Source: Azolla caroliniana (Eukaryota; Plantae; Polypodiophyta). Taken from it: a stretch of 64,000 nt of DNA. The DNA is taken from NCBI GenBank assembly GCA_043228905.1, contig JBHGNT010000018.1, positions 10,292,001 through 10,356,000 on the forward strand. The letters run 5' to 3'. A model generated the notes under the pieces. The model saw only the letters and a program-made list of their open reading frames with translations. It did no database searches and was not told the origin of the DNA. Positions 1-64,000 of this stretch are shown here, piece by piece (positions within the stretch are counted from its first letter, which is position 1; each line of letters starts with the position of its first letter). Both the position numbers and the translations under genes were made by a program.

Positions 1-3000
1 GCCGAGAAAGTGCCCCCCTTGGTCGCTTATTAATTTGATTGGGCATCCGTAACGAAACCAGATGTATTCGTATAGAAATTTTGCCGTTGACGCAGCGGTG
101 TTGTCTCTTAAGGCTTTGGCCTCCACCCATTTCATGCAGTAATCCGTCGCGAGGATGACGTACCGATTACCTGTTCTCATTGTCGGTGGTTTGAACGGTC
201 CAACAAAGTCCAGCCCCCACTTCTGGAATGGTTCGAGTGGTAGTACAGGTTGGTGTGGCATTCGAGCTTGCTCCGTTGGCATAGGTCACATTCTTTTGCA
301 TACCGTACAACATCTCTTAATGTAGTTGGCCACCATAGGCCACTTTGCCATATTTTCCTGGTTGTCGCATCTCCGGCATAGTGACCTCCGGCAACTCCGC
401 AGTGGGCTTCCCTCAGTATGAGGTCCTTTTCATCGCTGCGCACAGCCCGTCTCCATATGCCGTCCACGCCCTTGTGGTAAAGTGTGTCTCGCAGTAAGCA
501 GAAATGTCGGCTTTGCACCGCCAAGCATTTCCTTTCGTCCCAGTTCATCTCCTCCGGAGGCAGTCCTGTGCTCAGAAACTGGTGCATATTTGTGAGCCAC
601 TTGTCTTCCTATGCCACCGTTTCATCTGCTGTCGTTTCCGTAGTGACTCGAAACAACTCCGCATCCGGAAAGTCGTCCGCTACTCCGTCGCCCGTCTCTC
701 CAGACTCTAATCGGCTTAAATAATCCGCTACGGCATGCTGTATACCGGGTCGGTGGAATATTTCGAACTCGAATTCTTGTAACAGTAAGGTCCACCGGGC
801 CAACTTACCGGTGAGTGACGCCTTGGACACCAGGTAGAGGAGTGTCGAATGATCTACATGGAAGGAAAAATTCCTTCCCAATAAATAATGCCGAAACTTT
901 GTGACACTGTAGATCATCCCTAGAGCTTCCCGTTCTATGGTAGAGTAGTTCCGTTCCGCTTGGGATAGCTTTCGGCTAGCATAGTACACTGGCCGGTACC
1001 ACTTTGGCTCCGTAAGCTGCATCAATGCGCTTCCGATTACGATGTCGGAGGCGTCCACGAACACATGAAATTCTTTACTCCAATCCGGAGGCTGCACTAC
1101 TGGTGCTTACGACAATAGTACCGTGAGGGCCCTATACGCCCTATCCTCGGTGTCGGTCCACTGGAATGGTGTTCGATGTACCGCGGCATGCAACGGTGTA
1201 GCCAGGTCGGCCAAGTATCGGAGCATCCGGTTGTGCCACCGGATCTGGCCTAAGAACCGGCTCAATGCCTTTGCCGTTGCCGGCACCGGTGCTTCTAATA
1301 TGGCTTTCACTTTGTCTGGGTCAACTGCAATGCCTTCCTTGCTCACAATATGTCCTAGTAGGGTTCCACTGGACACACCAAATACACACTTCGCTGGATT
1401 CAAGCTTAGCCGGTACGCTCTACACTTTTCTAGAAAAAGACGGAGGTGCTGCAAATGATCCTCTTCCCGGCTATAGACGGCGAAATCGTCAAGGAAAACC
1501 TGCATAAAAGCCGGGATATATTCACCAAAGATTTCTATGATGATTCGTTGGAATGTTGTCGGTGCCGTTTTGAGTTCGAACATCATCACCACGGCCACAA
1601 ACACCCCCCATTCGGTGACGAAAGTCGTTCTCTCTTGGTCATCGGGGTGCATCCGGATCTGATTATACCCGCTGAATCCGTCTAGAAAGCTATAGACCTC
1701 ATGGCCAGCGACGGCATCCAACACTCCATCTGTGAACGGAAGTGGAAACGCATCTGTTACCGTAGCCGCATTGAGTTTCCGGTAGTCCACACAAACTCGA
1801 ATTTTTCCGTTCTTCTTCGGTACGACTACGATCGGGCTCAGCCAGCAAGCCCTACGGTGTTCTCCTTTTGCCGCTCTAAGTCTGTTACGGTTTGCTCGTT
1901 TGCTTTCTTTACCCATTCCGTCGCTTGCTTCCGGATGGTCTCGTGCGTCTCCCATTCCTTGGCCATGCCCTTCGACCTTGTGGTCACCTGCTGCAGATCT
2001 GCCACTTCAGGGACTACCATATTTACTGCCGGTCGTTTGTCATAGCTCTTCGCCGGGCATTGATTACTATAATGGCCTTCCTGTCGGCAGTAGTAGCAGT
2101 AGGCTTTCCGGGTATTGCTAGATTCGGCACTGTTTGTTGTACCCGGGGCAGGTCCTGTGGTAAGCGCGGGGTTTTGGGCCGATTGGCTGCTTGAAGCTCC
2201 TTGTTCCGGATCCCGTGGGTGGCCGCCTTTTTTGAAATGCCGTTTTTTGTTATAGTTCTTCTTATTGCGGTACTCTTGACGAGGTTGATCGTTATATCTG
2301 CCGTATTCCTCCCGTTGCTGACGATACCCGGGGGAGTGCTCCCGGTCGTAATGTTCGTATCGTCTATTGTAATCCCGGTACCAATCATATCTATCGTACC
2401 GGTCGTAGTTATCCCACCGATGACTGTATCAGACATCATTCTCCCATCGATCGCCATACCGGACATGCTGTGCCGGTCGGTCGCGGTCCATTCGCCGCCA
2501 GCATTCCTTTTCTTCATCCCGGCTACTGCGTGGCTCTATTTGTCGGACGGGCGGTGCTTGCCAGTTCAATAGATTAAACTCGCACCTATCCATCGTATGG
2601 CCCTTGGATTGACAAATTACACATTGCGTCCTCATAGTGCATTCTAGTGCCGAGTGCCCGGAATTCAAGCAGGTTGTGCACTGTATTGCTTGCCGAAACC
2701 GGAGGTCTTCATCGGACGGTAACGCCCGTTGGAGTGCTCCCAGTGTGAGCCAAGAGCTTGTCTTTTCCATCTCTCTCACCCGGTCAATGACCTGGTCGAT
2801 GGTACTTGCGCGGAAGTCAATTACCGTGCAAACCGTGCGTAGGGGTTCCCGGAGCGCATTTAGGAATATAGTCTGTAATTCCTCCTCTGGGGGTGCGCGG
2901 GCAAGCTGACTATGCATCCGTTGAAACCGGATGACAAACTGGGGAATGCTCTCCCCTGCCTCCTATCGGATGGTATAAAACAAGCCCACCATTACTATCT

Positions 3001-4308
3001 GGTCCACCTCCTTGTGGAAAAAATGCAAGAATTTAGCTTTAAAATCTGCGAAGGTGGTGATGGTAGACGAGTCCTGCATCTGGTGCCATCTTGCTGCCGA
3101 TCCCTCCAATGTGACGCCAAATTCCGCTATCTTAGAGCGTTCCTCTTCCTCCGGGGTCAATCGTTGGGACACATGGTTTGCTTCCCATGTCTGTTCAAAG
3201 GCGTGAACATGAACTTCCGCGTCCAGATTATCTCTATACTTGGAGTACTGGAACGGCATGTCGTCGTCCGGTATCGGTGCGCAGGCTGTTGGTGTTGGTG
3301 GTCGTTCCTGGTTTTTCTCCGGCGTCGGTGGTCTTTCCTCTTCTATTGGTGATGGAGGCCTCTCCTCCTCGACTTCCGGTGTCGGAGGTCGCTCTTCCTC
3401 TGCTTCTGGTTCCGGAGGTTCCAGCCTTAACACTTCCGGTTCCGGTGTCGGTAAGGTGTCTGATCCTTTGTCCTTCGGTCCGCCCGGGGTGTCGTTGCTG
3501 CTACAGTAGTTCGTGTGCATGTTGTATCCCCCTTCGGAATCCGATTCATACGCTGAAAAGGCTTCTGCTTCGCCTTCTCCGCTTGCCAACGCCTGGAGAA
3601 GGGATTCGGTTTCCCGGAGGCTGCTTAGGCTGCTGCCGTCGTCCGGGTGCGATGTTTGCTGTAACCAGAGGGACTCCCCCGCTACTCTCCGGATTACGTT
3701 GGAAAACGAGTGATCCGCTCTAATTTCCTACGCCGCTTGCTAGAAAGCCTCATGTCTCCTTTGCCTTTCGGCAAGGCGTCGAGTTCGATCTGTATCCAGG
3801 TCGTGCGTTGATCTAGTCATCCATTCATGCGGTTGTTCGCTGCAAAAACAGGAATCGTGGTCGCCAAAAACTATGTTAACTCTTAGGGCCGGACAATGGC
3901 CTAACACAGGGTGTCTATGGAAGACACTTCACCAAAGGGGTGTTACGGCAAGAGGATTAGGCTCAACGATTAATCCGACTTAATTAGGTTACTTAGCAAG
4001 GTCGTCCTTAATAATCACACGCGTAAGATATAACAATGAATGCAGAACGGCAATTAACACAGAGAGATAAAAACACTAAGCTTCATTAATTATCCGCTCC
4101 CCATTACATTGTATCCGGGCCTTTAAATAGGTTTCCAGTTTGTAGTACAAAACGATGCCATCCGCACCTGTTCGGGATCGGTCTGGATCCGGAATGGCAT
4201 ACCGATTCCGGTCCGTCCGTCCACACTAATAGCTCACTTACAACCATTCCTTAATAATTAAATAACTCCTTCGTTTCACACTCTGGACTCCTTTGTCGGC
4301 CAGTAACA
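1..4308 (-). mobile_element. Degenerate Athila-like Ty3/gypsy LTR retrotransposon (5' LTR, PBS, gag, RT, RNase H, start of integrase); continues beyond the window start
   Basis: ORF fragments 2963-3589, 2429-2917, 1107-1955, 609-1097 and 177-587 align with the 13489-19338 polyprotein (WLSPIVVVPKK, QVFLDDF, FVDASD, HCGVAGGH..CDLC). Stops and frameshifts are present, and protease plus the RT N-terminus are deleted near 1840. PBS TGGCGACCACGATT (minus) at 3853-3866. Confidence 0.95.
3874..4308 (-). repeat. 5' LTR of the Athila-like relative
   Basis: Reads TGTTAC...TTAACA on the minus strand; clearly homologous to, but diverged from, LTR 13019-13437; followed by the same PBS. Confidence 0.9.
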
Positions 4309-4319
4309 TCTAATTGTGC

Positions 4320-4351
4320 GTGTGTGTGTATACATAAACATACATACATAC

Positions 4352-4382
<31 letters not shown>

Positions 4383-4408
4383 TGTATCTATGTATCTATG
4401 TATCTATG
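4320..4408. repeat. (TG)n/(TACA)n/(TATG)n microsatellite
   Basis: Directly visible. Confidence 0.9.
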
Positions 4409-4668
4409 TGTAAAAATGTATAAATCATTTGCATTAATGTATGTTAATATACAGTTCCCCCTACATATGTCATGACATATTCAAATGTAGACCGGCGGGT
4501 ATCCGCATCAGCGGCATATCCAAATCCGTGATCCTTCAAGTTGGGGTTTACCTAAGCCGAATCAAAGGAACTTGCTCGAGGGGCCTTTCAGATACCGGAG
4601 TATCCACTTGTCGGCAACCCAATGCTCTTTTCCCGGATTGCTTATAAACCGGTTGACTACTCTGATTG

Positions 4669-7600
4669 TGTTGAGAGACAAGCTCAACATCGGCCGGATC
4701 GGCTGAAGAAGCCGAGAACCGGATCGGTTGGGACCGATCAGTTAGGCCGAGTGTGTAAATCGGGAGGCCGTTAGGAAAGATATTCCGTGAGGAATATATT
4801 TGGGAGTTAGTGTAGGAGCTCTTAATGAGCCTTGAAGTACTGTCAGTACTTCAGTCAGTCCTTCGAGGACTTGTATAAAAGTGTTCATGGAACACACGTA
4901 TGAATATAGTCTTGTATGTTCTCCCTCACTCTCTCTGTCTCTCCCGAGTATATTGCGTAAGCTCAAGCTCTCCATTAAACCTGAGTTTTCTTCCTTCTGT
5001 TCCACCTTCATACCTGCTTCCGCACGCTACTTTCTACATGGTATCAGAACGCGAGGGTTGAGAACCTCTCTACAGCCGACACAGCTTGACGAAGAAGAAC
5101 GATGGATAGAGGAATGGCGAGCTCGCTTCCAACAGAGAAGCTTGACAGAACCAACTACGCGTCTTGGTCTTACAAGATGCACCAGTACCTGCTCAGGCAC
5201 GGCTACTGGAGTTATGTTGAAGGAGCTAATGACGCGGCACCCGAATCGACACAAAGAGACTTCCCGTCGTGGGAGCAATCGGTGAGCAGGGTATTGTACT
5301 GCTTCGCGTCGTGTGTGGGCGAACAACTATTGAGCTATGCTCGGGATGCAAAGACGCCAAAGGGTGCGTGGGAAAATCTGAAGAAGATTTTCGCCGCGAG
5401 CACCACAACCAGGAAGCTTCAACTCTGACAGGAGTTGAGCAACCTACGACAACACGACTTGTCGGTGGCGGACTAAACCTCAAAGATCAAGGATATCTAC
5501 GACTCCCTTGCCTCCATAGACGTGAACATCGAGGAGAGTGTGATGGTCCAGATCTGTCTCGAAGGTTTGGCGTCGAAGTTCGGAGCGTTCCGAACGGTTG
5601 TGTGTACCCGGGAGAATACGCCGTCCTTTTTCGACTTACAGTCGATGCTCCTGGTAGACGAGAACCACGCGGGTGCGTCGACGAGCACGCACACCAACAA
5701 CAAGATGTTGTACACGGAGGGAGAAAGGCCCCGTGGTCGTGGCGAACAAGGCGAGTCAGTACGCAATGGAAGCATCCGACGAGATCAAGGAAGAAGGCAC
5801 CGAAGTGATGCCGACAGCAACTCCGGACCCTCCGGAAACAGGGGGAGTCGAAGCGATGAGAACCGGCAAGGGAAGGCCATCGCAGAGTATTGGTACTGTG
5901 GCAAGAAAGGCCACAAGGAAAGTGAGTGCTGGAAGAAGCGCCTGATTCGGAGAGAACCGGTTCCGGAAACGGCTCCGGACATACCGACAAGGGAAATCGG
6001 CAGCGATCGCACTACGCCGAAGACTCCGGGAGAGCCGGACAAGGGTCTGCCTTAGTGACGAGACACGAAGTACACTCAATGAAACAGACCACCCCGAGAT
6101 TGGACGAGGTGTGGTACGTCAAAATCAGACTCTTCCCTGTTCATCCAGAAAGGTCGACTTGGACCAGTTAGTATTTTACTATATGTTGATGACTTGGTCA
6201 TCACCGGCGCCGACCTACGTGAAATCGACCGCGTAAAGCTCCAACTTGCGGCATCGTTCGACATGAAGGATCTGGGGGACCTTCATTACTTCCTCGGGAT
6301 CGAAGTGATCCGTACCCCCAAAGGCATAATGATCAGCCAACGTCATTACGTGTTGAGTATGCTCTTCAAATTCGAGATGGCCGACTGTAAGTCCGTCTCG
6401 ACTCCTCTGGACAGAACCGTCAAGCTTCATCCCGATACGGGAAAGGTATGCGACCCGACGAGGTTCCGACAAATTGTTGGAAGCCTCATATACTTGACCA
6501 TCACCCGACCCGACCTCAGTTATCTGGTTAGGGTGATCAGTCAATTCATGGCGCGACCTACCGAGGAGCAACTTCAATGTGCGCAACGCATACTTCGGTA
6601 TGTCAACGGCACTAAGGACCGGGGACTGCTATATCGGACCGGTGTAGCCGCGCAGTTAGTCGGCTACACCGATGCTGATTAGGCTGGCAACGCTGCCGAT
6701 CGCCAATCCATGTCCGGATACGCGTTCTCTCTCGGGAGTGCCACGATCGCGTGGAGTAGTAAGAAGCAGCCGACAGTTGCACTGTCGAGCACCGAAGCTA
6801 AGTACCGAGGAGCGGTTGTCGCAACATGCGAAGCCATATGGTTGAAGCGGCTACTTAAGGACCTGCAAGAGGAGGTGTCAGATCCGACGACGATCTACTG
6901 CGACAACCTCAGCAGCATCCAGCTCGCGAAAAACCCCGTTTTCCACGCACAGACCAAGCACATTGAGGTGCACTACCATTTCGTCCGTGAGCGTGTTCTT
7001 TCCGATGAAGTCGAACTTCAGTACGTGCCGACGGATCGGCAAACTGCCGACATCTTCACCAAGCCTCTTGGTCTGGACAAGTTTCGGCAATTCTCAGGTG
7101 CGCTTGGGTTGCGTCACCTCGACGTGCCAAACTTCAGGGGGAGAACAGTCCCGAATGACCAAGCAAAGCAGCAGGAGAGGAGCGGAGGCCACGACACCGA
7201 GTCGGTTGACTCGGCTGTTGACTCGGTTGTCGAGTTCGACTTCGGATCGGCTGAAGAAGCCGAGGGACCCGCGGAAAAGTCCGGAAGCGGACAGAAGGGG
7301 AGCAGCCGAAGGAGAGAGAGGAAGCCAACCACGAATTGGGAAGATGACGCCATCGAGGGCGAGAAGACCGAAGACGAGTTGGAGACAGCCAACTCGGACG
7401 ATAGTGAAAACCGATCGGAGGTAGCCGAGTCGGTTTGGATGTTTGATTCAGATACGCTGAATCAACCGAGGCCCATGCGGAAGAAAAGGCAGCAGGAGAA
7501 GCGTCAACACCGCAACAGCAGAAGAGCTGATAAGGGCCGCATGAGCAGACAAGCCGACCGGAAGGGTCGAAGCGCGCGGAGTCGAACAGGTCGAGGAGCG

Positions 7601-8051
7601 CGAGCGAGGCGTGAAGCCAGGAGGAACCGGAGCTGTGAGCCCGAGGATCCCGAAGAGCCTCGAGTTGAGCTTGAGGGGGAGTGTTGAGAGACAAGCTCAA
7701 CATCGGCCTGATGGGCTGAAGAAGCCGAGGACCGGATCGGTTGGGACCGATCAGTTAGGCCGAGTGTGTAAACCGGGAGGCCATTAGGAAAGATATTCCG
7801 TGAGGAATATATTTGGGAGTTAGTGTAGGAGCTCTTAATGAGCCTTGAAGTACTATCAGTACTTCAGTCAGTCCTTCGAGGACTTGTATAAAAGTGTTCA
7901 TGGAACACACGTATGAATATAGTCTTGTATGTTCTCTCTCACTCTCTCTATCTCTCCCGAGTATACTGCGTAAGCTCAAGCTCTCCATTAAACCTGAGTT
8001 TTCTTCCTTTTGTTCCACCTTCATACCTGCTTCCGCACTCTACTTTCTACA
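4669..8051 (+). mobile_element. Ty1/copia LTR retrotransposon with both LTRs; non-autonomous (protease, integrase and RT N-terminus deleted)
   Basis: 370-bp LTRs at 4669-5038 and 7682-8051 (TG..CA, about 11 mismatches). TSD GATTG at 4664-4668 and 8052-8056. PBS TGGTATCAGAAC (tRNA-iMet type) at 5039; PPT GAGCTTGAGGGGGAG before 7682. gag with CGKKGHKESEC; a junction near 6120 joins WYV to KSDSSLF..YVDDLVITG; RNase H SSTEAKY..YCDN..QTADIFTK. Confidence 0.95.
6710..7687 (+). pseudogene. Copia RNase H with a ~180-aa acidic-then-Arg-rich C-terminal extension
   Basis: The RNase H motifs end at LGLRHLDVPNFRG; the frame stays open to ELEGEC* at the PPT/LTR junction. Confidence 0.8.
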
Positions 8052-9394
8052 GATTGCGTATCGAATATCCGGCCTGGTACACACCGTTGCGTACATTAAG
8101 CTTCCGACGGCAAAGGCATATGGTATCTTCATCATCTCAGACTTCTCTGTCTTGGTCTTCGGACTTTGTTTCCAAACAGCTGGTAGTTTTCCGGAAGTGT
8201 CGACACATCCGACATGTTGAACATCTAAAGCACCTTTGTCATGTACTTCTCTTGTGATAACCATAATAATTTCTTCGTTCGGTCCCAGATTATGTGCATC
8301 CCTAGGATCTGTCTCGCCGGACCCATATCTTTCATTGAGAAGGACCGGCTCAGGGCCTTCTTCAGCATTCCGATTTGCAATACTTCATGACTCCGTTCTG
8401 GATGCTACCCATGTAGCCTTCATCATCTAGCCGACTGGTTGATATCAGGTTCAACCAAACCTCCGGAACGTGTCGTACATCTTTCCATAGCAACTTGCAC
8501 CCGGTTGATGTCATCAACCACACGTCTCCTATGCTGACAATTTGGCATGCAACTTCATTTCCCATCCGGACACAACCGTGATCTCCGGCTCTATAGGATG
8601 AGAAGCACTTTCGGTTAGGGATCAGGTGGAAAGATGCTCCAGAGTCAACCACCCATGTCGTTTCGGCGCTAACAAGATGCAACTCACTCTCCTCAGTGAT
8701 TAGCAGTAGTTCTTCCTCAATTGTTGCGATTGCCGACGTTCCTTTCCGATCCGAACTTCTCCAGTCCGAACCATTCTTTGAGTCGACATTGTCAGTTCCT
8801 TTCTCCTTCTAGAAGTGCTGACAATTCTTTTGGAAGTGCCCCGACTTTCCACAATAAAAGCAATTGGGCCTCCACCTTGACTTCGACTTCATCCCTGATT
8901 TGTCCTAGTTATGGGGACTCCGGTTCCGGCTTCTTCCTCGGTTATGGTCGGTTTCCGTGACCAAGGCCTTCGGATCGGTTCTGGTTTCCCGGTCCTTCTG
9001 CAGCTTCTTCATCCAGCAAGCTTGATTTTACCCTTGCTAGGGATAGGTGTTTTCCTTCCGTCCCGGCGTTGTCCAAAGTGACAACTAGTGTCTCCCAACT
9101 ATCTGGGAGGGATCTGGGCAACAACAACGCGAGTATCTCGTCGTCTAGAGGTACTTCCAATGAGGTAGTCTGGTTTATCAACCCTTGGAAGGCGTTCATA
9201 TGTTCCTCCATGTTGGAGCCGTCTTGGTATCAAAGTGCTTCTCTATCGCTCTCTTTGTCTCTCCTCTGCCTATACAACAAGAATGATAACAACCTTATGA
9301 ACAATATTGCCCTAGTTATATTTATACTCATATAACTTTAGGGTTATTTACATATATGACCTGGAACAGTCACGTCGGAACATATACATAGACT

Positions 9395-10274
9395 AATTTT
9401 TGGCCGGATACCAACTGGATCCATCCAATCCGATTTCCGGATATCTTCAGGATCCATCCGATCCGGTTCTTTCCTTCGGCTCGTCTGATCTGGCTTGTCT
9501 GGTTCTCATCCGTGTCCCATCGGGAGGGACCGAATTCCCAACAAGCATGTGTCCCTCTTGCACATTACTCCTCGCTTGGACATAATTCTCCTCGACTAGG
9601 AACATTGACTGAATATCAAAGGGGGAGGATTCTATGTCGCGATAACAGCCGAACCGAGGTGCCAAGCCTCTGAGGTATACCTGCACCATTTCATCGTTTT
9701 CAATGCTGACATTGATCGACTTGAGGGCATCGCACAGCTCCTTGATTTTCAAGGTGTAGCTCCCAATCAACATGTCCCTCTGCTGACTAGTGCATAGCTC
9801 GGAACCGTATTGGCCGAGAAGATTTTCTTGAGGTTCCCCCACGCCTCCTTTGGTGTTTTTGCCTCTCGAATGCAGCCGATCATGTGGCCATGTACGCATG
9901 ATGCAAGGCAGTACAACACACAACTCGCGGCTTGCTCCCAGGTTGGGTAATCGATGTGTGTTAGGTTGGGTTGTGTTTCTTGTGCTCCTTCGATGTAGCC
10001 CCAATAGCCTTGGCCAACAAGGTATTGGTGCACCTTGTACTCCCAAGATGCAAAGTTGTTTCTGTCAAGGTTCTGGGTAGGAAGAGCGCTTCCCATCTGG
10101 GTGCTCATGTTGACTCATCTCTATGATATAGATTGTGCAAAGGCTGCGACAACAGTCGGTTAGTTCTTCGTGAACGTAGGCTTTAACACAACACACGTGA
10201 ATAGGTTTGGACCAAACTACCAATCGCTCTGATACCATGAAACAAAACGAGAGTGATTATGTGCAGTGGAAGAG

Positions 10275-10329
<55 letters not shown>

Positions 10330-10647
10330 TGAGTGAGTGCGTGAGTGAGAGAGTGAGAGATCTCGACGTATACAGAAAACAAGTAAAGACTATATTGTCA
10401 AACAAAAGATTACAAGAATGACCAACACTACAAATGAGGTGGGAAGGTGCTTATATAGTCACCTTCTCTCCATATTCTCTTTCTACAACCACCTCTTAAC
10501 TAAAGGGAGGTGGAGACTTAACTACACTGAATATGTGTCATAGAACTATAAGATTCTATGACACACTGGTTACTACAATAGGTGGAGGGGGTGTTCACAC
10601 ACTAAGGTGTGTTCCCACACTAGGGAAGTTGAGTTTGATTCTGAACA
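9395..10647 (-). mobile_element. Ty1/copia 5' fragment (LTR 10238-10647, PBS, degenerate gag)
   Basis: PBS TGGTATCAGAGC (minus) at 10226-10237. gag MGSALPTQNLDRNNFASWEYK is homologous to the gags at 5114 and 28672. The LTR is homologous to 28152-28498. Confidence 0.85.
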
Positions 10648-11295
10648 GTTTGATTCTTGTGTATGTTAATTTCTGTATATGTATAAGTTCAGTTCTTTTG
10701 AATGTGAATTTTTGTGAATGTGATTCTTTTGTGTATCCTAACCCTAACCATACCTTGAAATCAAGGAGGGGAGCTTGGTGTCGCTTTATTTGCTGCTTCT
10801 CGATGTCAAAATGGGGATAAGAAGGTGTATGAAAAGGGGGATCTCAAAATTCCCTTTTCTTATATATTTTTTACAAAAACTATTTAACGTGTCCCTATAT
10901 CTAGTGTAAAAGTGTCACATAAATTATGCATCATTCTATAATTATGCATCACGTAAAAACATAAAAACATAAAAACATAAAAACATACCCAAATACTTAA
11001 TAATCACTTAACACATTGAATGGCACAACTCATATTGATAAGAATCCCTCCATTATTCACACATGCCCCTAAATTTGGAGACCATTCCCACACCATATCC
11101 AACTTCCACTAAATCAACATGCTCTTATTTTGTTGTTTTCCCATGAGACTACACGATGGGTGACATCCACATTGCTTATCTTATCGATTGTAATTTTACA
11201 AAAAGTAAGGTCATTGCTAAATCCCTTATTTGTTGTAATATAAAATTTAGTATTAGTATCACTTCATGAGAGAATTCATAAAAGAACATAACCGG

Positions 11296-12650
11296 TTTTT
11301 TTATAGTAACACTTTTATTACTAGTGGGAAACCTCAAACTGAGGTGAAAACCCACAAAGAATAAAGAGAAGTATACAAATGGAGACTAGGCACCAAAGAA
11401 CTTAGAAGCACTCAAAGTAAAGAGCGTAAAGTTGTAGTGTGATGTCTCTAAGTTGTAGACAATCAAACAAAGATTGCCTGAGGGATTGCGTAAAGAAACT
11501 AACTTCATGTTATTGGTTTCAATCAAATACTTTACTATTGCATGCCATCTAAATCATCCAAAGTGCCCAAAATCTTGTACATTGTTAGATAGCATGAGTC
11601 CTGTCCAAATAGCCAAAAGTGCTTCCCGAACCTTCAACTAAGAAATCTGTGAGAAAGAGATACACTTAGTCTTTGCGCAAGCGTTGTAGTGAATGAGCAA
11701 GTCCATAATAAGTGTGGGATTGTTTCTAATCATCCACCACATCGTACAGAATGCGTCGAGGCTATCGATCAGTTTTGAATATTCGACCCAGTCGGAGCAC
11801 ACCGAATAGGCATCTCCATAAGAATACTCATTGCTTAATTGTAAGAGTTGAGCTCCATAAGCTTTTATGCCTGTTTTTCCACCAGGACTGTGTTTTGTGT
11901 AGGTGCCACAATGCATTTTCATGTTCTTTGAAAACTTGGGGCAGTTTGCAACAACCTTTACACTGACTGTTTTGTAATCTTATCCACTAGAATAACAATG
12001 TTGCCTTTTTGTAACATCCAGTTCTGAATCTTGTGATCTCCCTTTAGAGGCCCGACCACAATTACTAAGGAAAGTAAAGTACCAACTCTGTGACTTGATT
12101 CCATATAACTCGATGATGTGGCCCAAGACTATAACCACATGTCATGTCGTTGTAGCCGTATAGGTGACCTTGGTTATATTACCACATCTGCAATTGATTT
12201 CAATTCCTTCTTTGCTAAAAAATAAACTTTTCTATGCTCTTGTTCAGCTAGTGACTATGGGAATATAACACTCCAATGTAAGCTTTCAAGGCGTAGGGAA
12301 TTCCCTGATTTTGAATTCTTGCCTCTCCATTTTATGTGGTGCAATACTTCATTTTAGTGCTTTAGAAGCTTTGAACTAAACAGACATCCTTTGTTGTGTC
12401 CGTCAAGCTTTCCAAACACTACATCCCAATGGTTAGTATCCCATGAGCCAAATGACTTGGTTCTCAAATTATCAAACATATCTTATAGCATTCTTGCCCA
12501 AGGCAATGTTTGTCCAACAAATTTTTTTGGCCGTAAATTTGCTTTCCTAGCCAACATATAATTAAGATTATTTACTCTTCTCTTGTGATAGGAGTCGTAC
12601 ACCTCTACGTTGTTGCTTAGAGCACCCAAAGTTTCTTATGATTTTAGAGA
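11296..12650 (-). mobile_element. Degenerate L1-type LINE 3' fragment
   Basis: Minus-strand LWSSTLTIKQ*VFLWRCL resembles the zf-RVT motif; AATAAA and a short A-tract lie near 11296-11318. Boundaries uncertain. Confidence 0.45.
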
Positions 12651-13443
12651 TAATGTAGGAGTATAGGAATAGAATATATAACAAATATGTATAGACTTAA
12701 TGTATTGATTCCATTCAAATGAGACAAATTGTGCGATGATGCAACAAGTAGTTGCCAACTGTTAAGAATTAGGTAGGTAATTAAGAGTTAATTAGTACCT
12801 AATTATGTGATAAAGTTAAGTGCGGAAGATTATGTGATATGTGTGTGTATATATGTGAGAGGAAGAGAGAGAGAGAGAGAGAGAGATACACTTATGAATA
12901 ACACAAGATGGGGGATGAGTAAGTATATTAACTTAGCATTATCATCATCTATCATCAAATACAAAAATACCTTCAATGAGGTATATATAGGTTTCATGTG
13001 CAAGGGTGCACATGTGCTTGTTATCGGCCGGCAAGGAGTCCAAAATACGGAGTGAAGGAATTAATTAGATATGGTTGTAAATGAGCATAGTGTGGACGGA
13101 CGGACTGGAAACGGTATGCCGTTCCAGATCCGGACGGATCCCGAATAGGTGCGAGAGGCACCGTTTTGTACTACGGGCCGGAAACCTATTTAAAGGCCCG
13201 GACCCCATTGTAATGACAGCGGATAATTAATAGAGCTTATGTTGTTTATACTTCTGTCTTGATTTCCGTTCTATAATTACTGTTATATCTTACGCGTGTA
13301 ATTAACCGAAGCATTCTAATCGTGTAACCTATGTAAGTCGGTGTAATCGTTGAATCTTAATCCTATGCCGTAATCACCCTTTGGTGAAGTGTCTCCGTGA
13401 CACCTTGTGTTAGGCCTTGTCCGGCTAGAGAATAACACAGTTT

Positions 13444-13455
13444 TGGCGACCACGA
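13444..13455 (+). promoter_or_regulatory. Primer binding site, probably tRNA-Arg type
   Basis: TGGCGACCACGA lies 6 nt after the 5' LTR and is complementary to a tRNA 3' end ...GUGGUCGCCA (tRNA-Arg(UCG)-like, from memory). Conserved in the copy at 3853-3866. Confidence 0.7.
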
Positions 13456-13488
13456 TTCCTGCTTTCTCGCAGCGAACGACGGTAATGG

Positions 13489-16400
13489 ATGACTAGACCA
13501 ACGCACGACTTGGTTACAGACCGAGCTCGACGCCTCGCCGAACGGCAAAGACGGCGTGAGACTTTCCAGCAAGCAGCGCAGGAAATTCGCTCGGATCGTT
13601 CGTTCTCCAACGAGATCCGGAGAGTCGCGGAGGAATCTCTCCGGTTACGGCAAACTCGCGACCAGGACGACGGAAGCAGTCTAAGTAGTCTCCGGGAAAC
13701 CGAACGACTCCTGGAGGCGCTGGCAAGCGGAGAAAACGAGGCAAAAGCCTTTTCAGCCTACGAATCGGATTCCGAAGGGGGATACAGCGTGCACACGAAC
13801 TACCGGAGCAGCAACGATACCCCCGGCGGCCCGGAAGACGACGGGTCGGATACCGTGCCGACTCCAGAACCGGAACCGCTCAACCAGGGCTATCCGGAAC
13901 CGCAAACGGAAGCCGTCAACCCACCAACACCGGAAGTGGAAGAAGCAAAGCCACCAACACCAACGAAAGAGCCGGCAAAGGTACCGGAAGAAGAGCCGGA
14001 AAAAGAACCGGAAAAAGGACCGGCAAAAGAACCGGAAGTGGAACCGGAGAAAGAACCGGAAAAATATCAACAAACGCCACTAAACCGCGGCCTAATACTG
14101 GACGACGACATGCCGTTCCAATACTCAAAGTATCGCGATGATCCGGACGCGGAAGCGCATGTTGATGACTTCGAGCAGACATGGGAAGCAAATCACACGT
14201 CCCAGCGAATGACACCGGAGGAAGAAGAACGCTCGAAGATAGCGGAATTCGGAGTCACGTTGGAGGGACCAGCGACACGATGGCGGCGGTCGCAGGACCC
14301 GGCGACCATCACAACATTTGCAGAATTAAAAGCAAAATTCTTGCATTTTTTCCACAAGGAGGTCGACCAAACGACAATGGTGGGCCTGTTTTATACGATC
14401 CGACAGGAGGCAGGGGAAAGCATTCCCCAATTCGTCATCCGTTTCCAACGAATGCATAGCCAGCTTGCCCGTGCACCCCCGGAGGAGGAATTACGGACGA
14501 TATTTTTAAACGCACTCCGGGAACCGTTACGCACGGTGTGTACGGTGATCGACTTTCGAGGATGCACCATCGATCAGGTCATTGACCGGGTCAGAGAAAT
14601 GGAAAAGACAAGCTCATGGCTTACGCTGGGAACACTGCAACGGGCGTTACCCACCGAGGAAGATCTCCGGTTCCGGCAGGCAATTCAATGCACAATCTGC
14701 TTGAATGCCGGACACTCGGCAGTAGAGTGCACCATGCGCACTCAGTGTGTGATTTGTCAATCCAAGAGTCATACAACGGACCGGTGCGAGTATAACCTGT
14801 TAAACCGACAAGCACCACCCGTCCGACGGATCGAGCCAAGAAGCAGCCAAGACGAAGATGAAGATCGTTGGCAAAAAATGAACCGGTACCGACCGGCACA
14901 CGATGTCCGGTACGGAGACAGGCAAGAGAATGATGGCCGGTACGGGAATCGGCGTGATAACTACGACCGGTATGAGCGATCGGACCGTTATCGAGAGCCC
15001 AACAGGCGACACGAGCAATACGACAGAGACCATTCCCCTGGTTACCGAAGGCACCAGGAGGACTACGGCCGATTTTACGATCCACCACGACCGGACTACC
15101 GAAATAAACATAAGAATAATAAGAAACGTAATTTCAAGAAAGGTGGTCACCCTAGGGACCCGGAACATGGAACCCCAAGGAGCCAACCGGCACAGAACGC
15201 ACCACTCGCTACGGGACCAACTCCGGCTACCAGCAATACCCGTAAAGAGTACTGCTACTACTGCAGGCAGGAAGGCCACTACAGTAACCAGTGCCCGGTA
15301 AAGAGCTACGAGAAACGACCAGCAGTTAATATGGTGGTTCCGGAAGTGACGGATGTACAGCAAGTAACCACACGGTCGAAAGGCATGGCCAAAGAGTGGG
15401 AAACACAAGAGGCCATACGAAAACAGGCAACAGAATGGGTGAAGGAAGCCAATGAAAGCAACGTCGCGGACGCGGAACGGCAAAAGGCGAATACCATAGG
15501 GAGTGCCGGCGGTAGCCACCCAGAAAACGAGACATGGCAAGCACTGCAAGAATGTCAGATCACGTTGCCGTTAGGAAGACTCTTGCAGCTCGTACCGCGA
15601 TTCACAGAAGGACTAAAAACGGTCATGACAGACGGTATAGCCCCACCGGCACCAGTCCTCTTCTCGAATCCGGAGGAGGGACCGACGGTGGTGGACATTA
15701 GTAGTCCGGCGATTACAGCTATTGTCAAAGGGCACGAACTTCCCGGCACCGTAATCGATGGAGGTTCCGGGGTGAACGTAATAAGCCTCCGTACGTGTGA
15801 TGCCTTGGGAATACATGAATGGGAGCCATGCCCGTTCTGGCTACGGATGGCGGATACGAGTTCGGTACGGCCGACGGGCTTAATACGGAAATTGGAAGTC
15901 ACCATAGGAGGTCACACATTTCATATCTCGGCTGTAGTACTGCAGCTACAGGCGCAAGGCGCGTACCCACTGCTGCTGGGCAGACCATGGTTGAAAACAG
16001 CACACATCAAGCAAAATTGGCGAAAAAATATGATTACCTTCCGGCGCGGAAAAGCCAAGGTCCGGGTACCAACACAACCACGGACGAGCAACGGTAAGGA
16101 ATGCACACCGCTGTATGCGGAATGTGTGAACATGCTTGAAGGATTGGCAGACGACGAAGAAGCCCAGTACTTGGAGGAACATCCGAAGATCGTACCACTC
16201 TTCGAGATTGACGTAGCTGAAGCCGTAGCCGCATACTTGCCGCAGCGGGACGACACCGAAGCCGAACCAGACAAAGATGCGATTCGGGAATTACGGCAAG
16301 CACAGGAAGCGTTGGAACGGGAAATGGCCGTTTCCCAACGGGTAAAAGCATCCCAGCTCAACGAAGTAAACCTAGAAAGCAAGGACGAATCAAAGCCGGT

Positions 16401-19338
16401 ACACATCGCCAAAGAAATGAAGCCGGAAGATAAAGCGGCGATGATCAAACTTCTCACGGAGTTTCGCGACGTATTCGCCTGGTCATACGAAGACATGCGA
16501 GGGCTGGACCCTCAATTATATCAACATCAAATCCACTTAGGCAAGGACGCGAAACCAGTGGCGCAAAGACGATACCGAATGAACCCCAACTACGCCGCCA
16601 AAGTGAAGGAGGAAATCGACAAACTCCTAAGAGTGGGCTTCATCCGGCCGGTAAAGAAAGCGACGTGGCTGAGCCCCATCGTCGTCGTCCCAAAGAAGAA
16701 CGGTAAAATCCGTGTGTGTGTAGATTACAGGAAACTAAATGCCGCCACAATTACGGATGCATTCCCTCTTCCGTTCACGGATGGAGTACTGGATGCCGTC
16801 GTCGGCCATGACGTTTATAGCTTTTTAGACGGCTTCAGCGGATACAATCAAATCCGAATGCACCCCGACGACCAGGAGAAGACAGCGTTCGTCACCGAAT
16901 GGGGGGTGTTTGTGGCCGAAGTCATGATGTTCGGTCTAAAAACGGCACCAGCAACTTTCCAGCGAATCATCATGGAGATCTTCGGCGAATACATTCCTGC
17001 CTTCATGCAAGTTTTCCTGGATGATTTTGCAGTCTATAGCCGGGGAAAAGACCATTTGCAGCACCTACGGTTATGCCTTGAAAAGTGTAGGTTATACCGG
17101 CTAAGCTTAAACCCAGCAAAATGCATCTTTGGGGTTTCAAGTGGAATATTGCTGGGACACATTGTAAGTAAGGAGGGCATTGCGGTCGACCCGGACAAAG
17201 TAAACGCCATACTAGGGGCACCGGCACCGAAAACGGCCAAAGCACTAAGCCGATTCTTAGGACAGATCCGGTGGCACAGCCGGATGCTCCGTCACTTGGC
17301 TGACTTGGCTACACCATTACACACCGCGGTACATCGGACACCGTTCCAATGGACGGATACGGAGGATAAGGCATACAATGCCCTGAAGGTACTTTTATCG
17401 CAAGCACCCGTCGTGCAGCCTCCGGATTGGAGCAAGGAATTTCATGTGTTCGTGGACGCTTCCGACATCGCTATTGGCAGCGCCTTAATGCAACTTACGG
17501 AGCCTAAATGGTACCGGCCGGTATATTACGCCAGCCGGAAGCTGTCCCAAGCGGAAAAGAACTATTCAACGACAGAACGGGAGGCCCTGGGCATGATCTA
17601 CAGTGTAACAAAGTTTCGTCATTACCTATTGGGAAGGAAGTTCTCCTTCCATGTGGATCACTCGGCGCTCCTGTACTTAGTATCCAAGGCGTCCTTGACC
17701 GGTAAGTTGGCCCGTTGGACCTTGCTGTTGCAGGAGTTCGAATTCGAGATATTCCACCGCCCCGGTATCCAGCATGCCGTAGCAGACTACCTGAGCCGGT
17801 TAGAGTCCGGAGAAGCAGGCGACGGAGTAGCGGATGAATTCCCGGACGCAGAGTTATTCCGTATCACCCCGGAAACGGCAGCAGACGACACGGTGGCATC
17901 AGAAGATAGGTGGCTGACAAACATGCACCAGTTCCTAAGCACGGGCCTGCCACCGGAGGAAATGAACCGGGACGAGAGGAAACGACTGGCGGTGCAGAGC
18001 CGCAATTTCTGTCTATTACGGGACACTCTCTACCACAAGGGAGCAGATGGAATATGGAGACGGGCAGTCCGTAGTGACGAGCAAGAAGTAATCTTACGGG
18101 CAGCACACTGTGGGGTTGCCGGAGGACACTATGCCGGGGAAGCGACGGCAAGGAAAGTATGGCAGAGCGGCTTGTGGTGGCCCACGACGTTAAAAGACGC
18201 CGTCAAGTATGCTAAGGAATGTGACCTATGCCAACGAATGGGCCAGCCTACGGAGCAAGCACGGATGCCACACCAACCGGTACTTCCACTAGAGCCATTC
18301 CAGAAGTGGGGGTTGGATTTTGTCGGACCGTTCAAGCCACCGGCAATGAGAACGGGTAATCGATATGTCATCGTGGCAACGGATTATTGCACTAAATGGG
18401 TGGAAGCTAAGGCCCTGAGAGACAACACCGCGTCATCCACAGCAAAATTCCTGTACGAAAACATTTGGTGCCGGTATGGATGTCCGATTGAATTAATCAG
18501 CGACCAAGGAGGCCACTTCCTTGGACAGGTAGTGGAAAGCTTGACAACGTTCTATGCCGTGGTCCATAAACGAAGCACACCGTACTACCCACAGGCGAAC
18601 GGGTTAGCAGAGTCCACCAACAAAACGCTGCAGAACATTCTCCGCAAAATTGTCAATGAAAACCGGACGGACTGGGACACAAAGCTCCATAGTGCGCTAT
18701 GGGCGTACAGAACGGCATACAAAACAAGTATCCGGACAACACCGTTCCGGTTAGCATTCGGCTTAGAAGCGGTCATGCCGGTCGAGTTTCAGGTACCAAG
18801 CTTACAGATCCAACTACGGGAACGGCTGAATGAAAAGAAGTCGGAGGAAATGCGGCTAGCAGCACTATGCGAACTGGAGGAGCAACGGCTGGCCAGCATC
18901 CTACACATGGAACTGGAGCAACGACGACGGAAAGCGTTCGTTGACCGTCACCGGAAAGGTAATGAGAAGATGTTCGAAATCGGAAAGCCGGTGCTAGTAT
19001 TCCAAACGAGGATGGGCAAGATGCCGGGTAAACTTCGGTTCAGATGGACAGGCTCGTATTGGCTGACAAGGGAATATAACGGGTCCTATCAGATAGGGAC
19101 ACTTGCCGGTGAAGTACTAGGCAAGTGGGTGAACGGATTTCGACTAAAGCCCTATAAAGGACCGATGCCAAAGAACCCGTTTATGCAGCAAACCGGCACT
19201 ATACCGGGAACCTGTCCGGGATCGGTACGGATCGATCCGGAAGAAAAAGACGACGGGGAACCCGTAGCAGAGACGAAGGAAGACACGGCAACCCGTAAGG
19301 AAAACGGTAAGGGTCCGAAGGGACCTACGGATGTGTAA
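13489..19338 (+). CDS. Gag-Pol polyprotein, 1949 aa (gag, three CCHC knuckles, aspartic protease, RT, RNase H, integrase)
   Basis: CTICLNAGHSAVEC, CVICQSKSHTTDRC, CYYCRQEGHYSNQC; VIDGGSGVN; QVFLDDF; FVDASD..EREAL; H..GH..CDLC; GLDFVGP..ISDQG..NGLAES. No chromodomain. Confidence 0.96.
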   Translation: MTRPTHDLVTDRARRLAERQRRRETFQQAAQEIRSDRSFSNEIRRVAEESLRLRQTRDQDDGSSLSSLRETERLLEALASGENEAKAFSAYESDSEGGYSVHTNYRSSNDTPGGPEDDGSDTVPTPEPEPLNQGYPEPQTEAVNPPTPEVEEAKPPTPTKEPAKVPEEEPEKEPEKGPAKEPEVEPEKEPEKYQQTPLNRGLILDDDMPFQYSKYRDDPDAEAHVDDFEQTWEANHTSQRMTPEEEERSKIAEFGVTLEGPATRWRRSQDPATITTFAELKAKFLHFFHKEVDQTTMVGLFYTIRQEAGESIPQFVIRFQRMHSQLARAPPEEELRTIFLNALREPLRTVCTVIDFRGCTIDQVIDRVREMEKTSSWLTLGTLQRALPTEEDLRFRQAIQCTICLNAGHSAVECTMRTQCVICQSKSHTTDRCEYNLLNRQAPPVRRIEPRSSQDEDEDRWQKMNRYRPAHDVRYGDRQENDGRYGNRRDNYDRYERSDRYREPNRRHEQYDRDHSPGYRRHQEDYGRFYDPPRPDYRNKHKNNKKRNFKKGGHPRDPEHGTPRSQPAQNAPLATGPTPATSNTRKEYCYYCRQEGHYSNQCPVKSYEKRPAVNMVVPEVTDVQQVTTRSKGMAKEWETQEAIRKQATEWVKEANESNVADAERQKANTIGSAGGSHPENETWQALQECQITLPLGRLLQLVPRFTEGLKTVMTDGIAPPAPVLFSNPEEGPTVVDISSPAITAIVKGHELPGTVIDGGSGVNVISLRTCDALGIHEWEPCPFWLRMADTSSVRPTGLIRKLEVTIGGHTFHISAVVLQLQAQGAYPLLLGRPWLKTAHIKQNWRKNMITFRRGKAKVRVPTQPRTSNGKECTPLYAECVNMLEGLADDEEAQYLEEHPKIVPLFEIDVAEAVAAYLPQRDDTEAEPDKDAIRELRQAQEALEREMAVSQRVKASQLNEVNLESKDESKPVHIAKEMKPEDKAAMIKLLTEFRDVFAWSYEDMRGLDPQLYQHQIHLGKDAKPVAQRRYRMNPNYAAKVKEEIDKLLRVGFIRPVKKATWLSPIVVVPKKNGKIRVCVDYRKLNAATITDAFPLPFTDGVLDAVVGHDVYSFLDGFSGYNQIRMHPDDQEKTAFVTEWGVFVAEVMMFGLKTAPATFQRIIMEIFGEYIPAFMQVFLDDFAVYSRGKDHLQHLRLCLEKCRLYRLSLNPAKCIFGVSSGILLGHIVSKEGIAVDPDKVNAILGAPAPKTAKALSRFLGQIRWHSRMLRHLADLATPLHTAVHRTPFQWTDTEDKAYNALKVLLSQAPVVQPPDWSKEFHVFVDASDIAIGSALMQLTEPKWYRPVYYASRKLSQAEKNYSTTEREALGMIYSVTKFRHYLLGRKFSFHVDHSALLYLVSKASLTGKLARWTLLLQEFEFEIFHRPGIQHAVADYLSRLESGEAGDGVADEFPDAELFRITPETAADDTVASEDRWLTNMHQFLSTGLPPEEMNRDERKRLAVQSRNFCLLRDTLYHKGADGIWRRAVRSDEQEVILRAAHCGVAGGHYAGEATARKVWQSGLWWPTTLKDAVKYAKECDLCQRMGQPTEQARMPHQPVLPLEPFQKWGLDFVGPFKPPAMRTGNRYVIVATDYCTKWVEAKALRDNTASSTAKFLYENIWCRYGCPIELISDQGGHFLGQVVESLTTFYAVVHKRSTPYYPQANGLAESTNKTLQNILRKIVNENRTDWDTKLHSALWAYRTAYKTSIRTTPFRLAFGLEAVMPVEFQVPSLQIQLRERLNEKKSEEMRLAALCELEEQRLASILHMELEQRRRKAFVDRHRKGNEKMFEIGKPVLVFQTRMGKMPGKLRFRWTGSYWLTREYNGSYQIGTLAGEVLGKWVNGFRLKPYKGPMPKNPFMQQTGTIPGTCPGSVRIDPEEKDDGEPVAETKEDTATRKENGKGPKGPTDV

Positions 19339-19724
19339 GGTCACACACCGTCATTAAAAATTGAAAAAAAAAAATAAAAAATAAATAAAATAAAAAAACA
19401 TTAAAAATCGAGGTATGAACGGGTGTGAAAGCAAGGAGCGAAAAGGTACGTAGTGGGCATTTAAGAGACGCCAGGCTACTTAATACTAAATTGGTACACG
19501 ACGTGTGCATGCTCGAAAAAGGCGCCAAAACGCACAAAGAAGAAGCAGAACGCATGGAGACCTTTTCATTTCGCGAGCCAAGAAGCACAGAAGCACCAAG
19601 ACAGTGGAAGCTGAGCAAACGCGAACCTGCACGCAGAGAACCCCCACGTTCAGAACGCTCTCTCTCTCGTCCTCACTCTCATCACCACTCTAGCTTGCCA
19701 TCTTTCCTCGACCTCGAAGCAGAC

Positions 19725-22424
19725 ATGGAACCACAAACGCTGTCGGAAGCGGCCAGGAAATGGTTCAGACAACACGGACTGGAGGGGTTCTTGGCCATCA
19801 TGGAAGCACCACCGCACAGAGAAGCCGACCAGGTCATCAAGGAGCTCGACAAGGAAGTCATCACCGAGGAAGCGATCCGTGCGCTAACAGGCCTTCCGGA
19901 GGGAGGAATTTTTCAGATTGATAATCCAACCTCGGAGCAACTCACCCGATATTTCGGTGAGTACTCTGTTGCCGGCAAAGGCTATCGGACGCAGGGCGGC
20001 GAAGATCCGCTATTCAGGGAGATAGCTCGAGTGCTCCATGAGTACGGTCACGTGTACCCCCGACCCCCTGTCATGCCAAAAAATCGGGCAGGGATGATCA
20101 TAGCCACCTATGAAGGGGTCAAGGTGGACTGGCCGGTGTTGATTGCAGACGGTTTGTGCACGGCAATCGACATGGTACGAGGAAAGGACGGCAAGGAGGG
20201 CCGGAAGCTGTGGCACGCCGTAGCTCAATGGATAACATTGCTCGTGCCGCCGGTCGAGACCGTCCAGCCAAAGAAGCGGCCAAGAGTATCGGAAGGAAGC
20301 ACCTCGAAGCCGGCGTCCAAACGACAGCAACTGCTGGCGTCGAGGGCGACGAAAGGGAAGAAACGGGTCCCAGAACCGGAGGAGGTGTCACCGGTCCGAC
20401 CCGTCAAGATAACCTTACGGAGACCGGGACAGAAGGAACCGGAACCCTTGACGGCACAGACACATGCCGTGACACAGGAAGAGGAAACGGAGGAGCCAGA
20501 AGAGCACCTCCAACGACGGTCAAGAAGTAGGACCGCCAAGACAGGAGGGGAGCGGTCGTACCCGCGAGAGGCAGAAACGCCCCCAACTCAGCCTGAGCAA
20601 ACCACAAGGGAAGAACCGGAACCGGTGCGTAGGGAACCGGTCTTGTCGACTTCTATAGAAGAAGTCAGTCCAACGGCTCCGGAGACGGCGAGAACCGGAA
20701 CTCAACAGCCGGCGAGCCCAGCCAGAGCACACGGCGGCCAAGGAGTAGAACCAGAACGGCATATGCAGGCACTCAGGCCAGACAAGTCCACAGTGAATGA
20801 GCCGACCCGACCAGTACAGCAACAAGGCACCAGTAGCATGTGGCTACGGTGGGTAGGCGAGCAAATCGCCGGAGTGGTCGAGTATATAGAGGCGGAAGAG
20901 AGAGCGCACCAGGAACGGTTGCTCGTCACAACCGTAGATCTAGAGACGGCCCGGTCCAGAATCCGGAGCCTTGAACAAGACTTGGACAGGGTCACAAGGG
21001 AAATGGCTCAAGTGGCTTTGACAACACAAGTCCAAGCACCGGTGACTCCGGGCAATGTACAGAATAAAGCGGCAGATCAACCTGTACATAGCAATCAGAC
21101 CCCGGCAACGGAAACCGTTCCGGAGAGAAATGCGGCACAAGCCCAAGAGCTTGCGGATTTAAAGGATGAGCTTGCTGCCCAAGAAGCGCTGAGGAGCCGC
21201 GAAAGAGAATTGAAGACGGCAGCGGAGGCAGAACTCAAAAAGACTGCTGAGAATCTACGCCGGGCCGAGGAGAGCTTACGGAAAGGCCACCAAGCGTACG
21301 ACCGGCTCAAGGAGGAGAAGGAGAAAATGCTGCAAGAGAAGGAGAGGCTCCGGAGGAACGCCGAAACAGAAGTAGAGCGCCTGAAAGAGGAACTCCGGCA
21401 GGTAAAGGACCGGGAGGACCGGAACCATCGCCAGATCAACGGCAAGCTCAAACAAAAAACGGAGGAATTTGAGAACTTGCACCGGGAGTATAAACGGTTG
21501 CAAACGGAGCACAAGGAACGGACGGATGAGCTCCGGCAAGCAGTTGATCGGACCGCAACCGCATTCGCCAAGGAACAAGCGGAAAACAGAAGACGGTTGG
21601 AAGAGGCGGAGAAGGTTCGGACAGAGCTCCTCAGGCAACAGCAGGCGGAAAAAGAAAGAGCGGCGGAGGTACTGCAGAGGCTGCAAACGACATATCAAGG
21701 GCAGCTGACGCGCTACAGAGAGTAGGCGGAGGATACGGCAAATCTCATCAAGCAGTTGAAGGAGGAGCGACAAGTGGTGGAAAGCAGAGCGCAAATGGGA
21801 GCAAGTCGCATCCAGGATATAATGCGGGCCTGGTTGAACCAGACCAAGAGCTTGATTGACAACGGGTCCGTCAAATGGTGGACCAAGTGGGCCACGAACG
21901 CGGCGGAACTCCAATTGCTCCGGGCTGACGTAGAGAACCGGCGGAAGGAGGGAGATGATTGCTATATGCTGACTTCCGAAGACTTCACCGGCATAAGAGA
22001 TGAGCTTGCCGAAGACTTTCAAGCCTTGGCAGAGGACCAATTAGAGCAAGTCCGGCAACTTGTAGCTCAGCTGGATGACGACAGGCTGGAGGCGCAGATC
22101 CAGTTTGAAAGCTACGAGAGGTCCCGGATCCGGGGAGAGAAAGAACGAGAACCAGTTACGGTCAACCTCAGTGATGAGGAACCGTTACTGGAAGGAGACC
22201 GGACCGGAAGCAGTCAAACGGAGATGCCGGAGCCAGAGAGACAAACGGAGCAGCCGGAGTCAGCGGAACAAACGGAGCAGCAGCAGCAAGCAGAGCAAGC
22301 GGAGCAGCCTCAGTCCCAACCGCAACCACAGCAGCAGCAGCAAGCACAGCCGCAGCAACCACAACCGGAAGAACAAGTGGAAATTCTTGAACAAAGTATT
22401 TTGGACAATTTGGGTGAACAATGA
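19725..22424 (+). pseudogene. Extra 3' (env-position) ORF of ~899 codons with one in-frame TAG at 21723-21725
   Basis: Track ORFs 19425-21725 and 21756-22424 are in the same frame and separated by a single TAG. Likely ATG at 19725. An N-terminal globular region (ITEEAIRALTGLPEGG..KVDWPVLIADGL..WITLL) precedes a P/E/T-rich linker, a long E/K/R/Q coiled-coil-like region and a Q-rich tail. Confidence 0.85.
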
Positions 22425-23467
22425 AGGGGCCGAGAAGGGTTCGACGTACAAGGTACTGTCCCACGGGCGTGCCATGTGTTATCGGCCGGCAAGGAGTCCA
22501 AAATACGGAGTGAAGGAATTAATTAGATATGGTTGTAAATGAGCATAGTGTGGACGGACGGACTGGAAACGGTATGCCGTTCCAGATCCGGACGGATCCC
22601 GAATAGGTGCGAGAGGCACCGTTTTGTACTACGGGCCGGAAACCTATTTAAAGGCCCGGACCCCATTGTAATGACAGCGGATAATTAATAGAGCTTATGT
22701 TGTTTATACTTCTGTCTTGATTTCCGTTCTGTAATTACTGTTATATCTTACGCGTGTAATTAACCGAAGCATTCTAATCATGTAACCTATGTAAGTCGGT
22801 GTAATCGTTGAATCTTAATCCTATGCCGTAATCACCCTTTGGTGAAGTGTCTCCGTGACACCTTGTGTTAGGCCTTGTCCGGCTAGAGAATAACAGTGCT
22901 AGGAGAATATAGGTACAACGTGTAAGTCCTATATTAAATGAGCATGGAGTGATAGATCTACAATGTATCCCACTCAAGTACAAAATCCTATTTAAGGCTT
23001 TATGGTCAACACACTAACTAGATTCTATCTAGGTAACTACTAAGTTACATGTGTTGACTAACTAACTAAACTAAGTTGAGCTTGATCTCTTAACACCAAC
23101 GGTGTCTGTGTCTTTCTAATGAGAGATAATGCCTCTTCATGTGTTTCTTAGATGAGAGACCATACACATTATTATTTTTTATTTTATTATTTTCTATTTC
23201 CCCCCTAATGAAATTATAAAAGACATCATGTTCTCTTGCCTTCTACTTCGTTAATACTTTGACAAGGTTAGTATTTAAAAACAAAAGTGACTTAGATTAT
23301 AATTGTACAATTCACAAATTTTGAAGATGTACTTAAAAAGGCAAGAGTAGGACACATTGGTGTGTTCATCTCCTCTTCAAATTTATCATATAGAATGGAT
23401 TCTTAAGCACAAAATCCCAATTATTGCTTTGTGGCATGCATTCATTTAGTGAGCGAAATGTGTTTAT

Positions 23468-26400
23468 TTACAACCGGGAGCTTTGTCGAGGTCGATTGTG
23501 GGTTTTGTTAACGAGAAATCGAAGAATGGATTGTGATGTACAATATGCGATCGATTGGGCTGTGACCATGGGGTTCACCCCAGTTGCTGAGGGGAAAACA
23601 CTGGTGTCTGCAATGAAAAGGCCCTCGACTTCCCAAGTCTCTCCGGTGGGGTCCACAACAGAATTCGATGGGGACACCCCCATCCGGCACGTGCCCATTT
23701 GGTGTGCAGATCCCAAGGGCGAGTTGGAATTGCGGAGAGACGAGGATCGGACATAAGTCAAAAAGTCTTCGAATTGTGTGGAGCTGGAATTGGAATGAGG
23801 GCGGGATAAGTCCAAGTGTGCGGCCCCATCCACATTAGACGTGCCTATAAGTGAGGCGCCCGAGGCTGCCAGCACTCGGAGCCCATTGCAGGCCGCCTCT
23901 AGACAATGCGATCGATCCACATCCGTCAATTTGTAGTCAATGGAGAGGCGATCCTCGTCGTCCTGGGTCACACTGCCAGAGGTGGTGTCGCGAGTGAGGG
24001 CGACGAGGTGAGCGGTTTTAGAGAAGCGTAGCATGGTGAGCTTGCTGTCCATAGCCCCACGCCACGGCATGAATGCGGCGAAGCCCCCCGGGTGGAGGGA
24101 TGGAACCATGAGGAGCGCACCGTAGCCGGAGGTGTCCCAATTCGCGGCGTGGACCGAGAAGGATGTCATGATGCCGCCCTCGTACGGCTTCACATGGGAT
24201 GGGGCGTCCGGGAAGTAACCCCACACGGACAGCACCGGATGTATGTGCAGGTTCTTGCCGATATGCTTGTTCCTTAGTCCACTCCTCCGGAGAAGCACCG
24301 GTGTCCACAGAGCTCCAGCCGCCATCACCACAACTCCTGCGCTGATCTCCAACTCTACCTGCCCATTCCAACCGCTACCGCTACCGCTACCACCGCTCGA
24401 TCTTGATCTTGCTATAACCCCAGCCACACCTCTGCGCCCATTCCCATGCCCATGCCCATGCTGCTGTAGGATCACCTGCCTGGCTTCACAGGACGTGAGT
24501 ATGACGGCCCCGGCTTTGACAGCATCAGGAAGCCATGTCCGGCCCGCGGCTTTCTTAGTGCCTGATTTGCAGCCCATCCCACACCATCCACAATGGTGCT
24601 CCGCTGCCGAGTTCCTGGGCACGTTCCCAACGTGCATACCCATTGCCTCGCATCCTTTCCGAAGCATCGCATTCCCGAGGCTTTCATGAGGCTTCGCCGC
24701 TTCTTGCTGCACGCCCATCCTCTCACATACCCTCTCCATTACCTCTTCGTATTCACTGCCCTCCTCGAACATTTCCAATCCGAATTCGGTCGCCCACTCC
24801 TTCCTCACATGCGCCGGTGTCTTGAATGATGCCGACCAATTCACGGTAGTCCCGCCACCCAAGTTGGACCCAGCGAATAGCATCGCACTGCCATTCTTTG
24901 TGATTAAGTAGGATCCGTGCTCGTACATGTCTGTGGAGCGCCCTTCCAGCAGATGGAGCTCTGTCCGAGGAAAATGTCGACCTTTCTCTAGCACCACCAC
25001 CTTGTAGCCCGCTTCCGCTATTTGTGCTGCCACCACTGATCCTCCCGCGCCCGATCCAACAATTACAGCATCGGCATCAATCTTGATCTTCATCGAATTC
25101 TTTGCCACCGTCTGCAACCAATCAAGCCTTGGCATCATCACATATATATATATATATATATACTTAATCATTCATAATTCTATCCCATTCATCCCCCCCA
25201 TGATTAAAAACAAAGACCTGATCTAATTTAATCTAATCTAATCCTCCTTAAGAAATCCAGTTCTCATTATCATGTGCTTACTGTTGTTGTGACTCCCAGC
25301 TTCTGTAATTGTGCAGTGATCTGTCCAGGGTTGTGATTGCAGCAATCCACGATCCTGCTCTCGAGGACAATATCGCATTCATCACGGCCATGTGCCATAG
25401 CAGCTGGATCTGGACCAGGGTAATTGATTGCCTTCCACAAAATCGGATTGGTGCCATCAACCCCAACCTAATATATATATATATATTATATAATATTCAT
25501 GACAATCCACCGTGAGACCTCATTGAACTAAACTAATTATTTTACCAATATGGACCAACACGCAGGCAGGCGGACAGATATCTCATTCAATAGATAATCA
25601 ATGAGAAGGAGGCTCAAAAGTAATATGAGAATTGTTAGGACTCGGGCTATTATTATTGTTATTATTATTATTGGTGGTGGTGTGAGTAGAAAGTTGTGTG
25701 AAACCTTGGAGTAGAACTCTCGTAAAATGAATAATTTGAAGAGCTGAAACACGAGCCTCATGGACAGCATGGGTGATCCAGACGCCCAAGAAACCAAAAT
25801 CTTCTCCCTGGTTGCTAAAGGGAGGGAAGGGAAGGACTTGATGGTCATCAACCCAAAAAGAGGATTATGAGGCGAGGATGTGGCCGAAGAAGAAGAAGAA
25901 GAAGAAGAAGAAGAAGAAGGATGGGTGAAGGGGAGGAGGAGAGCATGGCGGCCACAGAGCAGAAGGGTGCCGAGCCTGGTGGAAAGGAGCCAGAGAAGGC
26001 GTCTCACATGGATAAGATCTGATGGGCGAAGATATGTGCTCATCTTGGAAGCAACCTATCCATGAATAAATAAAATAAATAAACATACTTCATTAATTAA
26101 TGAGCATTAGTAAGCATTTGAATTTTGATCAAATATCAAAAGCAATGGATGATCAGTAAGAATATGAGCTGCATATATACATATACATATACATATACAT
26201 ACATACATACACTTTTACTTGCTTCAGCATTACCTGCTTACATACCTACCTCTTCCGGGAAGCCATCAGGGGTCGCAGAAAGAGCAAAGAAAGCTGAAAG
26301 GATTTCTTGCTCCTCCTCGTCTTCGTTTTCTTCATTGCTTTTAGTATTAATTCCTAGCCGACGACGATGAGAAGGAGCGGCGGCAGCGTTCTCACTCTTA

Positions 26401-26564
26401 TCATTATGGATGGTGATTAAAGGCGGCGGTGGTGATACAAGAGAAGGTACGAGAGTGTCGCAGATGGCACGGAGGGCCTGCATGCCACCATCATCCTCTG
26501 ACAAACTCTTGGGATTGGGATTGGGATTGGGATGAGGCGATGGAGGAGGAGGAGGCGCTGCCAT
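23468..26564 (-). CDS. FAO: Long-chain fatty alcohol oxidase (GMC oxidoreductase), ~831 aa; exons 26564-26250, 26055-25705, 25467-25282, 25111-23468
   Basis: ALRAICDTLVPS N-terminus, VIVGSGAGG FAD motif, GSNLGGGTTVNW, HHCGWCGMGC, GSAHQMGTCRMG, TGVNPMVT. GT-AG introns give a continuous 2496-nt frame. Confidence 0.93.
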
Positions 26565-28151
26565 AGCTGCTGTGGCCACGCGCGACTACCTACTTACTCT
26601 ACACAAAGAAGAAGCAAATTAACCGACAAACACGAAATGAAATGACTTGGTAATTCAATCATAATCATAAATGAATGAATAAATCCTCTTGAAAATGGAA
26701 GAGATGCGTGTGTGTCTCTCTGATATCTTAAAGAAAGAAAGAAAGAAAGAAAGAAAGAGATGCAATGATAGGATGCACATCTGCTCATGACAAAAAAAGA
26801 AGAAGAGACGTACCCGTTAATCCTTGACTATCATCAATCATAAATGGACGGCTGACTATGATGGCATGGATTTTGGACAACATAAGGAGAACTTTCGAGA
26901 AATGTGCATTCTGCAGAGCCCTAAAGCCACAAAAGACATTGAACCCTTGACAATCGGGATAAAGTTATCCTTAGTCCTACTTGGTCTCGTGATGTGGAAA
27001 GTGTAAAGGTAGAGAGCATGACCCAAGAATCAGGTTCTACCATAAGTGAAGTTGGAACTCTCACAAAGTGATGGTTGCGCCAAAATCCTCGAAATGAAAA
27101 AGTAAAGCCAAATTAAATTTTAGCCAAATGGGAAAGGTTAACCATTTTTTAGAAAGGGTAAAAGGTAACAATCTTGATAATAGTCAAAACAAAAGGATGA
27201 AGTATAATTCCTTCTTGGGTAGCGAAATATATGAACTAAATACAAAAAGGGCACTGTATTTTTAGGAAAAAAGAGAAATACTCCCTAACCAAGGATTGAA
27301 GAAAGTTTTTAATCCCTACCAGAATTTTTTTTCCTAATCCTCGATACCGTAGCCGGATTTTTAAATTTTCAACTGGCCAATTTTCTGTGTTCATGTCATT
27401 TGGAACTTCTTGAAATAAAATAAACAAACATCAAATACCAAGAATTTTACGTCGCTTGATTGATGTCGGTGAGAACGCTATATGTATATGTGCATAAGCA
27501 TGTGTACGTAACATAGAGAAATGCAAATGGCACTAAGGATACAAAAATCAGAGTAGCTCAAAAAACATTTCACATTTGAAATGTTTTCTTAGAGGAAACT
27601 AACATCTATAATTTAATAATGGTTTGTATATGGAGGGAGGGGTTTGTATTCCAAGACCAAGCCTATGATTTAAAAATCAAGAAGGAATTGGGACTAGAAT
27701 ATTGATCAAGGGTCCCAACTTCAATAGATGGCCTAGTTGTGATGGAGAGAATGACATGAAGAAATACGACATTTCAACAATATAATGTAGAGAGTTTTAA
27801 ATGAGATGGACATACCAACTGTTTTGATACAATCATGTCATTGCTTTGACACATTGACATGGAAATTTTGTCAATGAGTAATTAATCAAATCCCCCATCT
27901 TGGGGTACGGATTTGAGCTCTCTACCCATCGAGTTGACGGAAGGCTAATAGCATACATAGCGCCAAAAACATAAAGATGTTACTTCTTGACAGGGGGAAT
28001 CAAAAAGGAAGAAGACAACGCAATAGAAAAGCCATCACTCTTGTCTCTCTTTTTTCCTGTGTAATATCATTTTCATATTTACTCATTTGGTAGTTATCGA
28101 ATTTTGTATACAGATAATGTAGGATGGATCCTACAAAAGGCAACGAGGGTG

Positions 28152-29416
28152 TGTTCAGAATCAAACTCAACTTAACCACCCAGTGAATACACCACCTTAA
28201 GAATAGTTAAGTGTGTGAACACACACCAGTTTATAACAATAACTAATGTGTCATAGAATATAACTTCTATGACACATAGTTAAAGAGTTAGTTAAGGTTT
28301 CTCTCTTTCTTGAGAGGGCCGTTTTAGTGAGAGAATGTAGAGAGAGGGTGACCTAATAAGAACCCTCCTCTCTCACCTTGTAACTGTTGGTTGTCGTTCA
28401 TCTTCTTGTGAATATACAGTTTTTGTTTCATATCTTGTGTCTCTTCTCTCTTACTCTTACTCTTACTCTTACACACTCACACCTCTAACCTATTTACATG
28501 GTATCAAAGCGATTTGGTAGCTCCATCTAAGCCCATCCATGTGTGTTGTGTCTCACGTTGATGTTCATGAAGAACCAACTCATCGCTATCGTAGAATCAC
28601 TATGTAGCTCGCACCTAAGAAAGAAGAAGAATAAGAAGAAAAAAAACATTTCGACCATCATGAATACTCAAATGGGCAGCTCTCTTCCTAGTGAAAAGTT
28701 GGACTAAAACAACCTTGCATCTTGGGAATACAAGATGCACTAATACCTTGTCAGCCAAGGCTATTGGAGCTACGTCGAAGGAGCACAAGAAATGAAACCC
28801 AGACCAACCGACGCTGACTACTCAACATGGGAGCAAGCAACGAGTCACATAATCTATTGCTTGGTGAGATGTGTACATGACCACATGCTCGGCTACATTT
28901 GGGAAGCCAAGACGCCGAAAGAAGCTTGGGGGAATCTCAAGAAGTTCTTTGCGGCCAACCACACCAAAGCTTCAACTTCACCAAGAGATGAACAATGTCC
29001 AACAAAAGGACACGTCAATCACAAGCTACACCTTGAAGATCAAGGAGCTATGTGACTCACTCGGCTCAATCAATGTCAATGTCAATGAGGATGAAATAGA
29101 ACAAATATGCCTCGGTGGCCTCGCACCATGGTTCGGCACCATGTGAACCGCATCCCTAGCAAGGGAGAATCCTCCTTCCTTCTTCGACCTTCCATCAATG
29201 TTGATCGTCGAAGAAAACCGTATCCGAACAAGGCGCACTGCCTTAGAAGGTCATATGCTCTACACACACTCGGACGGTGGTAGAGGATGAGGTCGGGCAA
29301 GAAGAGGTTGACTTGGCCAAGGACAAAGGAGACGAGGTCAGACCCATGAAGGCAATTCCCACTTTCGAAAAGACAATGGAAACACCCGAAGAACGTTCGG
29401 AACAAGGGGGAGCTTT
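28152..29416 (+). mobile_element. Ty1/copia 5' fragment (LTR 28152-28498, PBS, degenerate gag)
   Basis: TGTTCAG..TTACA termini; PBS TGGTATCAAAGC at 28499; gag WEQATSHIIYCL..AKTPKEAWGNLKK; truncated by the LTR at 29417. Confidence 0.85.
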
Positions 29417-32260
29417 TGTTAATAATTTGGTAATTAACTAAGGGTTAATTAGTATCTAATTATGTGAGTAGTTAATCACGTATGTGATTAAGAAACGGAT
29501 GACTATGTGATATGTGTGTGTATGTGTATAGGAGTAAGGAAGTTAAATGAGAGATAGAGAGGAAATACATTTATGACCAATAAGACAAATGGCGGATGAT
29601 TACAAGAGTGTAGCTTGAAGACTTTCTCTCTATTAATAAGCATCAAAATACAAAAATACCCACAATGAGGTATTATATACATCTCATGTGAAAAGGGCCA
29701 CATGTGTCACGAGAATATAGGTACAAGGGTGTAAGTCCTATATTAAATGAACTTGGAAGTGGGGAATCTATAATGTATTCCACTAAGTACAAAATCCTAT
29801 TAAAGACTTTATAGTCAACACATTAACTAGATTGTATTATGTAACTAATAAGTTACTTGATTGACTAAATGGTATTAAACTTAGTTGAGGTTGATATCTC
29901 AACACACCCCTTCAAGCTCAAGTGTGTTGTGTCCAGCTTCCTGTTCAGCTTCCGATCCGACTTTCGATGTTGCTTGCTTTTGGTTCCGCCTTCCATGAGT
30001 CGGCTCTTGTCTTGTAGAAGATTCCCTGATCCATGGTCCCACTAATGTATCGTAAGACTCACTTAGCACAATGCAAATGCATGTCGCACGGTGTTTGCAT
30101 GAATTGGCTAAGGAGGTCAACCGGATAGCTAAGGTCGGGGCACATGATAGTTAGGTAGATGAGATTCCGAATGATTTGCCAATGTTTGGCCGGTTTACAT
30201 GGTGTGTCTGAGTCCGCGTGCAATTTCAGGTTGCGGTCAACGAGAGTCGAAATTGGCTTGTTGTCCATCATGCCGAACTTGAATAGAATATTCAAGATTT
30301 AGTGGCGTTGGGAGAGCATGATGTTGTTGCTAGTTCAAATGACCTCGATTCCCAAGAAATAATGAAGTTCATTCATGTCTTTCATCTCGAACTTCCCGGA
30401 GAGGAGTATCTTGACCTTCTCAGCTAGGAGTTCACCACCGATCACTAAGTCGTCAACATATATGATGATGAAGATCCAACCACTTGAGTTGCTTCGTATA
30501 AACAAGGATTTGTTAGATTTGAACATCCAAAAGCCAATTCGGTGCAGGAACTGCATTATCTTTGAATGCCAAGCCCGTGATGCTTGCTTGAGGTTGTAGA
30601 GGGGCTTCTTCAGTCGGCATACAACATTCAGATGTGAACGTGACTTGTAGCTGGGTGGTTGTACCATGTACACCTCCTTGTCTAGCTCGCGTTGGAGGAA
30701 TATGTTCTTCACGTCCATTTGGTAGAGATGCCACCCTTTTGCCGCCGCGAATGCAAGGACCGTCCAGATAGTGGTCATCTTTGCCACCAGGGCGGATGTT
30801 TCTTCGTAGTCGATGTTGTGGGTTTGAGCATAACCCTTAGCTACAAGTCAGGCTTTGCATCAGTTGATGGAGTTGTTGGCATTGTGCTTGATCTTGTATA
30901 TCCATTGGCAACCAATCACCTTCTAGTGTGGTGGAGGTGCTACAAGTTACCATGTCTTGTTGTCAACTAGTGCTTACATCTATTTGTCCATGGTTTCCAT
31001 CCATCGGGGGCCATGAGCCGCTTCTGTAAAGCTTTTGGGCCCTCATTTAGACGCTACCTTCATCATGAAGGCATAGTGGTGTGCCATATACTCATTGTAA
31101 CCGAATTGGGTGACCAAATTCTTCTCTCTGGATGATCGTCAAAGTTTTTCGTTTGTCAATGCCAACACCTTTACGCTAGGTGTCCGCATAATGGGCCCTC
31201 CAAACTCACTGTCTAGCGACCGAACCAATATGTCTGAATCACTTTCATCAGGGTGGTTGGCTTGATATTTGGGCATCTTACCTTTTCTTTTGTTCGATCC
31301 AGCCCATGGTCAAGATGTGCTTTGGTTTCTTGGAAGCTCTTGTGGTCCACTAAGCTCGGTAGAGCTTGGACTTTCCCTTGGTATAAGCCTTGGCCAAATG
31401 TCGTCCTCCGAATTTATCTCCAACTCTTCCTTAGTCGGGCCGGATGGAGCTGAATCGGGTTCATACCATGATGTTGATTCTTCGAAGACAACATCTCGAC
31501 TCACCCGAACCGTTCGGGTAGGGGTGTTGAAACACTTGTATCCTTTTTCTCGAACGAGTATCCTACGAGGATGCATTTCTCTGACTTTTGGTTGAGCTTT
31601 TGTTGTTTTTCGTTCGGGATGTGTACATATGCAATGCTTTTGAACACTCTCAAGTGTGATAGACTCGGATTCCTTCCAACATATGTCTCGTATGGAGTTA
31701 GTTCATGCACTCCATTAGTGGTGCATCAATTCATCAGGTAGACGATTGTGGATGCTGCTTTGGCCTAGTAGAAGTTTGGCATGTGCTTCTCATACAATAT
31801 GTGCTACCTCGAGTATATGCCAATTCTTCCTTTCGGCCACTCCATTCTATTGGGGTGTGTGTCGGCACAAAAATTCTCTCCTTATTTCCTCACCTTGGAG
31901 ATAGGAGATGAATTCATCAAAGAAGTACTCCTTCCCTCTATTCGATCGTAGGCACTAAATATGCAAGCCTATTTCTTTCTCCACTTGGCTCTTGAGCTTT
32001 AGGAAGTGGGATATCACTTCACTCTTCTTCTTCATCGGGAAGATCCACGTGTAGCGAGAGTAGTCATCAATAAAGGTGACGTAATACTGGCATCCTCCAA
32101 TCGTTGGTGTTTGAGCCGGTGTTTGAGCCGGTCCCCATACATCCGAGTGGATCAAATCAAGGAGGACTTTACTTACATGTCTATCCTCTAGGAATGGGAG
32201 TTAATGTTGTTTGTCGAGTTGACATGCTTCACAAACTTGGTGTTGTGACGTTTTCACGCC
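29417..32260 (-). mobile_element. Degenerate Ty1/copia 3' part (integrase, RT, PPT, 3' LTR 29417-29904); RNase H largely deleted
   Basis: IHSDVWGP..FIDDYSRYTW; QMDVKN..LYNLKQASRAW..IYVDDLVI; PPT GAGCTTGAAGGGGTG abuts the LTR. Confidence 0.9.
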
Positions 32261-34396
32261 GCGATGACAAAATAACCTCTACCAAATTATAGGAACTAAT
32301 TCAAATCTTTGTAAATGGTTGTTTAGCTAAGCAATAGCTAAATATCTTGATAAGAACCAATCATTACTGGATGATAATATTATGTATAAATAGCTAGTTG
32401 AATCTACGGAAAAGAAAACATAATATCAAGTAAAATATTTTAAAGCTAAATATCTATTCAAAGCACATTTTGTTATTATCACTATCAATCTTCTGCATAT
32501 AGAGGAGATGTATAAATCTTTAAAAGCTCTTATTGTGTGTATGAGCTTATGACTTAGCTTCATCTTTTGTAGAATCCCATGACTTATAAATCTTTTCTAA
32601 CAGTGATGAATAGTCTATACTAGAATCCCATGAAGTTTGAAGACTTGTTATTCTTTTGGTATACATGCATCAATGATTCCCATAATGCTCCACAAGTCTT
32701 GTTGGTCATCAACGAGGTGTTAAGTATACATTTAGATCCTTCGTTTGTCTCATTCTCATTATAATATACTTAAAAGTCATTGCATACAATGTTGTAAAAT
32801 AACAAAATTTGTGGATATATCAACCTCCTAGATGGTTGTTCCCTCCTAGGGTATCAAACATAGAGGTAGGTGCTGAATTGTGAAGTGATTGGCAGGTGTC
32901 TTTGTTGAATGTGGGTGTGTGAGGCTCATGTTGATGGGCGTCTGTCGAGTAATTATGTGATGAGGCTTAGTTGCTTCATTTATACATGTTTTGTTGTAGC
33001 CATTGCAAAGTGGCTTGTAACATATGAGTTGTATATTATTCCATGTACTTTTTCTTAACTAATGGAAGTAGAATTTTTTTTGGAAAATAAAAATAAAAAT
33101 ATCAAAAATTTAACTCAACGTAAGAGTGAATTTGACATTTAAACTAACTAATAATAACAAAATTCACAAAAGTTATTTTATTCAAAGTAAATTGGTGTGA
33201 GATCAACTTTTGAAAGAATGCAAAACATGGCACTTACAAACATGCACACATCACAAATCATAACGTTTAGGGGAAATTATCCAAACACCCCACATTTTTG
33301 TAAAAAATGTCAAAATACCCCAAAAGCACCAAATTGATTCAACATAAATGGCATACTCACATACCCCCAAAAACAATGAAATGTATTAAGGAACACATTT
33401 ACAGCAATGGGAAATTGTTTATAACATGTCATTATGCATTTGTTATACTCAATCGGCTATAGAATTCTTACAACTCTTCCAATCAGGATTTGTATTCTGC
33501 CCACATCTTGAACAGTTGTTTATATTCTCTAATGCAAGAGAATGTTCTATTTCTAAATTGATGTTTATGCTACAATGTGATAAATTCAAAGACATTTCCA
33601 TTTGAGGACAACTCATGGATTCCCAATTATGTGCTCTTCTTCAAATGCCGATATATTACATGAATTTTGACCCACAAATTCCCATGCACCACCAACTCTC
33701 CTTCAAATTCAAGAAGGATGCTGAAATTGGTGGTGTGGCATTTGAATGATGCTGAAATTGTGAAGTCAAAAGCTTCTGGCTTTTCTACATTTTTGTTGTT
33801 TAGGAAAGGAGTACTTCTATCATTTCACTAAAGTTTACAGCAATTTGACAAATAGAAAAGTGAAAGGGGTAATTATTAGTAGATCACAAAGAGGAAAGCA
33901 AACATTGAAATTTCATAAGGGGGCATCTACCTCAATTAAATTAGGGGTGAACCAAAATTAGATCGACGACGATGAGTCTTTCAATCAAAATGGATTGTGG
34001 CAAGAATTTGCAAGCCATACCAAATTAAAGCATGGTCAATAGGGGAGTAACCCACAATTGAGGAATTTGCTTAGCTGTTCTATTGAGTAAATTTCCATGA
34101 CCATGTGAACAATCTAATGGGCCACAAATGTCATACCCATGTATTACCATGGGAGAATACGAGATTCAACATGTACCCATTGATGATAAAATAGTTGAGA
34201 AAACCTTCAAAAACATAATAATTTGAGAAAACCTTGAAATTAAAAAATGAAATGTTTGACATTACAAACAATGAATATATAACAAAGAACTAAGTAAAGC
34301 TCCCTTTCTCGAAGTAGTTTTTACTATGTACATCATCCTAATGAACTACTTAAATTTCCAGAATTGCGCCTTTTCAGAACCATTTGGAATTCGGTG

Positions 34397-34437
<41 letters not shown>

Positions 34438-34606
34438 ATGAGATTCAATAATAGAAACTTTAAATGGCATAACTATGGTACAGCAGCATTTTTGCTTTTA
34501 TAATAAGTTACATTACACAACAGGAGTATAGCCAATATGGAAGTTTCCAATTTGCCACAGCATTGATGAATCCATCCAAGATATTACTCTTCAGTTTTTT
34601 GAATGC

Positions 34607-37600
34607 TTAGGCCACAAGTACAATTATGAGGATCATTAATGCCACTGCAAATATAATGAGAAGCAAGCACGCCTGGAGAAACATCAGAAAACATTTGAAT
34701 TTTTTAATAAATTTCCATACAACACTAAAAACAAAGGCACAATATATACCAAGGATGATGTAGATCTTTGAGTTTGAGAAGCGTTTGCGATTTGCCTATT
34801 AGCTTGATTTGTCGATGCATGAGTATTGCCAATATTTGAATCAATATCATCTAGAGAACAATGAAGAAGGGAGAAATTTTAGCAATTAACCGATGAATTA
34901 TTCTCACATGGTTCCCTAAGTATGATATTCCTTACCAATCATTATGCCTTGTTCATGCACTAAAACAGCTAGATCTTTGAAGATCTCATGAACTTCCCCA
35001 ATCTGTTGCTGTATCTCCTGAATTCCTTGCTCCCTTTCCTCAATTATAGCATCATTAAACAGCCTTTCAGTCTCTAACGCAACCATTTCTTGTCTGCAAA
35101 AATAAAAAAAGACAAATTCATGAATAAACACTTGCTCACATGAGATACATGGATTAAGGCCATTCAAATACTGATATGTACAATAAAAAATAGCTTGTGA
35201 GACTTGTGACATTCTCACCTCCTTTCCGCCAACAAAAGAGACTTTTGCTCTTCTTGTTTAAGAGTCTCTTGTGCAGTCCAATGTAGTTCATCATTATAAC
35301 TGGCCATACAAAGTATTTTCTTTTTAGTCAATATAAAGTTAGATTTCTCATCTATGTATAAGCTTTATGGGAGGTGAAATCATTACTTACATTGATGTTC
35401 CCGACACAACCGGAAGACTCGACCAGTGTTTCTTGGCAGTCCTCTGTGCATTTTGAAAATCTTTCAACACAGTTTCAAAGTCCTTTGCAAGCTTTCTATC
35501 GGCTACCTTCCTTAAGGGCTGTCATAGGAAAAAATTATATCATCATGGTGACCTCCAAATTGATCTCAGAATTTTATAAAACTAGCAAATACCTCATTTC
35601 CATAATCAGTATCACTGACTGCCTTCAACCTTGCTAATGTCTCTTTTGCCAACTTTTCAATGTGTTGTTCTGTTTTATGACTGCAACAGATAGAATTCAG
35701 AGAAATATACACTAATATTTGAGCGTTGGACAGTAAAAACCGATAAAGAGGAAAAGTTTGAAAAACAAATATTCGTGAATCCTCTTCAGAATTTCTACAT
35801 ATTGACATTATTCTCTAGACATCATCTTCTCAATAACAAGAGATCTAGAAAAGGAAGTAAGCTAAAGATCTTGATTTCTAAAAGAGATCAAGGCAACTAA
35901 AAGGGCTTACATTCTTAAAACACATTAAAAAGTAGCCAAAAGTCCAGTGTTCTATTCTTGCCAGAATTTTTCTACCATGGAAGCTCAGGTAAATGTAGCA
36001 TAATTACTACATACCCTAGTTGTGAGCGTGTATCATGAACTCCAAATTAACAGGGGGTAGAAAGACCTAAGCTCTATAGAAATAGACTGTCAATATCAGA
36101 TTAACTTGCAATTTATTTGGAATAGATATCTTTCCTAAAAGCTGGTACATAGTGCATGAGAACAATGCAAAACAAAATTCAGCATAGGCAGCAGATTCAT
36201 ACATGTAGATCTCAAAAGACATTCAGATTTCTTATGACAACTCAAAGAAAATATTTTCTCAAAATAGCTCATTCCTCAATTCTCTCACCTTTAAGACTCT
36301 TCGGCTGATCAAAAGATCTTTCCTATCCCATACAAGGCAAAATAGATCCCCCAAATAGATAATTCTAGGCAACTAGCTTTCTAACCTGTATGTTCACTAT
36401 CGTTCCCTGTAAACATGACGTATCTGTCTAGATAATTAGAGGTGTAAGTTCCTATAAGACTACCTTGGGGAGGACTGATCTATTACAATAGGAAGGGAAC
36501 TTTCAGGTCTTCTAAAACAATACCAGAATGTTGTAGAAATGATGATGATTATGTAAGCCAGCACCAGAGGACTCAATGTACAAGAATAGCTTGACAGTAA
36601 ACTTGATTAAATTCCAAAATATTGCAAGAATAAATTGACAGTAAACTTGATATACAAAGGATAAATTGACGGTAAATTTAACACATGAATTCAAATACAT
36701 TCCATGCTCCTCGTGTCAATGTTCAGAATCAAGTGTTTTGTTCAACTACATATGTGGATCAAAGATAATATAAAAGAAGCCATACTTCTCATCAGTTTGA
36801 TAAGGCATCTAAAGTTGGCAGCAATGATGATTTACATTCTCGTTCTAACAAGATTAAACATGGAATTTGTTGGCGTTGTTCATTAATGGAAAGGATGACT
36901 CTATTTGGAAATAATCGATCATTGAAAAGTCAGCAAGATCAACAATCGAACTTTGGTATCTATTATCCTTGGTTCCATAACTTCTAGAAGGACTTGGAGA
37001 AGTTATGAAATTACCAGTCTTGATGTCTTTCCTTGATGAAATCTTGATTTCTATAACATTTACAAGGCCTAGGTTCTCCTTACGGGAGGTTGCTTGTGCC
37101 CGACTTTCTTGTGCATATACAGCCCTTGGTGCTCTCGAGAGCCACGAACTAAGTTGTGGTTATTTGATACACTTGTCACACCAACTCTTCTTTATGGAGT
37201 AGAATTGTGGGGACCGAGTCTTAACAAGGCAAATCATTGGAAAGATTTGGAGAGACCTTTAGTGTCAATGATTGTCCGCAAGATAAGGAGCAAAGCATTG
37301 GTGCCCCATGATATAATCTGGGCAGAGATGGGCCAGCACCTATAATCACCGAGGCATTGTTCCGACCAGTGACATGTAATCAACATCTTTGGGAGCTCCC
37401 TAAACGAAGGTACCCAAGGTTGGCACTTACATCATCAAGACAACTGGCTGAAAATTCATTGTTGGTATGCTGAAATGTAGCAATGGTTCGAGTCACATGG
37501 CATGAGTATAAATGCACTACCCCCAGTTCAATATAGCTTGGACTCTCTCCATCTAAATATAACCAAAGTAGAAAAGGATAGACTGATCTGAACTGATATT

Positions 37601-40600
37601 ATTAACTTGGAAAACAAGATAACATGGATCAGCCCCAAAATTTCACTTGGTACGAAGATGTAGCAATGGGCACGGTTCGGTTTCAAGGCAAAGAAACCAA
37701 ACCGTCATTTATAAACCCTCAAGTATTTGAGCCAAACCATTTAAACCCAAACCGTTTAGGGAAAAGTTGAAACCAAACCGAACCATTTAATAAAAAATTT
37801 AAACCTAACCATTTAAGTCAAACTAATTAAACATCTAAATAAACAAAAATACATTAAATTAAATAAGCATTTAAGTTAAATTTATTAAATCAATAAAAGA
37901 AACTTTAATTGAACCATTAAATTAAATAAACATTTTAGTTAAAATAATTAAATCAATAAAAAACCATTAATTTAACAAACTATTAAGGTAAAAAAAAAGT
38001 TAACCAAAAACCTATAAACCTTTAAACCAAACCATTTAAACCTATAAACCCGAGTTTTAGAACAGAATCGAACTAAAACCAAACCGTTTATCGAAAATGC
38101 AAACCAAACCATTAAATTTTTTTGGAACCAATAAACCATTAAACCATGGCTTAACGGTTCGGTTCGGTTTGAGCCGAAACCGTGCCCATTGCTAGCATTG
38201 CGTAGTGTGATAGGGTAACTGCGAAATTCATCACATTAGTTAGAGATTGAGGTAGGCAGATATACACAAATTCCTCTAGTTAGGGTAACTGCAACCAAAG
38301 CACCCTTGTCATCGACAGATAAAGGCCATTATCTCCTGCCATCGCAAGTACTTCCCTCGCTTCAGAGACCTCCCGTAGATCGACCTATGCTAGAGATCTT
38401 TCGAAGACAAAAAGTTACAATACATCTAACTTGAGAATCTCACATGTGCCGAAAACCAGATTCCTTCATCTCTTTTTATCTTATTTACTTTTTTGTTCTC
38501 AAAGACGAGACAACACGTAAGATGTAATTTCTTGTTTGGTCTTATAGGCCATTTTGGCCTCTTAAAAGATGTTAATATATTTTTCTTTCTTTCTAAAAGT
38601 TGATAAAAACATATTATCAGATTAATTCATGAAAATTAAAAGAAAAATGTCTGTTGTATAATTGTACAAATGCTTTTTCCATCACCCAGTAGCCATTTTC
38701 TAGGATATTTTATCTCCAAATATGGTATTTAAATGAGATTTAAATCATACAATTCTTGGATTTCAAACTTAGTTCGGATCTTCATCACATCAAGTTGACA
38801 TGGAAGAAAGAAAAGGAATCCCAGGATGGGAGGCGAAGCTTTTCAGCAAGCCAAGTAGACCTTTACAACAATACCAATTTTCATTCTGATTCATGTCAAG
38901 AACTACTTCATTGAAGTAAATGCTTTAGCTTTGTAATTAGGTGATGTTTTTCCCCATACTACAGAATATAGGTCATAAGAATATGTAGCTTTGCATTAGC
39001 ATAAGCTCTTGACACTAGAAATGTACTACGAACTTCAATACATGAAAATACTAGCTACAAGGCATGCTTTTGAGAAAGTGACACACATCACATTACAGGT
39101 TAATAGCTGGAGAAAAATTAGCCCAACTTTTATTATAACACATTTATAAATATCACTGAACTCTTGATAATCCCATCGGTGATTCATTCCATTTTTGGAC
39201 CTTTATGAGTCACATCTTAAGATGGATCTTCATTTAAGTCACCCTTACTCAAGTTGGGACACGTGTTTGGATAATGCCCTCGTGTGGACATTTAGTGAAA
39301 AAACATTTGAAGACAACATTATCTTGCATTGTACTCTTATTTTAGCATATATTTGTTAAATTCTTTATACAAAAACATCCATATAAAGCCTTTTCCAGGC
39401 ATTGGAATGGAAGTAGGAGTCAGTTGCATAGTCAAACAGGTCAATGGATGCAATATGGGGATGTCGGAAGGTCTTGGAAACATTAGCGACAATATCATGA
39501 ATCCCAAGCTGTATGGAGATCCCCAATTATGTCCACCAAACTGGGGACTAGTTCCCCTGTTAATGTGTTCACATAAGCAGGGGTTATTTTTAAGATGTTC
39601 AGATGGGAATATAGTGTAATAGCATGGAGCATGATTTTTTCTCATTTCTGCATTTTTAACTGCTACAGGATCTTCTTTATTATAAACAATCCTCCACAGC
39701 ATAGACAACTTCATTCCGTAATTTAGGTTTTAACGTGCTGTGGACAGAATACTTCATTCGTTTCTTTCTTTATGCAAGCATCAGGTCATATGTTTCTACT
39801 GCACATTAGTAGCTATCTACTTTGTAAGTGTTTAAACTTTTTTTCGCTTATCCATTGGTTGCACAGACATCTTCCGCATCTCTTTTAGACTTAATAGTTA
39901 TTGACTCTTTGAAGATTCAACCCTAACTCTCTCAACCCAGTTCTATAGGCTACTATGGTCATAATTCATGTGCATCAATCACTACCATCGCCTCCAAGAT
40001 ATCCATAATGGGCATTGCATCTTGTGCTTCTCCTCCACAAAAACCTTCTCTTGCATACTTAACAGCCATCTTCAGCAACTACTCAATCTGAGTGAAGTTG
40101 GATTCCACTCCCCTTGCAGCCTCACAAATTGCATATACTAAATATAGGAAATATCCCGAGCATCCACTTCTAATTTAAGGCTGCCCATAAACTTAATGTA
40201 AAGAAATACCTGTAACCTCACCCCATGAATATCTTCTTTACAAAAATTCTTTTGGGTCCAAAATCAATCAATACATATCCTCAAGTGCAAGTGATTTTGA
40301 ACCCAAATGAATTTTTTGAAGAAGACATTCATGAAGGTTCGGTTACAGATATTTCTTTTCATTAAGTTTATGGACAAATTTTACTTAGAAATGGATGATC
40401 TGGAGCACCAGAAGTCTACCTCAGACATTACGATTCTTTCAAGATAGATTTCAGGTGTCAATAACCTTTTTTCTTTTCCAGAAGGGGATATTCATTCATC
40501 CTATTTGTGAACTTTGTCAGTATAAAATACAACCAAAATGGTCAATAAAATTGGATCTCGGAGATATTGAGAACTTTTAAGGCAATCCGAAATACTGACA

Positions 40601-41161
40601 CAACAAATATTGAGCCAAAGAACAGAGAAAAGGAACGATAGAAAAGTTCTACTGCATAAAGATAGAGACGTCAATGACTTCTGTCATGGATAGGTCTACA
40701 GTTACCATGATAAGTTATAAGCCCTCTATGGATCGAGAGGTTGAATTAACTCATTCGAATGCATGTAGTCAAGCTACAAACAAACACTCTTAAAGAAAAA
40801 GAGATACACTAACCCTGGGAATCTCAGTAGAACGATGGAATCGAAAGCATCAAAAAGAGCATAAATGAAAGGGAACTTAACATAGAAAGGAACCCGATTC
40901 GAGTACTGTGAGATAAACGAGGGTTGTGGAAAAAGGGAAACGGGAGGAAGGGTGGAGGGCTTACATCTTTTCGCGCAATTGTGGAGAGTCTTTGGAGGTG
41001 CCGAGGCTTTGTACAAGGCGTCTGAAGGAGGCGACAGAGGTGTTGATCTGGAAGACGGACGCTGCCACACCCTTCCCTTTCCCTAAACCCTCCTCCCGCC
41101 GCCGCCGCCGCTCTTCTTCTTCATGCTGCTCTGATCTGCCCACCACGTCCTCATAGCTCAT
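34607..41161 (-). CDS. SYP2: Syntaxin of the SYP2 (SYP21/SYP22/VAM3) Qa-SNARE group, ~272 aa; exons 41161-40965, 35680-35593, 35518-35391, 35299-35219, 35093-34936, 34850-34750, 34672-34607
   Basis: [34 protein letters not shown]; [18 protein letters not shown]; SNARE motif [42 protein letters not shown]; C-terminal [22 protein letters not shown]. All introns are GT-AG and the CDS is 819 nt in frame. Confidence 0.92.
37040..38460 (+). mobile_element. Degenerate non-LTR (LINE) 3' fragment in syntaxin intron 1, interrupted by a MITE
   Basis: [22 protein letters not shown] resembles the RT thumb region of LINE ORF2. [11 protein letters not shown] after the MITE resembles a LINE C-terminal motif. 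Confidence 0.6.
37661..38194. mobile_element. MITE, probably hAT-derived
   Basis: 17-bp TIR TAGCAATGGGCACGGTT/AACCGTGCCCATTGCTA; many subterminal AAACC motifs; AT-rich core; no TSD seen. Confidence 0.8.
40161..40397. repeat. Long imperfect inverted repeat (foldback/MITE-like), ~105-bp arms
   Basis: CATCCACTTCTAA..CCATAAACTTAATG..CCAAAATCA is mirrored by TGATTTTGAA..CATTAAGTTTATGG..TTAGAAATGGATG. Confidence 0.85.
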
Positions 41162-41313
41162 TGATCCGCCTCCTTCCTTCCAATATTTCTCCTATAGATC
41201 TATCTATCCCCTTTCTCCTGCTGCTTGCGTTTGCCTCCTCCTCCTCCTCCTCCTCCTCCTCCTCCTCTCCCTCTCCTCTCTTCTCTGCTCTTTTCTGCTC
41301 TTCCCCTCCCCTG

Positions 41314-41365
<52 letters not shown>

Positions 41366-41529
41366 CTCGCTCTCCCTGGCTTCTCTTCGTCTTCTTCTTC
41401 TTTACGGAAACTTCAAAACTACCCCTCCCCTGCCTCTTCTTCATCCATCCAAAAACATAACATTTATGTATGTATGTACATATACATATACTGTTATACA
41501 TATACATACTCATTCATGAATGGTAACAC

Positions 41530-42300
41530 TTAGTTATATGGGGAACATGTATCTGTGGAGGAGCTCCTGGCTCTCTATGGCGATTTGAGCAACTACGATG
41601 TAGTGACCCAATCTAGTCGTGAATTGGAAGAAATGGATGGCTTTGCTTCCTTGGCCCACGTAAGGACCCGCGCCACGTCCATTGCAAAGGGTCCTAGTTG
41701 ACCTTACGTAGCCATGTGTTTTCATGAGTACATATGTGTCATTCTGGTTATACTTTGATTGGATTGGGATCTACAATCCACTTACGGCTTGGCTTGTATA
41801 CTCGAGTACTTGAATTGCCATGATCGATGTTGATGCCTCATTGTCTCGCAATTCATGGCCGTGGATCCTATCCAGTGTTTCCCTACCTCTTAGAATCAAA
41901 GGTCCCTCCTCATTGCCTATCCACTTCTCCATCATCATCCTTTGATTAGTAGCTTCCCCGAGCAATAGAGGGCTCATAATTTTAGATCTCATAGTCCATC
42001 CGCCCCTGATTGCATGGAGTATATTGGCTTGATCTTGTAGTGGCAATGACATAAACCACCTCCAACATTCTATACTCTTTCATGGACCTTCTACAATGCT
42101 CCCCCATGATAGCCCCTTACTTAATCCAATTAGATGATCGGATTCATCTCTGATACATGGGTTCCATGGGATGCATTGACTGAGCCAGGTAGGTTTAGAG
42201 TAAGGTTGATCACACTTGAACCCTCGTCTTATGACACACCACACCTTCCACATGGATGCCGAACAAGCAGACAACATCGCAGACACAACTCTCACGGAGC
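41530..42300 (-). mobile_element. Possible degenerate LINE fragment
   Basis: Broken Trp-rich ORFs (SMWKVWCVIRRG..WLSQCIPWNPCI) are typical of the LINE ORF2 C-terminus; weak evidence. Confidence 0.4.
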
Positions 42301-42699
42301 AATTGCCACCTTTGGTATCCGACGCCTAATCAGTCATGGTTCACGATCCCGCCTCGACTAAATCAACCAACCCGAAGATAACTGAAAAGAATAGCATGCG
42401 AAAGCTAAAAGACACAACCGGACAGAAGGTAAACGAAGGTTTAATGGAAACTCAGATAACACGCAAAGAACTTGGGAGAGACAAAGAGAGCAGGACACAA
42501 AAACTCAATTTCAATATAACACTTTGTACATACAAATGTGCTCAGAGAGCACTTTTATACAAGTCCTTAAAAGGACTTACATGTACTTTAATGCTCATAA
42601 CCATAGATTGACCCATGCGTGATATTCATAGTATTCAACATCCGTAATATTCGAGAATACGAAATGATCCCAAGAATATTACAGAACCATTCGTTTATT

Positions 42700-43318
42700 T
42701 ATTATTATAAATAAATAAAATTTTACATCTATTATATAAAAATATTATTAGTGTGAGGTTCCCTTTTTAATGTCAAGAGAGTAAAAAGTAGGGAATTAAT
42801 GAACCTTTTATTTATTATTTATTTTTATTGTTTTATTAAAAATAAAACAAATATTTTTAAGTTTTTCATCTATTATAAGAATATTATTAGTGTGAGGTCC
42901 CCTTTTTAATGTGAGATAAAAATACGAATTTTATGGGAACCTTTTATTTATTCTACTTATTTACATATTTTTATTTATTTTTTGCTTTATTAAGAAATAA
43001 AACAAATACATTTAAGTTTTATATCTATTCTAAAATGTGAGGTCTCCTTTTTAATGTGAGATAAAAATATGGAATTTATGGGTACCTTTTATTTATTTAC
43101 ATATTTTTATTTATTTTTTGTTTTATTAAAAAATAAAACAAATAATTTAAGTTTTATATCTATTCTAAAAATATTATTAGTGTGAGGCCCCCTTTTAATA
43201 TCAGATAAAAATATCAATTTTTGTGGGAGAATAAAAAGTGGGGAACTAATGAACCTTTTATTTATTATTTATTATTTATTAAAAATAAAATAGCTTTTAA
43301 GTTTTTCATCTATATTAT
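42700..43318. repeat. AT-rich tandem array, ~4 units of 135-155 bp, inserted in a copia LTR
   Basis: Units begin ATCTATT.. near 42727, 42868, 43023, 43158 and 43308 (the last only a partial start). The four full units contain TGTGAGG..CCTTTT(T)AAT and TTTATTAA.AAATAAAA. Confidence 0.8.
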
Positions 43319-43634
43319 CCATCTGATCCGGCTCTCAGCTTATTCAGCCGATCCGACCCACATAGAGCTTGTCCGCTCAACACTCCCCCTCACGCTCAAA
43401 TTGAGGTCGATCTTTCGTCGGTCCTTATCTCTGGCTCCTCCCGGCGTTGTCAGAACCAAGGATAAAAGATAGAGTGATGGAAGAAGGATAGAGAAGAATG
43501 TATGTATAAGATAGAGAAAGAAAGAGAATGGATACAAGATATGTAATGAGAGCTAAAGACTGGTGTTGATTCGAATTGATTTGAGAATACATGTATGCGC
43601 TTATTTATAAGTTCCTATAGAATAGCTTAGAGAT

Positions 43635-43707
43635 TTCTAGAATGTTCTAGAATGTTCTAGACCTAGAATGCTCTAGGACATTCTAGAACATTCTAGAATA
43701 ATCTAGA
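43635..43707. promoter_or_regulatory. Heat-shock element array in the LTR U3 (second copy at 48942-49014)
   Basis: TTCtaGAAtgTTCtaGAAtgTTC and TTCtaGAAcaTTCtaGAA are alternating nGAAn pentamers just upstream of TATAAATA on the element strand. Confidence 0.8.
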
Positions 43708-43840
43708 GTTTTTACAATAATCAATGTAATACAAGAAGTAGCTTTTATTGTTTCATATAACAATAAGCTATCTTAATGGTTGAGGTTTTCAAGTATGAAT
43801 TACAAGGTTCGAGGTTCAAGTCCGAGTGACGCCATAATGG

Positions 43841-46800
43841 TCATGTGTTCATGACACTATCCCTCCTTCGAGAACGCCGAGTGGAAGTCGGCGTTAACAT
43901 TGTTGGGCCGGGCTTGTTTGGATAGTGACGATGGAAGTCGTTGATCAGAGCTTCAGCATTACAAACATTATCGATGGGTTCCCAAGTGCGATCACTCGGA
44001 GGATAACCAAGCCAATCAACTAGATAATAAAGCTTATTGCGCACAATCTTAGAATCGAGAATAGCAGCTACCTCGTATTCGGGGCCGTCCACAAGTTGTA
44101 CAGAAGGCGGTGGTGGCACGACACGATTAGGAATTAAAGAGGTGTGGCAAGGTTCCAAAAGAGAGCTATGAAAGACAGGGTGAAGTCGCATATGTGCAGG
44201 AAGGTTAAGACGAAATGTTGCATCATTAATCTGCGCCATGATGACAAAAGGACCTAAGCGTTGATAGTCAAGCTTAGCACACGGTCGGGTAGTCTTGATG
44301 TGACGACGAAGCAACCATACACGGTCACCAACCTTAAACGGAGACTTAAGACGATGTCGATCGACATTGGTCTTATGGTGTGCTTGCGCTTTCTAAAGAT
44401 GTGACGATAACTCGAACTGGATTTGTTGTAGTCGGTGGAGGTGATGCGCCGCACTAGGGTTTCGTGACACCTCGGGAAGATCCAGTATACACCATCGAGG
44501 GTGGTTGCTGGTGTAGGCAAAGAAAGGTGTAACTTTGGTAGAAGAGTGGACCGTGTTGTTGTATGCAAACTCGGCAAGATGTAAACTTTTACTCCAATCA
44601 TCTTGTTGATAACTAATGAAACATCGAAGATATTGCTCGAGCGTTTGATTTGTGCGCTCTGTTTGTCCGTCAGTTTGTGGATGATAAGCCGAAGAGAGTT
44701 TGCAAGAGATTTTGAGGCCTGCCCATAGGTGCTTCCAAAAGTGTGAGATAAATTGAGGACCTCGATCGCTAATAATATCATTCGGGAGACCATGATGGCG
44801 AAACACTTCACGCATAATGAGATCTGCAGTTTCTTCACTATTGATGGTCTTTACACATGGTACAAAATGTGCCATCTTGGTGAACCGATCCACTACTGTT
44901 AAAATAGTATCAAAGCCTTTGGAAGGTGGCAGATCCGTAATGAAATCCATAGAAATAGACTGCCATGGCTTGTTGGGAGGGGGTAATGGTTGTAGTAAGC
45001 CATAAGGGTGATGCCGGGGTATTTTGGCGCGACAACAGGTGTCACAAGTGCGAACATAATCTTCGACAAATTTTTGCAAGTGAGGCCACCAAAACAAACG
45101 TTTCACAAGCTCAATGGTCTTGGAAATACCAAATGTCCAGCCATGGGGGCATCATGACAATGTTCCAACACTTGAAGTCGGGGTGATCCGTCGGGGACGT
45201 AAAGGAGATTCTTGTAGAAGAGTAAACCATCTTGCCACTTGAAGTCCTGATAATGTTGAGATGACCCTGGCAATGTGGAGCAAGATGGACGACTTGAACC
45301 ACAGTGGGCTAAGACATCCTCAGCAAAATCATCCGAATGAAGTTGTTGCCGAATAGTGTCAAGAAGGGTAGAATCAAGTGGTGTGGCATAAATTGTTGTT
45401 ACCTGTAGCTTTGATGGCTCGAGGAGAGTTTGCTTTTGATTGTCAAAGGCCGGATCTCCAGGTCGAAGTGCTAGATACGAACGCCGAGACAGAGCATCTG
45501 CTTTCCCTTGTTTTCTGGGGCGAAAAATGATCTTGAAATCGAAACGCGTTAGAAATTGGGCCCACCGAGCTTGTCATTTATTTAATACTCGAGCTGTTTG
45601 AAAATATGTGAGATTTTTGTGATCACTATAAATGATAATCTGATGAGGTGATCCTTCTAGAAAATGACGCCATTGCTCGAATGAGTCGACCACAGCTAGT
45701 AACTCCTTGTCATGCACCTCATAGTTTATCTCCGAAACAGTAAACTTTCTCGAGTGAAACGCGACTGGATGTATCTGCCCGTCCTCGCCTGGTTGCGATA
45801 GGATACTCCCCAATGCAAAGTCTGATGCATCCGCCTCAATAGTAAATGGCTTTTCAGGATCAATATGTGCTAGGATGGGTGCTGATGTGAATGCCCCTTT
45901 CAGCTGCGTAAAAGCCTTGTCCGCTTCGATACTCCAAAAAAATGCTTGATTTTTCTTGGTGAGTCGAGTAAGGGGCAACACAATGCTTGAATAATTATGT
46001 ATGAATTTGCGATAGAAGTTCGCAAATCCGAGGAAACACTGGACATCCCGAACTGAGCATGGGGGTTTCCATTCCAATATTGTTTGGACTTTTGCCGGGT
46101 CCATGAAAACACCCTGGGATGAAATAGTGTATCCCAAAAATTCGACTTGTTTGCAATCAAAACTACATTTCTCAAGTTTGGCGTAAAGACCATACTTCCT
46201 TAGGCGTTCAAGTACTTGCCGCACATGTATATCATGCTCCCCCTGTGTTTTAGAGTAAATCAATAGATCATCTAGGTAGATGATTAGAAAAATATCCAAG
46301 AAATCCCGAAAGATGTCATTTGCCATATGTTGGAATACGGCAGGTGCATTTGTGAGCCCAAAAGGCATGACTGTATACTCGAAATGACCATACCGAGTAC
46401 GAAATGCTGTTTTCCACTCATCTCCCGGCCGAATTCGAACAAGATTATATGCACCCCTTAGATCAATTTTGGTAAAATGCTTTGCCCCACCAATGTGTTC
46501 TAAGAGATTGGAGATTAAAGGTAAAGCATACCTATTCCTTATGGTGACTTTATTTAAGCCTCGATAGTCCACGACCAAACGAAGGGAGCCATCCTTTTTC
46601 TTCACAAAAAAGATAGGAGCACCAACTGGAGACTTTGAATGTCGAATAAACCCATGTGCAAGATTTTCCTCGATGTATTCTCGAAGAACCTCAAGCTCAG
46701 TGGGTGATAAATTGTAAATCGGACCCCACGGAGGCTCTTTTCTTGGTTGGAGATCAATAGGACAGTCGTACGACCGATGCTTTGGAAGAACACTAGCTTT

Positions 46801-47505
46801 GACTTTGTCGAAAACATCAGCATAGTCTTGATATTTTTTGGGAATTTGGATGTTTGAATTCCCTTGAGTGACACTAGAAGGTGTCACTAATACTGCAAAT
46901 AAGAAAAGGTCCTCCTTGCCTCCCACTTGGTGCAATTGTTGCAATGTGATGGCTGAAATTTTATGAGAAGGATATGGTGCATCGGTAGAACTATATACTT
47001 TGGGAGGATAATCCCGAGTTCGATCCTTGACAATGATATTTTCTGCTAAAGGGCACCTAATTTCTCGCTTCCTCCAATCGATTCTAGGGTTATGTAGCTC
47101 GAACCATGGCAAACCGAGGACAATTGGATGCTCAGGACTACAGATTATGTTAAAGGAAACTACACATCCTAAATCACCCAAGAGTATGTGTATTGGCTCA
47201 GACTCTTCAAATATCTTCCCGGAAGCTATGGGGCGTCCATCAATCACTACTACAACAACTGGACAAGGAAGTGTATGCAAGGATATTTGGTGTTTTTGGG
47301 CAAAATCTCTATCCATGAAACAAGAATTGGCTCCAGTATCTAAGAGGGCTTGGACTTGAAGTTGACAACTGGGTGTCCTAACTTGTACTAGGGCTGAGAA
47401 GACTCTACTAACATGCTTGGAAGAAATGGAACACACACTAGGTTGTACATATCTAGGGTTGTCCAACCAAATGGCTCCTATTTTGGCCGAACTTATTCGT
47501 TTGAC
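43841..47505 (-). pseudogene. pol of element A (PR-RT-RH-IN-chromodomain) with nonsense and frameshift lesions
   Basis: ORFs 45574-47466, 44393-45106 and 43841-44314; stops TGA at 45574 and TAG at 44393; one frame change between 45574 and 45106. Confidence 0.9.
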
Positions 47506-48656
47506 TCCTCTTCTAATTGGCTTAGGACTTCAAATTTATTGGACAAGAGTGGATTATTCATAATATTAGATTCACTAACTACTTCTAAAATGTTGGACTC
47601 ATTTTTATTGTCATAGTGAATTTGATTTATCTAACGTCTCGGCCTACAGGAGCAATGAATGGCTATATGTCTTGGACCTCCACAATATAAGCACAGATGG
47701 TTTGCTCGACGACGTTGCTTCTCTTCGTCTGACAACGGTCCTCGTCGTTGAGTCATATCGATCTCCATGGGTGTAGGACTATCCATTGGGACTGGACTAC
47801 GTGTTTGCCTTGGAGTTGGAGCAGGGCTATACATTTGCCTTGGGGATGATTGCGCCGTTACTGATGCATAAGTTGGTGTGAATCTAGATCTTGTTATTTG
47901 TTGTTGTCGCTCACATCGACGCTCAAAAAGGCGATTATCACACCGTATTGCTCGACTAATAGCTTCTGTAAGTGACCTTGGATCCTCGGGGGAGGTAAGA
48001 AGTAAGTCTTTGACATCACTACGAAGGCCTGAACGGAATTGCTCCATTAGGGCTTGTTCATCCCAAGGAATATCGCTTGCGATGAGACGGAAATTGGCAG
48101 CATATGTTGAAGCTAGTTGATCACCTTGACGAAGTGTACGAATCTTGTTGATAGCTGTTCTCGCCCCATCAGTATCTCCGAAACAAGCCTTAAATTCCTT
48201 GATAAATTCCTCAAAATTATTCAGTAGAGGAGAATTGGTCTCTAGCAATGGAGCAAACCACGACAACGCTATGCCAATCAATAAAGTGCCCACTAGCCCG
48301 ACTCGTGATGCATCTGTTGGATAACGTGCAGGATGCATTTGAATCACCAACCGTACTTGATTCAAAAAACCTCGGAAATGCGCCCTCGACCCATCAAATT
48401 TAGCTGGGAGGCTAATTTTGGGCTCCTTGATAAGTCCCTGACCTTCAACCCTTTGTTGTTGTAACACGACGATTGTCGACTCTAACTGTTGCACTCGTCG
48501 CGTGAACTCCTCTTGTTGTTGTTGCTTCTCTATAGTAACCTTTTGTAGATCCCCAAGTAGACGTTGATTCTCTACTTCAAGAGATGCGAACTTGGATTTA
48601 AGGTTCTCCATTTCTGCAACAAGGGTGAGATATTCTTCTGAGTTAATGGCAACCAT
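47493..48656 (-). pseudogene. gag of element A (premature TAG at 47631-47633)
   Basis: ATG at 48656 (MVAINSEEY); CLYCGGPRHIAIHC; natural stop TAA at 47493-47495, matching gag 61035-62162. Confidence 0.85.
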
Positions 48657-48681
48657 GGTTTCAGGATGGTTACAAAGGAGG

Positions 48682-48684
<3 letters not shown>

Positions 48685-48740
<56 letters not shown>
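48685..48740. repeat. (GA)n microsatellite in the element A leader
   Basis: Directly visible. Confidence 0.95.
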
Positions 48741-48741
<1 letters not shown>

Positions 48742-48745
<4 letters not shown>

Positions 48746-48752
48746 GAATCAA
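48742..48752 (-). promoter_or_regulatory. Self-priming PBS of element A
   Basis: TTGATTCGAAT, 2 nt after the 5' LTR, is the exact complement of ATTCGAATCAA (48883-48873), 33 nt downstream of the TATA box. There is no TGG tRNA-type PBS. Confidence 0.85.
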
Positions 48753-51700
48753 ACTGTCAGAACCAAGGATAAAAGATAGAGTGATGGAAGAAGGATAGAG
48801 AAGAATGTATGTATAAGATAGAGAAAGAAAGAGAATGGATACAAGATATGTAATGAGAGCTAAAGACTGGTGTTGATTCGAATTGATTTGAGAATACATG
48901 TATGCGCTTATTTATAAGTTCCTATAGAATAGCTTAGAGATTTCTAGAATGTTCTAGAATGTTCTAGACCTAGAATGCTCTAGGACATTCTAGAACATTC
49001 TAGAATAATCTAGAGTTTTTACAATAATCAATGTAATACAAGAAGTAGCTTTTATTGTTTCATATAACAATAAGCTATCTTAATGGTTGAGGTTTTCAAG
49101 TATGAATTACAAGGTTCGAGGTTCAAATCCGAGTGACGCCATAATGGTCATGTGTTCATGACAGGTGTCTTCACACCTTGCTCGTTCTCCTCGACCTGTC
49201 CAGTCACACGGACCTCAACCTTCTCAGTCGGCTTGTCTACTCATTAGACCCTTCTCAGCTCCCTTGCTATCGCGGCATCGACGCTTCTCGACCCGTTGGC
49301 TCCTCCGTGTGGGTGTCGACTTTAGTTGCCCTCTCGTCCACTCGGCCTTTATGTGATTCGGCTCATCTGAATCGAATTGCTTGATCGGATCAGGTGTCTC
49401 CGATTTGTTCTCGCTCTTGTCCAAATTAGTTATCTCCAATCCGTCATCTGTTTGCAGGCCCTTGACCGCATTTGACCATGTCTTGGTTCTGGCCTTTTTC
49501 TTTTGGTTGGCTCTGTCCTTCTTGACTCTGTCACCTTTGCCGTCTGTTCCGGCTTTTCTGGATGTTTCAACTTATTTAGTTGATTCAACATCTTGTTCGG
49601 TTTCCTCCTGTTTCTCTCCCCCTTGTTCTCTACTTGTATTCCCCCCTCAACTGTGGCGTGTCGAGATGTTGCAACCCAAGCATCTCCGAAAAGTGTTGCG
49701 ACTTGTCTGATCTGAGCGTCTTGGTGAAGATGTCGGCAACCTGTAAATCGGTTCGAACATATCGGAGTTCGACTTCACCGCTCAAGACCCGCTCACGCAC
49801 AAAATGGTAATGCACTTCTATGTGCTTTGTGCGAGCATGGAGCACGGGGTTCTTGGCTAGGTGCATGCTAATAATATGGTTGCAATAGATCAAAATCAGA
49901 GTGGGAACTTTCACCCATAAATCCTGCAACAGTCGTCGGAGCCATATAGCTTCACAAGTTGAGATGGTGGCGCCTCGATACTCAGCTTCGGTGCTTGACA
50001 AGGCCACTGTCGGCTGCATCTTACAACTCCAGGCTACAACCACGCTTCCAAGAGAAAACATGAATCCTAATGTCGATCGGCGATCCGATGCATCTCCGGC
50101 TCAAGTTGCCATCCGTATAGTCGACTAACTATTCGGCTATAATGTGTCAGTACAGTAGTCCCTGATCCTTTGTGCCACTCACATATCTCATTAGTCGATG
50201 CACGCAATGAAGATGCTCCATTGTTGGTTGCTGCATGAATTGACCAATCACCCCGACCGGATAAATAAGGTTGGGTTAGGTGATAGTTAAATATATAAGG
50301 CTTTCGACAATTTGTCGGAACCGTTTCGCATCACATGTTTCTCCCGAATCGGGACATAGCTTTAGGTTTCTATCGAGGGGAGTAGAGATGGATCAACAAT
50401 CTGTCATACCGAACTTGTACAACATATTAAATACATAATGTCGTTGAGACAATAATATGTCATCGGGGGTGTGGATCACTTCGATCCCAAGAAAGTAGTG
50501 AAGGTCCCCCAGGTCCTTCATCTTGAATGCGTCTAACAACTGGGACTTTACTCAGTCGATTTCAGCAAGATCAGGTCCGGTGAAGACCAAGTCGTCCACG
50601 TAAAGCAAAATGCAAATCGGACCCTTCGGACCTTTTCGGATAAACAACAATCAGTCGGATTTAGAGGTCGCAAACCCCATCTTATGTGATTGGTGCGTGA
50701 TCTTCAATGTCGTAAAGCGACTTCTTCAATCGACATACTGCAGACTTGTTCACCTCTAACTAAAAACGGGTGTCTGGACCATGTATACTTATTCTTCAAG
50801 ATCATTCTTCATGTCCATCTAGTGGAGATGCCACTCTCTTTGCCGCGGCAACTGCTAGCACCACACAAACCATTGTCATCTTCGCCACTAGTGCGAAAGT
50901 CTAGTCGTAGTCGATTCTGTGGGTTTGTGCATATCCCTTGGCCACCAATTGGGTCTTGTACCGGTTGACCGAACCATCGGCGTTGTATTTCACCTTATAC
51001 ACCCACTTACATATCTGATTGGTTTGCAATTCTAGGGAGGGTCAACGAAATCCCATGGTGCCCACATTTCTTCCTCCATGGCCAAATGTCATCTGGCATC
51101 CTGTGATGCCTCCACATAGCTCCCCGGCTCACTGACTTCAGCCACTTTCGTCATGTATGCATAAGGGTGCACCATGTACTCATTATATCCATACCAGATC
51201 ACAGGCTTCTTGTGGCGAGCCAATCGGCGGAGCTTCTCATTCACCAATTTGAGGGCCCTCTTGGTCGTATTCGACCTCAACTCTTGAGGTCCTCTTTCGC
51301 TCAGAGTGTTGTCGGATTCTCCTGGATCCGACTCTGCTTTATCCGTGCCATACTTCAACATCTTCATTTTCCCTTTTTCTTTGCACATGAACCATCTCCT
51401 CGGTTCCTTGCGTGGGGAGTGCACGACCGAGTCGTCACTTCTCGTCGGCTCGTCATTTTGTTGGTCTTCCTGACTCAGCTCTTCATTTGGACCACTTAGT
51501 TGGAATGAATTCGGACTCTCTTCCAGAGCACCAAAATCTTCTTCTTCTTCATGGATCATGTCGGTCTCACTGGCCTCATCCTCAGAAATCGGAAGGTCAA
51601 AGTTGTCAGTGTTAAGATTCTATTACTAATCAATAGACCAATTTAATAAAGTTAAAAAAAAGGAAAATAGATTGGATAGAATAACCCGTTCCACCCGACC

Positions 51701-52938
51701 ACCCCCGAGCTATGATCTAGACATAGCCAACCTACCACCGACGTCCCATACCACCGAATATTAGGATGACTAATACCTTGGCAAAGATTAACACGATCGT
51801 CGAGCCGCAAGCCTAGCCTGCACCATCGGTGTCTAAGACAACAAACTTTCGACGTAATGTCCTTATGAAGGTAGCTAAGCCTCAAATTTATACCTTTTCC
51901 TAGGCCCCTTGAATAGATGTGCCTTTCTAAAAGGCTCTCCCTCCAGTCATTGGTTGTCCAAATCATGATAGTGCATGAACCTATCATTCCCTCTATCCAA
52001 TCATATTAATCCCCTTTTTAACATTAGTGAACATACCCTTCACTTATGTAAATATTAGTGATTTACCCTCACCTACATTATGTGTACATAACATACTACT
52101 TCAAGGATTGCACTCTTGCAATATAAAGTGAGGAAATTGTGCCTTAAGAGTATGGTCGCGTTCCCACGTGGCATCATCAATAGGTTTATCCATCCATTTG
52201 ATCTTGAATAGCCGAATCTCTTTAGAATGTAGAAGTTTAGTACGAGAATCAAGAATTCGCTCAAGAACATGAGGTTTGTAAGAAAAATCCTCTAATGTTA
52301 CAAGACCCTGGATTGTGATGCTGTTATCACTAGAGCCTACAAATAGTTTTAGATGACTGACGTGAAAAATAGGATGAATACCAATGTTACGGGGTAAGGC
52401 AAGGTGATATGCAGATGACCCAACTCGCTTAAGGATTTCAAATGGGCCACAATATCGTGGGGCTAACTCAACGCATTTGCCCGTAGACAATGACGTAGAG
52501 TCAGTAGGGACACACAAAAAATCTTTTTCACCAATAGTAAATGTATGAGGACGTCTACTATCTAGATCAACATAATATCGAGCACGATCTTGAGCTGTCT
52601 GAACATTTTCTTTGGCAATATGTAACATTTGGTTCATTTCTTGCAAAAATCTGTGTGTATTGTCTAATGTATCATGATGAATTGTGACATCGACTGGGGC
52701 ACGTGGCTGAAATCCATACATCAACATAAAAGGACTATATCTAGTGGATGTATGTTTTGAGCTATTATAGGCAAATTCTAAGATAGGAAGATATTGTTCG
52801 CACTTAGAAGGGGTTTTTGCTACATAATCTCGAAGCATGTCCTCGATAATTTGATTAACTCGTTCAGTTTGTCCATCAAACTGAGGATGATCTGCGGAAT
52901 TCATGCTTAACGTAGTTTCTAGCTTCTTAAAGACACGA

Positions 52939-55900
52939 TATTAGAGACATAGACTAATGTAAGCATTAGATAAGGATAGAAAATAGATGAATAGATAGAT
53001 CTAGAAAGGAGAGAGAGAAAGAAGGGTGCCGATCCACCCGACCACCCTTGAGCGAAGGGATCGAGACGGACTCGAGCCTCGATCGGCGTCCCATACCACC
53101 GCCGTGGCGTCGAGTCATACCTGGTGCTGGCGCGCTCGCTACAAGAGTTGACCCACCACAAGACAGAGTCTCAATGTAGTCAACAAGATAATCAAATGAG
53201 GGTAGCTAGGCCTCTATTTATAGCGATACCCAAGGCCCCCAACCATGTTCACACTTGGCCTAATGGGTTGTCTCAATCCCGAGGATTTAAAAATAATCCT
53301 CCCCTTCTTTACACTCTCGTTTAACCCTCACACTTATCCACATGTATAGAATACTACAATAAATTCTCACCACGGGATATTATATGGTCATGCCCATAAC
53401 ATACTCCCCCTCTTTAAAACATTGCACTCTTGCAATGGAAAGTTAGGGAAGTTAAGTTCTGAGAGTATTTTCGCGTTCCCATGTGGCATCTTTTATTGAT
53501 TTATCCATCCATTTTATTTTAAATTCTCGGATTTCTTTAGTACGTAATTTTTTTGTTTTAACATCGAGAATTCTTTCTGGTACATGTGGTTTAGAAGATA
53601 ATTCTTCAGAAGTAACCAGAGTTTCAGTTGTAACTGTATTGTCGCCAGAACCCAGACGTTCTTTTAGACGACTCACATGAAATACTGGATGAATTCCAAC
53701 ACCATCGGGAAGAGCGAGACGATGGGCTGATGACCCGATGCGTTTGAGGACTGTAAAAGGTCCACAAAACTGTGGGGCTAACTTAGCGCACTTACCCGTA
53801 GACAATGTCTTAATTGTGAGGTACACGTAAAAATACCTTCTGTCCAGGGTTGAATACATGAGGTTGCCTATGATGATCGGCATAAAAACGGGCTCTATCT
53901 TGAGCTGTTTTTATATTATCTCGTGCAATATGCAACATATCTTGCATATCCCGAAGAAAGTTCTGCGTACTTTGCAACTCATCATGATGAATATTAACAT
54001 GAATCGGGGCTCATGGCTGAAAACCATACATCAACATAAAAGGACTATATCCCGTCGATGTATGCTTAGAGTTGTTATAAGCAAACTCCAAAATTGGGAG
54101 GTAACGTTCCCATTTTTTTGGTTTTCCACCAAAATATGCTCGAAGGATATCCTCAATACTTTGATTTACTCGTTCTGTTTGTCCATCGGATTGAGGATGA
54201 TCCGTGGAGCTCATGCTCAACGTAGTTTCTAACTTCTTGAAGACTTGTGTCTAGAAGTCACTAGTAAATTTTGGATCTCGATCACTCACGATATCCATCG
54301 GTAACCCATAAAAACGAAATAACTCGTCAACGAATTGGTAAGCCAATTCAGGATCTGTTATCGTGGTTTTAGTAGCAATAAATCTGGCCATTTTAGTTAG
54401 TCGATCAACCACAACCCAGATGGCATCATGGCCTTTTTGGGTGCGTGAAAGGCTAACAATAAAATCCATGGATATACTTTCCCACTTATTATTGGGAATG
54501 TCCAAGGGATGTAAAAGTCTTGCGGCTTTAAGTCGCTCGGCTTTGTTAACCTGACATTGGTGACATTTAGTCACATAGGTATGTATGTCAGGATGCATCT
54601 TAGGCCAATAAAATTGAGTGGAGATGAGAACGAGTGTACAATGTATTCCAGGGTGCCCTGTTGAGGGTGCATCATGGCATTAAAAAAGAATCCTCTTTTT
54701 GACCTCGGGTAAATTTGGAACACAAACCTTCCCATTACAATAGAGCAGACCATTAGCAATGTGGAAGTATTCCTTCGAGGATGTGGTGGTGTCTGTTCCA
54801 GACTTAACTCTTGTCTAGTATTTTGCAAAATAACTGTCATCAGGATACTTCCCTCGAAGGTGATCATAAAGATCTGAGGATATTTCAGTGAAGCTAAGCA
54901 TGTTAACTTCACGGATGCGACTTAGTGCATCAGCGACAGTGTTCATGGAACCTTTCCGATATCGTATGGAAAAATCAAAGTCCTGGATGAGATCAGCCCA
55001 TCGTGCCTTACGACCTTTCAAGTCTTGTTGGTCACAAAAATATTTCAAGGACTCGTGGTCCGTAGTTACGAGAAAGCGATTTCCATAAAGATAATGGCGC
55101 CATGTTTTGAGTGCATGTATAACTGCAAATAATTCCTTTTCTTGAACAGTATACCGACATTGAGCAGAATCAAGTTTCTTACTCTCGAATGCTATTGGTT
55201 TACCATCTTGATATAAGACAACACCTATAGCATAATCGCTTGCATTGGTTTCAACCTCAAAAGGTTTTGAAGGATCGGGTAAAAGAAGTGAAGGAGCCTT
55301 GCAAACCAGGTCCTTGAGTTCCTTAAAGGCGAGGTCTAGAGTAGCATTCCACACAATAGGTTTTGTAGACTTACGCGTTTGACCTTTTAGAAGATCAGTA
55401 AACGGCGTCGTCAATTGGGAGTAATTACGAAAGGATTTTTGCAAAAACCCGACAAAACCAAGGAATGATCAAACTTCTCGAATGTTCCGAAGAGTGGGCC
55501 AAAACTTGATTTTCTCGATGCGAGAAGGATCAATTTCAACTCCTCGTTCGGTTATGAGATGTCCAAGATAAGTAATTGATTTCTTGAAGAACTCACATTT
55601 TGAGATCTTCCCATAAAATTGTTTGTCACGCAATGTTTGTAAAACAAAGCGGACATGTTTAGCATATTCTTGTAATGTACGGCTATAAACTAAAATATTA
55701 TCCAAGGAAATAACGACAAATTTTCCAAGTTGTTCTCGGAAAATGTCATTCATTTCTTGTTGAAATGTAGCCGGAGCATTGGTCAAACCAAAAGGCATAA
55801 CCAGAAACTCATAATGGCCATAGCGCGTACAAAATTCCGTTTTAGGAACATCGTCCTCACTTATACGAATTTGATGGTAGCCAGTACGGAGATCAAGTTT

Positions 55901-58900
55901 CGTAAAATACCGAGCTCCTTGGAGACGGTCAATTAGATCGTCAGCCTGGGGCAATGGATACGAATTCTTGATCGTCACTTTATTCAAGCGTCGGTAATTA
56001 ATACACATACGCCATGTGCCCTCTTTCTTTTTAACCAAGAGAATTGGTGCACCCCATGGAGATTTACTATAACCTATATAACCCATTCGTAAATAGTCCT
56101 TGAGTTGCTTAGATACCTCATCCTCTTCGGATCGACTTAAGCGATAAGGAGGTATACTTATTGGTGCAATGCCAGGTACAATATCTATACGATGGTCTAT
56201 ATTACATTTAGGAGGTAAACCTCATGGTAGTTCACTCGGAAAAACATCACAAAAATCATTTAAGATTTCATCAAGTTGTTGTTGTTCAAAATATGTTAAT
56301 TGAACTGAGACATTATCGATATTGTAAACGTGAATGTTCTAATCAAGTACACAATAAAATAGAGTAGAACAAGACAACTCGGATATTGATGGACACGAGG
56401 AAACAATCGAGAGGGATTGTTTTTTTACATATTGAATAAAATGAGTACAATCGTTCAATACAAATGTAATTGAATGATGAACCCAATCAATAGATAAAGA
56501 AGAGTTTTTATTATAAAACCAGGGATAACCTAGTATTACATCGGTGGTACAAAGATTCATTACATGGAAGTCTACTTCCTCTATATAAGTATCAATAGAA
56601 ATTCCTAATGAATGAATCGCCCCATTGATGTATTGTACTCTTCCATTAGCCAAGTGCACCGTGTAGGTGTGATCACTTACGGTGGGTTGGATTCCCCATA
56701 TCTAAACCAAACGATCATTCACAAAGTTGTGTGAGCTTCTCGAATCAAATAAAAATGGTATGGGAGATCCATTGATATACCCGTTTGCACGTAGTAAATC
56801 ATTGGGACCCAATACATAGTGAGGGAAAGAACATTAACAATTACTTAAATGATGTGTATAGACCTGAAGGACATTAGGAATCTGACCTTTATGGTTTGCA
56901 ACTTTAGCTTTGTTGTCGTCTCTTTCCGTTGGAGCTTTCGACATTGATCTTTTGTATGACCCTTCTTTTTGCCGAAAACGCAAAAAGGATGTTGTTGCTT
57001 ACAATCGTGATCCATGAATTCGTTGGGTGTTTTGCATTTCCCAACGAATTGCGACTGCTTAGTCCCGGGCGCTTCGTTGGGTTTGTTGTGATCCTTCTTC
57101 GAAGTGCGGTTATAGCGAAGAACTATTTCAACGGCCTCTTCGAAGGATTTTGGATCCTTATTGTGCACTATCCAGTGATAGTCCGAATTGGGGATGCCAT
57201 TTACAAAACAAGCTATCAACCAGTTGTCCCCTTCTAGACCCAACTTTTGGATTTGGGTTCTAGCATGGTGAACATAGTCTTCTAGCGAGGAAAACTTCCT
57301 GCTAGAGAGGTTCATTAAAGCTTCTGCTGCCTCGGTTCGAGAGGGAGGTTGTAGAAATTGGCCCTTGAAAACTGTGACAAAATTTGTCCAGGTATCGGGC
57401 AATTTCCCCAAAGTACGGAGCCCACACCACCAGATGGCGGCCTAACCCCCTAGTTCTCGGCTGACATATGCAATCTTCGTACTATATGGCGTGTGATAGA
57501 GCTCAAAATGAGACTCCCATCGGCCTAGCCACGTGCAGATTGCTTCTTCGGTTCTTTCCTTTTTTTCTCCCGTAAATGGCTTAACGACAAATGATGGTTC
57601 ACCCTATCGCTCATCAGGTCTATTAGTCTCACGTTGTAGACTAATGACATGTGCCTCAAGAGCACATTGAGATTTGCGAAGTTCGGTCATCTGTTGAGCA
57701 GTGAAACTAAGGTATTGGGTTATTTGCAAAAAATACATCTCAATGGACATTTTTCCAAGAGGATTCCCTAGAGTTCCTTCCGCTTCATCGGAGGACATCG
57801 GGTCGTTATTTTGAGCATTAAATGATTGTTTCTGGAAAAGAAATAGGATAAGGTCAGAGAGATAGTCATAACATCATGTCGTGATGTAAACCTATCATGG
57901 GCGAACATTATCGATATCATTATCTCACGTCAATACCCCTCTAGACGTATGAGATGAGGTTCAAGATCAGGTTACTATGGTAACACAAAGGTGTTTTAAA
58001 AACCATGGGGGTGACAATTTAATGTCTTTCCCTGATCTCTATATCGATTTTTTCATGACGACTCCCTGAGGCTCAACCATGTATGTTCGCGTCATGAATA
58101 GTTTATACACGAAAAAAAATGTTAACAATAAACTATGTTTCTGTGCCCACATATGTGGTTTCGGTTCTTTAAGTCCTATTATGAGGACCCCGAAGTGCAC
58201 TTAGACCTCAAGTCTAAACATGTGTTATAGTCATATGTATCAACGATGTTGTATGGTCTTGGTCATATTTGAACTCAAAACCTCGAGAACAAATGCATTA
58301 AACATTTGAGCCAACCAAGTAAGTTGCTCTTCTTGAATGTTTAATGTTTCATGCGTATAAGAGATATGCGAGGCATTTGCCCATATATGTTTTTTTAAAA
58401 GAAACATATATGTCAAGAGTCCTTATTTCGCCCTCATTTACTACAACTATGTTGGTACATTACCTAACCTCAAGTCTCGTAATTACGATGGCATACACCA
58501 AAGTGCAACCTAATGGTCAAGCCAAATGAGCCCTCTTTTCGTAGTTGGCCCACGTGGCCCATCACATGGTCACGTCATTACGAATGCCTCTCGTAAGAAT
58601 GATCTCATAGTGGCATCGTATCCTTGTAATGAGGGAGGGATGTTGGATACGTGTGTCATAAGAGCGACCTCACATGAAGTGGGTCAAACCCCACGTACTC
58701 AACATCATTATGGCTATTGGCGTTTCTTTACGTAACGAAATATCGAAGTCACCAACGGGGATTTCAACACTAAAAAAAATTGTTGAAAAAAGGGATGGTG
58801 ACAACGCGATTCTCACAAAAATGTGAGGACGGCCACCAAGATCCTTTCCCCGAAAAGGAAAACATTCGATTTAAAATCACGTAATAAGTTATATACACAT

Positions 58901-59962
58901 ATATACGATCAACTACGTATACACATGACCACATATGCCTATATTAAAGAAATCTTTATATTTAATAGCCAAAAATGACCTAATCGAGATATGTAATCGA
59001 GGCATATACCTTTACGCACACGAGACATCCAAAAATAAGGGTTAATCGTAATACGCAATTGAGGTATTGACCTCTTACGCATATGAGACCAAACACATAT
59101 CATTTACAACGAATCAAGGTATTGACCTCATACGCAAACGTAACATATGTTCGTGAACGTAATACGTAATTGAGGTATTAACCTCGTACACATACGACAC
59201 TCATCACATATTATTTATATGTCAAACGAGGTATTGACCTCGTGCACATATGTAAGCGTTTTAGATAACCAATTAAATACCACTACAACATCATTTAATG
59301 AATGAAAATAATCTACATATTAACCATACACATGATTAGATAGGAGAAGAAAAAATAGACAAAAAAACAAGAAAGATTACCGAAGTTCCTTTGTTGATCC
59401 TTGTTTGCATGAAGGCTGACCAAACGTAGATCGATCACCATCAATCAAGAGCACAAAACACAACAAAAGAAACATTAGAAAATGAGCTCTGATACCAACT
59501 ATTAGAGACATGGACTAATGTAAGCATTAGATAAAGATAGAAAATAGATGAATAGATAGATCTAGAAAGGAGAGAGAGAAAGAAGGGTGCCGATCCACCT
59601 GACCACCCCCGAGCGAAGGGATCGAGACGGACTCGAGCCTCGATCAGCATCCCATACCACCGCCGTGGCGTCGAGTCGTACCTGGTGCTGGCGCGCTCGC
59701 TACAAGAGTTGACCCACCACAAGACAAAGTCTCAACGTAGTCAACAAGATAATCAAATGAGGGTAGCTAGGCCTCTATTTATAGTGATACCCAAGGCCCC
59801 CGACCATGTTCACACTTGGCCTAATGGGTTGTCTCAATCCCGAGGATTTAAAAGTAATCCTCCCCTTCTTTACACTCTCGTTTAACCCTCACACTTATCC
59901 ACGTGTATAGAATACTACGGTAAATTCTCACCACGGGATATTATATGGTCATGCCCGTAACA
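52939..59962 (-). mobile_element. Full-length degenerate chromovirus C (Reina/Tekay-type) with a long 5' leader
   Basis: 463-bp LTRs at 59500-59962 and 52939-53401 (~17 mismatches). TSD CACGA/CCCGA; PBS TGGTATCAGAGC at 59486-59497; PPT AAAGAGGGGGAGTA. Fragmented gag, PR, RT, RH, IN and a type II chromodomain. Confidence 0.92.
58999..59241. repeat. Five regularly spaced copies of a GAGGTATTGACCTC hairpin motif
   Basis: Copies start near 58999, 59061, 59116, 59172 and 59228. Confidence 0.75.
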
Positions 59963-60101
59963 CCCGAGTCCAAAAGTCACTAGTAAACTTGTAATCTCGA
60001 TCACTAACAATATCCATCGATAATCCATAAAAACGAAATAACTCATCAACAAATTGATAAGTTAATTGTTGAGGGGTTACTATGGTTTTGGTAGGAATAA
60101 A

Positions 60102-60400
60102 TGTTAGAGTTATGATCTAACGTAAGCATATGATAAGGATAAAATATAGATAAACATAAGAACGGAGAGAGAGAAAGAAGGGTGTTGATCCACCCGAACA
60201 CCCCCGAGCGGAGGGATCGAGACGGACTCGAGCCTCGATCGGCATCCCATACCACCGCCGTGGCGTCAAGTCGTACCTGGTGGTGGCGCGCTCGCTACAA
60301 GAGTTGACCCACCACAACGTTAGAGTCTCGACTTAGTCAAAAGATGATGAAATGAGGGTAGCTAGGCCTCATATTTATAGCGATACCCAAGGCCCCCAGG
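60102..60400 (-). repeat. Partial LTR of the chromovirus C family, interrupted by Tcn1-like element B
   Basis: Homologous to 52939-53240; canonical CA end. Confidence 0.85.
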
Positions 60401-61034
60401 TGTCATGAAGACATACATCTTGGCTTATCATGACATTCATCTTGGCGAACCAGGAATCGAACCCATAACCTCTTGGTTTACATATTGTACTTTAACCATT
60501 GTAATAACATATGTGAGATGTAATCATAATAATTATATGTTTAGTTATTACGAGATATTTAGAACATTCTAGATTATTCTAGAATGTTCTTGAATATTTC
60601 ATGATTATATTTATTATTATTATTATTCATAAATATCTAAAATATTCTAGAACATTCTAGAATACTCCATAAGGGCCTATAAATAAGAGTCCATACACTC
60701 ATCACAACTCATTCGGTTCAACACCAGTCTTTAGCCCTTAGCCTACTCCTTGTAATCTTCTTTCTCATAATATAATCTCATTCCCATTTCTTATCTCTCA
60801 CTTATACTTTTCTCTCTCTCGCACTCTCTCCCTTTTTCACTCTCTTTTGCTATCACTATCGCTATCTCTACCGCTCTCGCCATCTCTATCGTTATCGTTA
60901 TCTCTATCGCCATCGCTCTCTCTCTGCTTCCTACTCAAGAGTCACGACAGTTTGAACCGAATATTTCTTTTCCCTTTCTCCAATAACCCTAGCAAGCTTT
61001 CTTCTTTATCCTTCTTTCTTTTTCCCCCGCGGTT

Positions 61035-62162
61035 ATGGAGTCGGTCAGCAAGCAAGAGTATATGTGTGTCCTTTCGGAGCTCGATATGCTCACCACTAAG
61101 TTTGTGGCATTAGAGCAAGAAAATCAAAGGCTACTCGGGGATCTTCAACAAGTCAGTACTGAGAAAGCTCATCAATATGAGGAGTTATCACAACGGGTTC
61201 ATCAACTTGAGGCTACTATATTAACATTACGAGAACAAGCGGCGGGGGTTCAAAACTCCCCAAGGGAACCAAAGATTAGCCTCCCTGCCAAGTTTGATGG
61301 TACCAGATCTCTCTTTCGAGGTTTCCTGAATCAAGTTCGTTTGGTGATTCAGTTACATCCCAATCGGTATCCAACTGATGCTGCCCGTGTGGGATTAATA
61401 GGAACCTTGCTAAGCGGTACAGCGTTAGCATGGTTTGCACCACTTCTTGAGAAGAAATCACCATTACTGGAGGATTTCGAGGCATTCGTTAAGGAGTTTC
61501 AAGCTAGTTTTGGAGATACGGATAGCACTAGGACTGCAATAAACAAGATTCGAAGACTCCGACAAGGAGATCGTCCCGCTTCAGCTTATGCCGCAGATTT
61601 CCGTCTCTTGGCATGCGACATCCCTTGGGATGAGGCAGCCTTAATGGATCAATTCCGTCAGGGTTTGCGTAACGATGTCAAAGATCTTCTTCTTACTTTC
61701 CATGAAGATCCAAAGTCTCTTACTGAAGCTATTAGCCGAGCTGTGCGATGTGATAATCGCCTATTTGAGCGACGTTCTGAACGTCAACAAATGTTACGCC
61801 GCCAACCGGAACAGACATACGCTTCTATAGTCGCCACACCGCCACAAGGTTCTAGACCCGTTACGAGGGATGGTCCCACTCCGATGGAAATAGAGTCGAC
61901 ACAACGTCGAGGGCCCTTATCAAATGCTGAGAAACAACGACGTCGGGCGCATCGCCTATGCCTCTACTGTGGTGGTCCAGGACATATAGCTGTGAATTGT
62001 CCACATAAACCCAGGCGTCAAGTTTACCAAGTAAGTGCACATGACAACCCTACATCAAGTTCTACTATCACTTCTAATAACTTAAGTACTAAGCCTAATA
62101 GCCCATGCCATGAGAATAGATTTGATGTCTTGAGCCAATTAGAGGATGTGTTAAACGAATAA
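61035..62162 (+). CDS. Gag, 375 aa (N-terminal coiled coil, capsid-like domain, CCHC knuckle)
   Basis: [37 protein letters not shown]. Confidence 0.92.
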
Positions 62163-64000
62163 GTCCGGCCAAAATAGGAGCCATTTTGTTGGACCATCCT
62201 AGTTATGTAGAGTCAGTACCTAGTTGTGGTTCCATTTCATCAAATCAAGTTAGTAGAGTTTTTTCTGCACAAGTCGAGCTTAGCACATCTACAGGTCATC
62301 GCGCCCTAGCCTCTGCCCTCCTAGATTCCGGAGCCAATTCTTGTTTCATGGATCGCGAGTTTGCATTGACTCAAAACATCATCTTGAAAAAACTCCCAAA
62401 CCCAGTAGCTGTAGGAGTCATCGATGGTCGCCCTATAGCATCAGGAGATATAGTCGAAGAGTCTGAACCAATTCGTGTAGTCCTAGGTAATTTGGCTAGT
62501 GTCATCTCATTTAACATCATTAGTAGTCCGGAGCACTCTCTAGTTCTTGGTCTTCCTTGGTTTGAGTTACATAACCCAACCATTGATTGGAGAAAAAGAA
62601 CTATTGAAGAGGTCACCGTACAATCCAAGTCTCTTGAAGCTCCAACTAAAGATCTAGGATCCCCCACAATTTCAACAATCTCTATACATCAATTACGAGA
62701 GGATGGAAGAAAGGAAGACATGATGGTATTTGCGGTTTTAGCAACTCCCTCATCTAGCTCACAAGAATTGGGGGTCCAACTACCAAAGAAGTACATAGAA
62801 TTCTCCGATGTGTTCGATAAGGTGAAGGCTAATAGACTACCAGAGCATCGACCATATGATTGCCCAATTGATTTGCAGCCAGGAAAAGAGCCACCATGGG
62901 GACCAATTTATAATCTTTCGCCCACGGAGTTAGAGGTTCTTCGAGAATATATCAATGAGAACTTGGCAAATGGTTTTATCCAACATTCAAAATCTCCTGC
63001 TGGTGCACCCATCTTTTTCGTTAAGAAGAAAGATGGTACGCTTCGTATGGTCGTGGATTATCGAGGCTTGAATAAAGTGACCGTTAGAAACCGATATGCT
63101 CTCCCATTGATCTCAAGCCTTCTAGAACGCCTCAGTGAAGCAAAGTATTTCACGAAGTTAGATCTTCGAGGTGCCTACAACCTTGTTCGAATTCGTCCTG
63201 GGGATGAATGGAAGACGGCGTTCCGCACTCGCTATGGTCATTTTGAGTACACAGTGATGCCTTTTGGCCTCACGAATGCACCAGCAGTCTTCCAACATAT
63301 GGCGAATGATATTTTTCGAGACTTCCTCGATATCTTCATCATTGTTTACCTGGATGATATCTTGATCTACTCAAAAACTCAAGAAGAACATGATATACAT
63401 GTTCGCCAAGTTTTGCAACGGCTACGAGAGTATGGTCTCTATGCAAAATTGGAGAAGTGTAGTTTCGACCAATGTCAAGTGGAGTTTTTGGGGTACATAG
63501 TCTCTTCAAATGGCATCTCTATGGATCCATCAAAGGTTCAAACAATTTTGGATTGGCAAACACCACAGTCCGTGCGAGATGTGCAATGTTTTTTGGGGTT
63601 CGCAAACTTTTATCGCAAGTTCATCAAAGATTATTCAAAAATTGTGTTGCCCCTCACTCAACTGACGCACAAGAATCGACCATTTGTATGGAGTATAGAT
63701 GCGAACTCTGCATTTGAGGGTTTAAAGCAAGCATTTACATCCGCACCAATCTTAATCCATGTTGATCCAATGAGGCGCTTTATACTTGAAGCTGATGCAT
63801 CGGATTTCGCACTCGGAAGTGTACTATCCCAAATTGGTGATGATGGTGAACTGCACCCGGTGGCTTTTCACTCACGAAAATTTGAAGCCGCAGAAATCAA
63901 CTATGAGATTCACGACAAAGAGCTTCTTGCCATTGTGGATTCTTTTCAACAATGGCGTCATTTTCTGGAGGGTTCTTCTCAGCAGATTATTGTCTACAAT
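62150..64000 (+). CDS. Pol (protease, RT, RNase H; partial) in the -1 frame relative to gag
   Basis: The frame from 62150 reads [47 protein letters not shown]. The ORF track reports no stop, consistent with the frame running off the window end. Confidence 0.88.

What the first reader, a model, noticed from the sequence alone, without database searches (positions are those of the whole stretch)
60711..60962. Self-priming (tRNA-independent) PBS supported by compensatory changes between two Tcn1-like families
Seen: neither element has a TGG-type tRNA PBS. In element B, ATTCGGTTCAA (60711-60721) starts 33 nt after the first T of TATAAATA, and TTGAACCGAAT (60952-60962), 2 nt after the LTR, is its perfect complement. 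In element A (minus), ATTCGAATCAA (48883-48873) also starts 33 nt after TATA and pairs with TTGATTCGAAT (48752-48742). The two families differ at two adjacent positions (GT vs AA), and both changes are compensated in the PBS. Established: S. pombe Tf1 primes reverse transcription with the first 11 nt of its own mRNA. Inference: these plant chromoviruses use the same mechanism. Self-priming may already have been proposed for this clade; the covariation is the direct evidence here.
Basis: partly seen in the sequence, partly recalled or inferred. Interest (0 to 1): 0.8.

Follow-up and report, generated by a model that had tools for sequence, protein, structure and literature searches.

The report
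Self-priming Tcn1 retrotransposons in a fern
Two jumping genes in a fern genome have no host-tRNA primer site and instead carry a site that pairs with the predicted first 11-12 bases of their own RNA, with matched changes on both sides across many relatives, so they likely start DNA copying from their own RNA, a route already predicted in print for this group.

Summary
B: 60711-60721 pairs perfectly with 60952-60962. A's duplex is 12 bp, not 11 (48884-48873 with 48752-48741). Both are chromoviruses in a fern; B's RT is about 80% identical by hand count to the published Selaginella SM-Tcn1.

Of 81 copies examined, 40 could be scored. 32 have 10-12 consecutive Watson-Crick pairs, with 14 different primers. 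At the free positions 165 of 176 pair (shuffled partners: mean 87, max 122). At least 38 of 41 primer changes on a Gag tree coincide with a PBS change. The duplex ends 43-45 nt after TATA in 36 of 40.

Tf1-type self-priming is the best reading (about 0.88), but start site and cleavage are inferred, and the three-stem Tf1 structure was not recovered.

It is not new: self-priming is predicted for 83% of 1500 plant Tcn1 elements (PMC6317226), Tcn1 in ferns is stated in print (PMC13477047), and this scan noted it in peat moss. Added here: tree-level covariation, and SM-Tcn1, published as lacking self-priming evidence, has the same duplex.

The parts
60401..60949 (+). Element B 5' LTR (549 bp, TGTCA...CGACA), inserted in a solo LTR of the element C family
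   Evidence: end read from termini and homology, 3' LTR outside window
60678..60685 (+). B TATA box (TATAAATA)
   Evidence: function inferred
60711..60721 (+). B predicted self-primer, 11 nt, begins at a C|A step 33 nt after TATA
60722..60729 (+). B conserved CACCAGTC after the predicted cleavage point; AC and GTC pair with GT and GAC at the LTR end in the folds
60946..60951 (+). B LTR end GACA plus 2-nt spacer GT
60952..60962 (+). B primer-binding site, exact complement of 60711-60721
61035..62162 (+). B gag (Retrotrans_gag, Ty3_capsid, CCHC knuckle)
62126..64000 (+). B pol, other frame overlapping gag; RT and RNase H; runs off the window
48755..49163 (-). Element A 5' LTR (409 bp, one difference from the 3' LTR)
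48909..48916 (-). A TATA box (TATAAATA)
   Evidence: function inferred
48873..48884 (-). A predicted self-primer, 12 nt (AATTCGAATCAA), begins at a C|A step 32 nt after TATA
48741..48752 (-). A primer-binding site, 12 nt, 2 nt after the LTR
47631..48656 (-). A gag; ends at a stop earlier than its closest relative P0157
43841..47529 (-). A pol in several ORF pieces: protease, RT, RNase H, integrase, SH3, chromodomain
43925..44077 (-). A chromodomain with Y, W, Y at the usual aromatic-cage positions (positions recalled)
43857..43869 (-). A polypurine tract
43448..43856 (-). A 3' LTR, with the second copy of the primer sequence at 43577-43566; flanks ACACC/ACGCC (5-bp target duplication with one mismatch)

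Best explanation
Elements A and B are Tcn1-clade chromovirus LTR retrotransposons of a fern whose primer-binding site is the exact complement of an 11-12 base stretch of their own LTR, and they likely prime reverse transcription with that stretch, as Tf1 of fission yeast does. Shown: the duplex, its position (2 nt after the LTR; 3' end 43-45 nt after TATA), its covariation across relatives, and the lack of a TGG site. Inferred: transcription starts at the A of the C|A step 32-33 nt after TATA; the RNA 5' end folds onto the PBS; a short second stem (AC/GT, GTC/GAC, longer in some families) holds the conserved CAA|C junction; the element's RNase H cuts there (after nt 11 in B, nt 12 in A) to give the 3'-OH; RT copies the GT spacer, U5 and R. 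Also inferred: the primer is later copied into the PBS of the plus strand, which would carry a primer mutation straight into the PBS and explain why changes come in matched pairs with few G-U pairs.
For: Exact duplexes, chance 1e-4 or less; both are the stem at the 5' end of the MFE and centroid folds (z -1.84 and -2.61). Of 81 copies (79 loci plus A and B), 40 had both anchors: 27 have 12, 3 have 11, 2 have 10 consecutive Watson-Crick pairs. In 22 distinct primer/PBS pairs, 165 of 176 cells at positions 4-11 are Watson-Crick, 3 are G-U; shuffled partners mean 86.8, sd 7.7, max 122 in 20,000; 14 different primers pair over 10 or more bases. On a Gag tree of the 40, parsimony gives 41 primer changes, 44 PBS changes, 47 pair-state changes, so at least 38 coincide. 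TATA to primer end is 43-45 nt in 36 of 40; pairing stops after position 12 (position 13: 2 of 22 paired); by eye 39 of 40 duplexes begin at Y|A. One guessed-RNA contig of a relative ends in a poly(A) tail just past 60778, which puts the primer upstream of a poly(A) site (run X19; weak). Clade: RT tree places A and B among fungal and vertebrate relatives, apart from two angiosperm pol proteins and from tRNA-primed element C (FastTree support 0.874); B RT versus SM-Tcn1 184 of 230 residues identical by hand count. [quoted passage not shown]
Against: No start site, cleavage product or primer-linked cDNA was observed. 8 of 40 copies have a mismatch or G-U within the first 10 positions (L018, L023, L024, L035, L056, L059, L074, L075); 41 of 81 could not be scored (25 no PBS anchor, 14 PBS only, 2 primer cut by the contig end). 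The anchors fix positions 1-3 (CAA/TTG), so the scored set is selected for this layout. Most loci are collapsed short-read contigs, possibly mosaics and probably of related hosts. The second stem is no better than shuffles in A (135 of 300) and B (164 of 300) and beats them clearly in only 4 of 25 representatives; the third duplex of the Tf1 structure was not found in A or B (200 of 200, 185 of 200). L065 and L067 have a 10-bp duplex ending 48-50 nt after TATA. No host tRNA set was available to exclude a matching fragment.
Confidence: 0.88

Rival explanations
1. The PBS is primed by a host tRNA fragment ending in the T-loop; GGTTCAA and TTCGAATC in the B and A primers look like the tRNA T-loop motif (motif recalled).
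For: Motif resemblance in A, B and the commonest primer. The U3 starts of these families carry an antisense tRNA-like A/B-box remnant (15 of 19 distinct LTR starts), so tRNA sequence has entered these LTRs.
Against: Primers such as those of L065, L069, L076, L078 and L079 lack the motif yet pair with their own PBS; PBS changes track the element's own LTR on the tree, which a host RNA would not cause.
Confidence: 0.03
2. The duplex is a real RNA stem closing R-U5 into a loop, kept for packaging, translation control or dimerisation, and priming uses something else.
For: Covariation proves pairing, not priming; the three-duplex Tf1 structure was not recovered.
Against: The 3' arm sits exactly where a PBS must (2 nt after the LTR) and no other primer site is present; the 5' arm ends at a fixed distance from TATA; only 3 G-U among 176 cells, fewer than a merely structural stem usually tolerates (inference).
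Confidence: 0.05
3. The primer is the same sequence but comes in trans, from the 5' end or the 3' R copy of another element RNA or from an element-derived small RNA, rather than by fold-back.
For: The sequence is present in both LTRs (A: 43577-43566); sequence alone cannot tell cis from trans.
Against: Conserved CACCAGT and GACAGT flanks that can extend the stem in cis; Tf1 precedent is cis (PMC7175516 passage).
Confidence: 0.04

Closest known systems
Plant chromovirus|Tcn1 clade (REXdb; Neumann et al. 2019, PMC6317226; passages and additional file 5 read), with SM-Tcn1 of Selaginella moellendorffii (PMC2864245; passages, section 7 and supplement S3 read)
   Same: Gag and pol in overlapping frames, chromodomain, 5-bp target duplication, 5.7 kb (A), no tRNA PBS. 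SM-Tcn1 read by eye has a 12-nt stretch at nt 395-406 followed by CACCAGTC, LTR end at 496, GT, and the exact complement at 499-510: the same layout. B RT 184 of 230 identical to SM-Tcn1 by hand count.
   Different: Host is a fern; REXdb's Tcn1 came from moss and club-moss and a 2010 PCR survey missed it in 26 ferns and horsetails, though PMC13477047 (one passage read) states that ferns contain Tcn1. Neumann's call rested on a 10-bp blastn match, with no covariation or TATA spacing in the passages read. The 2010 paper reported no evidence of self-priming for SM-Tcn1.
Tf1/Tf2 of Schizosaccharomyces pombe and the Tf1/sushi group (passages of PMC7175516, PMC4600332, PMC11042837, bioRxiv 2022.12.06.519325; the original Levin papers were not seen)
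   Same: PBS complementary to a 5' segment of the element's own RNA; primer about 11 nt; chromovirus pol.
   Different: Primer is 12 nt in most of these plant families; different sequence with an invariant CAA|C junction; the three-duplex 'pretzel' is only partly seen (short second stem, third not found in A or B); gag and pol in two frames rather than one ORF; no experiment.
TAR-lineage Ty1/copia elements of plants (Houba, Osr-1; PMC6317226)
   Same: Self-priming predicted (89% of 203 elements).
   Different: Copia superfamily; unrelated domain order.

Membership tests
chromovirus|Tcn1 | Ty3/gypsy order PR-RT-RH-INT with C-terminal chromodomain | tested here: met
   Element A; B runs off the window after RNase H
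chromovirus|Tcn1 | Chromodomain with aromatic cage | tested here: met
   A: EYEV...VDWLGY; cage positions recalled
chromovirus|Tcn1 | Clusters with Tcn1 references in RT-RH-INT trees | tested here: inconclusive
   No labelled Tcn1 sequence could be put in the tree. RT tree (158 rows chosen by similarity to B) places A and B among fungal and vertebrate relatives; hand count 184 of 230 identity to SM-Tcn1, above the named database hits (42-64% over other spans)
chromovirus|Tcn1 | Gag and pol in different, overlapping frames | tested here: met
   B: gag to 62162, pol frame open from 62126
chromovirus|Tcn1 | 5-bp target duplication; length 5.5-9.4 kb | tested here: met
   A: 5716 bp, ACACC/ACGCC with one mismatch; not testable for B
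chromovirus|Tcn1 | At least 10 bp starting 0-5 nt after the 5' LTR complementary to the LTR (Neumann's criterion) | tested here: met
   11 bp in B, 12 bp in A, 2 nt after the LTR
Tf1-type self-priming | Primer is the 5' end of the transcript | tested here: inconclusive
   TATA spacing and Y|A start fit; only contigs were available, which cannot show a start
Tf1-type self-priming | Three-duplex structure around the PBS | tested here: inconclusive
   Central duplex met; second stem short in A and B, strong in 4 of 25 representatives; third duplex not found in A or B
Tf1-type self-priming | RNase H cleavage at the primer's 3' end and primer-linked strong-stop DNA | not testable with these tools
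   needs particles or in vitro RT
tRNA-primed plant chromoviruses (Reina, Tekay, Galadriel, CRM) | TGG-type PBS complementary to a tRNA 3' end | tested here: not met
   A and B read GT-TTG after the LTR; element C of the window has TGGTATCAGAGC

The most novel reading that the evidence does not exclude
Plant Tcn1 elements run a gated form of self-priming: in several lineages the end of U3 carries an anti-primer that folds back on the primer in any RNA that includes U3, masking the 3' R copy and read-through transcripts so that only a correctly started 5' end can reach the PBS. Such a hairpin (9-13 bp, some with G-U pairs that work only on the sense RNA) beats shuffles of U3 (at most 2 of 300) in 7 of 24 representatives and follows four different primer types (L008, L012, L031; L042; L076, L078; L079). 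It is absent from A and B. I did not search the literature for it specifically.
Probability: 0.2. Interest if true: 0.55.

Novelty: new member of a known kind. Interest (0 to 1): 0.3.

Why it matters
tRNA-free priming has been shown by experiment mainly in yeast Tf1; for plants it is a prediction from a short sequence match. The tree-level covariation, the fixed TATA spacing and the invariant CAA|C junction turn that prediction into exact start and cut sites that can be tested, and they correct the published reading of SM-Tcn1. A shared priming layout also fits the proposed fungal origin of plant Tcn1. It confirms a known idea; it does not open a new one.

Tried and rejected
No whole genome is held, so copies in the host genome could not be counted. 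No RNA holder listed. Guessed-RNA contigs: one of run X20 begins at 60724, near the predicted cut, but it is a single contig of depth 2.6 and contigs cannot show starts; X22 laid nothing; X18 is probably DNA. DNA contigs of four runs show a high-copy family; none of the 40 variable sites displayed lies in the primer or PBS, but 136 more were not displayed, so nothing is drawn from it. Viral contigs: no relatives in two scans. Cluster look-ups gave no organism names. ARAGORN: no tRNA gene in the window; Rfam: none at gathering score; at E up to 10 only sub-threshold matches, mostly miRNA-like to the TTCTAGAA palindromes, no tRNA. Third duplex: tested in 25 representatives, no consistent position. 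The 25 copies without a PBS anchor were inspected: most are cut or lack an LTR upstream; 5 (L005, L043, L054, L071, L073) show a TTG-type site after a changed LTR end; none has TGGTATCA in the up to 350 nt upstream of the gag match. A fern range extension as the novelty was dropped. Searches: self-priming+Tcn1+retrotransposon (5 papers), Tcn1+fern+chromovirus (4), self-priming/Tf1/pretzel (24), Tf1/self-primer/RNase H/plus-strand (11), Tcn1+Azolla (0), Tcn1+Ceratopteris+LTR (0), self-priming+LTR retrotransposon+compensatory+primer binding site (1, not opened), self-priming+Houba (1), Tcn1+ferns from 2013 (2). None of the passages read reports covariation for plant Tcn1; subscription papers (Butler 2001, Lin and Levin 1997, Novikova 2008) are outside the library, and REXdb additional files 1 and 3 were too large to read and may list these primers.

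Full report
Observation. The coordinates are right. In B, ATTCGGTTCAA (60711-60721) is the exact complement of 60952-60962, which follows the LTR end GACA and a GT spacer. In A (minus strand) the same holds, and the duplex is one pair longer than reported: 48884-48873 with 48752-48741. From base composition the expected number of such matches anywhere in the LTR is 1.4e-4 for B and 8e-5 for A. The duplex is the 5' stem of the predicted fold of both leader RNAs. Three other LTR elements in the window carry TGG-type sites after their LTR, so the contrast is local.

Anatomy. A spans 43448-49163 with 409-bp LTRs differing at one base, flanks ACACC/ACGCC, a polypurine tract, and gag, protease, RT, RNase H, integrase, SH3 and chromodomain; its coding region is in several pieces. 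B begins at 60401 inside a solo LTR of another family; gag and pol lie in overlapping frames and pol runs off the window.

Host. The long-chain alcohol oxidase ORF at 23468-25171 has ferns as best named hits (Adiantum 56%, Ceratopteris 53%) and groups with them at SH-aLRT 98 in a tree of 23 rows chosen from the 120 listed. One gene only; the genus was not determined.

Clade. An RT tree of 158 rows places A and B among fungal and vertebrate relatives, apart from two angiosperm pol proteins and from tRNA-primed element C (support 0.874; rows were chosen by similarity to B, so the sampling is biased). No labelled Tcn1 could be included. The SM-Tcn1 record in the supplement of PMC2864245 was read by eye: 184 of 230 RT residues match B's (hand count), and its LTR has a 12-nt stretch at 395-406 followed by CACCAGTC, 33 nt after a TATA-like run, whose exact complement lies at 499-510, two bases after the LTR end. 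That paper reported no evidence of self-priming for SM-Tcn1.

Covariation. A Gag alignment fetched 78 loci from metagenome contigs (best 80 kept of 325 confirmed stretches) and one from genome contigs. With A and B, 81 copies were examined. The PBS was anchored on the LTR end plus TTG, the primer on CAA plus the conserved bases after it; these three pairs were left out of the tests. 40 copies had both anchors, 14 the PBS only, 2 a primer cut by the contig end, 25 no PBS anchor (the 25 were inspected). Of the 40, 27 have 12 consecutive Watson-Crick pairs, 3 have 11, 2 have 10, and 8 have a mismatch or G-U earlier. Among 22 distinct primer/PBS pairs, 165 of 176 cells at positions 4-11 are Watson-Crick, 3 G-U, 8 mismatched; dealing the PBSs out anew gives mean 86.8, maximum 122 in 20,000. 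Every one of positions 4-11 shows two to four Watson-Crick pair types. Because kin share sequence, changes were counted on a Gag tree: 41 in the primer, 44 in the PBS, 47 in the pair state, so at least 38 coincide. Pairing ends sharply after position 12, the primer's 3' end lies 43-45 nt after TATA in 36 of 40, and by eye 39 of 40 duplexes start at pyrimidine|A, as plant start sites tend to (recalled). Caveat: most loci are collapsed short-read contigs, possibly mosaics, and probably of related hosts.

Flanking structure. The bases after the primer (C[AG]CCAGT) and before the PBS (GACAGT) are conserved and can extend the stem. By duplex energy this second stem beats shuffles at 7 of 300 or fewer in L069, L074, L075 and L076, but not in A or B; the third duplex described for Tf1 (bioRxiv 2022.12.06.519325 passage) was not found in A or B. 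The full Tf1 structure is therefore not established here.

RNA. Only contigs were available. One guessed-RNA contig of a relative matches 60701-60778 and ends in a poly(A) tail, which places the primer upstream of a poly(A) site; it says nothing on the start.

Mechanism. Most likely as in Tf1, where the first 11 bases pair with the PBS and RNase H cuts between bases 11 and 12 (PMC7175516 passage): start at the C|A step, fold-back, cut at CAA|C, extension through GT, U5 and R. Tf1 cDNA often carries a PBS copy at its 3' end (PMC11042837 passage); the same copying would move a primer mutation into the PBS and explain matched changes with few G-U pairs. All of these steps are inferred. Rivals (tRNA T-loop fragment, structural stem only, priming in trans) total about 0.12.

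What is known. PMC6317226 predicts self-priming for most Tcn1 elements (passages; 83% of 1500, additional file 5) by a 10-bp match criterion that A and B meet. A 2010 PCR survey missed Tcn1 in ferns, but PMC13477047 states that ferns contain it (one passage). Earlier notes of this scan describe the same layout in peat moss. In the nine searches listed under Tried and rejected I read no covariation analysis for plant Tcn1; older subscription papers and REXdb's large supplements were not visible.

Verdict. Real, correctly interpreted, a new member of a known kind. Interest 0.3. The extras worth a look are the SM-Tcn1 correction, the U3 anti-primer hairpin in some lineages (7 of 24 representatives, not A or B) and the antisense tRNA-like remnant at the U3 start.

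Noticed in passing
window 60443-60500 (B) and 49083-49140 (A); U3 starts of L001, L008, L015, L017-L019, L024, L025, L028, L029, L038, L053, L057: The U3 start carries an antisense, degenerate tRNA-like stretch (TGG[TA], 30-50 nt, GGTTCRA; in A and B ending in CCA). 15 of 19 distinct LTR starts match a pattern written after viewing them, shuffles at most 1; absent in L022, L039, L065, L067; no Rfam tRNA match. Could be a Pol III promoter remnant or a tRNA-binding site; one inherited feature, not 15 events.
   Followed up: partly
L008, L012, L031, L042, L076, L078, L079, the 30 nt upstream of the primer: U3 end complementary to the element's own primer (9-13 bp hairpin, follows four primer types); absent in A and B.
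   Followed up: partly
window 60577-60662, 48942-49005, 43635-43698: Arrays of GAAnnTTCnnGAA in U3 upstream of TATA (14 of the window's 18 such sites lie in these LTRs); they match the heat-shock element consensus (recalled), so the elements may be heat-inducible.
   Followed up: partly
SM-Tcn1 record, PMC2864245 supplement S3, nt 395-406 and 499-510: The published Selaginella reference has a perfect 12-bp primer/PBS duplex although the paper found no evidence of self-priming (read by eye).
   Followed up: yes
window 13019-22895: Non-chromovirus gypsy element D (LTRs 99.5% alike, 1950-aa ORF plus a 768-aa ORF without Pfam match) has a stretch ending in CCA 2 nt before its 3' LTR and no purine tract there; earlier notes on this genome describe such elements.
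   Followed up: no
window 62147-62162 (B) and 47628-47645 (A): GTTAAAC (B) and GTCAAAC (A) just before the end of gag; candidate -1 frameshift site (motif type recalled).
   Followed up: no
window 52939-59962: Element C: chromovirus on the minus strand with TGGTATCAGAGC PBS and LTRs 96% alike that end in AATA rather than CA; a solo LTR of its family at about 60101-60398 holds element B.
   Followed up: no
window 4668-8051: Element E: 371-bp LTRs 97% alike only 3 kb apart, TGGTATCAGA site, no Pfam match in its 334-aa ORF; probably non-autonomous.
   Followed up: no
window 23468-25171 (minus): Long-chain alcohol oxidase ORF of 567 aa (GMC oxidoreductase), shorter than most homologues, closest to fern proteins.
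   Followed up: partly
window 42694-43313: AT-rich tandem repeat with a period of about 145 bp next to the end of element A.
   Followed up: no
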